This document shows positions 1-64,000 of a DNA stretch of 64,000 bases, piece by piece. The notes beneath the pieces are model-generated. The model saw nothing but the letters and a program-made list of their open reading frames with translations, searched no databases and was not told the DNA's origin. Where the stretch lies: the NCBI GenBank assembly GCA_050290145.1, contig JBNKHC010000307.1, positions 2,772 to 66,771 on the forward strand, read 5' to 3'. Both the position numbers and the translations under genes were made by a program. The DNA is from Kiloniellaceae bacterium. Its GTDB lineage: Bacteria > Pseudomonadota > Alphaproteobacteria > Kiloniellales > Kiloniellaceae. Each line of letters begins with the position of its first letter. The stretch's first letter is position 1.

Positions 1-765
1 GGCGGAGGGCCGGCCGCGGCGGCAATGGCCGGCGAGAGGCTCGTGCCGCACAAGGCGGTCTATGCGCTGTCGCTGGGCAGCCTGCAATCGTCCAGCCCCG
101 TGGTCGAGGCGGCCGGCCGCTTCGAGTTCGAGTGGAAGGACGTCTGCGATGGCTGGGCGGTCAGCCAGAAGTTCCGCATCGCGCTGCTGTACGAGGACGG
201 GGTCTCCGTCAGTTTCGGGTGGAGCCTGTCGTCCTGGGAAGCGAAGGACGGCAAGCACTATCGCTTCTTCGTCCGGCGCTTCGACGGCAGCGGACTGACC
301 GAGTCGGTGCGAGGCGAGGCCGAGCTGGACGAGGACGGCAGCGGCCGGGCGGTCTTCAAGGAGCCGGAGGTCCGCGAGATCGACCTGCCCGCCGGGACCC
401 ACTTTCCGACCCATCATACCCTGCATGTGCTGGCCCGCGCCGAGGCCGGCGACGTGCCGGTCTGGACCCTGGTCTTCGACGGCTCGGGCGACGAGGGGCT
501 GTTCGGCGTCTCGGCGGCGCTGTCGCGGCGCCTGGCGCCCGGTGCGCCGGCGCGCATCTCCAGTCCGCTGCTGGACGAGGTGCCGTCCTGGCGGGTCGAC
601 CTGGCTTTCTTCGACGCCGATCAGCAGGACGCCGAGCCGGAACAGGAACAGGGCCTGCGGCTTTTCGCCAACGGCGTGGTCGACGAGATGCGGCTGGATT
701 ACGGCGACTTCGTGCTGGATGCCGATCTCACCGACCTGACCGAGCTGCCGGCTCCCGACTGCTGA
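1..765 (+). CDS. DUF1849/EipB-like envelope protein, 5' end probably outside the window
   Basis: ORF 25..765. The frame stays open back to base 1 and no signal peptide is present, so the true start is likely upstream. Resembles the alphaproteobacterial DUF1849 family from memory. Confidence 0.5.
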   Translation, partial: GGGPAAAAMAGERLVPHKAVYALSLGSLQSSSPVVEAAGRFEFEWKDVCDGWAVSQKFRIALLYEDGVSVSFGWSLSSWEAKDGKHYRFFVRRFDGSGLTESVRGEAELDEDGSGRAVFKEPEVREIDLPAGTHFPTHHTLHVLARAEAGDVPVWTLVFDGSGDEGLFGVSAALSRRLAPGAPARISSPLLDEVPSWRVDLAFFDADQQDAEPEQEQGLRLFANGVVDEMRLDYGDFVLDADLTDLTELPAPDC

Positions 766-771
766 GCTGCT

Positions 772-2088
772 CTAGGACTTTCCCCGCTGCGATCCCTTTG
801 ACGGCGCGCTCTTGTGGAGCTGCAGGCCGCGACCCTTGACGATGGCCTGGTCGCCCAGCTTGGCGCGCACCTGATCGATCGCCCGCTCGACCTGCGCCCG
901 CTTGGTGCGATCGGGGTCCAGCAGGTCGGGTAGGTCGGCCTGCTCGGCGACGACCAGGTCGGCGGCGCCGATGCCGATGAGGCGGAAGGAGCGGCCGTCG
1001 GCCTCCTGCTCCACCAGGGGCCGGGCAGTGCGGTAGAGCTCCTCGGCCAGTTGGGTCGGGGCGCCCAGGCGGCGGGAGCGGGATATCTGCCGGAAGTCGC
1101 CGGTTTTCATCTTCACCTGCACCGAGGCGCCGGCCAGGCCCGCCTTCTTGAGCCGCCGAGCGACGGTTTCGCAGAGCGGCCAGAGACGCTCCAGCAGCGG
1201 CTTGGCGGCGGAGATGTCCCGGTTGAAGGTGGTCTCCGACGAGATGCTCTTGGCCGGGGAGCGCGGGTTGACGCCGCGGTCGTCCTGGCCGCGGGCGAAG
1301 TGATAGAGCCGCTGGCCGATTCGTCCGTAGTGCCGCACCAGCTCCGCTTCGGAATAGGGCAGCAGGTGGCGCACCAGGGTGATCCCCTCGCGCGCCAGGG
1401 CGGCGCGCAGCGACTTGCCCACCCCCCAGATGATGCCTACCGGCTGATCGGCCAGAAAGCTCGTCGCCGCATCGAAGCCCAGCACGGCGAAGCCGCGGGG
1501 CTTGTCGAGGTCCGAGGCGATCTTGGCAAAGAACTTGTTGTAGCTGAGACCGATGGAGGCAGTGAGGTCCAGGTCCCGCTCGATGTCCCGCACCAGCCGG
1601 GCCAGGCTGCGGGCGGGCCAGCCGTGGTGCAGGGTCTCGGTGCCGGAAAGGTCCAGGAAGGCCTCGTCGATGGACAGCGGCTCGACCAGCGGCGTCAGCT
1701 CCAGCATGCGTTCACGGATGGCACGGCCGACCTCAGCGTACTTGGCCATCTCGGGGCGGATCACCACCGCATCGGGACAGGCCTTGAGCGCCTTGAACAT
1801 CGGCATGGCCGAATGGACGCCGTACATGCGCGCCACATAGCAGGCGGCGGAGACGACACCGCGCTGCCCGCCGCCCACGATCACCGGCTTGTCGCGCAGC
1901 TCGGGGCGATCGCGCTTCTCGACGCTGGCATAGAAGGCGTCGCAGTCGATGTGGGCGAGGCTCAGGCGATCCAGGTCCGGGTGCCAGACGAGGCGCGGGC
2001 TGTCGCAGGCAGGGCAGCGGCGCGGCCGGGTCTCGTCCGGCGGCGGCTCGGGATAGGTCTCCAGGCAGTCGCGGCAGAGACCGGGCAT
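772..2088 (-). CDS. dinB: DNA polymerase IV (Y-family) with an N-terminal CxxC...CxxC zinc-ribbon extension
   Basis: 438-aa ORF. Has the IDCDAFYASVEKRD catalytic motif, the Y-family palm/fingers/little-finger layout, and CRDC...CPAC at the N-terminus. Confidence 0.9.
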   Translation of the reverse strand: MPGLCRDCLETYPEPPPDETRPRRCPACDSPRLVWHPDLDRLSLAHIDCDAFYASVEKRDRPELRDKPVIVGGGQRGVVSAACYVARMYGVHSAMPMFKALKACPDAVVIRPEMAKYAEVGRAIRERMLELTPLVEPLSIDEAFLDLSGTETLHHGWPARSLARLVRDIERDLDLTASIGLSYNKFFAKIASDLDKPRGFAVLGFDAATSFLADQPVGIIWGVGKSLRAALAREGITLVRHLLPYSEAELVRHYGRIGQRLYHFARGQDDRGVNPRSPAKSISSETTFNRDISAAKPLLERLWPLCETVARRLKKAGLAGASVQVKMKTGDFRQISRSRRLGAPTQLAEELYRTARPLVEQEADGRSFRLIGIGAADLVVAEQADLPDLLDPDRTKRAQVERAIDQVRAKLGDQAIVKGRGLQLHKSAPSKGSQRGKS

Positions 2089-2091
2089 GGC

Positions 2092-3021
2092 TCAGGAGGC
2101 CTTGGTAAGGGCAGTCTCGAGTTCCTCCGGCCGCCAGAGGCGGGCGGCGCCGAAGACGCCGCTGGAATCGCCGTGACGGGCTTTCAGCAGCCGGGTGGCC
2201 ACGTGGTCGGAAAAGACATAGCGGGGCAGCAGGGCCGGCACCGCCTTGTAGAAGCGGTCGATGTTGGAGAGGCCGCCCCCCAGGACGACGCCATCGGGAT
2301 CGAGGATGTTGATGACATGGGCGAGGGCGCGGGCCAGGCGATCCTCGTAGCGGGTCAAGGCGGCCTCGGCGGCAGCTTCCCCCGCCGCGGCGCGCTCGAC
2401 GACGTCCTTGGCCGTGCCCTCGCGCCCGCCGTGCTCGCGGTAGTCGCGCGCCAGGTTGGGCCCGGAGAGAAAGGTCTCGATGCAGCCCTGCTTGCCGCAG
2501 TAGCAGTCCTGCCCCGGGCGTTCCTCGCTGTGGGGCCAGGGCAGGGGATTGTGGCCCCACTCGCCGGCGATGGCGTTGGGGCCGACCAGGGGACGCCCCC
2601 CGACCACGATGCCGCCGCCGACCCCGGTGCCGACGATGACGCCGAAGACCACCTCGAGACCGGCTGCCGCGCCGTCCGCGGCCTCCGAAATCGCCAGGCA
2701 GTTGGCGTCGTTCATCAGGCGGACCGGACGGTCCAGGGCAGTGGCCAGGTCGTGGTCCAGCGGCTGGTCGAGAAGCCAGGTAGAGCTGGCGTTTTTGATC
2801 AAACCCGTGGTTGCCGAAAGCGCCCCGGGAATCCCCACCCCGACGCTGCCCCGGCGGCCCAGACTATCCTCAACCTCTTGAACCAGAACGACAATCGTGC
2901 GAAGGGTTGCGGCATAGTCGCCGCGCGGGGTCGGCACGCGCTTGCGGATCACCGCCCTGCCGTCGCTGTCCAGGGCGGCAACTTCGATCTTCGTACCGCC
3001 GAGATCCACTCCGATCTGCAT
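2092..3021 (-). CDS. ROK-family sugar kinase (Mak/fructokinase-like)
   Basis: MQIGVDLGGTKIEV ATP-binding start, GEWGHNPLPW and the CYCGKQGCIETFLSG zinc motif. Close to E. coli Mak along its whole length from memory. The stop lies 3 nt before the dinB start, so the two are probably an operon. Confidence 0.8.
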   Translation of the reverse strand: MQIGVDLGGTKIEVAALDSDGRAVIRKRVPTPRGDYAATLRTIVVLVQEVEDSLGRRGSVGVGIPGALSATTGLIKNASSTWLLDQPLDHDLATALDRPVRLMNDANCLAISEAADGAAAGLEVVFGVIVGTGVGGGIVVGGRPLVGPNAIAGEWGHNPLPWPHSEERPGQDCYCGKQGCIETFLSGPNLARDYREHGGREGTAKDVVERAAAGEAAAEAALTRYEDRLARALAHVINILDPDGVVLGGGLSNIDRFYKAVPALLPRYVFSDHVATRLLKARHGDSSGVFGAARLWRPEELETALTKAS

Positions 3022-3072
3022 GAATTCCCTATCTTTTCAGAACGTAATTCTGTTTCGCCGTGGGCAGGAATG

Positions 3073-3097
3073 TTACCAAAGCTTACCAAAAATTAAC
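3073..3097. promoter_or_regulatory. Three 10-bp-phased TTACC/TTACC/TTAAC repeats upstream of divK-pleD
   Basis: gTTACCaaagcTTACCaaaaaTTAACttt with half-sites starting at 3073, 3083 and 3093. Similar to the CtrA half-site TTAAC, but the spacing is 10 bp rather than 11. Confidence 0.3.
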
Positions 3098-3245
3098 TTT
3101 ATTCCTCTATCAATGAGGAGATTCCGGCGATCCGGCCTGGCAGGGATTAAGCAGGGCCGCCGCCGGAAGTTCAGGGACTGTCGGTGCCGTCTTTCACCAG
3201 GACTGTGCCCTTCACTTACGGGGACCCATCGGGCAGGGCAATCAG

Positions 3246-3647
3246 ATGATGAATGGAACGAATATCGTCAAAGAGGCAGGTGTGGCTAAGACCGTCCTGA
3301 TCGTGGAGGACAACGAGCTGAACATGAAGCTCTTCCACGATCTCCTAGAAGCGCATGGCTATAACATCCTCCAGACCAAAGACGGCATGGAAGCGCTGCG
3401 CCTGGCGCGTGAGCATCGCCCGGACCTGATCCTGATGGATATTCAGCTGCCCGAGGTTTCCGGGCTCGAGGTCACGAAGTGGATCAAGGAAGACGACAAT
3501 CTGAAGTCGATTCCGGTGGTCGCCGTTACGGCCTTTGCCATGAAGGGCGACGAGGAGAAGATCCGCGAAGGTGGCTGCGAGGCTTATATCGCCAAGCCGA
3601 TTTCCGTCACGAACTTCCTGGAGACCGTCGAGCGGTTCCTCAACTAG
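3246..3647 (+). CDS. divK: Single-domain response regulator, DivK-like
   Basis: 133 aa, receiver domain only (LIVEDNELN...[14 protein letters not shown]...[10 protein letters not shown]...KP). Sits immediately upstream of pleD as in other alphaproteobacteria. Confidence 0.85.
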
Positions 3648-3669
3648 CCGCGGCGGGACTTTCTCCGAT

Positions 3670-5097
3670 ATGACCGCCCGGATTCTGGTCGTCGATGATA
3701 TTCCTGCGAATGTCAAACTGCTCGAGGTCAAGCTGACCGCGGAGTATTTCGACGTCATAACAGCCGCCGACGGCCTCACGGCAATCGAGCTTGCGCAGAG
3801 CCAGGCGCCGGACCTTATCCTGAGCGACGTCATGATGCCCGGCATGGACGGCTTCGAGCTGTGCCAGCGGTTGAAGGCCGATCCCGAGACCAGCCACATT
3901 CCCGTGGTCATGGTAACCGCGCTGAGCGACGTCGCAGACCGCGTGCGCGGCCTGGAGGCCGGCGCCGACGACTTCCTGACCAAGCCCGTCAACGACATCG
4001 CGCTCTTCGCCCGCGTCCGCTCCCTGGCGCGGCTCAAGCAGATGATGGACGAGTTGCGCGTCCGCCAGGCCGCCAGCGGCAACGGCGAGATTCTGACCGA
4101 GGCCGACATGGAGAGCGCCGGCGGACTGCGCGATGCGCGGATCCTGCTGGCCGATGCCAGCGACAACGTGGCCGGCAAGGTCCAGAGCTATCTGGGCGAG
4201 GACGGCCACAAGGTGCACCATGTAAAGGTGGCCCAGGAAGCGCTGGCGGTGGCTCAGAACCAGGACTTCGACCTGCTGATCGTCAGCCTGCACCTGGGCC
4301 AGGAAGACGGCCTCAGGCTGTGCTCCCAGTTCCGCTCCCAGGACGACACCCGCCACGTGCCGATCCTGCTGCTGCTGGAGGAGGAAGACCTGCCGCGCCT
4401 GCCCAAGGGCCTGGAGATCGGCGTTACCGACTACCTGATCAAGCCCATCGACAGGAACGAACTGCGCGCCCGCACGCGTACCCAGATCCGCCGCCGTCGC
4501 TATCACGACAAGCTGCGCGAGATGCTGCAGCGCTCGGTGGCCTTGGCCTATACCGACACCCTGACCGGCGTCTACAACCGGCGCTACATGAACGCCCACC
4601 TGGACCGCAAGATCATGGAGATTGCGGAGACGGTGAAGCCGGTATCGGTGCTGATGTTCGACATCGACCACTTCAAGAGCATCAACGACACCTACGGCCA
4701 CAACGCCGGCGACGAGGTGTTGGTCGAAATGGCGCAGCGCGTGTCCCGCGGGGTGCGCGACATCGATCTGCTGTCGCGCTACGGCGGCGAGGAGTTCGTC
4801 ATCGTGATGCCGGATGCCGACGTCGAGGTGGCGCTGAACGTGGCCGAGCGGGTCCGCGCCCTGGTCGCCGACCAGGCTTTCCACTTGAGCGGTGCGGCGG
4901 GGGCCCAGCAGGTGACCATCTCGGTGGGCGTGGCCACCACCCGCGACCCCACGGAGACCGTGGAATCGCTCATCGGCCGGGCCGACGAGGCGCTCTATCG
5001 GGCGAAGGGGCGGGGGCGCAACTGCGTCAGCTCCGCAGAGCTGGAGCAGCTCTCACAGCGCGCCACCTCGCTGCCGGCGGTGGGCAGCGGGGACTGA
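3670..5097 (+). CDS. pleD: Diguanylate cyclase response regulator PleD (REC-REC-GGDEF)
   Basis: Start trimmed to ATG 3670 (MTARILVVDD). Two receiver domains plus a GGDEF domain with GGEEF and an RxxD I-site (RDID) 5 residues upstream. Confidence 0.9.
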   Translation: MTARILVVDDIPANVKLLEVKLTAEYFDVITAADGLTAIELAQSQAPDLILSDVMMPGMDGFELCQRLKADPETSHIPVVMVTALSDVADRVRGLEAGADDFLTKPVNDIALFARVRSLARLKQMMDELRVRQAASGNGEILTEADMESAGGLRDARILLADASDNVAGKVQSYLGEDGHKVHHVKVAQEALAVAQNQDFDLLIVSLHLGQEDGLRLCSQFRSQDDTRHVPILLLLEEEDLPRLPKGLEIGVTDYLIKPIDRNELRARTRTQIRRRRYHDKLREMLQRSVALAYTDTLTGVYNRRYMNAHLDRKIMEIAETVKPVSVLMFDIDHFKSINDTYGHNAGDEVLVEMAQRVSRGVRDIDLLSRYGGEEFVIVMPDADVEVALNVAERVRALVADQAFHLSGAAGAQQVTISVGVATTRDPTETVESLIGRADEALYRAKGRGRNCVSSAELEQLSQRATSLPAVGSGD

Positions 5098-5106
5098 CGT
5101 ACAGTC

Positions 5107-5125
5107 TGCCGGCAGCGCGCCGGCA
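5107..5125. terminator. Hairpin between convergent pleD and rpmG
   Basis: tgccggc-agcgc-gccggca, a 7-bp GC stem. No strong U tract, so this is only a candidate bidirectional terminator. Confidence 0.3.
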
Positions 5126-5209
5126 CTCTTCCAGAAAATCGCTTCCGGAATCGAAAAGCGGCCGCCGAGGAGGCGACCGCCCGATGTGGCAAGACAGGGA
5201 AGCCCCTGC

Positions 5210-5377
5210 TTACTTCATCTTGGATTCCTTGAAGATCACGTGCTTGCGCGCGACCGGGTCGAACTTACGCAGCTCGAGCTTCTCGGTCATGGTGCGCGGG
5301 TTCTTCTTGGCCACGTAGAAGTAGCCGGTGTCCGCGGTGCTCACCATCTTGATCAGTTGCGTGGCTGGCTTGGCCAT
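5210..5377 (-). CDS. rpmG: 50S ribosomal protein L33
   Basis: Hand translation of the minus strand gives [55 protein letters not shown] (55 aa). Absent from the ORF track, probably because it is short. Confidence 0.9.
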
Positions 5378-5501
5378 GTCCGCTATCCTTTACCTGAACT
5401 CATCGAGGTTGCCGGGAAAATACTGCGCCTTGGGCGGCTGTCAAGCCCGGCGCCGCCCGGGTGGCTTCCGCAAGGCGATTTAGGAAATTATACCTTGTCC
5501 T

Positions 5502-7139
5502 TCAGGAGCCCGAGGACGTCTGGGGCTGGTGGCTGCTGGCCGCGGTGTCCGGGGTGGCGTGCAGGGCGCGGGCGTAGAGGCCCGGTTCCTCCAGCAGCTG
5601 GCGGGCCACCGTCAGGTCGATTTCGGTATCGTCGCCCTCGCGGGAGGGGCAGTGGGCGCGGAACTCCTCGACCGCGGTGTCGTCGTTGATGTTGACGTCG
5701 CGGCGGCGCAGGTCGGCGGCCAGGGGCAGGGCGCCGCTGTGGATCAGGGTCAGCACGTCGGCCGGCGTGTTGACGTCGCTGGAGGAGGTGCAGACGTCCG
5801 GCAGCACGCCGCGGCGGTGCAGGGCGTAACCCGAAGGCGCGTGGAAGCGGGCCCAGGTCAGGATGAACTCGCCGGTGTTCGGCAGGGGCAGGACCGTCTG
5901 CACGGTGCCCTTGCCGTAGGAGCCGCTGCCGACCAGGACGGCGCGGCCGGAGTCCTGCAGGGCCGCGGCGACGATCTCGGAGGCCGAGGCGGAACCGCCG
6001 TCGATCAGCACGACCAGGGGCAGGTTCTCGGTGAGGTCGCCGCCCTTGGCCGGGTAGTACTGGTGGCTGTCGGTGTGGCGGCCGTGGATCGAGACGATGC
6101 GGCCGTGGGTCACGAAGACGTCGGAGACGGAGACGGCCTGTTCCAGCAGGCCGCCGGGATTGCCCCGCAGATCGAGGATGAAGCCGCGCAGGTCGCTGCC
6201 GATCTCGTTCTGGGCCTGATGGATCTTCTGGCGCAGGCTGTCGACCGTGCTCTTGTTGAAGCCGGTCATCTTGATATAGCCGAGGTTGCCCTCGCGGTGG
6301 TAGGTGACGGTCTGCGGCACGATGTGGCTGCGCACCACCGCCAGCGTCAGCGGCGCGGGCTCGGCATCCCGCTCAACGGCCAGCTGGACCTCGGAGCCGA
6401 TACGGCCGCGCAGGCGGTTCACCGCCTCGTGCTGCGAGAGGCCTTCGACGCTCTCGCCGTCGATGGCGACGATAACGTCGTCTTCGTGCAGGCCAGCCTT
6501 TTTGGCCGGGGTGTCTTCCATGACCGAGAGCACCAGCACGCCTTCCTCGATCAGGCGGATGCGCACGCCGATGCCGCCGAAGCCGTCGCGGCTGGCCCGG
6601 TTCTCGCGAGCCGCTTCGCGCCCGGCGTAGCGGGAGAAGTTGTCGAGCTGGGTGAGCAGGCCGTCGAACACGGCCTCGTAGATCTTCTCCGGCTCGGCGG
6701 CCTCGAGGTCGCGGGAGTGATAGCGCGACACCGAGATCACCGCCGCCGTCAGGGCACCCCAGGACTGGGCATCGCCCGGCGCGGCGAGGGGGAAGCTGGC
6801 CATGGCCTGGCCGTCGTAGCTGACCCGCAGACGCTCGCCCTCGACCTGAACGCCGAGAGCCGGATCGATGCTGGCCAGGCTCTGCATTCCGGCAACCGCA
6901 AGGTCCTGCACCGGCACTTCGTCGATATAGATGTCGCTGACGTTGCCGTAGCCGGCGGTGAAGAGGCGCTCGGCCCGGGCTTCGTTGTAGCCGACCTGCA
7001 CCGTGCTGTCCTGCGAGGCGCAGGCGACCATCAGGAAAGCGAGGCACAGCGGGCCCGCTCGACGGATCAGACCGTGGAGATCAAAGACCGGCAACCGAAG
7101 ATGGCTGAATAACCCCTGTGAAGTCCTCAAGCTTCGCAA
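5502..7139 (-). CDS. S41 family C-terminal processing peptidase (PDZ-containing), probable lipoprotein
   Basis: PDZ segment (GIGVRIRL...VLSVMEDTPAKKAGL) and an S41 catalytic region (DLRGNPGG...GGSASASEIVAAAL...GKGTVQ). LMVAC lipobox near the N-terminus. The exact start is uncertain. Confidence 0.85.
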   Translation of the reverse strand: MRSLRTSQGLFSHLRLPVFDLHGLIRRAGPLCLAFLMVACASQDSTVQVGYNEARAERLFTAGYGNVSDIYIDEVPVQDLAVAGMQSLASIDPALGVQVEGERLRVSYDGQAMASFPLAAPGDAQSWGALTAAVISVSRYHSRDLEAAEPEKIYEAVFDGLLTQLDNFSRYAGREAARENRASRDGFGGIGVRIRLIEEGVLVLSVMEDTPAKKAGLHEDDVIVAIDGESVEGLSQHEAVNRLRGRIGSEVQLAVERDAEPAPLTLAVVRSHIVPQTVTYHREGNLGYIKMTGFNKSTVDSLRQKIHQAQNEIGSDLRGFILDLRGNPGGLLEQAVSVSDVFVTHGRIVSIHGRHTDSHQYYPAKGGDLTENLPLVVLIDGGSASASEIVAAALQDSGRAVLVGSGSYGKGTVQTVLPLPNTGEFILTWARFHAPSGYALHRRGVLPDVCTSSSDVNTPADVLTLIHSGALPLAADLRRRDVNINDDTAVEEFRAHCPSREGDDTEIDLTVARQLLEEPGLYARALHATPDTAASSHQPQTSSGS

Positions 7140-7295
7140 CCTTTAGCGCTCCCTGCGGCTTAGACAATAAACGAAGTCATTAACTATGCGCAAAGCGCAA
7201 TTTCGTTTGTCTAAAGCCCTTTGGCCAAAAATACCGGCTTATTAGGCAACAGCCTGAGTCAAAGATTCGTTAACACCCAAGTAATAATTCGCCCC

Positions 7296-9674
7296 TTATC
7301 GCTTGCGGCCGGCGCTTCCCTTGCGCCCGCTCTTACCCGCTTTGCCACCCTTGGCCTTCCTAGCCCCGCTTTGTGGCTTTTTTCGGGAGCTCTTGGCGAG
7401 CCGCTTCCTGGGCGCCTTTTGCGTGGCATTTTTCGCGGATTCGCTGGGTTTTCGGAGGGTTTCCGGCGCTTCTTCGGAGTCGTCGAGGGCGAGGATGAGG
7501 CCGCCGGTCATGGGCTCGGCCTCGATCAGCCGGACCCGCAGGCGGTCGCCCAGGCGGTAGACCCGCCCCCAGCGTTCCCCCTCCAGGCTGTGGCGCGCCT
7601 CGATGTGCCGGTAGAAATCGTTCGGCAGGGTGCTGATGGGGATCAGGCCGTCGGCGCCGCTGTCGTCCAGGGTGACGAAAAGTCCGAAGCGGGTGACGCC
7701 GTTGATCCGCCCGGCGAAGGTGGCCCCGACCTGCTCCTGCAGGAAGGCGGCGGTGAAGCGGTCGACGGCATCGCGCTCAGCCGCCGCCGAGCTGCGCTCG
7801 GTCGAGCTGATATGGCCGCCCATCTCCTCGAACTGGACTTCGCTGCCCGGCAGCAGGCCGTCGTCGCCCAGCTTCAGGCCGGAGATCAGGGCCCGGTGCA
7901 CCAGCAGGTCGGCGTAACGCCGGATCGGCGAGGTGAAGTGGGCGTAGTGGGTGAGGGCAAGGCCGAAGTGGCCGATGTTCTCGGGGCTGTAGATGGCCTG
8001 GCTCTGGGCGCGCAGGATGAGGTCGTTAACCAGCGGCGCCTCGGCCTGGCCTTCGACCCTGGTCAGCAGGCGCGTCAGGTCGCGCGGGCGCACCACCTGG
8101 GCGGCGTTGAAGCGCAGGCCTAGGTCGCGCAGCACCTCCGCCAGGGCCGAGAGGCGCAAGGGGTCCGGCTTGTCGTGGACGCGGTACATGCAGGGCTGGC
8201 GCAGGCGCTCCAGCTCCTTGGCGGCGGCCACGTTGGCGGTGATCATGAACTCCTCGATCAGCCGGTGGCTGTCGAGGCGGGTGCGCGTTTCGATGGCCGC
8301 GACGCGGCCGTCCTCGGTGAGGCGGATCTTGCGCTCCGGCAGGTCGAGCTCCAGGGTGCCGCGGTCGTGGCGCGCCGCCAGCAGCGCCTCGAAGGCGCCG
8401 TAGAGGGAGGGCAGGATGGCCTCCAGCACCTCGCCGTTGTCGCCGCCCTTCCGGCCGTCGCGTGTCGCCTGAACCTCCTCATAAGTGAGGCGGGCGGCCG
8501 AGCGCATGAGGCCGCGCACGAACCTGTGGCGCAGCAGCTTGCCCTTGGCGTCGATCCAGAGGTGCACCGCCATGCAGGGGCGGTCCTCCCGCGGATTGAG
8601 CGAGCACCAGCCGTTGGAGAGCGCCTTGGGCAGCATCGGCAGCACGCGGTCGGGGAAGTAGGTCGAGTTGCCGCGCAGGTAGGCGGACTTGTCGAGGGCA
8701 CTGTCAGGCCGCACGTAGTGCGCCACGTCGGCAATGGCGACCAGCAGATGCCAGCCGCCCGGGTTCTTGTCGTCCTGGTCCGGCTCGGCGAAGACCGCGT
8801 CGTCGAAGTCACGGGCATCGGCGCCGTCGATGGTGACCAGCGGAACGTCGCGCAGGTCCTGGCGCCTGCCCAGCGGCGCCGCCTCCGCCGCCTCGGCCTC
8901 GGCCAGGGCCCTCTCCGGAAAGTCGCTGAGCAGGCCGTGCTCGTGCAGGGTGATGAGGCTCAGCGACTTGGGGTCGTCGCCGCGGCCCAAGCGCTCCGTG
9001 ACGCGCACGCTGCGCAGGCCAAGGCTGTCACGGCGCTGGCGCGTGGGCAGGATCTCCGCCAGCACCAGCTCGCCGGGCTGGGCCCCCTTGGCGTCGCTCT
9101 GGCGCAGGACAAAGTCCTTCTTGGCGCGCTTGTCGGTGGGGCGCAGGCGGCCACCCTCGCTGCCGAGCTCGTAGACGCCCAGCACGCGCTGCGGCGGCCG
9201 GTCCAGCTTGCGAATGATGTGCGCTTCGTAGGTGCCGTCTTCGACAAGCTGCAGGCGGACCAGCGCCCGCTCGCCCATGGCCAGGACGGCACGGCTGCGC
9301 TTGTCCGGCGCCACGTAGATGCGCGGCGGGGCGGCCTTGTCGTCGTCCCAGACGGCGGGGCGGGCCAGCAGTTCGCCGTCCTCGTCCATCTCCGTCACTT
9401 CGACCACCAGCACGTTGGGCAGGCGCCCGGGAGCGGAGAGGCGCCTGGCGGGCTGCTTTTCCAGCAGACCGTCCTGCTTCAATTCCTTCAGCAGCGCTTT
9501 CAGGCGGATGCGGTCGGCGCTGCCCTTGATGCGGAAGGCGCGCGCGACCTCGCGCTTGCCGACGGGCTCGCTGCTTTCATTGATGAAAGCGAGAACCTGT
9601 TCCTTGCTGGGGAAGGGGGCGGAGTGGGGCGCTTTCGGCTTTTTGGGGCCGGCCTTATCCTTCTTGGCGGCCAA
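7296..9674 (-). CDS. rnr: Ribonuclease R
   Basis: 792 aa with an RNB catalytic domain (TIDGADARDFDDAV...), a C-terminal S1 domain and a Lys/Arg-rich tail. Confidence 0.9.
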   Translation of the reverse strand: MAAKKDKAGPKKPKAPHSAPFPSKEQVLAFINESSEPVGKREVARAFRIKGSADRIRLKALLKELKQDGLLEKQPARRLSAPGRLPNVLVVEVTEMDEDGELLARPAVWDDDKAAPPRIYVAPDKRSRAVLAMGERALVRLQLVEDGTYEAHIIRKLDRPPQRVLGVYELGSEGGRLRPTDKRAKKDFVLRQSDAKGAQPGELVLAEILPTRQRRDSLGLRSVRVTERLGRGDDPKSLSLITLHEHGLLSDFPERALAEAEAAEAAPLGRRQDLRDVPLVTIDGADARDFDDAVFAEPDQDDKNPGGWHLLVAIADVAHYVRPDSALDKSAYLRGNSTYFPDRVLPMLPKALSNGWCSLNPREDRPCMAVHLWIDAKGKLLRHRFVRGLMRSAARLTYEEVQATRDGRKGGDNGEVLEAILPSLYGAFEALLAARHDRGTLELDLPERKIRLTEDGRVAAIETRTRLDSHRLIEEFMITANVAAAKELERLRQPCMYRVHDKPDPLRLSALAEVLRDLGLRFNAAQVVRPRDLTRLLTRVEGQAEAPLVNDLILRAQSQAIYSPENIGHFGLALTHYAHFTSPIRRYADLLVHRALISGLKLGDDGLLPGSEVQFEEMGGHISSTERSSAAAERDAVDRFTAAFLQEQVGATFAGRINGVTRFGLFVTLDDSGADGLIPISTLPNDFYRHIEARHSLEGERWGRVYRLGDRLRVRLIEAEPMTGGLILALDDSEEAPETLRKPSESAKNATQKAPRKRLAKSSRKKPQSGARKAKGGKAGKSGRKGSAGRKR

Positions 9675-9675
9675 G

Positions 9676-12387
9676 TCAGTCGGCCGCCGTTTCGTCGGCG
9701 GGTTTTTCCTTGGGCGCGGCTTTCTTCGCCGTGGCCTTCTTGCTCGCAGACTTCTTGCTCGCAGACTTCTTGGTCGCCTTCTTCTTCGTGGCGGCCTTCT
9801 TCTTGGTCGCCTTTTTCTTGGTGGCCTTCTTCTTCGCGGCCTTCTTGGCGGTGCCGGCCTTGGCGGCTTTCTTCTCGGCCTGGGCCTTCAGCAACTCCAG
9901 CGCCTGCTCCAGCGTCACGGTCTCGGGATCGATGTCGGCCGGGATGGTGGCGTAGAGCTTGCCGTGCTTCACGTAGGGTCCGAAGCGACCCTTGCCCTGG
10001 CTGACCACCTTGCCGTCCTCGGGGTGCTCGCCGATCTGGCGGCCTGCGGCACGGCGCTGGGGCGCCTCGGCGATCAGGGCAACCGCTCGGTTCAGGCCGA
10101 CGGTCAGGACATCGTCGCCCTCGGTCAGGGAGCGGTAGATGGAGCCGTGCTTTACGTAGGGGCCGTAGCGGCCGATGCCGGCGGTGATCGGCTTGCCGTC
10201 GTCGGGATGCGGGCCGATCTCACGCGGCAGCGCCAGCAGGGCGAGGCCGGTCTGCAGGTCGAGTTCCGCCGGGGCCATGTTCTTCGGCAGGGAGGCGCGC
10301 TTCGGCTTTTCGTCGCCTTCCGCCTCGCCGAGCTGCAGGTAGACGCCGAAGGGACCCTTGCGCAGGGTGACCTGCTTGCCGCTCTCCGGATCGTCGCCCA
10401 GCACCTTGGGGCTGGTCAGGTCGATGCCGTGGTCTTCCTCGGCGCCGGGCACGGCCAGTGGCCGGGTGTAGCGGCACTCGGGATAGTTGGAGCAGCCGAT
10501 GAAGCCGCCGTTGCGCCCCAGGCGCAGACCGAGGCGGCCCTCCTTGCAGGACGGGCAGGCGCGCGGATCGACCCCCGGCTTTTCCGTATCGGCCGGGAAG
10601 AAGTGCGGGCCGAGGTCTTCGTCCAGCGCGTCGATGACCTGGGTAATGGAAAGGTCGCTCGCGCCTTCGACTGAAGTGTGGAAGGCTTCCCAGAAATCGC
10701 GTAGCACGCGGCGCCAGTCGATGCGCCCGCCGGAGATGTCGTCGAGCTTCTCCTCCATCTCGGCGGTGAAGTTGTACTGCACGTAGCGTTCGAAGAAGCT
10801 GGCGAGAAAAGCGACGACCAGGCGGCCGCGGTCTTCCGGAATGAAACGGCGGCGGTCGAGACGCACGTAGTTGCGGTCCTGCAGCACCTGCAGGATGGAG
10901 GCGTAGGTGGAAGGGCGGCCGATGCCCAGCTCCTCCATCTTCTTCACCAGGCTCGCTTCGCTGTAGCGCGGCGGCGGCTGGGTGAAGTGCTGTTCCGGCA
11001 GGATCTCTTCGCGCTTGACCGCGTCGCCCTCGTTGAGCTTGGGCAGGCGGCGGTCGCCGGCCTTGCCGTTTTCCTCGTCGCCTTCCTTGTCGTCGCTGCT
11101 TTCCTGATAGAGCTTCAGGAAGCCGTCGAAGGTGACGATGGAACCGGTGGCGCGCAGTTGCGCGACGCCGCGGTCCACGTCGATGTCGACGGCCACCTGG
11201 TCCAGCTCGGCGCTGGCCATCTGGCAGGCCACCGTGCGGTTCCAGATCAGCTCGTAGAGCTTCAGCCCGTCGCTGTCCAGGTAGGCGCGCATCTCCTTCG
11301 GGCGCCGGGCGACGTCGGTGGGACGGATCGCCTCGTGGGCTTCCTGGGCGTTCTTCTGCTTCGACTTGTACTGGCGCGGCGCCGAGGGCAGATAGGCGTC
11401 GCCGTAGTCGGAGGAGATCAGCGCGCGGGTACCGTCCAGGGCCTCCTGCGCCATGGTCACGCCGTCGGTACGCATATAGGTGATGAGACCTACGGTCTCG
11501 CCGCCGATGTCGATACCTTCGTAGAGCTTCTGCGCCACCCGCATGGTGCGCGTCGCCCCGAATCCGAGTTTGCGCGAGGCTTCCTGCTGCAGGGTCGAGG
11601 TGGTGAAAGGCGGGTAGGGGTTGCGCTTGGTCTGCTTGCGCTCGACCTGGGCCACGGCGAGACGGCTCGCGGCCTCCAGCTTCCGCACCGCCGCCTTGGC
11701 GCTGGCTTCGTCGGGAAGGTCGAACTTGTCGAGCTTCTTGCCGTCGAGCTGCGTCAGGCGCGCGGTGAAGGGCGCGCCCTCGGCGTTCAGCAGCTTGGCC
11801 TCGATGGTCCAGTACTCTTGCGGCTTGAAGGCCTCGATCTCGGCTTCGCGCTCGCAGATGAGGCGCAGCGCCACCGACTGCACGCGGCCCGCCGAGCGGC
11901 TGCCGGGCAGCTTGCGCCACAGCACCGGGGAGAGGGTGAAGCCCACCAGGTAGTCCAGCGCGCGGCGCGCCATGTAGGCGTCGATCAGTTCCTGGTTCAG
12001 GTGGCGCGGATGCTCAAAAGCCTCGACGATCGCCTTCTTGGTGATCTCGTTGAAGACCACGCGCTCGACGTCGACCCCTTCCAGCACGTTACGGCGCTTC
12101 AGTTCGTCGACGATGTGCCAGGAAATCGCCTCGCCTTCGCGATCCGGGTCGGTCGCGAGATAGAGGTGCTTGCTGTTCTTCACCGCCTCGGCGATCTCGC
12201 GCAGGCGCTTCTCGCCGCGCTCGTCGACCTGCCAGCTCATGGAGAAGTCTTCGTCGGGGCGCACCGAACCATCCTTGGGCGGCAGATCGCGCACGTGCCC
12301 GTAGCTGGCGAGAACGTGGTAGTCCTGACCCAGGTACTTGTTGATGGTTTTCGCCTTAGCGGGCGATTCGACGACGACGACGTTCAT
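9676..12387 (-). CDS. topA: DNA topoisomerase I with a Lys/Ala-rich C-terminal tail
   Basis: 903 aa with a TOPRIM start (MNVVVVESPAKAKTINKYLG), the active-site region, zinc-ribbon repeats, and a KKAAKKKATKKKATKKK tail that explains the low-complexity DNA at about 9700-9860. Confidence 0.95.
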   Translation of the reverse strand: MNVVVVESPAKAKTINKYLGQDYHVLASYGHVRDLPPKDGSVRPDEDFSMSWQVDERGEKRLREIAEAVKNSKHLYLATDPDREGEAISWHIVDELKRRNVLEGVDVERVVFNEITKKAIVEAFEHPRHLNQELIDAYMARRALDYLVGFTLSPVLWRKLPGSRSAGRVQSVALRLICEREAEIEAFKPQEYWTIEAKLLNAEGAPFTARLTQLDGKKLDKFDLPDEASAKAAVRKLEAASRLAVAQVERKQTKRNPYPPFTTSTLQQEASRKLGFGATRTMRVAQKLYEGIDIGGETVGLITYMRTDGVTMAQEALDGTRALISSDYGDAYLPSAPRQYKSKQKNAQEAHEAIRPTDVARRPKEMRAYLDSDGLKLYELIWNRTVACQMASAELDQVAVDIDVDRGVAQLRATGSIVTFDGFLKLYQESSDDKEGDEENGKAGDRRLPKLNEGDAVKREEILPEQHFTQPPPRYSEASLVKKMEELGIGRPSTYASILQVLQDRNYVRLDRRRFIPEDRGRLVVAFLASFFERYVQYNFTAEMEEKLDDISGGRIDWRRVLRDFWEAFHTSVEGASDLSITQVIDALDEDLGPHFFPADTEKPGVDPRACPSCKEGRLGLRLGRNGGFIGCSNYPECRYTRPLAVPGAEEDHGIDLTSPKVLGDDPESGKQVTLRKGPFGVYLQLGEAEGDEKPKRASLPKNMAPAELDLQTGLALLALPREIGPHPDDGKPITAGIGRYGPYVKHGSIYRSLTEGDDVLTVGLNRAVALIAEAPQRRAAGRQIGEHPEDGKVVSQGKGRFGPYVKHGKLYATIPADIDPETVTLEQALELLKAQAEKKAAKAGTAKKAAKKKATKKKATKKKAATKKKATKKSASKKSASKKATAKKAAPKEKPADETAAD

Positions 12388-12512
12388 GTGGGGCGGATGA
12401 TTCGCTCAGTTTGTTACCAAGTTCCTAATGGGAGCTGAAAGCTTCCGAACAGTTCCCCTAGATGGGGCGCGACGGCTCCCGGTCAACAGCGCCGGGTCAA
12501 CAGGGCTTGCCG

Positions 12513-13658
12513 TCATAAAGGGTCGGCGGGGGCTTTGTAAAGCCGCGCAAATCGGTTGCCGGGGTGACGCTCGACCCTTCCGGCCAGCTCCAACTCCAGC
12601 AAAACCCCATGCACGACGGCGACGGGCAGGCCGCTGAGACGCACCAGGTCATCAACCAGAATGGGGTCTGCCCCGAGCAGTTCTTCAATGTCCGCGCGCT
12701 CCGAAGGGGCGGCTTCTGGCGCCGGCGCGACCGCCTGATCGAATCCCCCGTCCCCTTCGGCGGGACGCCGCAGGGCGCCGAGGGCGGCGAGAATGTCGGC
12801 GGCGGATTCGATCAGGGTGGCGCCGTCGCGCAGCAGCTGGTTGCAGCCGGCGGCGCGCGGGTCCAGCGGCGAGCCGGGCACGGCGAAGACCTCGCGCCCC
12901 TGGTCGCCGGCGTAGCGCGCGGTGATGAGGGAGCCGGAGCGTTTTGCCGCCTCCACCACCGCCACACCGAGGGAAAGCCCGGAGATGAGGCGGTTGCGGC
13001 GCGGGAAGTGGCGCGCCTGGGGCGTGGTGCCCAGCGGCACCTCGGAGATGACGGCGCCGCGCTCGCGGATCTCGGCGTGGAGGGCCTCGTTCTCCGGCGG
13101 ATAGATAATGTCGACGCCGCCGGCCAGCACCGCCACCGTGGGACGGGGCAGGGCACCGCGGTGAGCGGCGGTGTCGATGCCGCGGGCCATGCCGGAGGTG
13201 ACGGCCAGCCCGGCCGCGGCGATGTCCGCGGCCAGGCGCCCGGCGAAGCGCCGGCCGTTGGCCGAGGCGTTGCGCGCGCCGACGATGCCCAGGGAGTCCA
13301 GAGCGAGCGCTGCCGGGTCGCCGAGGACGCAGAGCAGCGGCGGGGCGTCGTCCAAGGTCTTGAGCAGAGCGGGATAGGCGGGCTCGCAGAGGGCGAGGAG
13401 GCGTACGCCGGCCCTGGCGGCGGCTTCGGCCTCCGCTTCCGCCTCGGCCGGTGGACAGACGCGGATCCTGCGCCTGGCCCCGGCGCGCCGGGCCAGCTCC
13501 GGCAGCGCCTCCAGGGCCGCCGCCGGGTTGCCGTAGCGCTCCAGCAACTGGCGGAAGACGACTGGACCGACGTTCTCCGAGCGGATGAGGCGCAGCCAGT
13601 CGAGGCGCGCGGCATCGGTCAGGGAATCTCTTCCGGGTTTAATTTCGTCTCCGGACAT
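12513..13658 (-). CDS. dprA: DNA-processing protein DprA (Smf)
   Basis: 381 aa with a Rossmann-like DprA core ([11 protein letters not shown]...[12 protein letters not shown]...VLAGGVD..YP) and a C-terminal winged-helix domain. Confidence 0.9.
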
Positions 13659-13720
13659 CGCCTTAAAATCGTCATGCCCGGCGGCTCAGGTCAAGCTTTT
13701 CGCGAGGGCCCGGCCGAAAG

Positions 13721-14341
13721 TCACTCTTTCTTCCGGCCGATCTTGGACTCCTGGCCGGTCAGCAGGCGGCGGATGTTCTGGTGGTGGCGCAGCCACACCA
13801 GGAGGGCGAGGACGGCGGTTAGCTGGACCATCTGCAGGTCGCCCAGGATGAACCAGCTCAGCACCGGCGCGGCGCCGAGCGACAGCAGGGCGGCCAGGGA
13901 GGAATAGCGGGTGGTGAAGGCCACCAGCAGCCAGAGGGCGCAGCAGGCGGCGCCCAGCGGCAGCGAGAGTGCCAGCAGCACGCCGAGGGTGGTGGCCACG
14001 CCCTTGCCGCCCTTGAACCCCAGCCAGACAGGGAAGAGGTGGCCCAGCACCGCGCCGAAGGCGGCGGTGATCGCCATGTCCGGGCCCCACAGCTGGGCGA
14101 TGAGCACCGCCGCGGCGCCCTTGCCGCCGTCCAGCAGCAGGGTGGCGGCGGCCAGGCCCTTGCGCCCGGTGCGCAGCACGTTGGTAGCGCCGATGTTGCC
14201 GGAGCCGATCTGGCGCACGTCGCCCAGTCCGGCCAATCTGGTCAGCAGCAGGCCGAAGGGGATGGACCCCAGCAGGTAGCCGCCAATCAAAGCGGTGGTG
14301 ATGTAGGGCCAAGCGTATTCCCAGGAGATCGGATCGGGCAT
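13721..14341 (-). CDS. plsY: Glycerol-3-phosphate acyltransferase PlsY
   Basis: 206-aa multi-TM protein with the [13 protein letters not shown] and FKGGKGVAT motifs. Confidence 0.9.
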
Positions 14342-14358
14342 GTCGTCTCCCGGGGCCG

Positions 14359-15681
14359 TCAGGCCGCTTCGAAGAGGGCGCGGCCGTCGACCACGGTGCG
14401 GGCGACGCGGCCCTGCACCGGCAGGCCCTCGAAGGGGCTGTTCTTGGATTTGCTCTCGAAGCTGTCGGGCTCGATCTTCCAGGAAAGGTCCGGCTTGAAG
14501 ATCATCAGGTCGGCGGGCGCGCCCTTGGCCAGGCGGCCGGCGTCGAGGCCCAGGATCTCCGCCGGCTTCACCGTCAGGTGGGCGAGCAGGTCGAGCAGGC
14601 CGGCCTTACCCCAGTGGTAGAGCTGCAGGGAGAGCGGCAGCAGGGTCTCCAGGCCGACGATGCCCGGCTCGGCGTTGGCGAAGGGCAGGCGCTTGGACTC
14701 CTGGTCGTGCGGACTGTGATCGCTGGCGATGGCGTCGATGGTGCCGTCGGCGACGCCCTCGAGGATAGCCAGGCGGTCGTCCTCGCTGCGCAGCGGCGGC
14801 GAGACCTTGGCGAAGGTGCGGTACTCGCCGACGGCCAGCTCGTTGAGGGCGAAGTAGTGCGGGGCGGTATCGCAGGTCACGTCGAGGCCGCGGTCCTTGG
14901 CGCGGCGGATGGCCTCCACGCTCTCGGCGGTGGAGACGTGAGCGACGTGGTAGCGCCCGCCGGTCATCTCGACCAGGCGCAGGTCGCGCTCGATCATCAT
15001 CACCTCGGCCAGCTTGGGAATGCCGGGCAGGCCGAGGCGGGTGGCCAGCTCGCCGCCGTTCATCGCGCCGCCGCCGCAAAGGCTCGGCTCCTCCGGGTGC
15101 TGCACGATGAGGTGGCCGAAGGTCTTGGCGTAGGCGAGGGCGCGGCGCATGACCTGGGCGTCCGCCACCGGCTTCAGCCCGTCGGTGAAGGCGACGGCAC
15201 CGCTCTCGGCGAGCAGGCCCATCTCGGTCAGCTCACTGCCCTCCAGGTTCCTGGTCAGGGCGGCATAGGTGTAGACCTTCACACCCTTCGCCTCGCGGGC
15301 GCGCCGGGCGATGAACTCGACGCCGGCGACGTCGTCGATCACCGGGTCGGTGTTGGGCAGGCCGACCATGGAGGTGATGCCGCCGGCGGCGGCGGCGCGC
15401 CCGGCGCTGTCCATGGTCTCCTTGTGCTCCTCGCCGGGCTCGCGGATCTGCACGCGCATGTCGACCAGGCCCGGCGCCAGGCAGGCGCCGCCGCAGTCGA
15501 CCCGCTGCGCGCCCTCCGGCACGCCGTCCTTGAAGAGGTCGGGGCCCAGGTCGGTGATCTTGCCGTCCTCGGCCAGCAGGCCGCCGGGGGCGTCCAGGCC
15601 GCTGGCGGGATCCAGCAGGCGGGCGTTGACGTAGGCGGTGCGGTGCTTGGGCGGGAGAACGGTCACTGGATCTTTACTCAC
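14359..15681 (-). CDS. pyrC: Dihydroorotase (amidohydrolase, class I type)
   Basis: 440-aa amidohydrolase fold. Its start overlaps the pyrB stop by 4 nt. Confidence 0.85.
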
Positions 15682-16670
15682 TGGGCAGCCTGTTCCTGCT
15701 GGCTGCGCTCGGCATGCAGGTTGTGGTTCAGGGTCTCGAGGCAGGCCATGCGCACGGCCACGCCCATCTCCACCTGCTCGCGGATCACCGAGCGGTGGAT
15801 GTCGTCGGCCAGCTCGCTGTCGATCTCGACACCGCGGTTCATCGGTCCGGGGTGCATGATCAGGGCGTTAGGCTTGGCGGCCTGCAACTTTTCCTGGTCG
15901 AGCCCGAAGAAGTGGAAGTACTCGCGGGTCGAGGGCACGTAGCTGCCCTGCATGCGCTCGGTCTGCAGGCGCAGCATCATGACGATGTCGCAGTCCTTGA
16001 GACCTTTGCGCATGTCCGAGAAGGTCTCGACGCCCATGCGGTCGATCTGGCCGGGCATCAGCGTCGGCGGCGCGATGAGCCGGACCCGCGCGCCCATGGT
16101 GGTGAGCAGGTGGATGTTGGAGCGGGCGACGCGGCTGTGGGCGATGTCGCCGCAGATGGCGATCTGGAGCCCCTCGATGGCGCCCAGGCGGCGGCGGATG
16201 GTGAGGGCGTCGAGCAGGGCCTGGGTCGGGTGCTCGTGGCTGCCGTCGCCGCCGTTGATGACGGCGCAGTTCATCTTTTCGGCCAGCAGGTGCACGGCGC
16301 CGGAATCCGGGTGGCGGACCACCAGCACGTCGGGGTGCATGGCGTTCAGCGTCATGGCCGTGTCGATGAGCGTTTCGCCCTTCTTGATCGACGACCAGGC
16401 CACCGACATGTTGATGACGTCGGCACCGAGGCGCTTCGCAGCCAACTCGAAGGACGTGCGCGTACGCGTTGAACTTTCGAAGAAAAGATTGATGACCGTG
16501 CGGCCGGCCAAGAGGTCTTTCTTCTTGTCGGCGCCGCGGTTGAGGGCGACGTAGCCGTCCGAGAGGTCGAGAATAAAGAGGATTTCGCTCGCCGTCAGCC
16601 CCTCGATACCAAGGAGGTGACGGTGCCGGTAGCCTTCGTAGGAGGCCGTCGTGCCGTGGGTCGAAGTCAT
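15678..16670 (-). CDS. pyrB: Aspartate carbamoyltransferase catalytic subunit
   Basis: 330 aa with the STRTR carbamoyl-phosphate motif ([13 protein letters not shown]), HPTQ and PGPMNRG. Confidence 0.95.
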
Positions 16671-16752
16671 TAAAGCCGTGTTATGACACCGCCCTTGCCC
16701 GGCGGCAAGCGGCAGTCTGCCACCTGCGGGACAAAGGCCATGGGTAAGTCGC

Positions 16753-17970
16753 CTAAATGATGCCTTTTCCGCGCAGTTGGGCGCGTTCCTGCGGGCTCAT
16801 GTCGAGCAGCTCCTCGAGCACCGCATCGCTGTCCTGGCCGGCGCGCGGCGGGGCGAATCGGTACTCCACCGGCGTCTCGGAGAACTTGATCGGGTTGCCG
16901 ATGAGGTCGACCTTGCCGTTCTTGCTGCCGCGGTAGGGCATGGAGATCTTCATGTCGCGGGCCAGCACCTGGGGGTCGGCGAAGACCTGGTCCAGGGTAT
17001 TCACCGGGCCGGCCGGCACCGCCAGCTCGGCGAGGCCGTCGACCCAGAACTTCTGGGTCTTCTGCTGGGTTATCTCGGGCAGCAGCTCGTAGAGGGCGGT
17101 GCGGTTGCGCACCCGGTCGGCGTTGGTCCTGAAGCGTTCGTCCTGGGCCAGCTCCGGGCAGTCGGCGAACTCGCAGAAGCGCTGGAACTGGCGGTCGTTG
17201 CCCACGGCCAGGATGAAGTAGCCGTCGGCGCAGGGCATCACCTTATAAGGGACGATATTGGGGTGCTCGCTGCCCTGGCGCTTGGGCACCTCGCCGGAGG
17301 TCAGGTAGTTGAGGCCCTCGTAGGTCAGCCAGGCCACCTGGCTGTCGAGCAGGCCGAGGTCGATGTGCTGGCCCAGGCCCGTCATGCCGCGGTAGTGCAG
17401 GGCCGCCAGGATGGCGCTCACCGCGTACATGCCGCACATGATGTCGGCAATGCCGACGCCGACCTTCACCGGCTCGCCCTCGGGCTCGCCGGTCAGGCTC
17501 ATGATGCCGCCCATGCCCTGGGCCAGGTAGTCGTAGCCGGCGCGCGGAGCATAGGGCCCCGTCTGGCCGAAGCCGGTGATCGAGCAGTAGATCAGCCCCG
17601 GATAGCGGTCCTTGAGGTCCTCGTAGCCCAGGCCGTACTTGGCCAGGCCACCGACCTTGAAGTTCTCCACCAGGATGTCGCAGAAGCCGATGAGGTCGCG
17701 GGCGAGCGCCTGGCCCTCGGGCTTGGAGATGTCGATGGAGACCGAGCGCTTGTTGCGGTTGGCGGAGAGGAAGTAGGCGCTCTCCGTCGTGTCCTCGCCG
17801 TCCGGGCCGGGCACGAAGGGCGGGCCCCACTTGCGGGTGTCGTCGCCCTGGCCGGGCCGTTCGATCTTGATCACTTCGGCGCCGAGGTCGCCGAGAAGCT
17901 GGGTCGCGGTCGGGCCGGCCAGGATGCGTGTCAGGTCAAAGACCCTGAGGCCGGAAAGCGGAGCGGTCAT
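16753..17970 (-). CDS. CaiB/BaiF family (class III) CoA-transferase
   Basis: 405 aa with the typical start [33 protein letters not shown]. Confidence 0.85.
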
Positions 17971-18057
17971 CGGGCGGGAATCCCATGCGGCGATACAGGC
18001 TGCCCTGGGTTTTGCCGCTCCAGGCGCGGGCGGTCAAGTGCCGCCGCTGGAAGGGTG

Positions 18058-18981
18058 TCAGATGATGAAGAGCACCAGCAGCGGCAGCGTCACCGCGGCC
18101 ACAAGGGCCTGCACGGTCAGGATGTTGGCGACCAGCCCCGGCGCACCGCCCATCTGGCGGGCGAGGATATAGGACGAGGTGGCGGCGGGCAGGGCGTTGA
18201 AAATGACGGCGACGGTGAGCGGCAGGCCGTGGACGCCCAGCAGCAGGCAGAAGCCGGCGGTGAGCAGCGGCAGGCCCGCGAGCTTGAGCGCCACGGCGGA
18301 GACGACCCAGCCGCCGCTGGTCCGGGCGGCGCTCAAATCGAGCCCGGCGCCGACCGCCAGCAGGGCCAGCGGCAGGGCGGCGCGGGCGAGGATGGTCAGT
18401 GTCTCGCCGGCGACCGGCGGCAGGCCGAGGCCGCTGAGGTTCAGCGCCAGGCCCAGCAGACAGGCGAGGATCAGCGGATTCTTCAGCATGGACCGCAGGA
18501 GGCCCGGCCCCGACCTCGCGGTTCCCGGGGCGCGCGCGCCGAAGCGCAGCAGGGCGGCGATGCTGACCACATTCACCGCCGGCACCACCACGGCGACGGC
18601 CAGGGCGGCGATGGCGAGGCCGGTCTCGCCGTAGAGGGCGAAGGGGATGGAGAGGCCGATGTAGCTGTTGGGCCGAATCGAGGTCTGCAGCACCGCCGTG
18701 ACGGCCGGACCGTTCTTGCGGGTGACGAGCTGGAAGGCGACCAGCAGGGCGGTCATGGCGGCGATGGCCAGAAGAACGGCGCCGGCCATGGCGGCGGCGG
18801 GCAGGGCCGAGAAGTCGGCGCGGGCCAGCGTGGTGACGAGCAGCGCCGGCAGCAGGAAGAGGTAGGTGAGTCGCTCGGCCGGCTCCCAGAAGCCGGCGGG
18901 GAGCCAGCCGCGCCGCCGGATGACGTAGCCCAGCAGGATCAGCAGGAAGACCGGCAGGACGGCGGTGGCGAGGGCCTGCAT
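18058..18981 (-). CDS. AEC (auxin efflux carrier) family transporter
   Basis: 307-aa polytopic membrane protein with an AEC-like N-terminus (VLPVFLLILLGYVIRR). Confidence 0.8.
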   Translation of the reverse strand: MQALATAVLPVFLLILLGYVIRRRGWLPAGFWEPAERLTYLFLLPALLVTTLARADFSALPAAAMAGAVLLAIAAMTALLVAFQLVTRKNGPAVTAVLQTSIRPNSYIGLSIPFALYGETGLAIAALAVAVVVPAVNVVSIAALLRFGARAPGTARSGPGLLRSMLKNPLILACLLGLALNLSGLGLPPVAGETLTILARAALPLALLAVGAGLDLSAARTSGGWVVSAVALKLAGLPLLTAGFCLLLGVHGLPLTVAVIFNALPAATSSYILARQMGGAPGLVANILTVQALVAAVTLPLLVLFII

Positions 18982-18986
18982 GGGGC

Positions 18987-19466
18987 CTAGCTCTGCCGCT
19001 GGCGGGCGATGGCGTCGAGGGCGCCCTGCAGGATGTAGGCGGCGGCCATCTTGTCGACCACCTCGCTGCGGCGCTTGCGGGTCATGTCGGCCTCGTCCAC
19101 CAGGAAGCGCTCCACGGCGGCGGTGGAGAGGCGCTCGTCCCAGAAGGCGATGGGCTGGGTGAAGCCGGCCTTCTCCACCAGGTTACGGGCCAGGGCGCGC
19201 ACCGACTGGCAGCGCGGCCCCTCGGAGCCGTCCATGTTCACCGGCAGGCCGATGACCAGGCCGCCGACCCTGTATTCCTTGCAGACCGCGGCCAGGCGCT
19301 CGGCGTCCTGGGTGAACTTGCCGCGCTTGATGGTCTCCAGGGGCGAGGCGACCTTGAGCGCCGAATCGGAGATCGCCAGCCCGATGGTCTTGGTGCCGGG
19401 GTCGAGGCCCAGCAGGCGCTCGCCCGGCGCCAGGCGCGCGGCCAGATCAGTGACGGCAAGGTCCAT
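18987..19466 (-). CDS. ruvX: Holliday junction resolvase-like RuvX/YqgF
   Basis: 159 aa with [16 protein letters not shown] and DERLST motifs. Confidence 0.9.
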
Positions 19467-19644
19467 TGGCCGTGAAATCCTCTCTCGGCCCGGGTCAGGA
19501 AAAACAATCCCTTATAGGCAGCCCTCGGCGGGGCGGCAAGGAGCCCCAATCTTGCGGCATCCGGGGGCCGGTGCTAGGTTCCGGCGGTTTTTGATCGCTC
19601 CGGCAACCGCAGCGGCGGGGCGGAGCACTTTCCGGAAATGAGGG

Positions 19645-19941
19645 TTGAGGCCGATGTCGGTCGACAAGGAAACTGTCGCGAAAATCGCGAGACTGGCGCG
19701 CGTTCGCGTCGATGAGAGCCACAAGGAGTCGCTGGCCAAGGAATTGTCCAACATCCTGGGCTGGATCGAGCAGCTTTCCGAGCTGGACACCGAGGGTGTG
19801 GAGCCCATGACCTCCGTAGTGTCCATGAAGCTGCCGCTGCGCGAGGACGAGGTGACCGACGGCGGCTATCCCGACAAGGTGACGGCCAACGCCCCCGAGG
19901 GCGCCCATGGCTTCTACGCCGTGCCGAAGGTGGTGGAATGA
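19645..19941 (+). CDS. gatC: Asp/Glu-tRNA(Asn/Gln) amidotransferase subunit C
   Basis: 98 aa ([10 protein letters not shown]...) whose end overlaps the gatA start. Confidence 0.9.
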
Positions 19942-21419
19942 TGAGCGAGCTGACCAACCTCACCATCGCCGAGGCGCGCGACCTGCTGGCCAAGGGCGAG
20001 ACCTCCTCCAAGGAACTGACCGAGGCCCACATCGCCGCCGTCGAGGCGGCGCGCTCGCTCAACGCCTTCATCACCGAGACGCCGGAAAAGGCGCTGCAGA
20101 TGGCCGAGGCCTCCGACAAGCGGCGCAAGGCGGGCGAAACCGGCATCCTGGAAGGCCTGCCCATCGGCATGAAGGACCTGTTCTGCACCGAGGGCGTGCT
20201 GACCACCGCGGCCTCCCACATCCTGGACGGCTTCCACCCCACCTATGAGTCGACGGTGAGCCAGAACATGTGGGACGCGGGCGCGGTGCTGCTGGGCAAG
20301 ACCAACCTGGACGAGTTCGCCATGGGCTCCTCCAACATGACCAGCCACTACGGCGGCGTCGAGAACCCCTGGCGCAAGTCGGGCGACAACCGGCCGCTGG
20401 TGCCCGGCGGCTCCTCCGGCGGCTCGGCCGCCGCTGTCGCCGCGCGCTGCGCCCTGGGCGCCACGGGCACGGACACCGGCGGGTCGATCCGCCAGCCGGC
20501 GGCCTTCTGCGGCATCGTCGGCATGAAGCCGACCTACGGGCGCTGCTCGCGCTGGGGCATCGTCGCCTTCGCCTCCTCGCTGGACCAGGCGGGGCCGATG
20601 GGACGCACGGTGCGCGACACCGCGATCATGCTGGAGGCCATGGCCGGTTACGATGCCAAGGACTCGACCTCGGTCAACGTGCCGGTGCCGAACTACGAGG
20701 CCGCGCTGACCGGCGACATCAAGGGCATGAAGATCGGCATTCCCAAGGAATACCGCATCGACGGCATGCCGGCGGAGATCGACCAGCTGTGGTTGCAGGG
20801 CATCAAGTGGCTGGAAGAAGCCGGCGCCGAGGTGATGGAAATCTCGCTGCCCCATACGCACTACGCGCTGCCGACCTATTACATCATCGCGCCGGCGGAG
20901 GCGTCGTCCAACCTGGCGCGCTACGACGGCGTGCGCTACGGCCTGCGCGAGGGCGCCGACGGCACCCTGGACGAGATGTACGAGGCGACCCGCGGCAAGG
21001 GCTTCGGCGCCGAGGTGCAGCGCCGCATTCTGATCGGCACCTACGTGCTCTCGGCAGGCTACTACGACGCCTACTACAACAAGGCGCGCAAGGTGCGCAG
21101 CCTCATCGCGCGGGACTTCGCCCAGGCCTATGAAAAGGTCGACGCAATCCTGACGCCGACGGCGCCCTCGCCGGCCTTCGGCATGGGCGACAAGATGGAC
21201 GATCCCATCGCCATGTACCTGAACGACGTCTTCACCGTGCCGGCCTCGCTGGCCGGGCTTCCGGGCATCTCGATCCCGGCGGGGCTGTCGCAGGACGGCC
21301 TGCCGCTGGGCCTGCAGCTGCTGGGCAAGGCCTTCGACGAAGAGACGGTGTTCAAGGTCGGCGGCGTGCTGGAAGAGGCGGCGGGCTTCGAGGCCACGCC
21401 GGCCTTTCTGGCGGCCTGA
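19938..21419 (+). CDS. gatA: Asp/Glu-tRNA(Asn/Gln) amidotransferase subunit A
   Basis: 493 aa with the amidase signature [12 protein letters not shown]. Confidence 0.95.
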
Positions 21420-21424
21420 CGGCA

Positions 21425-21895
21425 ATGGCGGCGGATGCAGCCATCGCGGGACTGGATGTCCGGCCGGCCGGGCCGGCGGAATTCGACGACCTGCTGGCGC
21501 TGTTCGAGCGCTTCTACCGCGAGGAAGGCTTTGAGGGTGCAGTGGGCGGCGTCGCGAAGAACCTGCGCCAGATCCTGTCGCGTGACGATACCGCCGCCCT
21601 GGTGGCGCGGGTCGAGGGCAAGGTGGTGGGCGCGGCGGCGATGAGCAGCGCTTTCGGCCTGGAGGTCGGGCTCTATGCGGAGCTGGAAGACCTCTTCGTC
21701 GATCCGGCCTGGCGCGGCCACGGTATCGCGTCGGCCCTGGTCGAGGCGGCGGCGGCCTGGGCCAAGGCGCGGGGCTGCGACGACCTGGAGATCGTGCTGA
21801 CGCCGCACGCGCAGGCCAAGAACGACCTGGCGCCCTGGTACAAGGCGCGGGGCTTTGTTGATACCGGACGGATTATTTACGAGCGGGCTCTCTGA
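21425..21895 (+). CDS. GNAT family N-acetyltransferase inserted between gatA and gatB
   Basis: 156 aa with an acetyl-CoA binding motif ([19 protein letters not shown]). Confidence 0.8.
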
Positions 21896-21918
21896 AGAGC
21901 CGGTTGCGGAGAAGAAAG

Positions 21919-23370
21919 ATGGCAACGACGATCAAAGGCAAGACAGGCGAGTGGGAGATGGTCATCGGGCTGGAGGTCCATGCCCAGGTGATCTCCAAGT
22001 CGAAGCTGTTCTCCGGCGCTTCCACGGCATTCGGCGCCGAGCCGAATACCCAGGTCTCGCTGGTCGACGCGGCCATGCCAGGCATGCTGCCGGTGCTGAA
22101 CAAATACGTGGTCGAGCAGGCGGTGCGTACTGGTCTTGGTTTGAAAGCGCAGATCAACCTGACGTCGGTCTTCGAGCGCAAGAACTACTTCTACGCCGAT
22201 CTGCCGCAGGGCTATCAGATCTCCCAGTACCTGCAGCCCATCGTCGGCGAGGGCACGATCATCCTGGACCTGGAGGACGGTGAGACCCGCGAGGTCGGCA
22301 TCGAGCGGCTGCACCTGGAGCAGGACGCCGGCAAGTCGATCCACGACCAGCATCCGACGCAGTCCTACATCGACCTGAACCGTTCGGGCGTGGCGCTGAT
22401 GGAGATCGTCTCCAAGCCGGACATGCGGTCGGCGGAGGAAGCGGGCGCCTACCTGCGCAAGCTGCGCACCATCCTGCGCTACCTCGGCACCTGTGACGGC
22501 AACATGGATGAAGGCTCGATGCGCGCCGATGTGAACCTCTCGGTGCGCCGGCCGGGCGAGGCACTGGGCACGCGCACGGAGACCAAGAACGTGAACTCCA
22601 TCCGCTTCGTGCAGCAGGCCATCGAGGCCGAGGCCAAGCGCCAGATCGCGGTGCTGGAGGAGGGCGGCGAGATCGTGCAGGAGACGCGCCTCTTCGACGG
22701 CATGACCGGCAAGTCACGCTCCATGCGCTCCAAGGAGGAAGCACACGACTACCGCTACTTCCCGGATCCCGACCTGCTGCCGCTGGAGCTGGACCCAGCC
22801 TGGGTCGAGAACATCAAGGTCGGCCTGCCGGAGCTGCCGGACGAGAAGAAGGCGCGCTTCGTGAAGGACTTCGGCCTGCCGGTCTACGACGCCGGGGTGC
22901 TGGTCGCCGACCGCGACACCGCCGCCTTTTATGAGGCGGTGGCCGAAGGGCGCGATCCAAAGCTGGCGGCCAACTGGGTGATCGGCGACTACTTCGGGGC
23001 GCTCAACAAGAGCGGCGCCGACCTCGAGTCGGCGCCGGTCGACGCCAAGAAGCTGGGCGGCTTGCTGGACCTCATCGCCGACGGCACGATCTCCGGGCGC
23101 ATCGCCAAGGAAGTCTTCGAGGAGATGTGGGACAGCGGCCAAGACGCCGGGGCCATCGTCGAGGCCAAGGGCCTGAAGCAGATCAGCGACTCTTCGGAGA
23201 TCGAGGGCCTGGTCGAGGAGATCATCGCCGGCAATCCTGCTCAGGTCGAGCAGTTCAAGGGCGGCAACGAGAAGATCCTCGGCTGGTTCGTCGGCCAGGT
23301 GATGAAGGCCACCCAGGGCAAGGCCAACCCGGGCATGGTCAACAAAGTGCTGCGCGACAAGCTGGGCTGA
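21919..23370 (+). CDS. gatB: Asp/Glu-tRNA(Asn/Gln) amidotransferase subunit B
   Basis: The ORF track starts at TTG 21904. ATG 21919 (MATTIKGK) follows a ggagaagaaag RBS and is preferred. Has the canonical [13 protein letters not shown] start. Confidence 0.95.
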
Positions 23371-23391
23371 CGCCCTGCCTGATCGCCGAGA

Positions 23392-24573
23392 CTAGGCGCG
23401 CAGCGCGTCGGGGTCGTCGGCCTTGAGGCGGCCGAGCTGGTAGATCACGCTCTCGAGGCTGTCGGGGCTGATCTGACGATAGCAGTGCACCAGGTTGGAG
23501 ATGATGCGCTGTTCCATCTCGGGCTGCGCCCCGGTTTGGCCGGCGCGCCGGCGCTCCAGCACTTCTTCCAGCATGATCTGAAACGCCGGCTGTAGCTGCG
23601 CGGGCAGCTGGGTGCGCGCATAGAGGCTATTGAGCGCCGGCGTGCCGGCCTTGCGCAGGGCATTCTGCGCATTGGCGCTGGGAACGCGGGCTAGGGTCGC
23701 CATGCCGGCGCCGAAGAGCTCCAGCAGGCCGGCGGAGAGCACGCGTAACAGCAGGGTAGGCGTCAGGCTCTTGGTGCGGGCAAGGCGGCTGACCGCGGCA
23801 TCGATCTCCCGGCCACCCTTCAGCGCCGCCAGGTTCTGCAGCAGGGCCCGTTCGCGACCGTGCTGGCCGAGCTGCTCGACCAGGGCCGGCGGCAGGGCGT
23901 GCTTCTGGATGATCCTGGCCTGAAGCGCCTTGGAGACCAGGCAGACCAGCCGCTCCTTCACTGCGAAGGGAAGCACCGGGCGCTCGACCATCAGCTCCTG
24001 AACCGTGGTGTCGCTGCCGAAGGCATCGAGCAGGCTGCGGTATGACTCATCCGAGATCGCGGCGCTGTCGTTGGCCAGCAGGATCTCGATGACGCTCTTG
24101 TGGCCGGTATCGATGAGGGCACCGGAGACCGCCTCGCTGAGCGCGTCGCGCCCGGCGATGGCGCGCTGCTTTGCGGCATTGCCGCCGGAGATGATCGAAA
24201 TAAGGTCCTCGTCGGTCAGTAGCGGAGAACTCTGAAGGATCGGAATGGCCACCGCCTCGACGTCCTGCGCCAGCCGCATGGCGATGTCGCGGGGCAGGAG
24301 GGGGCTGGACTTGATGTGCTCGGCCAGGGTGCGGCGCACCTCGATCTCGGTGTCGCGGATGAGGGTCTTGAGGACCTCGATCGCGACCGCCTTCTCTTCC
24401 GCCGTCAGCTCGCCTTGGGCCATGGCCTTACCCAGGCCGGCAGCCAGCTGGGGCCGGCAAGTGCCCCAGCGGGCGTAAATCAGCTCGCCGCGCCCCTGGG
24501 GCCCGGCTGCCGGTTCACCGCGCTCTTGGATCTGAGGTGCAGCGTTTGCGAGAGACATTGTTGTATCGGCCAA
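23392..24573 (-). CDS. DUF2336-like helical repeat protein
   Basis: 393-aa helical repeat sequence (EIEVRRTLAEHIKSSPLLPRDIAMRLA...) matching my memory of alphaproteobacterial DUF2336. Function unknown. Confidence 0.55.
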   Translation of the reverse strand: MADTTMSLANAAPQIQERGEPAAGPQGRGELIYARWGTCRPQLAAGLGKAMAQGELTAEEKAVAIEVLKTLIRDTEIEVRRTLAEHIKSSPLLPRDIAMRLAQDVEAVAIPILQSSPLLTDEDLISIISGGNAAKQRAIAGRDALSEAVSGALIDTGHKSVIEILLANDSAAISDESYRSLLDAFGSDTTVQELMVERPVLPFAVKERLVCLVSKALQARIIQKHALPPALVEQLGQHGRERALLQNLAALKGGREIDAAVSRLARTKSLTPTLLLRVLSAGLLELFGAGMATLARVPSANAQNALRKAGTPALNSLYARTQLPAQLQPAFQIMLEEVLERRRAGQTGAQPEMEQRIISNLVHCYRQISPDSLESVIYQLGRLKADDPDALRA

Positions 24574-24708
24574 ATAAGGTTTATCAATGGTGAAATGATA
24601 AATGAATCCTTTACCGGCGACAAAAAGTATCGTTCCGATATTTAGCCGAATTTATCTAGATGTTGGGCGAATTTTATATCGAATTTTAGAAGGTCGACAG
24701 TACGTGTT

Positions 24709-25389
24709 CTATACCGCCAGGTGATTGCGCTTCAGGTAGAGCGTGGTGTCCGCCGCGGCGACGAAGCTGCGGTCGGCTCCGCTCGGTTCGCGCAGCCAGG
24801 CGCCGGCGCCGTAGCGCTCCTCGCCTTCCTCCAGTTCCCCGGAGACGACAAAGATCTCGAAGCCCCTCGCCGCGGACGCTGCATCGATATAGCCGGCCGG
24901 CAGGGCTGTGCCAGCAGCGAGGCGGAGCATGGTGATGTCTTCGGGATAGCGGTCGTCGCGATAGAGCGGCAGCACCTCCACGCCGGGGGCCGTGCCCTGC
25001 CACTCGCTGTGCGCGGTATCGACGACCACGTGCTCGCGATCGTCGCCGGCGAACTGGCAGAGCTTCACGAAGATGATGCAGCCGTCCTTGGAGAAGGGCG
25101 CGTGGCGGAAGCCCGGGGGGTTCAGAAGAAAGGTGCCGGCGGGGTAGTCGCCATGCTCGTCGGAGAAGACGCCGTCGAGAACCAGGATCTCCTCACCCTG
25201 CGGGTGCCCGTGCTCATGGAAGGCCGAGTCCGCATCATAGCGCACGACCGAGGTGACGCGGCTGAACTCGCCGTCGAGAAGGTCCAGGCGTTTGCGCCAG
25301 ACCGTGGGGCTGGGGCTCGCCTGCCACTCCATCCTGGCCGTGTCCATGGCGGCCGGGCGGCTGAAATCCGCATTGAGGCTGTCGCTCAT
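24709..25389 (-). CDS. Cupin-domain protein (ChrR-like cupin)
   Basis: 226 aa with a cupin metal motif (HEHGHPQGEEILVLDG...H). No anti-sigma zinc domain is seen. Confidence 0.65.
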   Translation of the reverse strand: MSDSLNADFSRPAAMDTARMEWQASPSPTVWRKRLDLLDGEFSRVTSVVRYDADSAFHEHGHPQGEEILVLDGVFSDEHGDYPAGTFLLNPPGFRHAPFSKDGCIIFVKLCQFAGDDREHVVVDTAHSEWQGTAPGVEVLPLYRDDRYPEDITMLRLAAGTALPAGYIDAASAARGFEIFVVSGELEEGEERYGAGAWLREPSGADRSFVAAADTTLYLKRNHLAV

Positions 25390-25555
25390 TCTGCTTTCTC
25401 CCGTTGTCTACCTTTAGATAGGTAGGTGCTAGATGGGTCACGAGAGCTTGATCCACAAGTGGCCCTTAGTCCCCTTGCAATCTTTTCCCGGCGCGCGCAT
25501 CTGTGCAAGGTGCGGCGGCGAAGTGCCGCCGTTGATTGGGGCAAGGGAGATCCGG

Positions 25556-26251
25556 ATGACCATCGAACTCTATTCCTGGGCAACGCCGAATGGCCACAAG
25601 GTGCACATCATGTTGGAGGAACTGGCGCTTCCTTACAATGTGCATGCGATCAACATCGGAGCGGGCGATCAGTTCGACCCCGAATTCCTGAAAATCAGCC
25701 CCAACAACAAGATGCCGGCCATTGTCGATCCGGACGGGCCGGACGGCAAGCCGATCTCCCTCTTTGAAAGCGGCGCCATTCTCATCTATCTGGCGGAGAA
25801 GACCGGCAGGCTGCTGCCGGCGGACGCACGCGCACGCTATACCGCGCTGCAATGGCTGATGTGGCAGATGGGCGGCCTGGGACCAATGTTGGGCCAGGCG
25901 CACCATTTCCGCCAGTACGCACCCGAGCAGATCGACTACGCGATCAAGCGCTACACCAACGAGTCCAACCGCCTGTACGGCGTTCTGGACAAGCGTCTCA
26001 GCGAAGCGCATTTCCTGGCCGGCGACGAGTTCTCCATCGCCGACATCGCGGCCTGGCCCTGGACCCGCTTTCCCGAACGCCAGGGCGTGGAGCGCGCCGA
26101 CTACCCGAACTTCCAGCGCTGGTTCGAGGAGATTGCCGAGCGCCCGGCCGTCAAGCGCGGCGTCGAAGTGCTGGCCGACCGGCGCACGCAAAGCTTCGAC
26201 GCCAAGGCCAAGGAGATTCTCTTCGGCGCCACGCAGTACGCCCGGCATTAG
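25556..26251 (+). CDS. Glutathione S-transferase, YfcG-like (Nu class), copy 1
   Basis: Start trimmed to ATG 25556 after a gggaga RBS. MTIELYSWATPNGHKV...ISPNNKMPAIVD...[14 protein letters not shown] closely follows E. coli YfcG. Confidence 0.85.
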   Translation: MTIELYSWATPNGHKVHIMLEELALPYNVHAINIGAGDQFDPEFLKISPNNKMPAIVDPDGPDGKPISLFESGAILIYLAEKTGRLLPADARARYTALQWLMWQMGGLGPMLGQAHHFRQYAPEQIDYAIKRYTNESNRLYGVLDKRLSEAHFLAGDEFSIADIAAWPWTRFPERQGVERADYPNFQRWFEEIAERPAVKRGVEVLADRRTQSFDAKAKEILFGATQYARH

Positions 26252-26405
26252 GTTCCTTTGCCTTCTGGCTAAATCAACACGGTTTTCCGGTGGCGTCGCG
26301 AACCGATATATTCGCTGCCGGGTATTCGCCTTGGCAGCGATGAGGGTCCCGCCACGCGCGGGGCTCCATTTTGTGGGTAGGTCGAGATGAGGGGAGAGTG
26401 GGTCC

Positions 26406-27029
26406 GTGACCATTGAACTGTACACCTGGAGCACGCCGAACGGCCGCAAGGCCTCAATCGCCTTGGAGGAGATGGGGCTGGACTACAGCGTCCACCCGAT
26501 CAACATCACCAAGAACGAGCAGTTCGCGCCGGAGTTCCTGAAAATCAGCCCGAACAACAGGATACCGGCGATTGTTGATCCGGACGGCCCGGACGGCGCG
26601 CCGATTTCCCTGTTCGAGAGCGGCGCCATCCTCATCTATCTGGCGGAGAAGACCGGCAAGTTCATGCCGACGGATGCGCGGGCACGCTACACGGCCCTGC
26701 AGTGGTTGATGTGGCAGATGGGCGGCTTCGGGCCGATGCTGGGGCAGGCGCACCATTTCCGGCGCTTTGCCAAGGAGGAGGTGCCCTATGCGATCGAGCG
26801 CTACACCAACGAGACCAGGCGTCTTTACGGCGTGCTGGACAAGCGCCTGAACGAGGCTGAATACCTGGCGGGCGCAGACTACTCCATCGCCGATATCGCC
26901 ACCTATCCCTGGGCGGCCCGCCACGAGTGGCACGGGATTGCCCTGGAGGATTTCCCCGCCGTCAAGCGCTGGTACGACGCCATCGGCGCGCGCCCGGCGG
27001 TGGAGAAGGGAATGGCGGTTCCCGGCTGA
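26406..27029 (+). CDS. Glutathione S-transferase, YfcG-like (Nu class), copy 2 (tandem paralog)
   Basis: 207 aa with a GTG start after a gaggggagag RBS. Collinear with copy 1 ([16 protein letters not shown]...[12 protein letters not shown]...). Confidence 0.85.
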
Positions 27030-27065
27030 CCGGGCCGGAACCTCATCCCCTGATCAAGCGGTGCG

Positions 27066-27284
27066 TCAGGCGGAGGGACGGCGTCCGCGACGGCGGCCCT
27101 TCGGCATGGCGATGAGTTCCGCCGGTGCCTTCTGACCCAGTCCGACCAGGTCCATAAGCTCTTCTTTGCAGCGTTTCAAGTTGGTCAGCTCGCGGGAGTC
27201 GTCGCGGTCGTAGACCTCGACGCAGCTCAGCTTGATTTCGACCAGATCAATGAGAGTTTCGACAGACGATCGCGAAAGGCTCAT
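27066..27284 (-). CDS. Small hypothetical protein (72 aa) with a basic C-terminus
   Basis: ORF only. Codon usage is plausible, the C-terminal tail is KGRRRGRRPSA, and no family is recognised. Confidence 0.35.
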   Translation of the reverse strand: MSLSRSSVETLIDLVEIKLSCVEVYDRDDSRELTNLKRCKEELMDLVGLGQKAPAELIAMPKGRRRGRRPSA

Positions 27285-27400
27285 GAGATTCCCCTGCTTG
27301 TTTTGATTAGCCCTCTGAGAGCATTTTTTAGGCTAATGGGTTAAGGGGACGTAAAGGCTAACAGAAAGTTCTGTGCAAAGTTCCACCGGGGACGAGGACT

Positions 27401-28354
27401 TTAGTCTGAGGGTGTGAAGGAAGCCGAAGCCGCCTCTGGATTGCGCCGGCCACGGCCCCGCCGCAGGCGCTGTTGCAAACGTCCGTCGATGACCGCAAGC
27501 CCGGTGAATATCAACGCCATGCCGACGAGGGCGGTAGGGCTCATCCGCTCCCCCAGTACCAGGGTGCCGAGCAGCAGCGCGGCCACCGGGATGAGAAAGG
27601 TGACGAGCAGGAGATTGGTCGCGCCGGCGCTGGCGAGGATCCTGAAATAGAGGATGTAGGCGAGGGCCGTGCTGATCAGCCCGAGGGTCAGCAGGGCCGC
27701 CCAGGTGGTGGCAGCGGGGCTGAAGGTCCAGGGACGCTCGAGCGCCACGGCCAGGGGCAGCAGGATGAGGGCCGCCGCCGCGGTCATGCCCGCCGCCGCC
27801 GCGACCGGCGGGAGATGACGCAGCCGGCGCCCGTAGATCCCCGCGCAGGCATAGCAGACCGCGGCCCCGAGCACCGCGAACTGACCCCAGGAGCGGCCGT
27901 CCAGGCCGTCGAGCGCCCCGGGGCCGATCAGCACCAGGGCGCCGGCGAAGCCGATGGCGATGCCGGTCAGGCCCCGGCGGCTCATGCGCTCGTCGGCGGT
28001 CAGGAAATGGGCCAGGACGAAGGTGAAAAGCGGTGTCGTGGCGTTGAGAATGGATGCCAGGCCGCCGTCGATCTGGGTCTGCCCCCACATGATGAGGGAA
28101 AAGGGCAGGGCGTTGTTCAGCAGCCCCATGAGCGCGAGTGGCCCCCAGTCGGCCAGGCCCCGCGGGAGCCGCTGCCCCGTGACCAAGGCCAGGGCGAGCA
28201 ACCCGAGTGCGGCCGTTCCGACCCGGCCGCAGGCCAGCGTGACCGGGCCCAGGTCGCGCAGACAGACCTCGGTGAGGAAGAAGGCCAGCCCCCAGATGAG
28301 GGCCAGGAGGATCATCTGGAGCCAGTCGCTCCCCTTCATTTGCGGTGCCTGCAT
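27401..28354 (-). CDS. DMT superfamily (EamA-like) transporter
   Basis: 317 aa with about 10 TM segments in two EamA-like halves. Preferred over the overlapping alternative-frame ORF 27333..28391, which is Arg/Pro/Gly-rich. Confidence 0.85.
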   Translation of the reverse strand: MQAPQMKGSDWLQMILLALIWGLAFFLTEVCLRDLGPVTLACGRVGTAALGLLALALVTGQRLPRGLADWGPLALMGLLNNALPFSLIMWGQTQIDGGLASILNATTPLFTFVLAHFLTADERMSRRGLTGIAIGFAGALVLIGPGALDGLDGRSWGQFAVLGAAVCYACAGIYGRRLRHLPPVAAAAGMTAAAALILLPLAVALERPWTFSPAATTWAALLTLGLISTALAYILYFRILASAGATNLLLVTFLIPVAALLLGTLVLGERMSPTALVGMALIFTGLAVIDGRLQQRLRRGRGRRNPEAASASFTPSD

Positions 28355-28447
28355 GGCATGAATTCCAGATTGAGCGCGGCGGCGCCAGCATAGCGGGGCG
28401 GCCGCTCGAGGCTATCCGCTTCTTGCGCCTCGGCTATCTGCGCAACA

Positions 28448-29428
28448 TCAGGAGGTTTGCTCTGCCGCCGCGGCGAGCCCGAGGAAGGCGGCATTGGGCC
28501 GGGTGATCAGCCAGGTGGGGATGTCTTCCAGATAGCTGCGGAAGCGGCCCTTGTCCTCGAAACGACCGCGGAAGCCGGAGGCCAGGAGGAAGTCCGGAAA
28601 GCGCGGCAGGATGCCGCCGCCCAGGAAGACGCCGCCCCGTGCGCCATAGCTGAGCGCCACGTTGCCGGCGAAGGTGCCAAGCAGCAGGCAGAACAGCTCC
28701 AGCGCCTGACGACAGAGCGGATCGCCGCCCTCCAGGGCGCGCTGGGTCACCGCCGCCGGCTCCAGAGCCTCGGCAGGGGTGCCGTTCAGGCGTGCCAGGC
28801 CGCCGTGGATGTTGGAGAGGCCGGGGCCGGAGAGCAGGCGCTCGGCGGAGACATGGCCGAAGTCTTCCCTGAGCAGGGCGAAGAGGTCGGCTTCCAGCCG
28901 GTCCATGGCGGGCATGGTGACGTGGCCGCCTTCGCTGATCAAAGGGCGCGGATGGGGCTCGGCCGGCAGCAGGGCGGCGACCCCCAGGCCGGACCCCGGG
29001 CCGAGGACCGCCAGCGGGGCGGGCGGACCGCCGGCGCGAAGCCTTCCGCCGTGCCCGACCGCCAGCCGGTCGCCGTCATCGAGGTGGGGCAGGCTGAGCG
29101 CCAGGGCCGCGTAGTCATTCAGCAGGCGAACCTGGCTGAACCCGAAGCGCTGGCGGAGCTCGCCTTCCGTCGTGTCCCACCCGGCGTTGGTCATGGCCGC
29201 CCGGGCATCGTCGACCGGTCCGGCGAAAGCCAGGACCGCCGTCTGCGGCACCTGTGCGCTGCCCAGGCGCTCCAGCGCGGCGGCGATGGCGCCGTAGGAG
29301 GTTGGGTGGGCGGCGACAGGGAGCGTCAGAACCTCGCCGAGGCCGCCTTCCCTCAGCAGGGCGAAGCGCGCGTTGGTGGCGCCGATGTCGGCCAGCAGGG
29401 CCGTCGTCTGGCCGGCCCCCGCCGTCAT
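28448..29428 (-). CDS. glk: Glucokinase
   Basis: Start trimmed to ATG 29428 ([24 protein letters not shown]). The ATG overlaps the otsA TGA stop (ATGA). Confidence 0.85.
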   Translation of the reverse strand: MTAGAGQTTALLADIGATNARFALLREGGLGEVLTLPVAAHPTSYGAIAAALERLGSAQVPQTAVLAFAGPVDDARAAMTNAGWDTTEGELRQRFGFSQVRLLNDYAALALSLPHLDDGDRLAVGHGGRLRAGGPPAPLAVLGPGSGLGVAALLPAEPHPRPLISEGGHVTMPAMDRLEADLFALLREDFGHVSAERLLSGPGLSNIHGGLARLNGTPAEALEPAAVTQRALEGGDPLCRQALELFCLLLGTFAGNVALSYGARGGVFLGGGILPRFPDFLLASGFRGRFEDKGRFRSYLEDIPTWLITRPNAAFLGLAAAAEQTS

Positions 29429-30810
29429 CGCGCGTGTTCCGACTTCTGCAGTGTCCGAAGAAAGGATTCCCGCCAGGCAGTGACGTCGTTCTCGGCGATG
29501 GCCTTGTACATGGAGCGCCAACGCTCGCGCCGTGCTTCCAGCGGCATGGTGAGCGCTTCCTGCATGCGCTCGGCCACGCCCTCCACGTCGTAGGGATTGA
29601 CGATGAGGGCGCCGTCCAGTTCCCGCGCCGCCCCGGCGAAGCGGGAAAGCACCAGGACGCCGGGGTCCTTCTCGCTCTGCGCGGCGACGAACTCCTTGGC
29701 GACCAGGTTCATGCCGTCGCGCAGCGGTGTCACCAGCCCGACGCGGCTGACCCGGAAGAAGCCCGACAGGACCCGGCGGCTGAAGCTCTTGTTCAGGTAG
29801 CGGATCGGCACCCAGTCGTACTCGGCGAAGGTGCCGTTCACATGGCCCGCCGTGGCCTCCAGCTCGCGCCTCATGTCGATGTAGTCGGCGACATCGGAGC
29901 GCGAGGGCGGGTTGATCTGCAGGAAGACCACCTTGCCGCGGTTGTCCGGATAGGCCGTCAGCAGATGCTCAAAGGCTTCGACACGCTTGATCAGGCCCTT
30001 GGAGTAGTCGAGGCGGTCGACGCCGATCATCAGGTCGCGCTTGCCGAGGCTTTCCAGGAGGCGGTGGACCTGCTTGCTTCCTTCGCTTTCCGCCGCCATC
30101 TGGGCGAACATTTCCGTGTCCACGCCGATGGGAAATGCCTGGGCCTTCAGTGTCCGGCCGAAGACCTTGATGGTGCCGTCGTCATGGACTTCGCCGCCGG
30201 CTTCGCGGCGGATGTAGTCCAGGAAGCAGTGGAGGTGGTCGACGGTCTGGAACCCGACCAGGTCGTAGGCGCAGAGCGCTTTGACGATCTCGCGGTGCTG
30301 GGGCAGGGCCAGCAGCACCTCCAGCGCCGGCCAGGGAATGTGCAGGAAGAAGCCCATCATCTGCCTGCAGCCGGCGCTGCGCAGGTTCTCGGCCAGCAGC
30401 AGGAAATGATAGTCGTGGATCCAGACGATGTCGGAGTCTTCCAGCATCGGCTGGAGCCGGTGCGCGAAGAGGGTGTTGACGCGCTGATAGCCGGCCCAGG
30501 TGCGTTGGGCGAACTCCGCAAGGTCGAGGCGATAGTGGAAGAGGGGCCAGAGCGTCGAGTTCGCGAAGCCGACGTAATACTCGTCGTAGTCGCGCTGGGT
30601 CAGGTCGATCGTCGCGTAGGTGATCTTGCCGGCCTGCGTGAGGGTGGGTTGGCCGTAGTCCCGCTCCAGGACCTTACCGCTCCAGCCGAACCAGATGCCG
30701 CCGCGTTCGCGCAGCGCAGCGCGGACCGCAACCGCCAGGCCGCCTTCGGCACCCGGCCGGGATTGCTTGACCGCGGCGACGCGATTGGAGACGACGACCA
30801 GGCGGCTCAA
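29425..30810 (-). CDS. otsA: Alpha,alpha-trehalose-phosphate synthase (UDP-forming)
   Basis: 461-aa GT20 family protein (RLVVVSNR...[11 protein letters not shown]...). Its TTG start overlaps the GH15 stop. Confidence 0.9.
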
Positions 30811-32606
30811 TAAGCTTCCTCCCAGGTTTTTGACAGGCGCATGGCGGAGTTTATCAGGCCGACCATGGAATAGGTCTGTGGAAAGTTGCCCCAGAGCTCG
30901 CGAGTGCCGGTCGCCATGTCTTCCGACAGCAGACCCAGGGGGTTTCGCGCGGCCAGCATGGTTTCGAAGAGCTCCCGGGCCTCGTCGGTGCGGCCGACGG
31001 CGGCCAGGGCGTCGATGTACCAGAAGGTGCAGACGTTGAAGGCGACTTCCGGCGCACCGAAATCGTCGGCGGCCACATAGCGGTGGAGGAACAGGTCGTG
31101 CTTCAGGTGCTTTTCGATCTGCTCCAGTGTGCCGAGGAAGCGCGGGTCGCTGGCCGGCAGAAAGCCGATCTCCTGGAGGCAGAGAAGGCTGGCATCGAGG
31201 TCCTCGCCGTCGAAGGTCGAGACCAGGCTGTTGAGGCGTCTGTTCCAGGCGCGCTCCAGGATCCCGTTGCGGATCGTTTTCGCCCCCTTGGCCCAGAAAT
31301 CGTAGCGCTCGGTCATTTCCAGGCGCGCGGCGATGCGGGCCAGGCGGTCACAGGCGGCCCAGCACATGACCGCCGAATAGGTGTGGACCTGCTGGCGGGT
31401 GCGCAGCTCCCACAGCCCGGCATCGGGCTTGTCCCAAAGCTGCAGGGCCTTCTGCCCCAGGCTCTCGAGCTTCTCGAAGAAGCTGACGTCGCCCGGATGA
31501 TCCAGGCGACAGTCGAAGAAGCTGTGGGTCGTGGCGAGAATGACGCTGCCGTAGCCGTCGTTCTGGATCTGCGTGTAGGCGCCGTTGCCGATCCGAACCG
31601 GCCCCATATTGCGGTAGCCGGAGAGGGAATCGCAGACTGCCTCGTCGAGGCGCACCTCCTGCGAGATGCCGAAGACCGGTTGCAGATGCCCGTCTTCGGC
31701 ATTGGCGCCGACGTTGGAGGAGACGATGTTGGAAATGTAACTGAGGTAGCCTTCCATGGTCTTGGTCGCGCCCAGGCGGTTCAGGGCATGGACCACGAAG
31801 TAGGCGTCTCGCAGCCAGCAGTAGCGGTAATCCCAGTTGCGGCCGGAGTCAGGCGCTTCAGGAATCGAGGTCGTCATGGCAGCAATGATGGCGCCGGTTT
31901 CCTCGAAGCTGCATAGCTTCAGGGTGATGGACGCGCGGATCACCGCTTCCTGCCACTCGAACGGGAGGGCCAGATAGCGGGTCCACTCACGCCAGTACTC
32001 GTCGGTATTGCGGAAAAACTCCTGACTGGTCTTGTCGATGGGGGCGGTCAGGCTCTCGTCCGGGCCGAGGATCAGTGTGACGGGCCGGTCGAGAATGAAG
32101 GGGACCTCGTCATTGATGTAGGTGATCGGAGCATCGGTTGTCAGGCGCAGCGTCAGACCCGGCATGACGTAGCGCAGGTGGTTGCTGCCCCGGGTCTTCT
32201 CGGGATCGCCCTTGCCGTAGTCGTAGGTCGGGCGGACCTTGATGCAGATGCGCGGACTGCCGGAAAGCGCGCGCAGATGGCGCACGATGGTTGGAGGGCG
32301 GAAGATGCGGCCGTGATGCTTGAAGCGGGGTGCGAAGTCGGTCACTTCGACGACGCCGTCGCCGGAATCATAGAGCCGCGTCACCACCACGGCGGAGTTG
32401 CGGCGGTAATACTGTTCGGAGCGGGTGAAGCCGAGGAGCTCGATATCGTAGATGCCGCGGCCGCCGGAGTTTTCGCCGTTGAGAAGACCGCAGAAAACCG
32501 GATCGCTGTCGAAACGCGGCATACAGGACCAGACGATTCTGGCTTTCGAGTCGATCAGCGCGCCGAAGGTGCAGTTGCCGATGATGGCGAGATCCAGTGA
32601 GCTCAA
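30807..32606 (-). CDS. Glycoside hydrolase family 15 (glucoamylase/trehalase-like)
   Basis: 599 aa with a GH15 (alpha/alpha)6 barrel signature (NWDYRYCWLRDA...). Embedded between otsB and otsA. Confidence 0.85.
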   Translation of the reverse strand: MSSLDLAIIGNCTFGALIDSKARIVWSCMPRFDSDPVFCGLLNGENSGGRGIYDIELLGFTRSEQYYRRNSAVVVTRLYDSGDGVVEVTDFAPRFKHHGRIFRPPTIVRHLRALSGSPRICIKVRPTYDYGKGDPEKTRGSNHLRYVMPGLTLRLTTDAPITYINDEVPFILDRPVTLILGPDESLTAPIDKTSQEFFRNTDEYWREWTRYLALPFEWQEAVIRASITLKLCSFEETGAIIAAMTTSIPEAPDSGRNWDYRYCWLRDAYFVVHALNRLGATKTMEGYLSYISNIVSSNVGANAEDGHLQPVFGISQEVRLDEAVCDSLSGYRNMGPVRIGNGAYTQIQNDGYGSVILATTHSFFDCRLDHPGDVSFFEKLESLGQKALQLWDKPDAGLWELRTRQQVHTYSAVMCWAACDRLARIAARLEMTERYDFWAKGAKTIRNGILERAWNRRLNSLVSTFDGEDLDASLLCLQEIGFLPASDPRFLGTLEQIEKHLKHDLFLHRYVAADDFGAPEVAFNVCTFWYIDALAAVGRTDEARELFETMLAARNPLGLLSEDMATGTRELWGNFPQTYSMVGLINSAMRLSKTWEEAY

Positions 32607-33472
32607 TGCGTTTCTCCCTCCGGCCCGGTTGCGACCCAGGGGCGCAGCCAGGCAACAACAGCGTCTTCGTCCGGCAGGCAGTAGGCGGCGGCGCTGTTCT
32701 CGTCAAAGCCGACGCGGATCGACAGGCCACCCATACGGTTGACGCTTCGAAAGCCGTCCTCGTCGGTCACGTCGTCGCCGATGAAAACGGGCAAACGGCC
32801 GACGAAAGGTGGTTCCGCCATGAAAGCTTCGATCGCTGTGCCCTTGTTGGCACCCCCCGGTTTTACCTCGACCACCATCTTGCCGCGCTTCAATTCGAGC
32901 GGGGAGGGGCTGGCCTCGACCAGCCCAACGAGAAGAGCTTTGATCTCTGCTTCATAGGCCGGCGCATTGCGGTAGTGCAGAGCGAGGGACTGCCGCTTGT
33001 CCTCCAGGAGAAGGCCCTCGCGCGCCTCGACGAACTCCGCCAGGGGCGCGCGCAGAGAGTCCAGCAGCTCGCTGCCGGCAACCTGGTGGACCACGCCGTC
33101 GCCGCCGCGCCGCTCCAGACCATGGACGCCGGCGCTGGGCAGTTTCAACGGCGCGAACAAGCCGTCCAGGTCGCTGATCGTTCGACCGCTGATGAGTGCG
33201 ACGGCGCCGTTCAGCCTTTCTTCAAGCTGCTCCAGCAGAAAGAGGAGCTGCGCGGGGACATATACAGCGTCGGGATGGGCGGCGATGGACAGGAGCGTAC
33301 CGTCGACGTCGAGGAAAAGGGCATGCGTTTCTGAAGAAGCGGGCAGCTCGGGCGCTTCCCCCTGCATGTCGCCGCGTTCGCCTCCTCTCGAAGCTCCTGC
33401 GCGGTGTGCGCCCAAAAATTGCGAGCGGGCGGCAGGAAGTACCTTGGACTGCGGAACTTCGTCGAACTTCAA
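32603..33472 (-). CDS. otsB: Trehalose-phosphatase
   Basis: HAD motifs LFLDVDGTL, SGR and GDDVTDE. The true start may be an internal Met (MQGEAPEL). Confidence 0.8.
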   Translation of the reverse strand: MKFDEVPQSKVLPAARSQFLGAHRAGASRGGERGDMQGEAPELPASSETHALFLDVDGTLLSIAAHPDAVYVPAQLLFLLEQLEERLNGAVALISGRTISDLDGLFAPLKLPSAGVHGLERRGGDGVVHQVAGSELLDSLRAPLAEFVEAREGLLLEDKRQSLALHYRNAPAYEAEIKALLVGLVEASPSPLELKRGKMVVEVKPGGANKGTAIEAFMAEPPFVGRLPVFIGDDVTDEDGFRSVNRMGGLSIRVGFDENSAAAYCLPDEDAVVAWLRPWVATGPEGETH

Positions 33473-33861
33473 TGGTGCTCTTGCCTAGCTCTCGTCTTCA
33501 AGGCAACGGTGTTGAGACAATCTCATCCGGTGCCCTAATTGAAGTAACTGCCGAGCCTATCGAAGGCAAGGTATTCATTCATTTCATTCTCTTCGCACGC
33601 AAACGTTCTCCCTGTTGCCTGCGGATGTGTTCATTCAACTTCCTTCTTTGAGTGTGAGGTGAGGGGCCGGTCGCCGCCGGTCAGTTCGGCGAAGACCGAC
33701 AGCAGGAAACGGGTCTCGAAATCGGCGCTACGCGCTGCCGCACTGAGCAGCGGCTTGTCTGGTCGTCGCAACTCGCAGGAGGCGGGTCGGTCGTCTGGAT
33801 GGCTCGATGCTGGCATATCTGTTCTCTCGGCCCTTGATTCATCACCGGCTAGCAAAGCTAT

Positions 33862-33887
33862 ATTGCAAAAATCGCAACAAATCGCAA
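33862..33887. promoter_or_regulatory. Three phased AT(T/C)GCAA direct repeats downstream of the repressor gene
   Basis: ATTGCAAaaATCGCAAcaaATCGCAAt, with units starting at 33862, 33871 and 33881. Confidence 0.3.
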
Positions 33888-33999
33888 TCAGAGAACGCTC
33901 TGAACTAAGAGTATTCGACCTTAAAGTGAGGGGCGAGTCAGGCGCAGTCTCGGGGATAAGCCGGTCAACTTATGAATACCGCAATAGGCAGGCACAGCA

Positions 34000-34617
34000 T
34001 CAGCCGCGCGACCGCAGCTTCACCCAGGTCACCGGCGCGACCCACTCGACGGGCACGTTCTGCTCGATAGGGGTTGCCGAGTTGACGGAAACGAGGGTCA
34101 CTTCACCCGCCGCATTTCCGGGTTCGACAATCTTCACGAGCTGGCGACCGTCCTTGGTCTGCACCACGCATTCACGCCCGTAGCACCTTGCCAGGTCCAG
34201 CCCGTCTTCACGGGAATAGCCGAGGTGCTCGCCATCGCGAAAGCGCGGCGACATTGAATTGCCCCGCACTACAACGCAGACCCCCCCGCCTTCTCCCTGC
34301 GGAGCATCGATCTTGTAGAGCCCGGATCCCTTCTCGTGGTCGTCGACGGAGTAGACGGTCTCGCCGGCGCCGACGTAGCCGACGACCAGGCTGGATGCCC
34401 TGGCCTCCCGATTGACGAAAGCCCCCAGCTTGGCGACTACGTCTTCCAGCGAGGTCTCCAGATACTCCGCCATCTCTACCGCTTCCTCGATCTTGATGCT
34501 GCGGCTTTGATTGAGGATCTCGGTGATGCGCGAGGGGTCGAGCCCCATGTGCTTGGCAAGGCCGCGTTGGGTCTTGCCGAGCTGGCGCAGGCGATCTTGG
34601 AACCAGCGTTTTTCCAT
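34000..34617 (-). CDS. Phage CI/LexA-like repressor (XRE HTH + S24 peptidase domain)
   Basis: 205 aa with an N-terminal HTH (KTQRGLAKHMGLDPSRITEILN), a possible Ala-Gly cleavage site (VGAGE), the S24 Ser motif GNSMSPRF and a downstream Lys (LVKIVEP). Confidence 0.85.
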   Translation of the reverse strand: MEKRWFQDRLRQLGKTQRGLAKHMGLDPSRITEILNQSRSIKIEEAVEMAEYLETSLEDVVAKLGAFVNREARASSLVVGYVGAGETVYSVDDHEKGSGLYKIDAPQGEGGGVCVVVRGNSMSPRFRDGEHLGYSREDGLDLARCYGRECVVQTKDGRQLVKIVEPGNAAGEVTLVSVNSATPIEQNVPVEWVAPVTWVKLRSRG

Positions 34618-34626
34618 GAACCTAAG

Positions 34627-34669
34627 ATTGCGAAATTTGCCATTTGATGTCTATTGCGAATTATGCAAT
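34627..34669. promoter_or_regulatory. Two 17-bp ATTGC-N7-GC(C/A)AT operator-like palindromes in the divergent promoter region
   Basis: attgcgaaatttgccat (34627-34643) and attgcgaattatgcaat (34653-34669), starting 10 nt upstream of the repressor ATG. Confidence 0.45.
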
Positions 34670-34752
34670 TTATATCGCCGGAGGTTGTTCGGCAAGTAAG
34701 TCTTTCTAACTCAGCGGGCCGGCGCCTGAAGGACGGATCAGAGAGGAAAGCG

Positions 34753-35283
34753 ATGCGGTCACAAAGGGCAGTCGCACACCAGCGACGGACGACAGCCGCC
34801 GCCGTGAAGCAGCGGGCCTTGGCTTTTCTGGCGGAGGCGCTGCCGCGGGGATGGATGAGCCAACCTCTTGCGCCTGGGTTCGCCCAGGGGGCAGCGGCAG
34901 CACGGGCGCGCGCCTGTCCGGCGGCCAGCGGTCCCGCCGCCGATATCCTGGTGATCTCGCCGCGCGGACGCTGTCACTTTCTTTTCGTGCGGGCGCCGGC
35001 TGACCGCTGGTGGGATGGCGGTCCGAAGAGTGTGCCCGCCGAAGAGATCGGGGAGCGTGAGGCGGAGATGGCCCGCCAACTGCGCGCCGCCGGCCACAGA
35101 GCCCGCGCCATCTGGGGAGAGCGGGACTTGTTGCGTGCCTTGAGGTCCTGGGGCTGCCCGTTGCCCCCGGAGCTCCGCATCGAGCGCGCGGAGGTCCCGG
35201 CGCGGCCGCCGCAGCGCGCGGCGCCGCGCCGGCAGCGCCCGGTCCTGCATCTGGGCAGCGGCGGAGGAAGGCTCGATGGCTGA
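34753..35283 (+). CDS. Hypothetical phage protein (weak VRR-NUC-like pattern)
   Basis: Start chosen at ATG 34753 after a gagagga RBS. The pattern ADILVISPRGRCHFLFVRAP...RQLRAAGHRARAIWGERDL recalls VRR-NUC, but the E.K catalytic pair is not evident. Confidence 0.4.
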   Translation: MRSQRAVAHQRRTTAAAVKQRALAFLAEALPRGWMSQPLAPGFAQGAAAARARACPAASGPAADILVISPRGRCHFLFVRAPADRWWDGGPKSVPAEEIGEREAEMARQLRAAGHRARAIWGERDLLRALRSWGCPLPPELRIERAEVPARPPQRAAPRRQRPVLHLGSGGGRLDG

Positions 35284-35821
35284 AAAGGCGATGGCAGCGG
35301 ACGGGCAGGAAAGGCTGCGCATCGAAGCGGCCGTGGCAGAAGGCCTGCGCCTGGCGCGCGAGGCCGGCCATGCGGAGCCGAGCCTGCGTGACGCGGTCTG
35401 GGAACTGCTGTTGGAAGCCGCGGATACCCTGCGGCGCCTGCCCAACCGCGAACAGGGCTGGTTGACCGCTGCGGCGCGCGCCCACTGGCCCGACTACGTG
35501 CGCAACACGGCGGAGGAGTTCGCCGGGGCTGTCGGCCGGGCAGGGCGCGAGACGGGGCAGGCTTTGCGGCCGACGCCGGCCCGGGCCGAGGCCATCGACC
35601 GCATGGACACGGTGCTGCTGTGGCTGCCGCTGGCGGGCGGAGCTAACCCCCGGCGCGACGTCTCCATCCTCTTCGGGCTGGCCTGCGGGCTCAGGGTGCC
35701 GGTTCTGCGCCAGCGTTTCGGCTGCGCGAGGCGCACGGTCTACGACGTGCGGGACCGGGGTATCGCTCGGATCTGCGGCTGGCTGCGCAGCCGGAGCGAG
35801 CTCTGCCGCAAGCTGGAATGA
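35276..35821 (+). CDS. Hypothetical phage protein with a possible C-terminal HTH
   Basis: 181 aa overlapping the upstream gene by 8 nt. The C-terminal segment RRTVYDVRDRGIARICGWL looks like a sigma-70 region 4/LuxR-type HTH. Confidence 0.45.
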   Translation: MAEKAMAADGQERLRIEAAVAEGLRLAREAGHAEPSLRDAVWELLLEAADTLRRLPNREQGWLTAAARAHWPDYVRNTAEEFAGAVGRAGRETGQALRPTPARAEAIDRMDTVLLWLPLAGGANPRRDVSILFGLACGLRVPVLRQRFGCARRTVYDVRDRGIARICGWLRSRSELCRKLE

Positions 35822-35827
35822 GCGGCT

Positions 35828-36151
35828 TCAGTTCGGCTGCAGTTGCTTGGGAACGTAACGGCCGTCCTCGATGCCCTCGAAGAACTCCTCGATCTGCGGG
35901 TGGCCGACCGCCGCCCCGGTCTCGTCGATCACCAGGTTCTGTTCGGAGACGTAGGCGACGTAGGTGGTCTCCTCGTTCTCGGCGAGCAGGTGATAGAACG
36001 GCTGATCCTTGTTGGGGCGGATCGCTTCAGGGATTGCCTCCCACCATTCCTCGGTGTTCGAGAACGTAGGGTCGACGTCGAAGATCACGCCACGAAACGG
36101 AAAGAAGCGGTGGCGCACGATCTCGCCGATTTGGAACTTCGCCGTTCGCAT
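35828..36151 (-). CDS. hspQ: Heat shock protein HspQ (YccV, hemimethylated-DNA-binding domain)
   Basis: 107 aa. KFQIGEIVRHRFFPFRGVIFDVDP...PFYHLLAENE is characteristic of this family. Confidence 0.85.
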   Translation of the reverse strand: MRTAKFQIGEIVRHRFFPFRGVIFDVDPTFSNTEEWWEAIPEAIRPNKDQPFYHLLAENEETTYVAYVSEQNLVIDETGAAVGHPQIEEFFEGIEDGRYVPKQLQPN

Positions 36152-36544
36152 GGTCCGGCTGTCTTACCTCTCACGTTTTACGACAACTTACTGCCAATTA
36201 TTCATATGCGCGCCCGGCGGGTCGAAACAAGCCCCGGGGCTGCCGGGTTGTGCTGTCCTTGGGCGAAACAATCGCTTCGGAATTACCGCAAAAATAGCGT
36301 TTATCGCGCTTAGGTAGCATCCGAGAAAATCTACATAAGCATCTGATAACTAACAAATCTCTCTCTTGCCTCAAATCCGGCCAATTGCAACTGAGCCGTT
36401 TGGCGGCCCGCTCACGATTAACTGATCCGCTAGAGCCATTGCACTTAAGTGTTTGTTAAACCGAAAAGCGTCGAATCCTCATGCCGGAGGATCAGGACCC
36501 GTCCAGGCCGAGCGTCCGGGCGGACCTCCGCTGAGAGGAATGCG

Positions 36545-37156
36545 ATGTTTGAACTTGCAATGGTTGTACAGGTAGGTCTGGCCTGCTTGACACGTGTCGC
36601 GTGCAGTCTGCGCGCCTTCACGTCGTCAGTCTGGGGCCGCCTGCGCCCGACCCTCGGTCCGCTGCTGCGCGACGAGCGCGGCAACGCGCTGATCGAGTTT
36701 GCGTTCGTGGCGCCGCCCTTCCTGCTGTTGCTGGTCGGCACGCTCGAGGTCTCGGTGATGTTCTTTACCAGCGCCGTCATCGAAGGGGCGACGAAGGAGG
36801 CCGCGCGGCAGATCCGCACCGGCAATATCCAGGCGTCTGCCGATCCGCTGGCCGCCTTCCAGGCTGAGCTCTGCGATTCCCTCTTTGGCGTCATCGACTG
36901 CACCCAGGTGATTTTCAATGTGCAGACCTTCGCGAGCTTCTCGGCAGTCTCGATGCCGATCGAACTGGACCAGGACGGCGAAATCATCAACACGGGATTC
37001 GCCCCGGGTGGCAGCAGCGCCGTTACCGTGGTGCGGGCGATGTACCGCTGGCACTTCATGACACCTCTGATCGAAAACGTGATGCCTTCCGGCCTGGGCG
37101 GTCATCTGCTGATTTCGACAGTCGCCTTTCAGAACGAGCCGTACAACGTGAACTGA
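36545..37156 (+). CDS. TadE/TadF-like pseudopilin
   Basis: Start trimmed to ATG 36545 after a gagagga RBS. TadE N-terminal motif RDERGNALIEFAFVAPPFLLLLVGTLE. Confidence 0.7.
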   Translation: MFELAMVVQVGLACLTRVACSLRAFTSSVWGRLRPTLGPLLRDERGNALIEFAFVAPPFLLLLVGTLEVSVMFFTSAVIEGATKEAARQIRTGNIQASADPLAAFQAELCDSLFGVIDCTQVIFNVQTFASFSAVSMPIELDQDGEIINTGFAPGGSSAVTVVRAMYRWHFMTPLIENVMPSGLGGHLLISTVAFQNEPYNVN

Positions 37157-37159
37157 CCC

Positions 37160-37687
37160 ATGGAACTCGCTCGCTACATATGGCGCGACGAACGCGGCAC
37201 AGCGGTGCTGGAGTTCGGGTTTCTGCTGCCGGTCCTGCTGGTTCTCTTCATCGGCGTGGTCGAGGCGACCAATGTGCTGCGCCTGGACCGCAAGGTGGTG
37301 GCTGCGGCGCAGACGGCGGCAGATCTGGTGACCCAGCGGCGAGAGGTTTCGGATGCGCAGCTGAACGACATTCTGAAGGCGTCGGAGCTGATCTTCGAGC
37401 CTTTCCCGGCCGCCGCTCACAGTGTCGGAATCGCGGCGGTCAGTTTTGACCCGGGCACGGGCAATCCGACGTTGGATTGGACCAAGAGCAAGAACGGCGG
37501 CACCGTCCCCGACGCCCTGACCCTGGCCACGGGGCTCGGCGAACCCGGGGAAGGAGTCGTCATCGTTCGGGTGACCTACAACTATACCCCCATATTCTTC
37601 GACTTCGTGATGGGCGCCACCACCATCGAAGAAACCGCGGTTCTGCGTCCCCGGCGCAGTTCCGTCGTGGAGGGCCCGGGAGGCTGA
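37160..37687 (+). CDS. TadE/TadF-like pseudopilin
   Basis: 175 aa with RDERGTAVLEFGFLLPVLLVLFIGVVE. Confidence 0.75.
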   Translation: MELARYIWRDERGTAVLEFGFLLPVLLVLFIGVVEATNVLRLDRKVVAAAQTAADLVTQRREVSDAQLNDILKASELIFEPFPAAAHSVGIAAVSFDPGTGNPTLDWTKSKNGGTVPDALTLATGLGEPGEGVVIVRVTYNYTPIFFDFVMGATTIEETAVLRPRRSSVVEGPGG

Positions 37688-37707
37688 CGCAGTTGCCCTG
37701 ATTTGGG

Positions 37708-39159
37708 ATGGAGAAACTGGCGATGCGTAGACTAGCAGAAATTGCCCGTGCGGCCATCGGCCACCGCGAGGAAGCGGGGCGCCGGCCGCTGAAGCGAGCC
37801 AAGCAACAAGGCGCGCGGCTGCTGGCCGATGCCCGTGGCAACGTAAGCGTCGTGATCGGCTTCTGCGCAATTGCGCTCGTCGGCGGCGTGGGTATCGCCA
37901 TCGATACCTCGATTGCCTACAACGTGCGCTCGCAGTTGGCTGCGGCGGTGGATGCCGCCGCCTTGGCCGGTGCGCGCGCCTTCGCCAGCCCCAACCGCGA
38001 TACAGACATCCACAACTTCTTCGACGCCAATTTCCAGGAAGGCTACATGGGCTCTGTCCTGCAGCCGCTGGAGATCGCGACGAATAACGAGGCCCGCACC
38101 GTCACGGTAACGGCGCGCGCCGCCATCCCGACGTTCTTCATGAGCGTGCTGGGCACCGACTCCACCGACATCGCCGCTTCCGCCGAGGCGACACTGTCGT
38201 CGCGCGACGTCGAAGTGGCCCTGGTGCTCGACGTCACCGGCTCCATGTCGGGGTCGCGGATCAGTGACCTTCGCGATGCCGCGAACGAGCTGGTCGACAT
38301 TGTCGTGCAGGATCTGCAGGAACCCTTCTATTCGAAGGTGGCACTGGTACCCTATTCGAATTCCGTCAACGTCGGCGGCTATGCCGATGCCGTGCGCGGC
38401 GCAGCGACTGCCGGCACCTGTACCTACCCGACCGCGCCGACCTGCGAGGATTTTGAATTCCCGCGGGCGAGCGACGGCGACATGATCACCTACAGCATTA
38501 CCAACTGCGTGAGCGAGCGCTCGGGCCCGCAGCTCTCAACCGACGCCGCGCCCACCGTGGCGCTGCTGGGCCGGCAGTATTCCCACGCCACCTACAACCC
38601 CTGTCCCGACCCGGTCATTACGCCGCTGTCGAGCAACAAGACCGCGCTGCACACCGCCATCAACGCCTTGGAGGCGTCCGGCTCGACCGCAGGGCAAATC
38701 GGTGTCGCCTGGGGCTGGTACCTAGTCTCGCCGAACTTCGGTTACCTCTGGCCGGCCGCGAGCCAGCCGAAGGACTATGGTGAAATTCACCTGGGCCAAG
38801 AGGTGCTGAAGGTCGTGGTGGTCATGACCGACGGTGACTTCAACACGATCTACGCCGACGGCGTGATCGCCAAGAACTCGACCAGCGGCAGTGGCAGCAA
38901 CAACTACAAGATCAATGAGAACGGCTCGAACGGCAGCGCCTTCGCGCAGGCTGAAGCGCTTTGCGACAACATGAAGGCGGAGGGGGTGATCGTCTACACC
39001 GTCGGCCTCGACGTCGCCAGCACGACCGGCGCCACGGATTTCGTGAACAACTGCGCCACTAACGCCGACCATGTCTATCTGCCGTCCACCGGGACCGAGC
39101 TGAAGCAGGCCTTCCGCGACATCGCGGTGCAGGTTTCGAACCTCCGTATCTCCATGTGA
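37708..39159 (+). CDS. TadG-like pilus-assembly protein with a vWA domain
   Basis: 483 aa with a Tad N-terminal hydrophobic segment (GNVSVVIGFCAIALVGGVGIAID) and a vWA MIDAS motif (LVLDVTGSMSG). Confidence 0.8.
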   Translation: MEKLAMRRLAEIARAAIGHREEAGRRPLKRAKQQGARLLADARGNVSVVIGFCAIALVGGVGIAIDTSIAYNVRSQLAAAVDAAALAGARAFASPNRDTDIHNFFDANFQEGYMGSVLQPLEIATNNEARTVTVTARAAIPTFFMSVLGTDSTDIAASAEATLSSRDVEVALVLDVTGSMSGSRISDLRDAANELVDIVVQDLQEPFYSKVALVPYSNSVNVGGYADAVRGAATAGTCTYPTAPTCEDFEFPRASDGDMITYSITNCVSERSGPQLSTDAAPTVALLGRQYSHATYNPCPDPVITPLSSNKTALHTAINALEASGSTAGQIGVAWGWYLVSPNFGYLWPAASQPKDYGEIHLGQEVLKVVVVMTDGDFNTIYADGVIAKNSTSGSGSNNYKINENGSNGSAFAQAEALCDNMKAEGVIVYTVGLDVASTTGATDFVNNCATNADHVYLPSTGTELKQAFRDIAVQVSNLRISM

Positions 39160-39235
39160 CCGCGGGTGGTTGCGGGGGACCGAATTAGCGGAAATCGGAA
39201 ATCAGATTTGCTCATATGCCACGTGGTGAGAAAAA

Positions 39236-39252
39236 ATTGCGAATGACGCAAT
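39236..39252. promoter_or_regulatory. ATTGCG-N5-CGCAAT palindrome upstream of terS
   Basis: attgcgaatgacgcaat. A T-run and ttgcac-N17-catctt (a weak sigma-70-like promoter) follow it. Same half-site as the operators next to the repressor gene. Confidence 0.4.
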
Positions 39253-39384
39253 TTTTTTGGTTGCACAATTCGCACAGTTTCGGCATCTTGTGAGCCTATC
39301 GTCCGCGAATTGGCGTTGCGGCCCTGAGGGGCCGGCCCCTGTCGGGCGGAGCTTTCCCAGACATTCCTTCGAGGGTCCGACGCG

Positions 39385-39648
39385 ATGCCGAAGCGCAGCA
39401 CCGCGGCGGCGGAGCCTGCCGCGCCCAAGCGCGCCGCGACGCCCCGCAAGGCGAAGAAGACCGACGCCACCAAGCTTTCGCCCTTGGACTACATGCTGCA
39501 GGTGCTGCGCGATCCGGAGGCCAGCCCGGCCGAGCGCAAGTGGGCGGCGGAGAAGGCGGCGCCCTACATCCATCCGCGCCTGCAGACGGTCGAGCACGGC
39601 GGCGAGGTAACCCTGCGCCACGAGGACGCGCTCGAGGCGCTAAAGTGA
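39385..39648 (+). CDS. Terminase small subunit-like protein
   Basis: 87 aa with a basic N-terminus, then PLDYMLQVLRDPEASPAERKWAAEKAAPYIHPRL, a motif I associate with small terminase subunits of alphaproteobacterial phages. Its stop overlaps the terL GTG start (GTGA). Confidence 0.6.
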   Translation: MPKRSTAAAEPAAPKRAATPRKAKKTDATKLSPLDYMLQVLRDPEASPAERKWAAEKAAPYIHPRLQTVEHGGEVTLRHEDALEALK

Positions 39649-41204
39649 GCGCCGCCAAGGCGGCGAGGGAAAGGGCGATCCGCCAGCGGCTGAAGGACGA
39701 CCTGCCGCACTATGCCGAACGCTGCCTGAAGATCCGCAGCAAGGCGGGACGCCTGGAGGCTCTGGTGCTGAACGCCGTGCAGCGGCATATCCATGGGCGC
39801 CTGGAAGGACAGCGCCGCGAGACGGGCCGGGTGCGGGCGCTGATTTTGAAGGCGCGCCAGCCGGGCGTCTCCACCTACGTCGGTGCGCGCTTCTATTGGA
39901 AGGTGACCCACGGGCGCGGCCTGCGTGCCTTCATCCTGACCCACCGCGACCAGGCCACGGCGAACCTCTTCGCCATGGCCAAACGTTTTCACGATGGCTG
40001 CCCGCCGCCGGTGAAACCTCTCACCAAGGCGAGCAACGCCAAGGAGCTGACTTTCGGCCTGCTGGACTCGGGCTACCAGGTCGGCACCGCCAAGGCGGCG
40101 GGGGTCGGGCGCTCCGACACCATCCAGTTCTTTCACGGCTCCGAGGTCGCCCACTGGGCCAATGCCGAGGAGCACGCCGCCGGCGCGCTGCAGGCGGTTC
40201 CGCGCGAGCCGGGCACTGAGATCATCCTGGAGAGTACGGCCAACGGCGTGGGTGGCCTCTTCTACAATCTCTGGCAGGCGGCGGTGCGCGGGGAAGGGGA
40301 CTATCAGGCGATCTTCATTCCCTGGTTCCTGCATGCCGACTACGCCAGCGCGCCGCCAAAGGGCTGGCGCCCGCCGAGCACCTTCGAGGAATACGCCACG
40401 CTGCACGGCCTCTCACCCGTGCAGCTCCACTGGGCCTGGGCCAAGAATGCCGAGCTGGCGGCGGCCAGCGGCGAGGCCTCCGACAGTTTCACCTGGCGCT
40501 TCCGCCAGGAATACCCCGCAACCGCACAGGAGGCCTTCCAAGTGAGCGGCCAGACGTCCCTGATCCGTCCCGAGCTGGTGGTGCGCGCGCAAGGCCGCAA
40601 GGCGGAGGACCAGTCCCACGCACCGCTCGTCCTGGGCGTCGACGTGGCGCGCGGCGGCGGCGACCGCTCGCACCTGATCGACCGGCAAGGCCGCGCCGCC
40701 GGACGCCAGGTCAACCGTTCCATCGACTGCGCCGACACCATGGAGCTGGCCGGCCTCATCGCGCGGGAGATCGAGCGCCTGCAGCCGGACATGACCTTCA
40801 TCGACATGGGCTCCTTCGGCGCCGCGGTCTACGACCGCCTGCTGGAACTGGGCTACCGGAAATGCATCAGCGGCGTGAACTTCGGCGGCCGCGCCCAGGA
40901 CGCGCGGCAGTACGCCAACAAGCGCGCGGAAATCTGGGGCAGCCTGCGCGACTGGCTGGCCGATCCCGGCGGGGCGGAACTGCCCGACGACCCGCTGCTG
41001 CACAGCCACCTCTGCGCGCCGGGCTTCCAGATCAACAGCAACCAGCAGATCGTGCTGGAGGCCAAGGACCGCATCAAGGCGCGCCTCGGCCTCTCGCCCG
41101 ATGCCGGTGACGCTCTGGCGCTGACCTTCGCCGAGCCGCTGCGCCGCGAGCGCCGCGCCGCGGCGGAACGCAGCTTGACGGCCTACGCCATCCACGACTG
41201 GTAA
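39645..41204 (+). CDS. Terminase large subunit
   Basis: Start trimmed to GTG 39645. Walker-A-like ILKARQPGVSTYV, and an ATPase plus nuclease layout typical of P22/Sf6-type TerL. Confidence 0.85.
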   Translation: MSAAKAARERAIRQRLKDDLPHYAERCLKIRSKAGRLEALVLNAVQRHIHGRLEGQRRETGRVRALILKARQPGVSTYVGARFYWKVTHGRGLRAFILTHRDQATANLFAMAKRFHDGCPPPVKPLTKASNAKELTFGLLDSGYQVGTAKAAGVGRSDTIQFFHGSEVAHWANAEEHAAGALQAVPREPGTEIILESTANGVGGLFYNLWQAAVRGEGDYQAIFIPWFLHADYASAPPKGWRPPSTFEEYATLHGLSPVQLHWAWAKNAELAAASGEASDSFTWRFRQEYPATAQEAFQVSGQTSLIRPELVVRAQGRKAEDQSHAPLVLGVDVARGGGDRSHLIDRQGRAAGRQVNRSIDCADTMELAGLIAREIERLQPDMTFIDMGSFGAAVYDRLLELGYRKCISGVNFGGRAQDARQYANKRAEIWGSLRDWLADPGGAELPDDPLLHSHLCAPGFQINSNQQIVLEAKDRIKARLGLSPDAGDALALTFAEPLRRERRAAAERSLTAYAIHDW

Positions 41205-41292
41205 CACCCCTTCCGGAACCGCCTTGCCGCGGCGGCAACGGCCCGGCGCATCCCCTAGGTTCGGTCCCGCCCTCCCTGCCGAACCGCGCCGG

Positions 41293-41310
41293 GCCACCCC
41301 GCCGGGTGGC
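41293..41310 (+). terminator. Hairpin after terL
   Basis: gccaccc-cgcc-gggtggc followed by the pyrimidine/T-rich tract tctctgatccttcttcc. Confidence 0.35.
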
Positions 41311-41350
41311 TCTCTGATCCTTCTTCCTCCCGCCTTCAGCGGAGTTTCCC

Positions 41351-42784
41351 ATGACCGACGAGGCCTGTGTTGAGGCTGCCGGCGAAGACGCCGGCGGCCC
41401 GCCTGCGCCTGCGCGCACAGAACCTGCCTTCACCATCCGCAGCGTGCCGCCGCCGACGGCGGAAGAACGACGGGCGCGCCGCGAGGCGATGGAACGCGCT
41501 TTCCGCTTCGGCGCGGCGCCCTACCGCGACGCAGAGGGTAAGGCGCGCTACGTCTTCTTCCGGGAGGCCAACAACGCTCCGGTCGAGGCCTGGACCCGCG
41601 ACCGCGAGGCCAAGCGCGGCTACCGCCGCACCCAGTACGCCCGCAAGGCCGCAGGCCAGATGGCCTGGCATCCCGAAGACCAGATCGAACTCGGGAAAAG
41701 GCTGGGCGTGATCTACCACCGCGAGGGCCGCGGCCCCGAGGGTGCAGCAGAGCGCGGGCTCTATGACGCCATCTGGCGCTACGAGCACGTCTGGGACAGC
41801 TTCACGGTCCCCAGGCGTTACGGCCGCGACATCATCGAGACCGGGCGCATCGCCGCGGTGGCGGAGGAGGAGGCCCGCAGGCTGCAGGCCGAAGATCCCA
41901 GGGCCCAGGGCGGCTTCTGGGTGCGCGACCGCAAGAACCTTGGCCTCATCTACGTCGTCCCCAATCCGGATCCGGCGGCGGCTGGCAGCGAGGAAGTCAT
42001 GGATGGGGGAGGCGATGACGTTCTCATCGGGCAGGCCAACGCACTATCATCGCCACCGCCGCTGCCGAGGCGGAAGCCTATCGCGCCAGGGCGGCCGTCG
42101 CCGTCCCCTTCAGGTGGCATGCCTCCTGCTGCGTCCTCCGGTGGACCAGCGCCAATGCCGGCAACAGCCGACGATTACTTTGCGATCCTCCACAACAATC
42201 TCGCCCCAAGAGAGGGTGGCCGCGCGAACCGTCCGGCTCATGTGGATCCAGGTGGCAAGACGAATAAGGGAATTACGCAGAAAACACTGGATCGCCTGCA
42301 GCGGAACAAGCCGGCCGAATACGGTCACTACCCGACCGATCCCTTCGCGCTGACCGATGACCAGATCGAAACCATCCTCCGCAAGGAGTACTTCGATCCT
42401 CTCCACATGTGGAAGATTGCGCAGATCCCCGATCTTCTCACGCTCGCGCCTCAACTGCCCGATCAGATCTTCGACATCGCGGTGCTGCACGGCGTCGGCT
42501 ACGCCGGACGCATCGTTCAGGAGGCTCTATTTGACGTGATGGGCATTGACCTGAGGACTATCAAGAATGGCTTGCTCGACTACGACGGGATTATCGGGCC
42601 CGCCACACGCAATGCGATTGCGCAGGCAGTGGCTACCGGAAAAGTCGTGGAACTCAATGATCGTATTGTTGACAAACGTCGGGCGGAATTGAGCAGCAAG
42701 GGGCATAAAGTGGACAACCGCGGTTGGTTTCCCAGAGTGGAATCCTTCCGAATCTTGCCGGTGACGTCACCGAATGCACCCTAG
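41351..42784 (+). CDS. Polymorphic phage protein C1: conserved N-domain + RTX-like nonapeptide + Pro-rich linker + GH108 muramidase/PG-binding domain
   Basis: 477 aa. Residues 1-208 are shared with C2 and C4. The C-terminus carries the GH108 signature LAPREGGRANRPAHVDPGGKTNKGIT, followed by a PG_binding_3-like region (DYDGIIGPATRNAI). The 3' half is AT-richer. Confidence 0.8.
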   Translation: MTDEACVEAAGEDAGGPPAPARTEPAFTIRSVPPPTAEERRARREAMERAFRFGAAPYRDAEGKARYVFFREANNAPVEAWTRDREAKRGYRRTQYARKAAGQMAWHPEDQIELGKRLGVIYHREGRGPEGAAERGLYDAIWRYEHVWDSFTVPRRYGRDIIETGRIAAVAEEEARRLQAEDPRAQGGFWVRDRKNLGLIYVVPNPDPAAAGSEEVMDGGGDDVLIGQANALSSPPPLPRRKPIAPGRPSPSPSGGMPPAASSGGPAPMPATADDYFAILHNNLAPREGGRANRPAHVDPGGKTNKGITQKTLDRLQRNKPAEYGHYPTDPFALTDDQIETILRKEYFDPLHMWKIAQIPDLLTLAPQLPDQIFDIAVLHGVGYAGRIVQEALFDVMGIDLRTIKNGLLDYDGIIGPATRNAIAQAVATGKVVELNDRIVDKRRAELSSKGHKVDNRGWFPRVESFRILPVTSPNAP

Positions 42785-42949
42785 AGGGAATCAGAGCTCA
42801 AGCTTATTGCACTACTTGCTGGCTATCAGTTGCAGGGCCCCTGTCAAGCTGGCGACGGCCCTTACAGATGTACGCTGATGCCAAAACCATAAGCGGACGA
42901 AATCCGTGAGCCAAATCGTTCAGAACCCAAGCTTCGCTTCCATAAAGCA

Positions 42950-43402
42950 TCAGTAGCGATCCTTTGTCTCTGCTTCGATATCTTTTAAGATCCTCGCTAG
43001 GAGGTCTATGTAGCTCTCAATGTATCGCATCGAAGGCAGCAGGCCACAGGAGCTAGGGCAATAGCGGTTTTCGGCATAGATCCGGTAATACAGTTCATCA
43101 TGAACCTTTCGGAGAGCATGAAGATGTTCTTCAGCACGATCTGTGAACTCCGGGAGGAGCCAGCCGCGGATTTTGGCTAGCACGGCCTTTTCCATGCATA
43201 TGGCCGTGAGGTCCAGTCCATCTCCGTAGGCCGCGGCGGAGCCCGTGCCACGCAATTCTTCTGACCTTTGCCAGCAGTCTTCGATGATCGGATCTGCATC
43301 GAAGGGCTCGAAGGGCAAGGAAACGATGTCACCACCAGCCAAGACGGGTGTGACAGTTAGCAGGTAGGCAAGAGCCGGTACGAAGAGCTTTATGGCTTTC
43401 AT
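42950..43402 (-). CDS. Secreted 4-Cys helical protein, candidate immunity/inhibitor for the C1 muramidase
   Basis: Start trimmed to ATG 43402 after a ggggaggaa RBS. Signal peptide MKAIKLFVPALAYLLTVTPVLAGG. AT-rich and convergent with C1. Loose resemblance to DUF1311/LprI lysozyme inhibitors. Confidence 0.55.
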   Translation of the reverse strand: MKAIKLFVPALAYLLTVTPVLAGGDIVSLPFEPFDADPIIEDCWQRSEELRGTGSAAAYGDGLDLTAICMEKAVLAKIRGWLLPEFTDRAEEHLHALRKVHDELYYRIYAENRYCPSSCGLLPSMRYIESYIDLLARILKDIEAETKDRY

Positions 43403-43522
43403 GATTTCCTCCCCTGAAGCGATCAACCGCAGCGTGCACCGCAATTACGGCGATCTTTGGGCATTGGCGCGCTCGTTCGTCACAAACTGATCCTTCTTCT
43501 TCCCGCCTGAGGCGACTTTTTC

Positions 43523-45058
43523 ATGACCGACGATGCCTTCCCGGAGGCGGCCGGCGCAGATGCCGGCGGCCCGCTTGCGCCTGCGCGCGCAGTACCGGAA
43601 TTCACGATCCGCAAGGTGCCGCCGCCGACGGCGGTGGAGCGCCAGGCGCGCCGCGAGGCGATGGAGCGGGCGATCCGCTTCGGCGCGGTGCCCTACCGCG
43701 ACGCAGAGGGTAAGGCGCGCTATGTCTTCTTCCGGGAGGCCAACAACGCGCCGGTCGAGGCCTGGCGGCGCGACCGTGAGGCCAAGCGCGGCTATCGCCG
43801 TACCCAATATGCCCGGAAGGCGGCGGGGCAGATGGCCTGGCACCCGGAGGACCAGATCGAACTCGCGAAACGACTGGGCGTGATCTACCACCGCGAGGGA
43901 CGCAGCGCCGAGGGTGCCGCCGAGCGTGGCCTCTACGACGCCATCTGGCGCTACGAACACGTCTACGACAGCTTCACCGTCCCCAGGCGTTACGGGCGCG
44001 ACATCATCGAGACCGGGCGCATCGCCGCGGTGGCCGAGGAGGAGGCGCGCAAGCTGCAGGCCGAAGACCCTAAGGCCACTGACGGGTTCTGGGTGCGCGA
44101 CCGCAAGAACAACGGCCTCATCTATGTCGTCCCCAATTCAGACCCGGAGGCAGGCGCCGATGCCGGGTCCGCCGAGCGAGCGGCAACGCCCGAGGATGAG
44201 ATCCTCGAGGGCGGAGGCGGCGAAGGCGTCCTGCCGGGCCAGGACGATGCCGCGTCCGAGCCGGCGCAAAATCCTTCAAAGGAGCAAGAAGAATCCGCTG
44301 TCGAGCAGACGCTGCACTATCCTGACATCTCCTTGCCACCGCCGAACAAGACGTGGAAGACAGGAAAAGAGCCCCCACCGGATCGAGAGCAATTGCCGGT
44401 CATTAACATGGAAAAGGATAGAATTGAAAATATCCTCAGCAATGACCCTGCCATTTTCGAGATCACCGACTGGAGCAAAGCGATCCCGAGCGCTCCGATC
44501 TACGAACTCGGACCATATGGTGCCTGGGCTGTTTGGTTATACCAAGATCTGATTGAGTTTGAGGCAGAACGTCAAGGTGTCGATCCGAACTTGATCAAGG
44601 CCACAATCTATTTCGAGAATGCGAGAGGAGGCTCCTATGGACATCTCTCTGAAGCTCTCGACCGGTCTGACTCGATCCTGCCGATGAACATCAAGCAGGA
44701 AACCTGGGGAGGCCTTCTCGGGCCTGATGCGGACTTCTCGGATCCGCTATTGAATATCAGGGCAGGCACGATGCTTTTGCGCCGCATACAAGAGCGAGTT
44801 GCTGCGCCTACTGTGGCCAAAGTGTCTTCCATATATCACATCGCTGGCAGAGAAAAAGTTCACGACAACGGTGCTCGAGTAAGTCAATTCTATGCACAGA
44901 GGCCGTGGGAAAACCTGCTACGTGCGTTGGACGAGCCCAACCTGAAGATTCCGCGCCAAGCCAGGTCTTTCTGGGAGAAGTTGCGGCAGCGTCGCGAAGA
45001 GCTGCGTAGGCGGTTGCTCGTGGAAAAGATGAAAATCGCAAGATCAGGAGACCGGTGA
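43523..45058 (+). CDS. Polymorphic phage protein C2: conserved N-domain + RTX-like nonapeptide + SLT-type lytic transglycosylase domain
   Basis: 511 aa. Residues 1-208 are shared with C1 and C4. The C-terminus has an SLT/goose-lysozyme pattern (IYFENARGGSYG...ILPMNIKQETW...NIRAGTMLLRR). The 3' half is AT-richer. Confidence 0.8.
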   Translation: MTDDAFPEAAGADAGGPLAPARAVPEFTIRKVPPPTAVERQARREAMERAIRFGAVPYRDAEGKARYVFFREANNAPVEAWRRDREAKRGYRRTQYARKAAGQMAWHPEDQIELAKRLGVIYHREGRSAEGAAERGLYDAIWRYEHVYDSFTVPRRYGRDIIETGRIAAVAEEEARKLQAEDPKATDGFWVRDRKNNGLIYVVPNSDPEAGADAGSAERAATPEDEILEGGGGEGVLPGQDDAASEPAQNPSKEQEESAVEQTLHYPDISLPPPNKTWKTGKEPPPDREQLPVINMEKDRIENILSNDPAIFEITDWSKAIPSAPIYELGPYGAWAVWLYQDLIEFEAERQGVDPNLIKATIYFENARGGSYGHLSEALDRSDSILPMNIKQETWGGLLGPDADFSDPLLNIRAGTMLLRRIQERVAAPTVAKVSSIYHIAGREKVHDNGARVSQFYAQRPWENLLRALDEPNLKIPRQARSFWEKLRQRREELRRRLLVEKMKIARSGDR

Positions 45059-45133
45059 GCCATCCGGCAGCTCTAAAGCAAATTCTTGCCATTATCTGCC
45101 GTCATTTTTCCATGCGCGTGGCGCATTGTTGCC

Positions 45134-45616
45134 ATGGCAGCCGGAAAGATTGACGGACTTGATCGGCAGCTGCGGGGCCAGGCGGTAGGTGATATGGCTA
45201 TTTTCTTGATGATGTTCCTCTATGTTGCCTGGTACGTCGCATGGGGAGGAACCTTCATGGCCTCATGCACCATGGGAGATGCCAAGTCGCTCGGTGGTGC
45301 CATGATCTTATCCTTTCTGATTTTCTTGGCTCCAATCACAACTTTGCCAAAGCATGGTCTGAGTATGTTCGGGCTGCTGCTGGCGGTTCCACTTATTTTT
45401 CTGCTCTTGCGGCAGGGAGTGTGGGCCGTTGAGTTGTTTGTCGTTGTGAGCATCGAGGGTCGCAGTGCCTGCAGCCTGATGATGGGGGATGATTATGGCG
45501 TAGCAAAGGGCGGATGGCTCGAGCATTCCTATGCCTTCTACTACTTCATTACCAGTGTGGCCTCTCTTTGGGCGATCGCATCTTCCCACCGACGATATCG
45601 CCGGGAGGCGACGTGA
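45134..45616 (+). CDS. Small polytopic membrane protein, candidate immunity partner of C2
   Basis: ORF 45086..45616. The start is uncertain (ATG 45134 or 45194). It has 4-5 hydrophobic helices, is AT-rich, and lies directly downstream of C2. Confidence 0.5.
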   Translation: MAAGKIDGLDRQLRGQAVGDMAIFLMMFLYVAWYVAWGGTFMASCTMGDAKSLGGAMILSFLIFLAPITTLPKHGLSMFGLLLAVPLIFLLLRQGVWAVELFVVVSIEGRSACSLMMGDDYGVAKGGWLEHSYAFYYFITSVASLWAIASSHRRYRREAT

Positions 45617-45713
45617 TGACTTTGCCTCATATCGGATGACTTGACAGGCACCAGAGTTCTGCACGCTCTGGAAACGTCTTAGCGGCCTTCCTCCCGCCTG
45701 AGCGGAGTTTTCC

Positions 45714-45959
45714 ATGACCGACGATGCCTCCCCAAAAGCTGCGGGGGAAGCTGCCGGCGAGGCTGCCGTCGGCCCGCTTGCGCCTGCGCGAACAGAACCT
45801 GTCTTCACCATCCGCAGCGTGCCGCCGCCGACGGCGGAAGAACGACGGGCGCGCCGCGCCGGCTTCAAGACCGATCCGACCGGCATCAACTTCGATCTCA
45901 GCGAACTACCGGCCCGCTGTTCTTCAAGTCGAACTAGGAGAGGGGTGTGCCCCGGTTAA
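45714..45959 (+). pseudogene. C3: internally deleted, frameshifted remnant of a C4-like gene
   Basis: The first ~47 aa match the family N-terminus. It then jumps to ..TGINFDLSELP.., matching the last ~20 aa of C4 (DINFDLSQLTGPLFFKAN) with a 1-nt indel. The same leader sequence as C1 and C2 lies upstream. Confidence 0.65.
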
Positions 45960-46040
45960 CCCAGGGAGGTTAGTACTCCGTTGGGCCTACGCACGATGGG
46001 CCTACGTTTAGTCGTCCCACCTTGGGAGCGAGGCACCTGG
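45884..46040 (+). repeat. Direct repeat copy A (~160 bp): 3' end of the C-gene plus a conserved downstream non-coding segment
   Basis: Aligns by eye with 50581..50743 with few mismatches. Contains a ggggtgtgcccc hairpin and the internal direct repeat tgggcctacg-cacga-tgggcctacg. Confidence 0.85.
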
Positions 46041-46135
46041 ACACCATAGGCGCCGCCGGCGGGCCGGTTCAGCCGACGCTTGCGGCCTTTGATGAGTCCC
46101 GGCAACGCCGACGCCTTCTCAGCCGAGTAGCTTCG

Positions 46136-46693
46136 ATGACCGACCACGAATTCTGCGCTGGCGCGCCGTTGCGCGCGCTTGCCGTATTCCATGACCAGGG
46201 GGCCGGCTTCTGGCCGCGCTTCTTCGGGCGACTAGGCTTTCGCCACTGCTTCGTCGCGGTAAACGACGGCCGTGCGTGGATCGTGATCGACCCCTGCAGC
46301 GACGGCACGTGGATCAGCGCGGACGTCGCCGGGGCGGTGGATCTGGCCGCACACTATCGTGGGCTCGGCTGCAGTGTCGTCGAGACAGCCGTCGCGCAAG
46401 GCGGCCGCCGCTACGGTCTGCCCTGGGCCTTCACCTGCGTCGAGGCGGTCAAACGCATCCTCCATGTCCACGGCTGGTGGCTCTGGACGCCCTATCAACT
46501 CTATCGATGCCTGGAGAAAGAAAACCATGGGAAGCATCTTCAGCCCGCCCAAGCCGAAAGCCCCGCCGCCGCCACCACCCCCGCCGGATCCAGCGACGGA
46601 CCCCGCCATCGAGGAAGCACGCAAGCGCGAGCGGGAGGCGGCGAAGCGCCGGCGCGGCCGCCAGGCGACGATCCTGACCAGCGGCCTGGGTGA
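46136..46693 (+). CDS. Hypothetical phage protein (possible permuted papain-like fold)
   Basis: Start chosen at ATG 46136 (MTDHEF). His...Asp...Cys order (FRHCFVAV..VIDP..FTCVEAVKRIL). Its Pro/Ala/Gly-rich tail overlaps the next gene in another frame. Confidence 0.45.
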   Translation: MTDHEFCAGAPLRALAVFHDQGAGFWPRFFGRLGFRHCFVAVNDGRAWIVIDPCSDGTWISADVAGAVDLAAHYRGLGCSVVETAVAQGGRRYGLPWAFTCVEAVKRILHVHGWWLWTPYQLYRCLEKENHGKHLQPAQAESPAAATTPAGSSDGPRHRGSTQARAGGGEAPARPPGDDPDQRPG

Positions 46694-46736
46694 CACCGGC
46701 GATCCCAGGGTGCAGCAGCCGACGCTACTCGGGTGA
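46527..46736 (+). CDS. Small Pro-rich/basic phage protein (69 aa)
   Basis: ATG 46527 after a ggagaaagaaaacc RBS. MGSIFSPPKPKAPPPPPPPP...RRRGRQATILTSGLG resembles a small protein commonly encoded just before podovirus portal genes (from memory). Confidence 0.55.
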   Translation: MGSIFSPPKPKAPPPPPPPPDPATDPAIEEARKREREAAKRRRGRQATILTSGLGDTGDPRVQQPTLLG

Positions 46737-46769
46737 GCCTTCATCGTTCCATCAAGACAGGATCCCTTC

Positions 46770-48410
46770 ATGCCTCGCGAAATTGATGATCTGCTGGCGC
46801 GCCACAAGCGCCTGAAGGACCAGCGCCGCGTCTGGGAAAGCCACTGGCAGGAGTTGGCGGAGGTGATGCTGCCGCGCCGTGCCGACTTCACAACGCAAAA
46901 GACGGACGGCGAACGGCGGACCCAGCACCTTTTCGACGGCACACCGATGCTGGCGCGGCGCGGCCTGGCGGCGGCCATCGACGGCCTGCTGAAGCCCAAG
47001 ACCGCCCGTTGGTTCCGGGTAAAGACGATGGACGATGCCCTGGGCGAGGACGAGGGCGTGAAGCGCTGGCTGGAGATCGCCGAGGAGCGGCTCTACCGCG
47101 CCATCTACAGCCGCCGCGCCCGCTTCATCCAGCGCTCCGGCGAGGTGGACGAGGACCTGGTGACCTTCGGCAGCGGCGTGCTGTTCATCGGCGAGGGGCG
47201 CGAGCTGAACCGCCTGTTGTTTCGCTCCTACCACCTGAAGGACGTGGTGCTGAGCGAAAACGCCGACGGCGAGATTGACAGCCTGTTCATCACCCTGCGC
47301 CTGACGGCGCGGCACGCGGCGCAGCGTTTCGGCGAGGCGGCGCTGGGGAAGGACACCCGCGAGGCGCTGAAGGCGGGGGAGGCGGACAAGGAGTTCACCT
47401 TCCTGCAGGCGGTCATGCCGCGCGAAGAGCGCGACCGAAGGCGCCGTGACAACAAGAACCTGCCCTATGCTTCGCTCATCGTCGACGTGCAGTCCGAGCA
47501 CCTGGTGAGCGAAAGCGGCTACCACGAGTTTCCCTTCGCGGTGCCGCGCTGGGACACGAGCTCGGGCGAGGTCTACGGCCGCTCCCCCGGCATGATCGCC
47601 CTGCCGGACGCCAACACCCTGCAGCAGATGGGCAAGACCCTGCTGGTCGCCGGGCACAAGGCGGTCGACCCGCCTCTGCTGGTGGGCGACGATTCCGTGC
47701 TGGGCACGCCGAAGACCTTCCCCGGCGGCATCACCACCTTCGACATGCAGGCGGCGCGCGACCTGGGCCGCATTCCCATCGAGCCGCTGCAGACCGGTTT
47801 CAACCTGCCGCTGGGTCGCGAGATGCAGAAGGACGCCCGCGACCAGATCTGGGCCGCCTTCTTCCGCAACGTGCTGCAGCTGCCCGTCGACGCGCCGCGC
47901 ATGACGGCGACGGAGGTCCTGGAGCGCAAGGAGGAGTTCATCCGCACCATCGGACCGGTCTTCGGGCGGCTGGAGAGCGACTACATCGGCCAGGTGGTGG
48001 AGCGCAGCTTCAACATCCTGCTGCGCGCCGGCGCCTTTCCGCAGCCGCCGGAGATCCTGCAGGGCCAGGAGGTGGTCTTCGACTACGCCAGCCCGGTGGA
48101 GCAGGCGCGCCGCCAGATCGAGGCGGCGGGCGCGGCGCGCTCGGTGGAGCTGCTGGCGCCCTTCGTGCAGGCCGACCCGAGCATCCTCGACAACTTCGAC
48201 GGCGACGCCATCGCCCGCGATACGCCGGAAATCTTCGGCATGCCGCAGCGCTGGTTGCGTCCCAAGGAGGAGGTCGACGGCCGCCGCGAAGGCCGCCAGC
48301 AGGCCGACCAGGCAGACGCCCTGCTGCAAGGGGCGGCGGAGGCCGCCGGCGGCGGCGCAGGGGGAGGCGGCGTGCTGCAACAGCTTCTGCAAGGGGGCGC
48401 ACCGCAGTGA
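46770..48410 (+). CDS. Portal (head-to-tail connector) protein, T7 gp8/BPP-1-type
   Basis: 546 aa. Position and sequence (LLARHKRLKDQRRVWESHWQELAEVMLPRR...) fit the podoviral head-tail connector family. Confidence 0.85.
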   Translation: MPREIDDLLARHKRLKDQRRVWESHWQELAEVMLPRRADFTTQKTDGERRTQHLFDGTPMLARRGLAAAIDGLLKPKTARWFRVKTMDDALGEDEGVKRWLEIAEERLYRAIYSRRARFIQRSGEVDEDLVTFGSGVLFIGEGRELNRLLFRSYHLKDVVLSENADGEIDSLFITLRLTARHAAQRFGEAALGKDTREALKAGEADKEFTFLQAVMPREERDRRRRDNKNLPYASLIVDVQSEHLVSESGYHEFPFAVPRWDTSSGEVYGRSPGMIALPDANTLQQMGKTLLVAGHKAVDPPLLVGDDSVLGTPKTFPGGITTFDMQAARDLGRIPIEPLQTGFNLPLGREMQKDARDQIWAAFFRNVLQLPVDAPRMTATEVLERKEEFIRTIGPVFGRLESDYIGQVVERSFNILLRAGAFPQPPEILQGQEVVFDYASPVEQARRQIEAAGAARSVELLAPFVQADPSILDNFDGDAIARDTPEIFGMPQRWLRPKEEVDGRREGRQQADQADALLQGAAEAAGGGAGGGGVLQQLLQGGAPQ

Positions 48411-48742
48411 CCCCGATGCTGCGTCTGTTCCGCAAGGGACCGCCCGGCCGGCCGGACCCCGACGCCTTCTTCGCGGCGCTGCGCCGGGCCTCGCTGGGCG
48501 AGCGCTACACCGCCATCGACCGCTACCGCGACTTCCGCGCCGTGTTCTTCGGGGAGTCGACGCCGCAGCAGGGCAAGCGGGTGCTGTGGCAGATCCTGGA
48601 ATGGTGCCGCCTTTTCCGTCCGGTGAGCGCGCCGGGCGACCCGCACGAGACCTACCGCCGTGACGGCGAGCGCAACATCGGCCTCAAGATCTTCATGACC
48701 CTGAACGCCGAACCGGACGAGCCGATTCCGCCCCAGGAGTAA
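48407..48742 (+). CDS. Small conserved post-portal protein (Bbp19-like, from memory)
   Basis: 111 aa overlapping the portal stop. Has the ...RRDGERNIGLKIFMTL.. motif. Confidence 0.4.
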   Translation: MTPMLRLFRKGPPGRPDPDAFFAALRRASLGERYTAIDRYRDFRAVFFGESTPQQGKRVLWQILEWCRLFRPVSAPGDPHETYRRDGERNIGLKIFMTLNAEPDEPIPPQE

Positions 48743-48745
48743 GCC

Positions 48746-50635
48746 ATGACCGACGATGCCTCCCCGGAGGCTGCCGGCGAGACCGCCGGCGGCCCGCTTC
48801 CTGCTGCGCGCGATATGCGCTTCGTCATCCGCAAGGTACCGCCGCCGACGGCGGCGGAACGCCAGGCGCGGCGCGACGCCATGGAACGGGCGATCCGGTT
48901 CGGCGCGGCGCCCTACCGCGACGGCGATGGCAAGTCGCGCTACGTCTTCTTCCGGGAAGCCAACAACGCGCCGGTCGAGGCCTGGCGGCGCGACCGAGAG
49001 GCCAAGCGCCGCTATCGCCGCACGCAGCAGGCGCGTAAGGCCGCGGGTCAGATGGCCTGGCATCCTGAGGACCAGATCGAGCTCGCCAAACGCCTGGGGG
49101 CGATCTACCACCGCGAGGGCCGCAGTGTTGAGGGGGCTGCCGAACGCGGGCTCTACGACGCCATCTGGCGCTACGAGCACGTCTTCGACAGCTTCACGGT
49201 GCCCAGGCGCTACGGCCGCGACATCATCGACACCGGACGCATCGCCGCGGTGGCCGAGGAAGAGGGGCGCAGGTTGCAGGCCGAAGACCCCAGGGCCAAG
49301 GGTGGCTTCTGGGTGCGGGACCGCAAGAACAACGGCCTCATCTATGTGGTGCCCAATCCCGATCCCGAGATGGCGGCAGGGGATGGATTCTTTGCGGGCG
49401 AGGGCGCGGACAGCCTGGCCGGTGATGCCGGCATCGACAGCGCCCTGGAGCAGTTCTATCCCGCCGACGATTTTGATATCCCGACCGAGAGCTATGACCC
49501 CTCCGGGTTCTACCAGCTCGAAGAGGCGGAAGACGGCAGCGGCGTTTTGGTCCTGACCCCCAAAGGCTTCGGCGAGGGCGGTATGCAAGCCGCCGCCGAA
49601 AGACGCCGCGCGGGCCGCTACGAGATCGCTCAGACGACCCTGGACGACGTCTTCGACGGCATCGTCGCGGTGCTGGACAGCGGGCGCGACGCGGACGATC
49701 CGGCCTGGCAACAGCTTGCCCGCATCGCGGCGGAAGTGGCCCCCGGCACCGGCAACGTACTCAGCTCGCGCGAGGCCTACATCGCCTTCAAGGCCGCCGC
49801 GACGGCGATGGAGAAGGGCGACTGGGGCGAGGCGCTGCTGAACGGCGGCGAGGCGCTGTTCAACGCCGCCGGCGCGGTGCCGGCCTTCGGCGAGCTGCTG
49901 CGTCTCGGCAAGGGGGCGGTGAAGGTCGCCAACCTGCTATATCAGGTGGGCCGAACTACCGGCGCCCGTCCGGTGGTGGCCGCCATGGCCAGAAGCGCCG
50001 AAGAACTGGCGCCGCTGGTCAAGCGGTCAAAGCAGAGCCGGGGGCCCTTCAAGGCACTGGAGAAGACGCCGGGCGGCAACGAGGCCGCGCGCCTGGTGGA
50101 CCTGCGCCAGAAGGTGCGGCGCCGCCACTCCGGCGGCTTCTTCGAGCAGTCAGCCGAGCGCGCCTTCGAGGCGACGCGCTTTCCACCGCGCAACGCCATT
50201 GCCATAGAGCGGCGCGGGCTGGCGGCGACGGACATGGCGGTGACAGAGGCACTGTACGGCGGGAAGAGCGTGGTGCGTGACGCCATGTATCGTCATGGGG
50301 CCGGTCCCATCACTTTCTACTTCGGCGAGGCCGGCAACGCGGCGAAGAAGTACAGGGGCGGCAGCGGCTTGGCCCACATCATCGCCAAGCACGGCCCCGA
50401 GGTGATGCCCGAGGTCATCGAGACGATTTCGAAGGGGAGGCATACATTTGTAGGGAGTGGCGTCAATCAACGAATGATCATTCAACACAATGATCAGATC
50501 GTGATCCTCTCCCACTTCAATTTTGGCAGCGGCAAGCACGAGTCTTGGCTACTGACCGGATACCAAAAGGGCGATACCGACATCAACTTCGATCTCAGCC
50601 AGCTCACGGGGCCGCTGTTCTTCAAAGCGAACTAG
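48746..50635 (+). CDS. Polymorphic phage protein C4: conserved N-domain + RTX-like repeat + PT-TG-like helical region + C-terminal nuclease-like module
   Basis: 629 aa. Residues 1-207 are shared with C1 and C2. Residues ~325-400 (VAPGTGNVLSSREAYIAF...GEALLNGGEALFNAAGAVPAFG) resemble a pre-toxin TG domain. Residues ~455-629 carry GSGLAHIIAKHGPE...SWLLTGYQ, reminiscent of Barnase/EndoU/ColE5-like modules of phage polyvalent proteins. Confidence 0.75.
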   Translation: MTDDASPEAAGETAGGPLPAARDMRFVIRKVPPPTAAERQARRDAMERAIRFGAAPYRDGDGKSRYVFFREANNAPVEAWRRDREAKRRYRRTQQARKAAGQMAWHPEDQIELAKRLGAIYHREGRSVEGAAERGLYDAIWRYEHVFDSFTVPRRYGRDIIDTGRIAAVAEEEGRRLQAEDPRAKGGFWVRDRKNNGLIYVVPNPDPEMAAGDGFFAGEGADSLAGDAGIDSALEQFYPADDFDIPTESYDPSGFYQLEEAEDGSGVLVLTPKGFGEGGMQAAAERRRAGRYEIAQTTLDDVFDGIVAVLDSGRDADDPAWQQLARIAAEVAPGTGNVLSSREAYIAFKAAATAMEKGDWGEALLNGGEALFNAAGAVPAFGELLRLGKGAVKVANLLYQVGRTTGARPVVAAMARSAEELAPLVKRSKQSRGPFKALEKTPGGNEAARLVDLRQKVRRRHSGGFFEQSAERAFEATRFPPRNAIAIERRGLAATDMAVTEALYGGKSVVRDAMYRHGAGPITFYFGEAGNAAKKYRGGSGLAHIIAKHGPEVMPEVIETISKGRHTFVGSGVNQRMIIQHNDQIVILSHFNFGSGKHESWLLTGYQKGDTDINFDLSQLTGPLFFKAN

Positions 50636-50743
50636 AGGGGAAGGGGTGTGCCCCGGTGAACCCAGGGAGGCTTTTGACTCCGTTGGGCCTACGCACGATG
50701 GGCCTACGTCTTAGCTGTCCCACCGTGGGAGCGAGGCACTTGG
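50581..50743 (+). repeat. Direct repeat copy B (~160 bp), partner of 45884..46040
   Basis: Covers the last 18 codons of C4 plus ~105 nt downstream. Same hairpin and tgggcctacg duplication as copy A. Confidence 0.85.
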
Positions 50744-50783
50744 TGAAGATAGAGAGCGCCGCCGCAACCTTCAACACTACCGC

Positions 50784-51281
50784 TCAGCGGTAGACATAGC
50801 GCAGCTGGCGCTCGCCGCGCAGGGGGCAGGGCGGCCCCAGACCGTCGAAGCGGAAGCCGAGGCGCTCCAGCCACTCCCTGCTGGGGGCATGGTCGGGGTG
50901 GGCTTCCACCACAATGCTGTGCAGACCGTAGTGGCGTATGAGCCGCGGCAAGGCGCGGGCGAAAGCGCGGAACAGGCTCTGCCGGGTGCGGCGGCAGAGC
51001 GGCGCCGAAAGGAAGGCCCAGGCCTTGGCCTGCAGGCCCTCGATCACCAGACCGACGCAGGCCACGACCTCGCCGCTCCACAGGAGGGTGAGGGCAGGCC
51101 CGTTACGATAGTAGGCCATCGCGAAGCGCTGCAGGGAGCGGCGCAGCATCGGCGCGGGCTCCAACTCGGCAAGGTGGGTGTTGCTGAAGGGAACGAGGCC
51201 GAGCGCCGCACCCGCCGCCGCCGCGGATTGGGCCGCCTTGCGCCTCTGGCCCGTGGGAACCTGGCTTTCCGTCGTCTGCAT
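50784..51281 (-). CDS. GNAT-like small protein, paralog 1 (convergent with C4)
   Basis: 165 aa. Collinear with 58748..59179 (VPF..HLA.L.P...A.AY..GPA.TL....C.GL.IEG....AWAFLS...EAH....R.WL.RLGF). Confidence 0.55.
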   Translation of the reverse strand: MQTTESQVPTGQRRKAAQSAAAAGAALGLVPFSNTHLAELEPAPMLRRSLQRFAMAYYRNGPALTLLWSGEVVACVGLVIEGLQAKAWAFLSAPLCRRTRQSLFRAFARALPRLIRHYGLHSIVVEAHPDHAPSREWLERLGFRFDGLGPPCPLRGERQLRYVYR

Positions 51282-51337
51282 GGTCTTCCTCCGTGTTGTG
51301 CGGCGGGTTTCAGTCTCCTCTCTTATCTCTACGCAAG

Positions 51338-51350
51338 ATTGTAATCGAAT
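51338..51350. promoter_or_regulatory. ATTGTAAT-CGAAT motif in the divergent region before the scaffold gene
   Basis: attgtaatcgaat. One-mismatch relative of the ATTGCAAT sites. Confidence 0.25.
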
Positions 51351-51478
51351 TAAGGCGTAAATTTGTCATTCCCCCGGAATCTGCGGGCAGAGTGGACCCA
51401 TAGGTTGAGGCGATCCCGATCTGGGAACGGGGTGCCCAGCGTTTCACAGTCTCGAAAAAGCAAAAGAGGACGGACCCG

Positions 51479-52345
51479 ATGAGCGACAATCCGGTAACGG
51501 CAGGCGAGCCCGAGACACTAACTTCCGGCGGCGAGCCCGGCACACCCGGCGGCGGCGACTGGCGCGGCGCCATAGCCGACCCGGGCCTGCGGCGGGTGGC
51601 CGAGAAGTTCACCTCGCCGGCCGAAGTGGTGAAATCCTACGCCGCCCTGCAGAGCCGGCTCGGCCGCTCGGTGGTGAAACCGGGACCCGATGCAAGCGCG
51701 GAGGAGTTAGCCAGCTACCGTCGCCAGCTCGGCGTGCCGGAAAGCTCCGCGGGCTACCAAGTGAGCCTTCCGGAAGACCTGCCGGAGCAACTGCGTGCCG
51801 ATCCGGCGGGCGCGGCGCTGCAGCGCAATTTCCTGCAGGCCATGCACGAGGCCGGCGCCAGCAACGAGGTCGTGCAGAAGGCGCTCGACTGGTACTACGG
51901 CAACGTGACGCAAAGCCTGACCCAGCAGGCGCAGTCGGTGGCCGAACGCCGCGCCGAGGCGGAAGCCAGCCTGCGCCACGAGTGGGGCGGGGACCACGAG
52001 CGCAACCTGACCTTCGCCCAGCGCGCGGTGCAGTCTTTCGGCGACGATAGCTTCGTCGACTTCCTGGAGAGCCAGGAGGTGGAGGGCGTGAGACTGGGCG
52101 ACCACCCGGCCTTCGTGCGCGCCTTCGCCGCCATCGGCCGGGCCATGGGTGAAGACGTCCCCTTGAGCGGCGCGGGGGCGAGCGGCGGCAGCAGCCTGCA
52201 GGCGCGCATCGACGCCCTCCACGCCCTGCAGGACAGCGACCCGCAGAAGTACGCTTCCCGCGCCGTGCAGGGCGAGCTGCAGTCGCTCTACGCCCGCCTC
52301 TACGGCGGCCAGCCGGTAGTGGGCAGCGAAGGACGGCGGCTGTGA
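51479..52345 (+). CDS. Scaffolding protein (by position and composition)
   Basis: 288 aa, acidic and Ala/Gln-rich, predicted helical, between the portal block and the capsid gene. Confidence 0.55.
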   Translation: MSDNPVTAGEPETLTSGGEPGTPGGGDWRGAIADPGLRRVAEKFTSPAEVVKSYAALQSRLGRSVVKPGPDASAEELASYRRQLGVPESSAGYQVSLPEDLPEQLRADPAGAALQRNFLQAMHEAGASNEVVQKALDWYYGNVTQSLTQQAQSVAERRAEAEASLRHEWGGDHERNLTFAQRAVQSFGDDSFVDFLESQEVEGVRLGDHPAFVRAFAAIGRAMGEDVPLSGAGASGGSSLQARIDALHALQDSDPQKYASRAVQGELQSLYARLYGGQPVVGSEGRRL

Positions 52346-52367
52346 AGAAAGGGCCGGAGCTGCCTTC

Positions 52368-52673
52368 CTAATTGCCTTTCAGTCTGGTCGATGGCGTGGC
52401 CCCGGACCTCGAGTCCGCCTTTTTGCAGTGCACCACGTTGTCCTTCATGGAGCACTCGGCCTTGATCAGACCGGGGCCGCAGTTCAGCCCTTGCGGTCCG
52501 GAATTGCAGTTGGTGCAGCCGCCGGCGGGACACCACTTGCAGCAGGCGGGAAACTCGGTCTGCCCGGGCGGCGGCGCCTTTAACATCACGGGGCCTTCTT
52601 GGGCCTGAGCGACATTGGTCAGGAACATGAGCGCGCCGATGAGAGCGGCGCAGAGTCCGATTCTGATAGGCAT
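52368..52673 (-). CDS. Secreted 8-Cys mini-protein, paralog 1
   Basis: 101 aa with signal peptide ...LTNVAQAQ. Core FPACCKWCPAGGCTNCN...LNCGPGLIKAECSMKDNVVHC. ATG with an aagga RBS. Confidence 0.65.
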   Translation of the reverse strand: MPIRIGLCAALIGALMFLTNVAQAQEGPVMLKAPPPGQTEFPACCKWCPAGGCTNCNSGPQGLNCGPGLIKAECSMKDNVVHCKKADSRSGATPSTRLKGN

Positions 52674-52706
52674 GGTTCGGTCCTTGTCAGTGCGGCCAGA
52701 CGACGG

Positions 52707-53024
52707 TCAGCCGTCGTCGCGGATGCAGGTCGCCTTGTTGTCGACGACCTGGCACTTTGCCTTGATCAGGCCGGAGCCGCAGTTGAGCTGTGGCGTGTTC
52801 GGATAGGCGTTGCAACCGGTGCAGCCGCCTGCCGGACAGGCCGAGCAGCAGGCCTCGAAGCGCTGCTTGCCTGGTGGGACCGACTTCAGCGACGAAGGGC
52901 CGGTCGCCGTCGGGCGCGGCGGTTCGGCCGGCGAGGTGTTGCTCTTGAGCTGCGCCTGGGCGGCGCCGCCAATGGCCATGGCAGTGCAGAGAAAAGCAAT
53001 GGAAATTAGATGCTTGAGGCTCAT
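52707..53024 (-). CDS. Secreted 8-Cys mini-protein, paralog 2
   Basis: 105 aa with signal peptide ...IGGAAQAQ. Core FEACCSACPAGGCTGCN...LNCGSGLIKAKCQVVDNKATC. Strong gggagga RBS. Confidence 0.65.
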   Translation of the reverse strand: MSLKHLISIAFLCTAMAIGGAAQAQLKSNTSPAEPPRPTATGPSSLKSVPPGKQRFEACCSACPAGGCTGCNAYPNTPQLNCGSGLIKAKCQVVDNKATCIRDDG

Positions 53025-53200
53025 CGTTCAGGTCCTCCCTGTCCGAGGTACCAATGAGACCGGGCGATCGTGAAGGGCAACTGCCCGGATCGGAGGCCGC
53101 GCTCCAATAGGCGCGCTTTGCGATGGCCTTCACCGCCAAGCAGCGCGGCGTCACCGAAAGCAGCTGAGTGCAATCGCAACCGATATGTTATCTGCACTTT

Positions 53201-53222
53201 ATTGCAATGTCGCCATTGCAAT
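53201..53222. promoter_or_regulatory. 22-bp near-perfect palindrome ATTGCAATG-N4-CATTGCAAT
   Basis: attgcaatgtcgccattgcaat, with one mismatched pair. Two self-complementary ATTGCAAT octamers lie 14 bp apart in the 554-bp gap between the Cys-rich gene and the capsid gene. Confidence 0.5.
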
Positions 53223-53243
53223 TTCGGTGTAGCGGCAGAGGGT

Positions 53244-53408
53244 ATGGAAAAGGCTGCGGCTAGAGTAGCCGAAAGCCAACATGCCGGCGGCCCGCTTGCT
53301 CCCGCGTCTGATATGCCTTCTTTCGCCCTTCGCGAGTTGCCGCAGCCGACCCCAGGTCCAGAGTCATACAGGATACCCAGAGTCATACAGGATACAGGGA
53401 CACCCTGA
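53244..53408 (+). pseudogene. C5: degenerate 5' fragment of the polymorphic family
   Basis: MEKAAARVAESQHAGGPLAPASDMPSFALRELPQPTPG aligns with ..AGADAGGPLAPARAVPEFTIRKVPPPTA of C2. The DNA string atgccggcggcccgcttgc is identical to C2. Homology ends at the 19-bp tandem repeat. Confidence 0.5.
53358..53395. repeat. Perfect tandem duplication, 2 x 19 bp (ccagagtcatacaggatac)
   Basis: Units at 53358-53376 and 53377-53395, read directly from the sequence. Confidence 0.9.
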
Positions 53409-53578
53409 CGGCCCCTGCAGCCTGGCATCTTTCCGCAATCCGTAAGGCCCTCTAAGCGGCCCGAGGCGGCCTGATCCTGCGCCTTCCCGGGGCAGGGCAG
53501 GGACCCGCATACCTAGCCGCTCTCCCGGATAACCGACCGGAGCGCTCACCCCCACTTCCTTTATAGAGGAGATGTGCG

Positions 53579-54415
53579 TTGAGCACTTCCATCGACCTTT
53601 CCTTCGTGAAGCAGTTCGAACGCGAGGTTCACGAAGCCTATCAGCGCCAGGGTTCGCTGCTGCGGGCCACGGTGCGTTCCAAGAACAACGTGAAGGGCGC
53701 CTCGACGACCTTCCAGAAGATCGGCAAGGGCGTCGCCTCCACCAAGGCCCGCCACGGCAAGGTCACGCCGATGAACGTCGACCACACACCGATCGAGTGC
53801 ACCCTGCAGGACTTCTATGCCGGCGACTACGTTGACAAGCTGGACGAGGCGAAGATCAATCATGACGAGCGCATGGTCATCGCCAACGCCGGCGCCTGGG
53901 GCCTGGGCCGCAAGACCGATGAGCTGATCATCGCGCAGGCGGACCAGACCACTTCCTTCGTCGGCACCTTCACCGGCGGACTGACCCGTACCCTGCTGCT
54001 GCAGGCGGTGGAAGCCCTGGACGACAACGACGTGCCGGACGACGGCATGCGCTGGGGCCTGCTGACCCCCCGGCAGTGGTCCATCGCGCTGACCATCCCG
54101 GAATTCGCCAGCGCGGACTTCGTGGGCGACGATCTGCCCTACATGCAGCGTAACCGCACCCGCTCCTGGCTGGGCGTGAACTGGATGCGGCACACCGGCC
54201 TGCCCGGCAAAGGCACGGCCAACGCGGTGTGCTTCACCTATCACAAAAACGCTCTGGGCCACGGCAGCGGCGCCGACGTGACCAGCGACATCACCTGGCA
54301 CGGCGACCGGGCGGCCCACTTCGTCAACAACATGATGAGCCAGGGCGCCTGCCTGATCGATCCGGAAGGCGTGATCGAGGTCCGCGTCGACGACACCGCC
54401 ACTATCCCGGCCTAA
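53579..54415 (+). CDS. Major capsid protein
   Basis: 278 aa with a TTG start 7 nt after an agaggag RBS. Sequence (FVKQFEREVHEAYQRQGSLLRATV...) and position fit a BPP-1-type podovirus major capsid. A strong terminator follows the next gene. Confidence 0.75.
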   Translation: MSTSIDLSFVKQFEREVHEAYQRQGSLLRATVRSKNNVKGASTTFQKIGKGVASTKARHGKVTPMNVDHTPIECTLQDFYAGDYVDKLDEAKINHDERMVIANAGAWGLGRKTDELIIAQADQTTSFVGTFTGGLTRTLLLQAVEALDDNDVPDDGMRWGLLTPRQWSIALTIPEFASADFVGDDLPYMQRNRTRSWLGVNWMRHTGLPGKGTANAVCFTYHKNALGHGSGADVTSDITWHGDRAAHFVNNMMSQGACLIDPEGVIEVRVDDTATIPA

Positions 54416-54428
54416 GGAGAGCTGAACC

Positions 54429-54716
54429 ATGGCATATAACGCTAAGTACCTGACCCTCATGGCCCACGGTGCCGGCCAGCAGTGGTGGTCCTACAGAACG
54501 GCGGATACGCCGGCCACGGTGGACAACGCCGGCTATTTCACCGGCGAGGCGGTCGGCATGCTGAAGGTCGGGGACCTGGTCTTCGTGCAGCAGGTCGACG
54601 ATCCGGCGGCGCCGGCCGGCGTCACCGCGGCGGGCTGGCACCTGGTGCTGTCGAACGACGGCGCCACGGTGGACGTCTCCAACGCCACGGCGGTCGCCAC
54701 CTCCGATACCGACTAA
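54429..54716 (+). CDS. Small phage protein after the capsid gene (possible decoration/cement protein)
   Basis: 95 aa. The call rests on position only. Confidence 0.4.
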   Translation: MAYNAKYLTLMAHGAGQQWWSYRTADTPATVDNAGYFTGEAVGMLKVGDLVFVQQVDDPAAPAGVTAAGWHLVLSNDGATVDVSNATAVATSDTD

Positions 54717-54755
54717 GGCAACACCGGCTGATTAGCTCCAAACGGTGAACCTCGC

Positions 54756-54794
54756 GCGGGCGGTCTCTTCTTGGGGCCGCCCGCTGCCTTTTTA
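54756..54794 (+). terminator. Rho-independent terminator after the capsid block
   Basis: gcgggcgg-tctcttcttgggg-ccgcccgc, an 8-bp GC stem, followed by tgccttttta. Confidence 0.65.
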
Positions 54795-54819
54795 GCAACC
54801 TTTTCCAAGGGAGTGCCCC

Positions 54820-55167
54820 ATGCCCAAGGCCCTGTCGCAGAACCTGGAAACCATCGCCGCGCTGCAGAGCTTCTGCGTCTTCGGCTACCAGACCGAGGAC
54901 CCGCTGGCGGCGCTTGCCAGCCCCGACTACTTCGTCAGCTGCAGCGCGCGCCTGATGGCCAACGACCTGATCCTGGTTTGCGCCGATGCCGAGCGGAATC
55001 CGGCCTGGGGCCTGTTCCTGGTCAGCCGCGTCGGTTCTGAGGAGGTGATCCTAGAGAATGTCGCCGGCCTGACCCCCGACACCATCAACGGCCTGACCTT
55101 CCTGCGTAGCCCACAGCCGGCTGCGCCCGCGAAGAAGGCGGCGCGCAGCCGCCGCAAGGCCGCCTGA
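54820..55167 (+). CDS. Hypothetical phage structural-module protein
   Basis: 115-aa ORF with a basic tail. No family recognised. Confidence 0.45.
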   Translation: MPKALSQNLETIAALQSFCVFGYQTEDPLAALASPDYFVSCSARLMANDLILVCADAERNPAWGLFLVSRVGSEEVILENVAGLTPDTINGLTFLRSPQPAAPAKKAARSRRKAA

Positions 55168-55178
55168 GGAGAGACGCC

Positions 55179-55748
55179 ATGGCCGATGTCACGGGGATCT
55201 GCAACTCCGCGCTCGCCAAGATCGGCGCGGCGCGGATCACCGCGCTGGAGGAGAGCAGCAAAAACGCCAACCTCTGCGCCGAGCTCTACGAACGCTGCCG
55301 CGACGACCTGCTGCGCGCCCATAGCTGGAACTTCGCGACCGCCCGCGCCAAGCTGGCCCGCGAGGCCGGGACGCCGGTTTTCGGCTTTGCCTATGCTTAC
55401 GCCCTGCCGGCGGACTGGATGCGCTGCGTCGACGCCTATGGCGACGAGGCCGGGAGCTGCCGCATCGTCTACCGGGTCGAGGGCGACTGCCTGCTGAGCG
55501 ACGCGGAGGACGTCTATCTGCGCTACGTGCGGCGGGCGGAGGACGCCAATCTGATGCCGGCGGACTTCCGCGAGGTCTTGGCCTGCCTGCTGGCGCGCGA
55601 ACTGGCGGTGCCCATCGCCCAGTCCAACACCCTGGAGGAGAAGCTGGAGGCGCGCTTTCGCACCCGCCTGCGCCGTGCGCGCACGACAGACGGTCTGGAA
55701 GACCAGCTCGAGCCCCTGCCGCTCGGCGCCTGGGCGGAGGTGCGCTGA
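55179..55748 (+). CDS. Tail tubular protein A / adaptor-like (T7 gp11 position)
   Basis: 189 aa. ICNSALAKIGA..I......S..A..C...Y...RDDLLRAHSWNFA is a pattern I associate with podovirus gp11-like proteins. Sits directly before the large tubular B gene. Confidence 0.6.
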   Translation: MADVTGICNSALAKIGAARITALEESSKNANLCAELYERCRDDLLRAHSWNFATARAKLAREAGTPVFGFAYAYALPADWMRCVDAYGDEAGSCRIVYRVEGDCLLSDAEDVYLRYVRRAEDANLMPADFREVLACLLARELAVPIAQSNTLEEKLEARFRTRLRRARTTDGLEDQLEPLPLGAWAEVR

Positions 55749-55751
55749 GCC

Positions 55752-58748
55752 ATGCCCCGCGCCAATCCCCTGCAAGCCGCCTTCAACGCCGGCGAGATCG
55801 GCCCGCGCCTGGCGGCCCGGGTCGACTTCCCCAAGTACCGTAATGCGGGCGCCCGGGTCGAGAACATGACGCCGCTGCCGCAGGGCGGCCTGACGCGCCG
55901 GCCCGGCACCCGCTTCGTCGCTGCTGCGGCAGACCAGGACAAGCGGCCCCGGCTCATTCCCTTCGAGTTCTCCACCGAGCAGGCCTACGTGCTGGAGGCC
56001 GGCGACGGACAGTTCCGCTTTTTCAGCGACGGGGGGCGGATCGTCGTGGCAGCAACGGATGCTGTGATCGCGAATGGCAGTTTCGACAGCAATATCAGCG
56101 ATTGGGACGACCTTTCGACAGGCTCCGCTCTCATTGACCATGTGCTGCTGGGCGGCGATGAGGCGGACCTGCTGCGCTTTGCACGTCTCGACCAGAACGC
56201 CTGGGGCGACTTGGACGCGAACCGCCGCCACGTCGCTCTGCGTTTCACCGTGGGTCTCAGCGGCAATGTGCGCGAGGCGTCGCTGGACGTGAGTGATGTA
56301 ATAGCGGCGTTCGATGCCGTGGCGCGGATCTACACCGACAATGCGGGTAGCCCCGGGACGCAGGTTGGTGGAGACAGCGCCCAACTAACTATGGACACCA
56401 TTGGAGTCCGCACCTTCACCTGGACGACCAAGCCGGCCGTGGCTGCAGGGACCGACTATTGGGTAGTTTTCAGCGACGTGACGGAGGACGGCACAGGCCG
56501 GGTGAATGTCGGGCGTTGTGCAGACCAAGGGGCGAACTTCAGGTCCGGGTCGCACGACACGATCACAAGCATTGCCGACGCGGTGAATTTCGCCTCGACC
56601 CGCGACCTACGAGCCGAAGTGAAAATCGAAAGCGCCACGTCGGACGGCGTCTTAGCTCTTGTCGGGGCGGGAAGCAGCGTAGCGGCAGCCGAACAGGATG
56701 TGGCGGTGACGGACATCGACCAGGAACACGTTCTGGCCTTCCGGGTCGTCGGCGTTCCGGGTGACGTGGTGAAGGTTCGGATCGGGCGCACCAGTGGCGG
56801 CGACCAATTCCTGGCCGACACGGAGAAGGCGACGGGCCGACACATCATCAGTTTCACGCCGGATGCCGGGCCGTTCTTCGTCCAGTTCCGCAACGAGGCG
56901 GCCAAGACGGTCTATATCGACGACGTACGACTGATCGGGAGCGGAGCCGGGGAGGCAGCTTCGCTCGAACTGGCGGCACCCTACAGCGAAACCGACCTGG
57001 CGGGGCTCAAGTGGGCGCAGTCGGCCGATGTCATGTACTTCGCGCATAGCTCCCATCCACCGCACAAGCTGGAACGGCGAGGGCATACGACCTGGTCCCT
57101 GACGGAGGTGGCCTTCGACGACGGACCCTATTTGGATGAAAACGCGGAGAGTGGCCAGACGCTCAAGGCAAGCGCGACCAGCGGGGTCGGCATTACGATC
57201 TCGGCCACGGGACACTCTCCGTTCACCGAGGGTGACGTGGGCCGATCCGTTCGGCTGCGCCCCTCCGGCGAGCCGGGCTGGGCAGTGATCACCGAGTTCA
57301 TCAGCCAAGAGCAGGTGCGCGCCGACGTGAAACGGAATTTCGGCAGCACGGCGGCAACGGCGAATTGGCGTCTCGGCGCCTGGTCCTCAGAGCGGGGCTA
57401 TCCCGGTGTGGCGACATTCTTCGAGCAGCGCACGGCCTGGGCCAGTACCATCACTCAGCCGCAAAGTTTCTGGATGTCGCAGTCGGGCGATCTGGAGAAC
57501 ATGCGGCCTGACAGCTACGAGGGCGGGGCGGTCGAGGTGCAGGACGACGACGGCCTGGACTTCACCATCGCCGCCGACGAAGTGAACGCCATCCGCTGGA
57601 TGTCGCCCGGCCGCCAATTGATCCTGGGAACGTCCGGCGGTGAATGGTCGGTGACCTCCGACGGGCCGGTAGTGACGCCGTTGGACATCGAAGTGAAGCG
57701 CGAGTCGACCAACGGCAGCGCCGACATCCAACCGCTCCGAATCAGCTCCATCGTGCTCTTCGTGCAGCGGGCACGGCGCAAGCTGCGGGAGCTCGTCTTC
57801 AGCCTGGAGACGGACGGCTTCCGCACGCCGGACCTGACCATCCTGGCCGAGCACATCACCGAAAGCGGCCTGCGCGAGATCGTCTATCAGCAGGAGCCGG
57901 ACAGCCAGGTGCACTGCGTGCGCGAGGACGGCGTTCTGGCCACCCTGACCTATCAGCGCGACCAGGACGTGGTCGGCTGGTCACGGCACATCTTCGGCGG
58001 CAGTTTCCAGGGCGGCGCGCCCGTGGTCGAAAGCGTGGCGACCATTCCCGGCAGCGCGGCCGCCGGCAGCCAGAACCGTGACGAGGCTTGGATCGCTGTA
58101 AAGCGGACAGTCGACGGGAATACCTTCCGTAGCATCGAGGTCATGGAAAGCTCCTTCGAGGGACCCAATCCCGAGGCCTTCGACGATCCCACGGTCTTCG
58201 ATGCGGCGGTACTGGCACGTCAGCGGGACGCCTTCTATGTCGACTGCGGGCTCAGCTACGACGGGGCACCGACGCAGACTCTCTCCGGCCTTGACCATCT
58301 GGAAGGGGAGACCGTCGCCATTCTGGCCGACGGCGCCCTGCACCCTGACCGAATCGTCATGGGCGGCGCCATCACCCTGCAGGCGCCCGCCAGTGCCGTA
58401 CACGTCGGCCTGCCGTACCGCCATGTCTTCGCCTCCCTGAAGCTGGAGGCGGGAGCGGCCGCGGGCACCGCCGTGGGCAAGGTGAAGCGGGTGCACGGCA
58501 TCGCCCTGGTGCTGCTGCACTCCCTGGGGCTACGTATCGGCCCCTCGATCGACCGTTTGGAAGACGTACCCCTCCGTGAGGTGGGAGACGCCATGGACAC
58601 GGCGGTGCCGCTGTTCACCGGCGAGCGCTTTGTCAGCTTTGAGGGCGACTTCGAGCGTGACGCCCGCATCGTCATCAGCGGTAACGCACCTTTGCCCTTC
58701 ACGCTGCTGGCCGCCGCGCCGGAGCTGAAAACCAATGAGCTGATCTGA
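55752..58748 (+). CDS. Tail tubular protein B / nozzle-like (T7 gp12 position) with an inserted jelly-roll-like domain
   Basis: 998 aa with the N-terminus NPLQAAFNAGEIGPRLAARVDFPKYRNAGARVENMTPLPQGGLTRRPGT. An insertion at about aa 100-395 begins ANGSFDSNISDW and ends TVYIDDVRL. Confidence 0.7.
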   Translation: MPRANPLQAAFNAGEIGPRLAARVDFPKYRNAGARVENMTPLPQGGLTRRPGTRFVAAAADQDKRPRLIPFEFSTEQAYVLEAGDGQFRFFSDGGRIVVAATDAVIANGSFDSNISDWDDLSTGSALIDHVLLGGDEADLLRFARLDQNAWGDLDANRRHVALRFTVGLSGNVREASLDVSDVIAAFDAVARIYTDNAGSPGTQVGGDSAQLTMDTIGVRTFTWTTKPAVAAGTDYWVVFSDVTEDGTGRVNVGRCADQGANFRSGSHDTITSIADAVNFASTRDLRAEVKIESATSDGVLALVGAGSSVAAAEQDVAVTDIDQEHVLAFRVVGVPGDVVKVRIGRTSGGDQFLADTEKATGRHIISFTPDAGPFFVQFRNEAAKTVYIDDVRLIGSGAGEAASLELAAPYSETDLAGLKWAQSADVMYFAHSSHPPHKLERRGHTTWSLTEVAFDDGPYLDENAESGQTLKASATSGVGITISATGHSPFTEGDVGRSVRLRPSGEPGWAVITEFISQEQVRADVKRNFGSTAATANWRLGAWSSERGYPGVATFFEQRTAWASTITQPQSFWMSQSGDLENMRPDSYEGGAVEVQDDDGLDFTIAADEVNAIRWMSPGRQLILGTSGGEWSVTSDGPVVTPLDIEVKRESTNGSADIQPLRISSIVLFVQRARRKLRELVFSLETDGFRTPDLTILAEHITESGLREIVYQQEPDSQVHCVREDGVLATLTYQRDQDVVGWSRHIFGGSFQGGAPVVESVATIPGSAAAGSQNRDEAWIAVKRTVDGNTFRSIEVMESSFEGPNPEAFDDPTVFDAAVLARQRDAFYVDCGLSYDGAPTQTLSGLDHLEGETVAILADGALHPDRIVMGGAITLQAPASAVHVGLPYRHVFASLKLEAGAAAGTAVGKVKRVHGIALVLLHSLGLRIGPSIDRLEDVPLREVGDAMDTAVPLFTGERFVSFEGDFERDARIVISGNAPLPFTLLAAAPELKTNELI

Positions 58749-59179
58749 TGGGCGGCCCCCGGATCGTCCCCTTCGAGCCAGCGCATTTGGCGGACCTCGA
58801 CCCACCGGTCTTTGATCCCGGACAGATGCAGCGCTTCGCCGCCGCCTACCTGCCCGCCGGCCCGGCCTTCACCCTGATGGAAGGCGGGCGGGCGTTGGGC
58901 TGCGCAGGCCTGATGATCGAGGGCGAGGAGGGTCGGGCTTGGGCCTTCCTTTCCGACGCCTTGCGGCGGCGTCCCCTGCTGCTGCACCGCACGGTGAAGC
59001 GCGCGCTGCCGGCCCTGGCCGAGCACTATGAGGTGAGAAGCCTCACCGCCGAGGCGCATGCCGAGTTCGCGGCCGCGCGGCGGTGGCTGGCACGGCTCGG
59101 CTTCCAGCACGAAGAGAGACTTCCGCGCTTCGCGGGAACCACCGAAGACTACGTGAGGTATCGTCTATGGGTGCACTGA
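58748..59179 (+). CDS. GNAT-like small protein, paralog 2 (inside the tail/internal-protein operon)
   Basis: 143 aa. Its ATG overlaps the tubular B stop (TGATG). Paralogous to 50784..51281. Confidence 0.55.
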   Translation: MGGPRIVPFEPAHLADLDPPVFDPGQMQRFAAAYLPAGPAFTLMEGGRALGCAGLMIEGEEGRAWAFLSDALRRRPLLLHRTVKRALPALAEHYEVRSLTAEAHAEFAAARRWLARLGFQHEERLPRFAGTTEDYVRYRLWVH

Positions 59180-59616
59180 CACTGATCGGCGGCGTGCTGA
59201 GCGCCGTCGCGGCGATTTCCGCCGGGCAGGCCCAGGCCAACGCCGCGGAGTTCAATGCGGAGATGGCGCAGCAGCAGGCCGAGCGGGAACGGCAGATCGC
59301 CGCGCGCGAGGCCAAGGATCATCGGCGGCGCAACAGCCGCCTGCTGGCCACGTCGCGGGCGCGGCGCGCCGGCAGCGGCGTGACCTCCATAGGGTCGCCG
59401 CTGCTGGTCGACGAGGCGACAGCCGCCGAGATCGAATTGGGCGCGCAGGACATCCTCTCCAGCGGCGCATCCAAGGCCTATGGCTACCAACAGGAGGCGG
59501 CGCTCTCGCGTGCCCGGGCCAGCAGCGCCAGGACGGGCAGTTTCCTGAAGGCGGGCGGCACTTTGCTGACGGCCGCGGGTGGTACCGACTACGACAACTT
59601 CTTCAAGTTCTCCTGA
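59167..59616 (+). CDS. Small internal virion protein-like (T7 gp13/14 position)
   Basis: Start trimmed to ATG 59167 (MGALTLIGGVLSAVAAISAG...). Hydrophobic N-terminal helix followed by an Ala/Gln/Arg-rich coil. Confidence 0.5.
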   Translation: MGALTLIGGVLSAVAAISAGQAQANAAEFNAEMAQQQAERERQIAAREAKDHRRRNSRLLATSRARRAGSGVTSIGSPLLVDEATAAEIELGAQDILSSGASKAYGYQQEAALSRARASSARTGSFLKAGGTLLTAAGGTDYDNFFKFS

Positions 59617-59659
59617 AGCCGACAGCCCCTGAATCGGCCAGAAATTTCGAGGTCCCATC

Positions 59660-62218
59660 ATGCCCCGTATCCCTTCCGCTGCCGAGGTAAACCCCATTGG
59701 CGGCTCCGCAAGCCGCCTTCCGAGCGTCCGCGCCGACGCCGCCGACTTCAGTCTTGCCATTGCACAGGGGCTCGCTTCTTTCGGCGAGGGAGTGAGCGAC
59801 GTCGGCGATCGGATCAGCAAGGACGCCCGCAGGGCCGCCGCGGAGGAAGAGCGGGAAAGGAAAAACGAGCAATTGCTTCAGCTTTATGAGGCGTCGAAGA
59901 AGAGCGAGGCCGCAAAGCAGGTCGCGGACGAGGGGCAGCATCGTGCTGAGGTGCGCGAAGCGGCCATTGCGATGGTCGACAATTGGGAATACGACGGTAG
60001 CTCACCACTGGAAGCCGCCGCCAAGGCGTCCCGGGATCTGGAGTCCGTTGAGGAAGAGCGCCTGAAGCAGTTGCCGGCCGAGCAACGTGCCAGCTTGAAG
60101 GCGGCAACGCAGCCGATCCGCCGGGGCCAGGCCCTGCGCGTGGCGCAGCGGGCGCAGAACCAGAGTGTGGCGATGCTGAACCGTCAGACTGAAAAAACGC
60201 TGCAGTTGCTGCAGAGACAGGCAGTGCAGGAACCGGCGGCGGCGGCACACTATGCGACCGAGGGGCGCGCGCAGTTGCTGTCCCTGCAAAGTGCCGGCGC
60301 CCTGACGCCCGAACAGTTCGCGGCCCAGGAGGAGACGTTCCGGCGGAACCTCTACACGGCGGTGGTGCGCGGCCAGCCGGCGGTGCAGGCCCTGGCCGAC
60401 CTGGAAGACGGCGTCTATGACGAGGCGCTGAGCGATCCGGAGCTGAAGCAGTTCCTGACCCAGGAGACGGCCTGGCGCCTGCAGAGCGAGACAGCGCAGG
60501 GCGCTGCGGCGGCCGAGGCGCAACTGGCGCGCGTCCGGCGCGGGGAAGGGACGCCGGGGGAGCTCAGCGCCACGTCCGGGGCTGTCCTGGCGGCCGGCGA
60601 CATGGCCGATGTGGAGTTGCAGGCGGAAGTGGCCTTGCGTGTGCGTTCCGAGCTCCAAAGCCTGCGCTATGCGCCCGAGGCGGAGGTCGAAGGGCGTATC
60701 GATGCCTTGGCGCCGGCGCTGGACGCAGCCGATACCGCGGCGCGCCAGCAGGTGCAGCAGGAGGTTTGGACCCAGAGCCGGATGATGCTGCGTGAGCGCG
60801 ACAAGGATCCGGCCGCCTATGTGATGGAGCAGCCCGCGGTGGCGGAGGCCTTTGCCGCAGCGGAGAAGAACCCGGCGCGGCTGCCCGACGCAATTGCCGC
60901 GCGCCTGGCGGCGCAGAGCGCCATGGGGCTGGTGCCGGAAGCGCAGAACGCACTGACCCTGGAGGAGCGCGCGCGGATCGTCGACGGGCTGCGCCGCCTG
61001 GAGCCGCAGCAGCAGATTGCCGCCATGCTGGAACTGGGGCGGCTCTACGGCGACCAGGCCGCCAAAGTGGCGTCGGACCTGGCGGAGACCGGCCTTTCGA
61101 TGGAGATGCAACTGGCGGCGGACGCCAGCGGCGGCCCGGAGGTCTCGGGGCGGTTGGCGCAGGCGGGGGAAAGCAACGGCGGGGCGCAAGCGGCGGAAGG
61201 AGGCGTGATCGAGGAGACGGCGGAAAGGCTGATCGCGGAAGGGCGGGGAGCGGCTGGTGCCACTGCCGACCACGGTCAAGAGCGGTCGCACGGTGTTGGC
61301 TCAAGCACCCCCCCGACCTTGCCTCGGCGTAAGCCTGAGTCTTTGACCATGCCGGCTCATATCGAAGAGGGGGTTAAATCTGAGACAAGCGACTTGACTA
61401 GGAGTAAGCCGCTAAGTGCGGATGACGCTGTGCTGCGGCAGCATCAGTCACTGCGAGCTGAAGACTACAGCGAGATGCTAGACGGCCTAGACCCTGCCGA
61501 GGTTGCCGCTTTCGAAGCGCATGTGAGGCGAGCAGCTTCAGGGGCCAATGCACCGCCGGAGATTGAGGATTTGGCGCGGCGATTTGTCGTGAAGAAGTTG
61601 CGAACCGGCATGCCATTTGCCGATGCGGTTGCCGAGGCGTTGTATGAGGCTGGCATTGACGCTGCGAAAGAGGTGGCGATGGGAGAAGCGGACAGCCGAG
61701 AGGACGCACCGCCTCTCCCACAGCAGAGAGAAGAAGAGGACGTCGACAGACTGCTTCGCGTCATTGGCATCAACCCTGTACTCAGGGAGGGAGATGCCGA
61801 AACGGTTCTGCCATTGGTGAAGGAAATCATGCAGGTGAGAACCTATGCCGCTGCCGGCGAGTATCAGCGAATCAAAGATCTGCGAAAAAAGATCGAGAAA
61901 CTGGATGGCACGGAACACCGGTTTCTCTACAAACCTTTAACCGCCAAGTTGGACCGTGCCCTTCAAAGACCTGAAACTGTGCCTTGGGCCTTGAGCGACG
62001 GCGAGGTCTACAGCGTCTATAAGTCTCTAGGCGGATCGGTTGACGCATTGACCATCGGAGGTATGACACTCGCAGTCCTGGAGAAGTTTCTTGCCCCCGC
62101 ATATCTCCTTAGTTGGGCCACGAGCTTGGCCGGTTTCCAGCAGAATCAGATGAGGAAGTTGTACGAAGCCGAGCTGTATAGGCGCGGAATTTTCAGGAAA
62201 CCAAATGTGCAACCCTAA
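59660..62218 (+). CDS. Large internal virion (ejection) protein-like with an AT-richer replaced C-terminal module
   Basis: 852 aa, long Ala/Gln/Glu-rich helical region. After PPTLPRRKP (about aa 548) composition shifts to lower GC. Hydrophobic segment near the C-terminus (LTIGGMTLAVLEKFLAPAYLLSWATSLAGF). Confidence 0.6.
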   Translation: MPRIPSAAEVNPIGGSASRLPSVRADAADFSLAIAQGLASFGEGVSDVGDRISKDARRAAAEEERERKNEQLLQLYEASKKSEAAKQVADEGQHRAEVREAAIAMVDNWEYDGSSPLEAAAKASRDLESVEEERLKQLPAEQRASLKAATQPIRRGQALRVAQRAQNQSVAMLNRQTEKTLQLLQRQAVQEPAAAAHYATEGRAQLLSLQSAGALTPEQFAAQEETFRRNLYTAVVRGQPAVQALADLEDGVYDEALSDPELKQFLTQETAWRLQSETAQGAAAAEAQLARVRRGEGTPGELSATSGAVLAAGDMADVELQAEVALRVRSELQSLRYAPEAEVEGRIDALAPALDAADTAARQQVQQEVWTQSRMMLRERDKDPAAYVMEQPAVAEAFAAAEKNPARLPDAIAARLAAQSAMGLVPEAQNALTLEERARIVDGLRRLEPQQQIAAMLELGRLYGDQAAKVASDLAETGLSMEMQLAADASGGPEVSGRLAQAGESNGGAQAAEGGVIEETAERLIAEGRGAAGATADHGQERSHGVGSSTPPTLPRRKPESLTMPAHIEEGVKSETSDLTRSKPLSADDAVLRQHQSLRAEDYSEMLDGLDPAEVAAFEAHVRRAASGANAPPEIEDLARRFVVKKLRTGMPFADAVAEALYEAGIDAAKEVAMGEADSREDAPPLPQQREEEDVDRLLRVIGINPVLREGDAETVLPLVKEIMQVRTYAAAGEYQRIKDLRKKIEKLDGTEHRFLYKPLTAKLDRALQRPETVPWALSDGEVYSVYKSLGGSVDALTIGGMTLAVLEKFLAPAYLLSWATSLAGFQQNQMRKLYEAELYRRGIFRKPNVQP

Positions 62219-62254
62219 TATGGACAGACAGAGAGAGTTCCTTGCAAAGGCGGG

Positions 62255-62908
62255 TTAGAAGTCTGTTGGCAGATTGTATTCTCGGCGAATATCTTCAGCA
62301 CGGCGATTGACCATCATCAGATACTCCTGGGTGACGGTCGCACCGACCTCGCATTGAAGGCCCTGCCAGGCGGCAACGTTGTGTGTGAAGGGATGAAAGC
62401 TTACCGCCTGCCAGGCATCGGCCTCTAAAGAGTCGCGAGGAACGCCTTCGCCAAAGCAATACATGAAGGCCAATAGCCAAGTTCCCGATCTGCCGTCCGC
62501 CTGGGCCGCCCGCAAGCCATATTGAAAGGCTTGATCATAATCGTACTCATCATGAGATTCCTGGGCCAATTCCTCAAGAGCCTTGCCGTAGTTTTGCTCG
62601 GCGGCTCTGAGGAGCCATATATACGAAGTAGCACGGTCAGTCGCTGCGCTGCTGCCGCTGACGCCGTTGCCCCAGTACAGCACTTTCGACAAGAGGTATT
62701 GAGCTTTTGCGTTGCCGGCCTGTGCAGCGGGCAGAAGCTCCCGATAGGCGGTCACAAAGTCGTCGGCGCGATAGGCGCGTTCACCTTCGTTCACATCTGC
62801 GGCGGCGGGCAGCGTCCAGAGTAGAGAGGCAACGAACAAAGCAACGATCAGCAGTGGCTGCTTGTCACGCTCAAGAACTAGAAAGCACGGCAAGATGGGA
62901 ACGCTCAC
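62255..62908 (-). CDS. Sel1-repeat (TPR-like) exported protein
   Basis: 217 aa with an N-terminal hydrophobic anchor or signal (LLIVALFVASLLWTLPAAA) and Sel1-like repeats (AQAGNAKAQYLLSKVLYWGNGV.., GTWLLAFMYCFGEGVPRD). AT-rich and antisense to the phage operon. Confidence 0.7.
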   Translation of the reverse strand: MSVPILPCFLVLERDKQPLLIVALFVASLLWTLPAAADVNEGERAYRADDFVTAYRELLPAAQAGNAKAQYLLSKVLYWGNGVSGSSAATDRATSYIWLLRAAEQNYGKALEELAQESHDEYDYDQAFQYGLRAAQADGRSGTWLLAFMYCFGEGVPRDSLEADAWQAVSFHPFTHNVAAWQGLQCEVGATVTQEYLMMVNRRAEDIRREYNLPTDF

Positions 62909-63164
62909 TTGGCAGGCCTTTGGCGCGTGTTGAAGTCTCGTTCTTTGGCGGCTGTTACTCTACCGCTGATTGTTTAACTGTTCAATATTTGTTCTTTCGG
63001 GCGTAAGGGGGAGCGAAACGCCTCCTTGGGCCTCCCTCGCGGGTGATTTCGGCCGACTTCCTTGAGCGCATGTCGGCTTCGCAGTCCTCGTGCCTCGATC
63101 CGCGAAATTCCTCCAACCACCCATACCCTGAGCAACCCACCACGAGTCCTGCCAGGAGCAGCGC

Positions 63165-64000
63165 ATGACGATTTCAACGACAACGGCCAAGAGCCGCTAT
63201 GCCGGCGACGGTGCGACGACAAGCTTTCCCACCGGGTTCAAGTTCCTCGACAACGACCACGTGAAGGTGATCCTGCGCGGCGCCGACGGCAGTGAGACCA
63301 TCTGGAGCGAGGGCAGTGAATACTCCCTGAGCGGCGCCGGCTCGCCCGGCGGCGGTACGGTCACGGTCAACACCAGCCCGACCGACTACACCCCGGCAGC
63401 GGGCGAGACCCTGGTGGTGAAGCTGGCCGTGCCGGCGCGCCAGGAAACCTCCCTGCCGCTGGGTGGCGCCTTTCCCTCCACCGCCGTCGAAGGGATGGCC
63501 GACCTGGCCGCCTTGCGCGATCAGCAGGTGGAGGAGGCGCTGAGCCGCGCGCTGAAGTTCAAGGAGAGCACCGCGCTTGCGGAAATAGAGTTTCCGGAGC
63601 CGGAGGCGGGGAAGATCCTGGGGGTGAACGCCTCGGGGACCGGGTTGGAATGGCAGATCCCGCAGGAGGCAGCGGTGCCGGCCGGCGGCACCACCGGCCA
63701 GGCACTGCGCAAGGCCTCGGACGAGAGCTACGACGCGGAGTGGTTCACGCTTGGCGCCCTGGCGGCGCTGAGTAGTATCGCCGAGGCGCAGATCGACGAT
63801 GATGCCGTGAGCAACGCCAAGCTGGCGGAGATGGCCGAGGCGACCCTCAAGGGCCGGGCCGCCGGAGCAGGGGGCGGCGACCCGCAGGACCTGACGGCGG
63901 CACAGTTGTTGGCGGTCCTGCAGACGGTGGACGGCGCCGGCAGCAGCCTGGATGCGGACATGCTGGACGGCCTCGAAGCGGTGGCCTTCGAGTTGCTGGC
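63165..64000 (+). CDS. Tail fibre protein, 3' end beyond the window
   Basis: Hand-translated open frame from ATG 63165 (aggag RBS). MTISTTTAKSRYAGDGATTSFPTGFKFLDNDHVKVIL is typical of a T7-type fibre N-terminus. The later ..DAVSNAKLAEMA.. and ..SSLDADMLDG.. are common fibre motifs. Confidence 0.75.
   Translation, partial: MTISTTTAKSRYAGDGATTSFPTGFKFLDNDHVKVILRGADGSETIWSEGSEYSLSGAGSPGGGTVTVNTSPTDYTPAAGETLVVKLAVPARQETSLPLGGAFPSTAVEGMADLAALRDQQVEEALSRALKFKESTALAEIEFPEPEAGKILGVNASGTGLEWQIPQEAAVPAGGTTGQALRKASDESYDAEWFTLGALAALSSIAEAQIDDDAVSNAKLAEMAEATLKGRAAGAGGGDPQDLTAAQLLAVLQTVDGAGSSLDADMLDGLEAVAFELL

Follow-up and report, generated by a model that had tools for sequence, protein, structure and literature searches.

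A podovirus-type structural gene cluster of a Kiloniellaceae bacterium contains several genes that begin alike and end differently, which raises the question of what their common N-terminal part is and what it carries. The cluster was analyzed in a 64,000-nt stretch of genomic DNA (hereinafter referred to as the window) and compared with nine related loci (L-numbers). The features are listed in Table 1.

Table 1. Features of the structural gene cluster, in positions of the window
Feature	Position	Strand	Description
Operator/promoter-like region	39215-39290	.	Left cluster edge, upstream of terS
terS	39385-39648	+	PHROG terminase small subunit match; before slot 1
terL	39540-41204	+	PHROG terminase large subunit match; before slot 1
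Long GC-rich hairpin	41222-41310	+	Directly after terL stop, upstream of first cassette
C1	41351-42784	+	477 aa; N-domain 41351-41965
C1 junction motif	42005-42034	+	GGGDDVLIGQ, then Pro/Ser-rich linker
C1 GH108 muramidase	42203-42493	+	E 3.6e-13
C1 PG_binding_3, weak	42509-42685	+	E 0.0078, below threshold
GH108 partner	42950-43402	-	150 aa; Sec-type signal peptide, four invariant cysteines, low GC
C2	43523-45058	+	511 aa; N-domain 43523-44137
C2 junction motif	44213-44242	+	GGGEGVLPGQ
C2 divergent lysozyme/SLT-like domain	~44519-44767	+	Invariant E in MYFENARG, then LPMNI
C2-type partner	45194-45616	+	140 aa; about four TM segments, low GC
C3, deletion remnant	45714-45959	+	81 aa; first ~48 codons of N-domain (45714-45857), PBECR1-type last codons (45879-45937)
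Non-coding element after C3	45939-46050	+	~110 nt; conserved 3' of PBECR1 ends
orf46022	46136-46693	+	Backbone gene
portal	46770-48410	+	Pfam Head-tail_con, E 2.9e-128
Bbp19-like	48407-48742	+	Phage_Bbp19, E 2e-14
C4	48746-50635	+	629 aa; N-domain 48746-49357
C4 junction motif	49397-49426	+	GEGADSLAGD
C4 middle region (mid-A)	49388-50065	+	
C4 PBECR1 RNase-like domain	50282-50572	+	E 1.4e-8
Non-coding element after C4	50640-50745	+	Follows PBECR1 cargo
Fifth, degenerate N-domain stub	53244-53351	+	Slot 3, interval between scaffold and major capsid protein (MCP); repeat family D5
Internal virion protein C	59660-62218	+	852 aa; N-terminal ~675 aa conserved, C-terminus variable and low-GC
Sel1-repeat protein, secreted	62255-62908	-	Pfam Sel1, E 7.2e-8; hydrophobic N-terminus

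A constant N-terminal domain with exchangeable cargo

Three full genes (C1, C2, and C4) had an N-terminal block of ~205 aa in common, as the preliminary description had noted, and parts of it were also present in a deletion remnant (C3) and a stub. It ended at ...YVVPN (aa 205, 205, and 204; nt 41965, 44137, and 49357 in C1, C2, and C4, respectively). Amino acid identity among these three was 83-88% (relative to C1 over 215 aa, 86% for C2 and 83% for C4), rising to 88-92% in the core (aa 27-205), and nucleotide identity was 85-89%. The copies were old and under purifying selection (dS 0.42-0.51, dN/dS 0.14-0.21) and multi-copy arrays were found again in independent assemblies, which rules out an assembly duplication artefact. 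The leader reported upstream of copies 1-3 was confirmed (repeat family D4); C4 had none because it starts 4 nt past the Bbp19 stop.

The N-domain had no match in Pfam, PHROGs, NCBIfam, or PDB, nor by Foldseek, and its predicted structure, a mediocre model (pLDDT 64.9, pTM 0.59), gave no fold match. It resembled neither MuF nor scaffold, portal-binding, or internal proteins at a detectable level, and by no test run was it a MuF domain. Among 1.84 billion proteins, 34 representatives were found, all from Pelagibius/Kiloniellaceae, with zero matches in IMG/VR or GenBank phages. The preliminary description had recognized no named family in the N-domain, which indeed represents a very rare family without a name, previously undescribed and confined to one small group of marine alphaproteobacteria.

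After the block came an acidic linker of short length and a single RTX-like glycine motif (h-x-G-x-G-x-D/E-x-h-x-G-Q/D); the motif was kept across all cargo classes and marks the recombination junction. The protein plan is a constant N-domain, this linker and motif, and a swappable C-terminal effector. In the window, the unrelated C-termini were a GH108 muramidase (C1), a divergent SLT-like domain (C2), and a PBECR1 RNase (C4). Comparison of 10 loci and the 34 database representatives showed the same N-domain on further C-termini, as had been anticipated: relatives add at least two cargo types, an NTase-like one with a GS...DFD motif and an unknown one of 485 aa, and three shuffled middle regions (mid-A/mid-B with PBECR1, mid-A/mid-C with NTase-like). 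Paralogous N-domains within one genome were 88-98% identical, whereas N-domains that bear one and the same type of cargo in distant genomes were just 63-72% identical, so that the histories of N-domain and cargo differ. Cargo and partner genes had a GC content of 0.50-0.56 (42200-43500, 44300-45650, and 50300-50750), compared with ~0.70 in the N-block and the backbone, confirming the AT-richness first seen by eye. Orphan modules also occurred, comprising an NTase-like C-terminal fragment with a second partner in L010, PBECR1 in L001, and an SLT-like fragment with extra 4-TM genes in L002. Orphan modules of cargo and partner, as well as partner genes specific to a cargo, are likewise features of polymorphic toxin loci.

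Cassettes, cargo, and partner genes

The cassettes occupied three intergenic slots (terL/portal, after portal-Bbp19, and scaffold/MCP), and their positions across loci support the proposed placement within a head/packaging module. Every locus kept the backbone gene order, as did Pelagibacter phage HTVC010P, which lacks N-domain cassette genes. In related loci, complete terL copies were 82-87% identical, and the L006 C-terminal terL fragment was 94% identical. The putative operator/promoter, a palindrome (ATTGCG-N5-CGCAAT) between A/T runs followed by TTGCACA..CGCACAGTTT.GGCATC, could be aligned and was mostly invariant across five genomes. The hairpin after terL (MFE -56 kcal/mol, z -3.6; 0/200 shuffles as stable) was 92-96% identical in L002, L006, and L007 and 88% in L008, with no Rfam match.

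For C1, the GH108 assignment held, whereas the PG-binding match was sub-threshold. A signal-peptide, four-cysteine homologue of its partner followed every GH108 cargo (7/7: window, L002, L003, L005, L007, L010, and L013), and is a candidate periplasmic muramidase inhibitor conferring immunity. One homologue bears the UniRef name 'LprI-like lysozyme inhibitor', a name that Pfam and PDB searches did not reproduce. GH108 plus PG_binding_3 is also typical of endolysins, and the C1-type architecture had a domain-level match to NF040573. C1, C2, and C4 contained no signal peptide or TM segment; a cytoplasmically made C1 with an exported partner makes most sense if the muramidase arrives from outside.

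The description of C2 as an SLT lytic transglycosylase was weakly supported: domain search detected no SLT domain in the window's copy, three of seven orthologues gave sub-threshold matches (best E 0.017), and no PDB sequence match was obtained. A multi-TM protein followed every C2-type cargo (6/6). In L002, L010, and L011 it was homologous to that of the window, whereas L005 and L006 had a 4-TM protein of an unrelated family; extra orphan copies were present in L002 and L010. The window's protein is a candidate membrane immunity protein, with a holin as the rival reading.

The nuclease-like part of C4 was identified as PBECR1, but the supposed PT-TG segment had no match even at E<=10. No protein partner gene was present downstream of C4; PBECR1 cargo lacked one. 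C4-type genes were translationally coupled (4 nt) to portal-Bbp19 in five genomes (window, L002, L005, L007, and L010). C3 is a PBECR1-type copy with an internal deletion: its final codons, together with ~120 nt downstream (45879-46061), matched the 3' end of C4 and the adjoining flank (50576-50764), and its position was that of an intact N::PBECR1 in L007 (terL / N::PBECR1 / orf46022 / portal). The ~110-nt element 3' of PBECR1 had seven copies across four genomes; the two in the window shared 33 identical nt (50677-50709 and 45975-46007), and a single-sequence fold of the C4 copy did not exceed shuffles in stability (z +0.6). The stub, whose ORF from 53244 reads MEKAAARVAESQHAGGPLAPASDMPSFALRELPQPT, was real but weak (tblastn, 53268-53351, 50-61% identity, E 1e-4 to 1e-3); in L001 and L006, its slot contained a complete cassette.

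Internal virion protein C is a second polymorphic protein of the cluster, and the Sel1-repeat protein is the partner of its variable C-terminus. Sel1 genes were found at the equivalent position in L011 and L012, and in L011 orphan modules reused aa 417-555 of the internal virion protein as a handle, followed by Sel1-like genes. No SLT domain was found in the internal virion proteins, as the preliminary description had stated for a gp16-type domain.

Nature of the cluster and proposed function

In six genomes, the HTVC010P-like cluster occupied one common chromosomal site, beside tad pilus genes. In one complete genome, it had no integrase or replication genes. Being structural-only, fixed in site, and absent from viral databases, it looks domesticated or defective; of the original term 'phage-borne', the head-module location stood and the mobile phage became doubtful. 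The cluster could be decaying rather than a working machine, with terL or N::GH108 genes split in L010, Pelagibius sp. CAU 1746, and L003.

Most effectors were accompanied by a cargo-specific partner gene, the NTase-like cargo (L001/L005 and L010) by a ~150-aa acidic cytosolic protein. Predicted partner locations fit the effector compartments: periplasmic for the muramidase, inner-membrane (4-TM) for SLT-like cargo, and cytosolic for NTase-like cargo. The partners had no match to known immunity or inhibitor families. These type-specific genes and the orphan modules favor the suggested immunity partners, and we infer that the partners are immunity proteins and the cargo is toxic. The locus probably represents a lineage-restricted family of polymorphic effectors and immunity proteins that is built on a new constant domain.

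PBECR domains usually occur as fusions with MuF or portal domains, and their packaging in virions and injection have been predicted (PMC5512222), and MuF toxins are a precedent for polymorphic toxins borne in phage heads (PMC5576092). Delivery by virion packaging and ejection is a tentative proposal here, in which capsid targeting and ejection by the N-domain are suggested by context. The best overall explanation, to which we assign a probability of roughly 45%, is a polymorphic effector-immunity family whose cargo is loaded into particles by the N-domain. Lying in head-operon slots, the cassettes would be made together with procapsid components; the N-domain would attach its cargo to a component inside the head (portal, Bbp19, scaffold, or internal core), and the cargo would be packaged. 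Upon adsorption, it would be ejected alongside the internal proteins, wall hydrolases acting in the target periplasm and the RNase and NTase-like cargo in the cytoplasm. Cells with the same cluster would be protected by the partner genes, some of which are transcribed against the late operon, making expression possible without induction. This would be a seemingly new way to arm phage-like particles with swappable toxins.

A constant N-terminal domain and its exchangeable cargo

Read from the predicted genes, a constant N-terminal domain of about 205 residues (N-domain) with a junction motif was joined to exchangeable effector domains (cargo), together with cargo-specific partner genes and orphan modules, co-oriented in a podovirus-type head operon. 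In its architecture, this corresponds to polymorphic toxin systems as generally defined (Zhang et al., 2012; PMC3482391). The preliminary description had proposed a phage-borne polymorphic effector system; the polymorphic architecture and the partners stood, whereas the wording "phage-borne" did not.

In the window, the N-domain was present in three full genes (C1, C2 and C4), a deletion remnant (C3) and a stub. In the alignment, the block common to the copies ran from residue 1 to LIYVVPN(P/S)DP. The repetition of this block, put at about 90% by eye, was borne out: over 215 aa, C2 and C4 were 86% and 83% identical to C1, with 88–92% identity in the core (aa 27–205) and 85–89% at the nucleotide level. 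Paralogue pairs differed by a dS of 0.42–0.51, so the copies are neither recent duplicates nor artefacts, and their dN/dS of 0.14–0.21 indicates that selection on the protein maintains each copy. An assembly artefact was rejected on this dS, on the differing cargo and on the recurrence of the arrays in independent assemblies. The variable 3' halves and the genes next to them were AT-richer, as had been seen (GC 0.50–0.56 versus about 0.70). The leader common to C1, C2 and C3 was also recovered and contained a GGAG ribosome-binding site; C4 is without it because its start lies 4 nt past the stop of the Bbp19-like gene. A hairpin sequestering the ribosome-binding site in these leaders was unsupported (z −0.65 to +0.25).

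C3, previously called truncated, was indeed short but was also a fusion, in which about 48 N-terminal codons were joined to the final codons of a PBECR1-type gene; about 120 nt 3' of C3 matched the flank of C4, with 33 bases identical. The suspected fifth fragment corresponded to an ORF from 53244, with weak tblastn support at 53268–53351 (50–61% identity over 23–28 aa, E 1e-4 to 1e-3).

Features of the cassette cluster in the window (coordinates of C1 to C4 from the ORF list)
Feature	Position	Strand	Length	Remarks
Operator/promoter-like region	39215-39290			Upstream of terS; conserved in five genomes
GC-rich long hairpin	41222-41310		~90 nt	Directly 3' of terL stop
C1	41351-42784		477 aa	N-block ends at nt 41965
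GH108 partner	42950-43402	minus	150 aa	Sec-type signal peptide; four invariant cysteines
C2	43523-45058		511 aa	N-block ends at nt 44137
C2-type partner	45194-45616			About four TM segments
C3	45714-45959		81 aa	
PBECR1 3' element	45939-46050 and 50640-50745			Also in loci L001, L005, L007 (tandem in L005, L007)
C4	48746-50635		629 aa	N-block ends at nt 49357
Internal virion protein homologue	59660-62218		852 aa	About 675 aa conserved, then divergent
Secreted Sel1-repeat protein	62255-62908	minus		Pfam Sel1, E 7.2e-8; follows variable C-terminus
Tail fibre	starts 63165			Extends past window end

The N-domain belonged to no named family, as first thought: searches of Pfam, PHROGs, NCBIfam, PDB and Foldseek were all negative. 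No match was obtained in Pfam even at E<=10, in PHROGs or NCBIfam, in PDB sequences with the N-domain profile, in 50,697 GenBank phage genomes by tblastn at E<=1, or in IMG/VR. Relatives were few: 11 among 5.8 billion proteins by a word-indexed search and 34 among 1.84 billion representatives by an exhaustive HMMER search. A scan of one genome for each of 185,579 species found the domain in three loci, all in Pelagibius/Kiloniellaceae MAGs, and a metagenome scan found it in five marine loci. The AlphaFold model from 20 sequences was mostly helical with two small sheets (pLDDT 64.9, pTM 0.59), while that from six sequences was unusable (pLDDT 42.6); the first ~25 residues are Gly/Ala/Pro-rich and predicted to be disordered. 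With the 20-sequence model, Foldseek gave no match in PDB (best E 0.63, TM 0.16) or BFVD (best E 0.27), where MuF-like entries appeared at noise level only (E 1.9–2.9, TM about 0.2).

Past the N-block, a short acidic linker was followed by one RTX-like motif (GGGDDVLIGQ in C1, GGGEGVLPGQ in C2, GEGADSLAGD in C4). Every relative retained this motif irrespective of cargo, and it is a marker of the constant/variable junction.

Each N-domain protein carried one recognisable effector domain, and no signal peptide or TM segment was found in C1, C2 or C4. C1 had been described as a GH108 muramidase with a peptidoglycan-binding domain; GH108 was confirmed (E 3.6e-13), while PG_binding_3 was sub-threshold. 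For C4, the nuclease-like module was identified as PBECR1 (E 1.4e-8), but the PT-TG-like segment was absent at E<=10 from residues 216–629. The SLT transglycosylase domain assigned to C2 was not matched in the window copy (PF01464) and was weakly recovered in three of seven C2-type orthologues, at E 0.017–0.05 and under the gathering score. C2 itself matched no family in Pfam, PHROGs or NCBIfam, and its cargo matched no PDB sequence. Aligned with six orthologues, C2 showed an invariant Glu in MYFEN(A/T)RG, then LPMNI, and its cargo is probably a divergent lysozyme/SLT-like domain.

Other C-termini on the N-domain were found in full-length relatives. Their architectures were N::GH108, N::SLT-like, N::mid-A::PBECR1 (the C4 type), N::mid-B::PBECR1, N::mid-C::NTase-like, N::mid-A::NTase-like and N::unknown (485 aa). 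The putative NTase-like assignment was made from a single motif, GS...ASDFD(I/L)A(I/L)VS; this cargo had no match in Pfam, NCBIfam or PDB. N-domains were 88–98% identical within a genome versus 63–72% between proteins with the same cargo in distant genomes, so the N-domain and the cargo have different histories. At the level of these identities, such discordance is a signature of cassette exchange or concerted evolution.

Partners, backbone and a second polymorphic protein

Adjoining candidate immunity genes (partners) of 140–220 aa followed three of the four identified cargo types, and a 221-aa ORF followed the unknown cargo. A homologue of the four-cysteine partner accompanied GH108 cargo in seven of seven loci (the window and L002, L003, L005, L007, L010 and L013 of the related loci in other assemblies), with two copies each in L005 and L010 and an orphan copy in L006. 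The C2-type cargo was always followed by a multi-TM protein, which in L002, L010 and L011 was homologous to that of the window, whereas the 4-TM proteins of L005 and L006 formed an unrelated family. Per locus, 4-TM partner genes numbered two or three, as paralogues or orphans. NTase-like cargo was followed by an acidic cytosolic protein of ~140–160 aa, and L010 harbored an orphan NTase-like fragment and a second acidic partner downstream. PBECR1 cargo had no protein partner in the window or its relatives, and an orphan PBECR1 module was found in L001. None of the partners matched a known immunity or inhibitor family, and the GH108 partner had no match in PDB. One of its homologues is named in UniRef as an LprI-type inhibitor (PF07007); this was rejected, as none of 17 family members matched LprI at E<=1.

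The genes of the shared structural backbone were all intact in the window. Their order was terS, terL, orf46022, portal (Head-tail_con, E 2.9e-128) and a Bbp19-like gene; then a reverse-strand paralogue of internal protein A, scaffold, major capsid protein (MCP) and two small genes; and finally tail tubular A and B and internal proteins A, B and C. Among cultured phages, HTVC010P-type Pelagibacter podoviruses were nearest (portal ~40%, MCP ~41%); HTVC010P itself shared the gene order and had no N-domain cassettes.

Across ten loci, cassettes occupied three intergenic slots: after terL, after the Bbp19-like gene and between scaffold and MCP. The positions first noted, between terL and portal and after portal plus Bbp19, were thus seen both in the window and in its relatives. 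In the window, the first slot held three stacked cassettes (C1 with partner, C2 with partner and the C3 remnant), the second C4 and the third the stub alone. C4-type genes followed portal and Bbp19 (one gene between) in five genomes and were translationally coupled. Clusters contained 3–5 or more N-domain genes, with at least five in the relative that L005 and L001 together represent. Other accessory genes were also found: a tail-fibre/collar-like 268-aa protein after terL in L010 (12664–13470, minus strand) and, in the scaffold–MCP slot of L012, a protein with a SOUL domain (2364–3014, plus strand); the slots therefore take more than N-domain cassettes. Beside the stub in the third slot, two paralogous genes (52368–52673 and 52707–53024, both on the minus strand; 52–56% identical) encode small secreted cysteine-rich proteins, which were absent from all related loci; they are possibly secreted peptides, or partners orphaned by the loss of a cargo.

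The reverse-strand gene (50784–51281) is a paralogue of internal virion protein A (58748–59179, plus strand), with 46–48% identity in relatives, and lay upstream of scaffold in every locus. Both matched phrog_4177 and phrog_308, and 50784–51281 also gave a weak GNAT-like Pfam match. An alternative-frame ORF (46359–46736, plus strand) overlapping orf46022 ends ...PPPPPPPPDPATDPAIEEARKREREAAKRRRGRQATILTSGLGD... at its C-terminus; L010 has a 69-aa equivalent in the same place (MGSIFKPSKPKAPPPPPP...RRGRAATILTSGLGD). This ORF is likely to be a genuine backbone gene of small size, immediately 5' of portal.

Instead of "phage-borne", the cluster is better described as phage-like and apparently chromosomally fixed, with a common left flank in six genomes and no recognisable integrase or replication module in one. 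The six were the window, L002, L003, L007, L010 and L013, and on the flank lay either tad pilus genes, with a Pfam TadE match in L010 and L013, or the gene of the 483-aa neighbour (37708–39159), then an operator-like region and terS. Identity among these genomes was 95–98% for the MCP, against 68–71% for the host protein on the flank. A complete genome of 5.16 Mb contained a cluster of ~38 kb, which began with terS, ended with the tail fibre and a few small ORFs, and was bounded by host genes for an M23 peptidase and a bactofilin; over all but a 3.3-kb stretch, no integrase or replication match to Pfam was found. The cluster was absent from the viral databases searched. Some relatives had a split or truncated terL or a split N::GH108 gene and one was without portal, which may reflect decay or assembly error. 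It is possible that this HTVC010P-like structural cluster is a domesticated (GTA-like) podovirus-type element; repeated site-specific integration may be an alternative to vertical inheritance.

A second polymorphic system of the cluster is formed by the 852-aa internal virion protein homologue and the Sel1-repeat gene. Both the variable C-terminus of the former and the Sel1 gene were low in GC. In Pelagibius sp. CAU 1746 (L011, 10001–18343), the main gene and its Sel1-like neighbour were followed by two orphan modules, which reused residues 417–555 as a handle, differed in their C-termini and were each paired with a separate Sel1-like gene. The neighbours of the 852-aa protein carry PHROG internal-protein annotation (T7-type homology), and the internal proteins were without an SLT domain, as previously stated. 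As a homologue of T7-type internal proteins, the 852-aa protein should presumably exit the capsid when infection occurs, which makes virion ejection, by analogy, a plausible delivery route for the variable toxins of this element.

Three non-coding elements were also found. The ~110-nt element always located 3' of PBECR1 ends was present in seven copies in four genomes, with no Rfam match and no conserved ORF. RNAalifold gave four compensatory pairs, all due to one divergent copy and a weak hint of a structured RNA or RNA antitoxin; the single-sequence fold was no better than shuffles (z +0.6). The element might serve cassette exchange as a 3' homology arm, or act as an RNA antidote. The hairpin behind terL (MFE −56 kcal/mol, z −3.6; no T-run, no Rfam match) was 92–96% identical at the nucleotide level in L002, L006 and L007 and 88% in L008, where proteins were only 65–85% identical; regulatory, packaging-related or recombination-site roles are candidates. 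The region upstream of terS contained the palindrome ATTGCG-N5-CGCAAT amid A- and T-runs, then TTGCACA..CGCACAGTTT.GGCATC, and is probably the left edge and control region of the cluster.

Known systems and alternative readings

In the reading that we prefer, the N-domain would dock cargo within the procapsid, the docked cargo would then be ejected, and the partner genes would confer immunity. The arrangement most resembles the MuF toxins, of which 614 muf genes were reported in 611 phages (Jamet et al., 2017; PMC5576092), along with fusions of PBECR to MuF or portal domains, for which packaging and injection have been predicted (Iyer et al., 2017; PMC5512222). In MuF toxins, too, a constant N-terminal domain in the head/packaging module beside portal precedes variable C-terminal toxins, including nucleases, with small downstream immunity ORFs, and packaging and injection have been proposed as delivery (PMC5576092, PMC3482391). 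However, membership of MuF (PF04233, PF06152) was rejected, as there was no Pfam match at E<=10 and no PHROG or Foldseek match above noise. MuF phages carry one muf gene directly after portal; here there were 3–5 or more copies, the C4 type one gene further and the others after terL or scaffold. Peptidoglycan hydrolases whose partners are exported or membrane proteins are part of the cargo here, and the setting is a T7/HTVC010P-like podovirus-type cluster in marine alphaproteobacteria, seemingly chromosomally fixed, rather than Firmicutes siphoviruses. Given the failed domain test, the different copy number and the partly different position, the N-domain family is not, by these searches, a member of MuF.

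Rhs, CdiA and type VI loci likewise combine a constant region, a junction motif and a variable toxin, place the immunity protein in the target compartment, and include orphan modules that keep a constant stretch as recombination handle, as seen here for the L011 internal virion protein and the NTase-like and PBECR1 modules. Among the effectors of such loci are peptidoglycan hydrolases with periplasmic immunity, and their orphans form arrays of C-termini and immunity genes. In contrast to them, no secretion-system genes were present, and the phage-like particle is the sole plausible vehicle encoded nearby. Since the muramidase has no export signal, whereas its partner has one and is encoded in opposition to the late operon, the muramidase would be delivered from outside in.

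Colicin- and pesticin-like bacteriocins, released on producer lysis and entering cells by themselves, are an unlikely explanation, if the best of the alternatives. The N-domain would then act in receptor binding and translocation, and the partners would be bacteriocin immunity genes. The layout of a constant N-terminus, a killing domain and an adjacent immunity gene is that of colicins and S-pyocins. Pesticin offers an example of a muramidase bacteriocin whose immunity protein is periplasmic, and the RNases of colicins E5 and D share the BECR fold with PBECR1, so that GH108 and PBECR1 cargo both have parallels among lysis-released proteins with an N-terminal uptake part. The Gly/Ala/Pro-rich start of the N-domain, predicted to be disordered, is in accordance with this reading, and the partners and orphan modules fit it equally well. 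However, the N-domain is unrelated to the uptake parts, and 205 residues are few for both receptor binding and translocation. A released protein would also have no need of genes placed within and coupled to the capsid assembly genes, with portal–Bbp19 coupling in five genomes, and the polymorphism of the internal-protein homologue in the same cluster points to ejection.

Head loading is known from other phages. An N-terminal capsid-targeting sequence brings diverse passengers, among them Alt and the internal proteins of T4, into the head before their ejection, and T7 gp16 and other virion-associated peptidoglycan hydrolases are ejected wall hydrolases that aid murein crossing. The T4 targeting sequence is ~10 residues long and cleaved, whereas the constant part here is a 205-aa domain; the SLT domain of T7 is part of the core protein itself. 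We know of none of these with cognate immunity genes. Alternatively, the cargo could be injected for DNA entry or host takeover, with the hydrolases replacing a gp16-type SLT domain, the RNase and NTase-like domains acting against host defence, a role also proposed for polyvalent proteins, and the partners in superinfection exclusion; we consider this doubtful. It would agree with the internal proteins being without an SLT domain, with PBECR1 cargo being without an immunity partner, as in polyvalent proteins, and with the recurrence of lysozyme, transglycosylase and PBECR1 RNase-like domains in those proteins, whose genes lie among virion genes and for which packaging and injection are predicted (PMC5512222). 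Yet polyvalent proteins have 2–15 domains each and no partner genes, whereas here a single effector is joined to a dedicated constant N-domain and most cargo types have partners. With no integrase or replication module in the complete genome, tad-adjacent in six genomes and absent from viral databases, the seemingly fixed cluster may have no infection cycle to aid. Up to five different cargo genes per cluster, the orphan modules and the cytosolic antidotes of the NTase-like cargo are hallmarks of toxin/immunity turnover.

That C1 and C2 are endolysins and the 4-TM gene a holin, with the N-domain as a regulatory or anchoring extension and C4 as an unrelated nuclease, is improbable. GH108 with PG_binding_3 is a common endolysin architecture, C1 matched NF040573 ("holin-associated N-acetylmuramidase"), a small multi-TM gene lies directly 3' of C2, and no other lysis genes were recognised within the window. 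However, the NF040573 score was 44 bits against a cut-off of 240, a domain-level match only; the GH108 neighbour was a signal-peptide protein and not a holin in all seven loci; multi-copy 4-TM genes of two unrelated families for one cargo type would be unusual for holins; and RNase and NTase-like cargo, the latter with cytosolic partners, would be left unexplained on the N-domain. Finally, functionless leftovers of a decaying prophage, duplicated and recombining, are very improbable despite the C3 and 53244 remnants and the split or missing genes of some relatives, given the paralogue dN/dS at its dS, the intact reading frames of 477–629 aa, the intact window backbone and an MCP conserved far beyond the flanking host protein.

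Significance for Pelagibius and related bacteria

Under the preferred ejection reading, the family adds a second, unrelated constant domain with an inferred MuF-like job, in a T7/HTVC010P-like head and with several copies per cluster. MuF toxins, with one gene per phage, occur mostly in Firmicutes siphoviruses. To our knowledge, MuF is the sole family of polymorphic toxins carried in phage heads described so far, and its delivery is a proposal. The loci described here also add peptidoglycan hydrolase cargo paired with exported partners, a pairing that would be pointless unless the enzyme entered the periplasm of sibling cells. Cultured carriers are available (Pelagibius litoralis, type strain GCA_011683915.1, and Pelagibius sp. 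CAU 1746), so capsid toxin delivery between bacteria can be tested directly. New candidate families include a muramidase inhibitor, membrane immunity proteins and an NTase-like toxin.

Possibly, the conserved, structural-only podovirus-like cluster represents a novel type of domesticated phage element. Like RcGTA (PMC5721377), it appears to be a phage-derived cluster of structural genes at a conserved chromosomal site, with a very strongly conserved capsid protein; unlike RcGTA, which is siphovirus-like, it has a podovirus (T7/HTVC010P-like) backbone with polymorphic effector cassettes. With a probability of roughly one in four, the ~38-kb cluster encodes a domesticated podovirus-type particle serving Pelagibius/Kiloniellaceae as a protein-injecting weapon or kin-discrimination device, in which the N-domain and the internal virion protein load interchangeable toxins that degrade the wall or target nucleic acids. 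If so, the toxins would be ejected into neighbours, which would need the matching periplasmic, membrane or cytosolic immunity genes for survival, and the element would be the capsid-based equivalent of tailocins and contractile injection systems, as well as the first domesticated element of podovirus origin.

Follow-up and report, generated by a model that had tools for sequence, protein, structure and literature searches.

A podovirus-like prophage element of Kiloniellaceae carries a putative polymorphic effector family whose predicted PBECR1 endoRNase allele is followed by a structured RNA

Among polymorphic toxin systems (Zhang et al. 2012), CdiA-CT and Rhs-CT are said to be accompanied by arrays of orphan modules. 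In type III toxin-antitoxin systems (ToxIN, CptIN), an endoRNase toxin gene lies beside a tandem structured ncRNA and there is no protein antitoxin. Some phages carry enzymes in the particle itself: the transglycosylase domain of T7 gp16, T4 Alt and internal proteins are virion-borne and are ejected into the infected cell. To our knowledge, phage-borne polymorphic toxins have so far been defined by the MuF carrier domain. These MuF toxins are encoded by temperate phages (Jamet et al. 2017, PMC5576092; Bxa/Apk2, PMC11699363). PBECR nuclease domains, found in polyvalent, MuF-fused and portal-fused proteins, are likewise encoded among virion genes, and their injection together with the DNA has been predicted; experimental proof of their RNase activity is absent from the part of the source paper drawn on here (PMC5512222).

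The C4 gene was analyzed in a 64,000-nt stretch of Kiloniellaceae DNA (the window) and was compared with about 10 related Pelagibius/Kiloniellaceae loci. The element that carries C4 has a backbone of terminase, portal, Bbp19-like gene, scaffold, capsid, and tail tubular A and B genes, which is syntenic with that of phage HTVC010P, and an S24 repressor, suggestive of SOS control, is present at its left end. Judging from this gene content, it is a temperate or prophage-like element with an HTVC010P-like podovirus head/tail module. Since no recognisable integrase or replication genes were found in the examined stretch of one complete relative, and the element is absent from IMG/VR, it may be defective or domesticated. 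The genes considered below are the following.

41351-42784: C1, with a GH108 cargo (Pfam and PHROG matches)
42950-43444, − strand: partner of C1, convergent, secreted
43523-45058: C2, with an SLT-like cargo (Pfam and PHROG matches)
45086-45616: partner of C2, a polytopic membrane protein
45714..46041, + strand: C3 remnant (approximately the first 47 N-domain codons fused to a PBECR1 tail) and second RNA copy
46770-48410, + strand: T7-type portal (Pfam Head-tail_con, E=3e-128), directly upstream of the C4 block
48407-48742, + strand: Bbp19-like small gene (Phage_Bbp19, E=2e-14), between portal and C4
48746..50635, + strand: C4 gene (from the ORF list; ATG start, 629 aa)
50784..51281, − strand: convergent, weakly GNAT-like backbone gene

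A first-pass annotation, made from the sequence alone, had seen in C4 the hallmarks of a bona fide polymorphic toxin; as a whole it was partly confirmed, and its interpretation is partly supported. The ORF is real, the portal and the small post-portal gene lie directly upstream, and no co-directional ORF follows, only a non-coding repeat and a convergent ORF. The AGGAG ribosome-binding site of C4 is located inside the end of the upstream gene, and C4 is translationally coupled to the Bbp19-like gene. The AT-richer gene end was also seen, as a drop in GC content from ~0.70 to 0.56 across 50300-50750. Reading of the translation directly, not by a predictor, revealed no signal peptide or transmembrane segment. 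Orthologues of C4 (57-85% identity) occur in Pelagibius/Kiloniellaceae; no match was obtained by tblastn in 50,697 phage records or in NCBIfam, and Foldseek with the AF2 model of the full-length protein (pLDDT 55) returned only noise. The protein consists, in order, of an N-domain, a junction motif, a helical middle region, a PBECR1 module and a conserved tail.

48746..49390, + strand: shared N-domain (aa 1-215), 78-85% identical to C1 and C2
49397..49438, + strand: junction motif GEGADSLAGDAGID, the constant/variable boundary, its position kept across cargo types
49449..50110, + strand: middle region (aa ~235-455), mostly helical, with PGTG at 49742-49753
50282..50572, + strand: PBECR1 (PF18809) core (aa 513-609; Pfam matches), a predicted endoRNase
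50579..50635, + strand: C-terminal tail DINFDLSQLTGPLFFKAN with the stop codon, containing an invariant DINFD

The sequence strings named in the first-pass annotation are present at the expected places (the junction motif at aa 218, PGTG at aa 333, AHIIAKHG at aa 543 and WLLTGY at aa 601). The “RTX-like repeat” it had proposed proved to be a single relaxed nonapeptide-like junction motif: there are no strict GGxGxDxUx units, one relaxed core match was counted, as in 16% of shuffles, and no HemolysinCabind match was found in C4 in searches at E<=0.1 and E<=10. The family consensus of the motif is hhxGGxGExxhxGQAD. The proposed PT-TG-like stretch was not recovered either. Three cuts of the middle region gave nothing in hmmscan at E<=10, and a six-frame whole-genome search with PF14449 at the same threshold found nothing on the window contig (the Bacillus subtilis control scored above the cut-off). 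The middle region is 51-66% identical to the corresponding parts of P0006 and of a 644-aa protein of locus L001 as far as ~aa 414-434, beyond which the cargos differ; no relatives were found outside the clade. Because it is common to proteins with an NTase-like cargo, this region behaves like a pre-toxin region, as judged from these alignments.

The nuclease-like nature of the C-terminus was borne out. PBECR1 was matched in C4 with E=1.4e-8 (35.6 bits, against a Pfam cut-off of 27.6) and in the isolated C-terminal module with E=2e-9 (38.3 bits), and PF18809 is precomputed on seven C4 orthologues. In 13 PBECR1 modules sharing 46-79% identity, H544 (50375-50377) and H549 (50390-50392) are invariant, and residue 604 (50555-50557) is T or S. 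In the AF2 secondary structure, a helix (541-563) carrying H544 and H549 is followed by four strands, the fourth of which (599-608) carries T604; confidence in the AF2 models was low to moderate (pLDDT 55 and 69). The expected His and Thr are thus kept, in the His/Thr configuration by which the PBECR active site has been defined, at least in the part of that study drawn on here (Iyer et al. 2017, PMC5512222). The C-terminus of C4 fits a BECR-fold, phage-type PBECR1 module with an intact His/Thr set, and is a predicted endoRNase.

The N-domain is shared by C1, C2, C3, C4 and 28 database proteins with at least five different C-termini, and an exhaustive phmmer search found only members of the clade, 32 in number. 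It had no match in Pfam (E<=10), PHROG or PDB, nothing was obtained for it in the IMG/VR scan, and Foldseek with its AF2 model against PDB and BFVD gave nothing below E=0.1. PDB searches by sequence profile yielded spurious matches only (nucleoporin and histone H4, for the N-domain and the PBECR1 module). A MuF identity was considered and rejected: hhalign against the Mu F family gave a probability of 5.8%, and a six-frame search of the genome found no PF04233. No relatives were detectable among known head or ejection proteins. We infer that this lineage-specific domain serves as a carrier or trafficking domain.

Comparison of the loci revealed that at least five cargo types (GH108 muramidase, SLT-like, NTase-like, glycine-zipper and PBECR1) are joined to one 215-aa N-domain, and that most are accompanied by their own partner gene. 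GH108 is paired with a convergent secreted protein in four loci, the SLT-like cargo with a membrane protein (a pairing that recurs in other loci), and the NTase-like cargo with an ORF of 138-160 aa. Partner genes track these three cargos, and PBECR1 is accompanied by the RNA only. Orphan or remnant modules are represented by C3, a 222-aa orphan in L002, a 446-aa protein in L003 and remnants in L001. These comparative data on N-domain sharing, remnants and partners bear out the polymorphic-toxin logic assumed in the first-pass annotation: a constant N-part with swapped C-terminal cargos, orphan or remnant modules, and partner genes for the other cargos. C4 thus appears to be one allele of a polymorphic effector family. 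The same annotation had treated the post-portal position as the classic location for virion-delivered effectors. This position is not diagnostic, since the cassettes occupy three slots (terminase/portal, post-portal and scaffold/capsid).

CdiA-CT and Rhs-CT likewise have a constant N-part set off by a junction motif, toxins that are exchanged at the C-terminus, and orphan or remnant modules that retain homology for recombination. C4 differs from these in that (i) it contains no secretion-system trafficking domain and (ii) its 3′ recombination homology consists of a coding tail plus a structured RNA, not of 5′ homology alone. Cargos would be swapped among the three slots by homologous recombination, with the N-domain as the 5′ anchor and the tail-plus-RNA as the 3′ anchor.

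C4 is probably an accessory late-operon effector of the prophage-like element, in which a carrier N-domain is combined with a PBECR1 RNase and which is delivered by the virion. The protein would be made late, recruited into the particle by its N-domain, packaged or carried with the particle, and would enter the next cell together with the DNA. There the RNase, which would be metal-independent, would cleave host RNA (tRNA, mRNA or defence RNA). The adjacent protein partners would neutralise the other cargos, and the trailing three-helix RNA would control the PBECR1 cargo or belong to it functionally.

Lysis could serve equally well to release the products of cassettes in a late operon. Proteins with the N-domain might accordingly stay unpackaged and act as lysis-released soluble products, either bacteriocin-like toxins or lysis helpers, with the partners protecting sibling lysogens. 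This reading, which we regard as quite unlikely, draws on the distribution of the cassettes over three late-operon intergenic slots instead of the post-portal slot alone, on the empty state of these slots in the related phage HTVC010P, on the secreted or membrane nature of the partners of the PG-hydrolase cargos, and on the resemblance of the GH108 cargo to holin-associated muramidases. However, an RNase or NTase acting in the cytoplasm would then need receptor-binding and translocation domains, none of which are detectable, and the N-domain is short, basic and without a signal peptide (as read directly from the translation, not by a predictor). Moreover, the presence of a single N-domain on all cargos argues for a common trafficking route.

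Delivery of C4 by the virion would place it next to the MuF toxins, which it resembles in four respects: (i) a conserved N-terminal phage-associated domain is combined with variable C-terminal toxin domains, (ii) the genes lie in the DNA-packaging/head module near the portal (here in the order portal, Bbp19-like gene, C4), (iii) delivery by the phage particle is proposed for both, and (iv) most cargos are accompanied by small downstream ORFs, here of putative immunity function. It differs from them in that its N-domain is not MuF by the genome search, by hhalign or by fold. Furthermore, its host is a podovirus-like prophage of a marine alphaproteobacterium, whereas MuF toxins belong to siphoviruses or myoviruses of Firmicutes or Bacteroidales; several paralogues are present per element, in three slots; and the PBECR1 allele has no immunity ORF, while its sister cargos do have a partner ORF. 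With the PBECR proteins, C4 shares the nuclease family, the His/Thr configuration, a place among virion genes and a predicted injection with the DNA, but its three-part architecture is simple compared with their 2-15 domains and its carrier domain is new; in the part of the source consulted for this comparison, neither a conserved tail nor a trailing structured RNA is described for PBECR proteins (PMC5512222). The PG-hydrolase cargos on the C4-type N-domain are what ejection proteins carry. In contrast to T7 gp16 and T4 Alt, the enzymes of the C4 family are interchangeable cargos on a small carrier with immunity-like partners, and genes for the usual internal core proteins are present separately in the element.

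Unlike its GH108, SLT-like and NTase-like sister cargos, the PBECR1 cargo has no protein partner. In 10 of 10 instances, the gene that follows the PBECR1 module is a backbone gene. The first-pass annotation had singled out the convergent 50784-51281 product as candidate immunity and called it GNAT-like; the position was correct, and the label is weak (Pfam GNAT match with E=0.009, below the cut-off). As an immunity gene it was rejected, since it is a backbone gene present with or without the PBECR1 cassette: homologues are found at the equivalent backbone position in L001, in the absence of a cassette, and also in L002, L007, L026, L027 and L028. The ORF at 46022-46693 was discarded likewise as a backbone gene.

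The downstream repeat, noted earlier as mere context, is indeed conserved and non-coding, and no other feature of the locus proved as distinctive. Two copies are present in the window.

50642..50744, + strand: structured RNA motif (outer stem and two hairpins, 27 base pairs; consensus folds)
45940-46041, + strand: second copy of the RNA motif, behind the C3 remnant

A three-helix fold of this RNA is supported by covariation. In the alignment, 97.9% of the cells were paired, and six pairs were changed on both sides, compared with 0.6 in shuffles and 0-2 in slid controls. Each of the three helices has compensatory changes; where only one side of a pair has changed, the result is a G-U pair, specific to the + strand. 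The loops are variable, and the stems and junction nucleotides are nearly invariant. Single-sequence folding energies did not go beyond those of shuffled sequences (z = -0.33 and +0.77). The copies are ~100 nt long, lie within roughly 200-nt repeats and occur one to three in tandem, starting ~5-15 nt past the stop codon of every PBECR1 module. Nothing relevant was found in Rfam at E<=1 and nothing in the IMG/VR scan; ARAGORN detected no tRNA-like gene, and no sigma-70 promoter or intrinsic terminator consensus was found near the element. A search for RNA sequencing runs covering the locus returned none. A genome-wide REP-like repeat was rejected, as a CM search of the own genome found only the two window copies. 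A peptide-coding reading was dismissed because copies differ in their loops by indels whose lengths are not divisible by three. One further, weak CM match (G013, another family of the order, E about 5e-6) lies in an unrelated context and was treated as a false positive.

The RNA was found behind all ten PBECR1 3′ ends, and three further arrays, located behind other cassettes, carry PBECR1 tail remnants. Remnants of this kind lie ahead of almost all RNA copies, those behind other cassettes included; the conserved tail and the downstream RNA travel as one unit. The distribution of the RNA is confined to five genomes of the genus: it is present in 5/5 with PBECR1, versus 0/4 genomes in which the N-domain is found without PBECR1. 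Close physical linkage could by itself account for this co-occurrence.

The RNA may be an antitoxin or regulator, a 3′-end element, or a recombination anchor. It is possible, if doubtful, that it is only a DNA-level recombination anchor or a hitch-hiking 3′ UTR, and that C4 is simply unprotected because the producing cell is doomed once late genes are expressed. Recombination breakpoints inside the tail, in the C3 remnant and in the three arrays behind other cassettes, agree with this, as do the tandem copy number of 1 to 3 and the non-significant single-sequence folding energies. It is opposed by the compensatory changes in all three helices and the + strand G-U wobbles, by the nearly invariant stems and junction nucleotides among varying loops, and by the conservation of the element, which exceeds that of the neighbouring coding sequence (86% versus 67% nucleotide identity).

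Alternatively, C4 might act in the producing cell as a RegB-like late RNase, with the tail-plus-RNA as a cis target or autoregulatory site, not an antidote. RegB, which has the BECR fold, cleaves phage mRNAs, and mRNA targets have been raised for PBECR domains in the part of the work of Iyer et al. drawn on here (PMC5512222). The location of the RNA just past the PBECR1 stop codon, its duplication with the tail as a unit and the lack of an immunity protein would also suit such a role. Nevertheless, we find it improbable: the occurrence of the same N-domain with muramidase, NTase-like and membrane-active cargos and immunity-like partners would be left unexplained, and, since elements that lack PBECR1 show the same backbone in all other respects, the phage programme can do without the RNase.

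A more specific and rather unlikely proposal is that the PBECR1 RNase is neutralised or controlled by its cognate tail-plus-RNA unit, the RNA standing in for the immunity protein of a phage-borne polymorphic toxin. The locus partly recalls type III toxin-antitoxin systems in its predicted RNase gene, tandem structured RNA, lack of a protein antitoxin and phage-related context. It differs from them in that its toxin fold is BECR, not ToxN/AbiQ, and its RNA lies downstream, not upstream, as one to three units of ~100 nt within roughly 200-nt repeats. If the proposal is true, a BECR-fold toxin would here be part of a type III-like arrangement, in which the RNA is perhaps packaged with the toxin or cleaved by it on delivery; the RNA would then represent a new family and, for polymorphic toxins, an immunity mode that is also new.

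The C4 family would extend the polymorphic-toxin logic of MuF proteins to an unrelated carrier, in a podovirus-like prophage of a marine alphaproteobacterium, which suggests that this strategy has evolved more than once. Its single carrier, five or more cargos and matching partner genes make the family a compact natural experiment. Among these cargos only the RNase has no protein partner, and it is linked to a conserved, covariation-supported RNA without an Rfam family. If this RNA controls the RNase, polymorphic toxins would be linked with RNA-antitoxin biology. The system is carried by the cultured type strain Pelagibius litoralis DSM 21314 and is thus amenable to testing.

C4, the 629-aa ORF described in the first-pass annotation, is present. 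It begins 4 nt past the end of a Bbp19-like gene, with the portal gene before that. The strings reported there were found where expected in the protein (GEGADSLAGDAGID at aa 218, PGTG at aa 333, AHIIAKHG at aa 543 and WLLTGY at aa 601), and the AT-richer end of the gene was recovered as a fall in GC content from about 0.70 to 0.56 over 50300–50750. Downstream of C4 are a non-coding segment that is repeated and a convergent ORF, but no co-directional ORF. The genes concerned are:

41351–42784, C1, copy of the shared N-terminal domain (N-domain) with GH108 and PG_binding_3 cargo (variable C-terminal domain)
43523–45058, C2, N-domain copy with SLT-like cargo, without a Pfam match
45714–45959, C3, N-domain remnant
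46770–48410, portal gene, T7-type (Pfam Head-tail_con, E=3e-128)
48407–48742, Bbp19-like gene, overlapping the end of the portal gene
48746–50635, + strand, C4
50784–51281, convergent (reverse) GNAT-like gene

Between the convergent gene's stop codon and the RNA motif described below is a 7-bp hairpin (CTACCGC TCA GCGGTAG; 50757–50775), which could serve as a bidirectional terminator, though it has no T-run.

Three hallmarks of a polymorphic toxin had been proposed for C4. The C-terminal nuclease module was borne out by a match to Pfam PBECR1 (PF18809, “phage-Barnase-EndoU-ColicinE5/D-RelE like nuclease 1”) at aa 513–609, with a score of 35.6 bits (cut-off 27.6) and of 38.3 bits for the isolated module. 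All 13 family modules compared (46–79% identity) have H544 and H549, and at position 604 either Thr or Ser, in keeping with the PBECR definition of Iyer et al.; in the AF2 model of C4 these residues fall in helix 541–563 and in the fourth strand after the helix. The RTX-like repeat was not upheld: no strict nonapeptide is present, the single relaxed match is equalled in 16% of shuffles, and Pfam gave no match. Nor did three cuts of the middle region match PT-TG at E≤10; a six-frame search of the whole genome with PF14449 at the same threshold found nothing on the window contig, with a Bacillus subtilis control above the cut-off. The middle region nevertheless behaves like a pre-toxin region, since it is common to proteins with different C-terminal cargo (51–66% identity up to about aa 414–434). 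A junction motif (consensus hhxGGxGExxhxGQAD), whose position is kept across the family, marks the boundary between constant and variable parts.

The N-terminal block occurs in four copies within the window (C1–C4). Searched by word index, a set of 5.8 billion proteins yielded 28 relatives, every one of them from Pelagibius or Kiloniellaceae, and an exhaustive phmmer search of 1.84 billion representatives gave only 32 matches, all from the same clade (≥46% identity). The domain had no match in Pfam, PHROG or PDB sequences, and its moderately confident AF2 model (pLDDT 68.7, pTM 0.61) had none in PDB and BFVD by Foldseek. Assignment to MuF was rejected: hhalign against a phage Mu F family profile gave a probability of 5.8%, PF04233 (Phage_Mu_F) was not found in the genome, and sequence and fold relatives are lacking. 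Since relatives are detectable only within the clade, the N-domain is an orphan carrier domain. The family alignment contains at least five types of cargo:

PBECR1, with two kinds of middle region in front
GH108
SLT-like
a domain with the pattern RGSAxTG...ASDFDxAxVS, without a Pfam match, which we take to be nucleotidyltransferase-like (NTase-like); carried by database relatives P0006, P0011, P0018, P0020 and P0023 and by loci L001 (7362–9674) and L002 (6024–8328 and 10001–12342)
a glycine-zipper membrane-like tail, with weak Pfam hints only

Comparison of 4–10 related loci revealed a single backbone. In all loci it starts with an S24/HTH repressor, DUF6362, a YccV-like gene, TadE, TadE, TadG, a small gene and the large terminase; slot A, small genes, the portal, the Bbp19-like gene, slot B and the reverse GNAT-like gene follow, and then the scaffold, slot C, the capsid, tail tubular A and B, internal proteins and the tail fibre. 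The nearest known phages by portal (~40% identity), the HTVC010P-type pelagiphages, have an identical order from terminase to tubular B with slots A, B and C empty; the N-domain genes are therefore accessory cassettes inserted in a podoviral late operon. For the GNAT-like backbone gene (window 50784–51281; L002 18621–19043; L027 2699–3148), a forward paralogue comes directly behind tail tubular B, approximately in the place of T7 gp13; the backbone gene also has a weak PHROG match to an internal virion protein (phrog_308, E=0.007). The scaffold and capsid genes flank a tandem pair of paralogous Cys-rich secreted mini-proteins (52368–53024, minus strand), which lack homologues in the loci compared and are therefore a window-specific insertion in slot C. 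At 36449–39159, after the S24 repressor and ahead of the terminase, are two TadE-like genes and a TadG-like pseudopilin gene, which keep their position in every related element (L001, L003, L004); they thus belong to the element, not to the host, and a possible role of their products is modification of the host's Tad pilus.

Of 19 genomes of the genus, 11 have the capsid, nine the N-domain and five PBECR1. IMG/VR yielded nothing for the element. Host genes (topA, dprA, trehalose genes) fill window positions 1–33500, and a second genome has the same trehalose flank. In one near-complete relative (L029; G109 2700000–2719999), the stretch that starts at the repressor and runs ~6 kb past the tail fibre contained no recognisable genes for integrase, replication or lysis. 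Given this and the common flank, the element may be a defective or domesticated one that produces particles; the domain-level conclusions hold either way.

The convergent ORF 50784–51281 had been considered as an immunity gene for C4, but it is a backbone gene, whose location does not change whether slot B is empty (L001/L026) or holds another cargo. ORF 46022–46693 is a backbone gene as well. Partner genes travel with the GH108, SLT-like and NTase-like cargos across loci. The GH108 partner is a convergent secreted protein of 150–164 aa in four loci (window 41351–43444, L001 12311–14175 and L003 14933–16865 among the cassettes with partner), with 31–35% identity between loci and invariable pairing, an immunity-like arrangement for a muramidase. 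In L001 an in-frame TAG splits the GH108 cassette gene. The SLT-like cargo is accompanied by a polytopic membrane protein (window 45086–45616), and the NTase-like cargo by a tightly coupled downstream ORF of 138–160 aa. No partner ORF was found at 10 non-redundant 3′ ends of PBECR1 modules, where a backbone gene invariably comes next. In one Pelagibius chromosome (L027 14216–17249), six tandem membrane-protein paralogues directly upstream of the PBECR1 gene look like an immunity-gene array.

All PBECR1 3′ ends are followed, ~5–15 nt past the stop codon, by 1–3 tandem copies of a unit with a core of ~100 nt (window copies 50642–50744 and 45940–46041). The consensus fold of 19 distinct copies (RNAalifold) is an outer stem around two hairpins, with 27 pairs and 97.9% of cells paired. 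In this alignment of low effective diversity (effective number 1.13), both-side changes occur at six pairs, compared with 0.6 in shuffles and 0–2 with partners slid. Changes confined to one side give G-U wobbles on the + strand, a point in favour of co-transcription of the RNA with the toxin gene. Single-sequence folding energies were no better than those of shuffles. Differences in loop length are not multiples of three, excluding a coding reading; a tRNA check was negative and Rfam gave no match. The RNA element is better conserved (mean nucleotide identity 86%) than the adjacent coding core (67%). A covariance model located it only in the five genomes of the genus that carry PBECR1, and it is absent from all four genomes with N-domain cassettes but without PBECR1. 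Two weak matches (L020 and L024; G013:C1 ~1116000–1116190; E ~5e-6 and 5e-5) in another family of the order, in an unrelated context beside an RTX-repeat protein and an amidohydrolase, are likely to be spurious.

Another three arrays are found downstream of other cassettes, and in front of each is a short PBECR1 tail remnant (...PLFFK.N stop), so the unit comprises tail plus RNA, with recombination breakpoints inside the tail. The extreme case is C3, in which 47 N-domain codons are joined straight to tail and RNA. Spacers between tandem copies (L027, L006, L007) contain 21-codon mini-ORFs with an ATG GTG start and a decayed tail peptide end (...LRGPMFFNPN stop). Physical linkage by itself would be enough to yield the co-occurrence with PBECR1, and the RNA may be a mere recombination anchor; that it is the cognate controller of the RNase seems unlikely. 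The arrangement is reminiscent of type III toxin-antitoxin systems, but with another toxin fold and a different size and position of the RNA. Alternatively, C4 could act inside the cell in RegB-like processing, and the RNA would then be its cis target.

We consider it reasonably probable that C4 is a late-expressed effector, one allele of a family shuffled by recombination, which the N-domain would route into or onto the particle and whose PBECR1 domain would cleave RNA inside the recipient cell; packaging, delivery and toxicity are what we infer. Routing to the particle is suggested by the peptidoglycan-hydrolase cargos on the same carrier, which are typical of ejection proteins; a rival reading is of soluble toxins released by lysis. 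Such an effector would work like MuF polymorphic toxins (PMC5576092; PMC11699363) and the PBECR-bearing virion proteins of Iyer et al. (PMC5512222), but it lacks the MuF domain that defines the former, and differs from them in host, phage type, multiple slots and the absence of a protein immunity gene. The immunity-like partners of the other cargos would be consistent with a role in shielding lysogens, and cells that have just become lysogens, against sibling particles.
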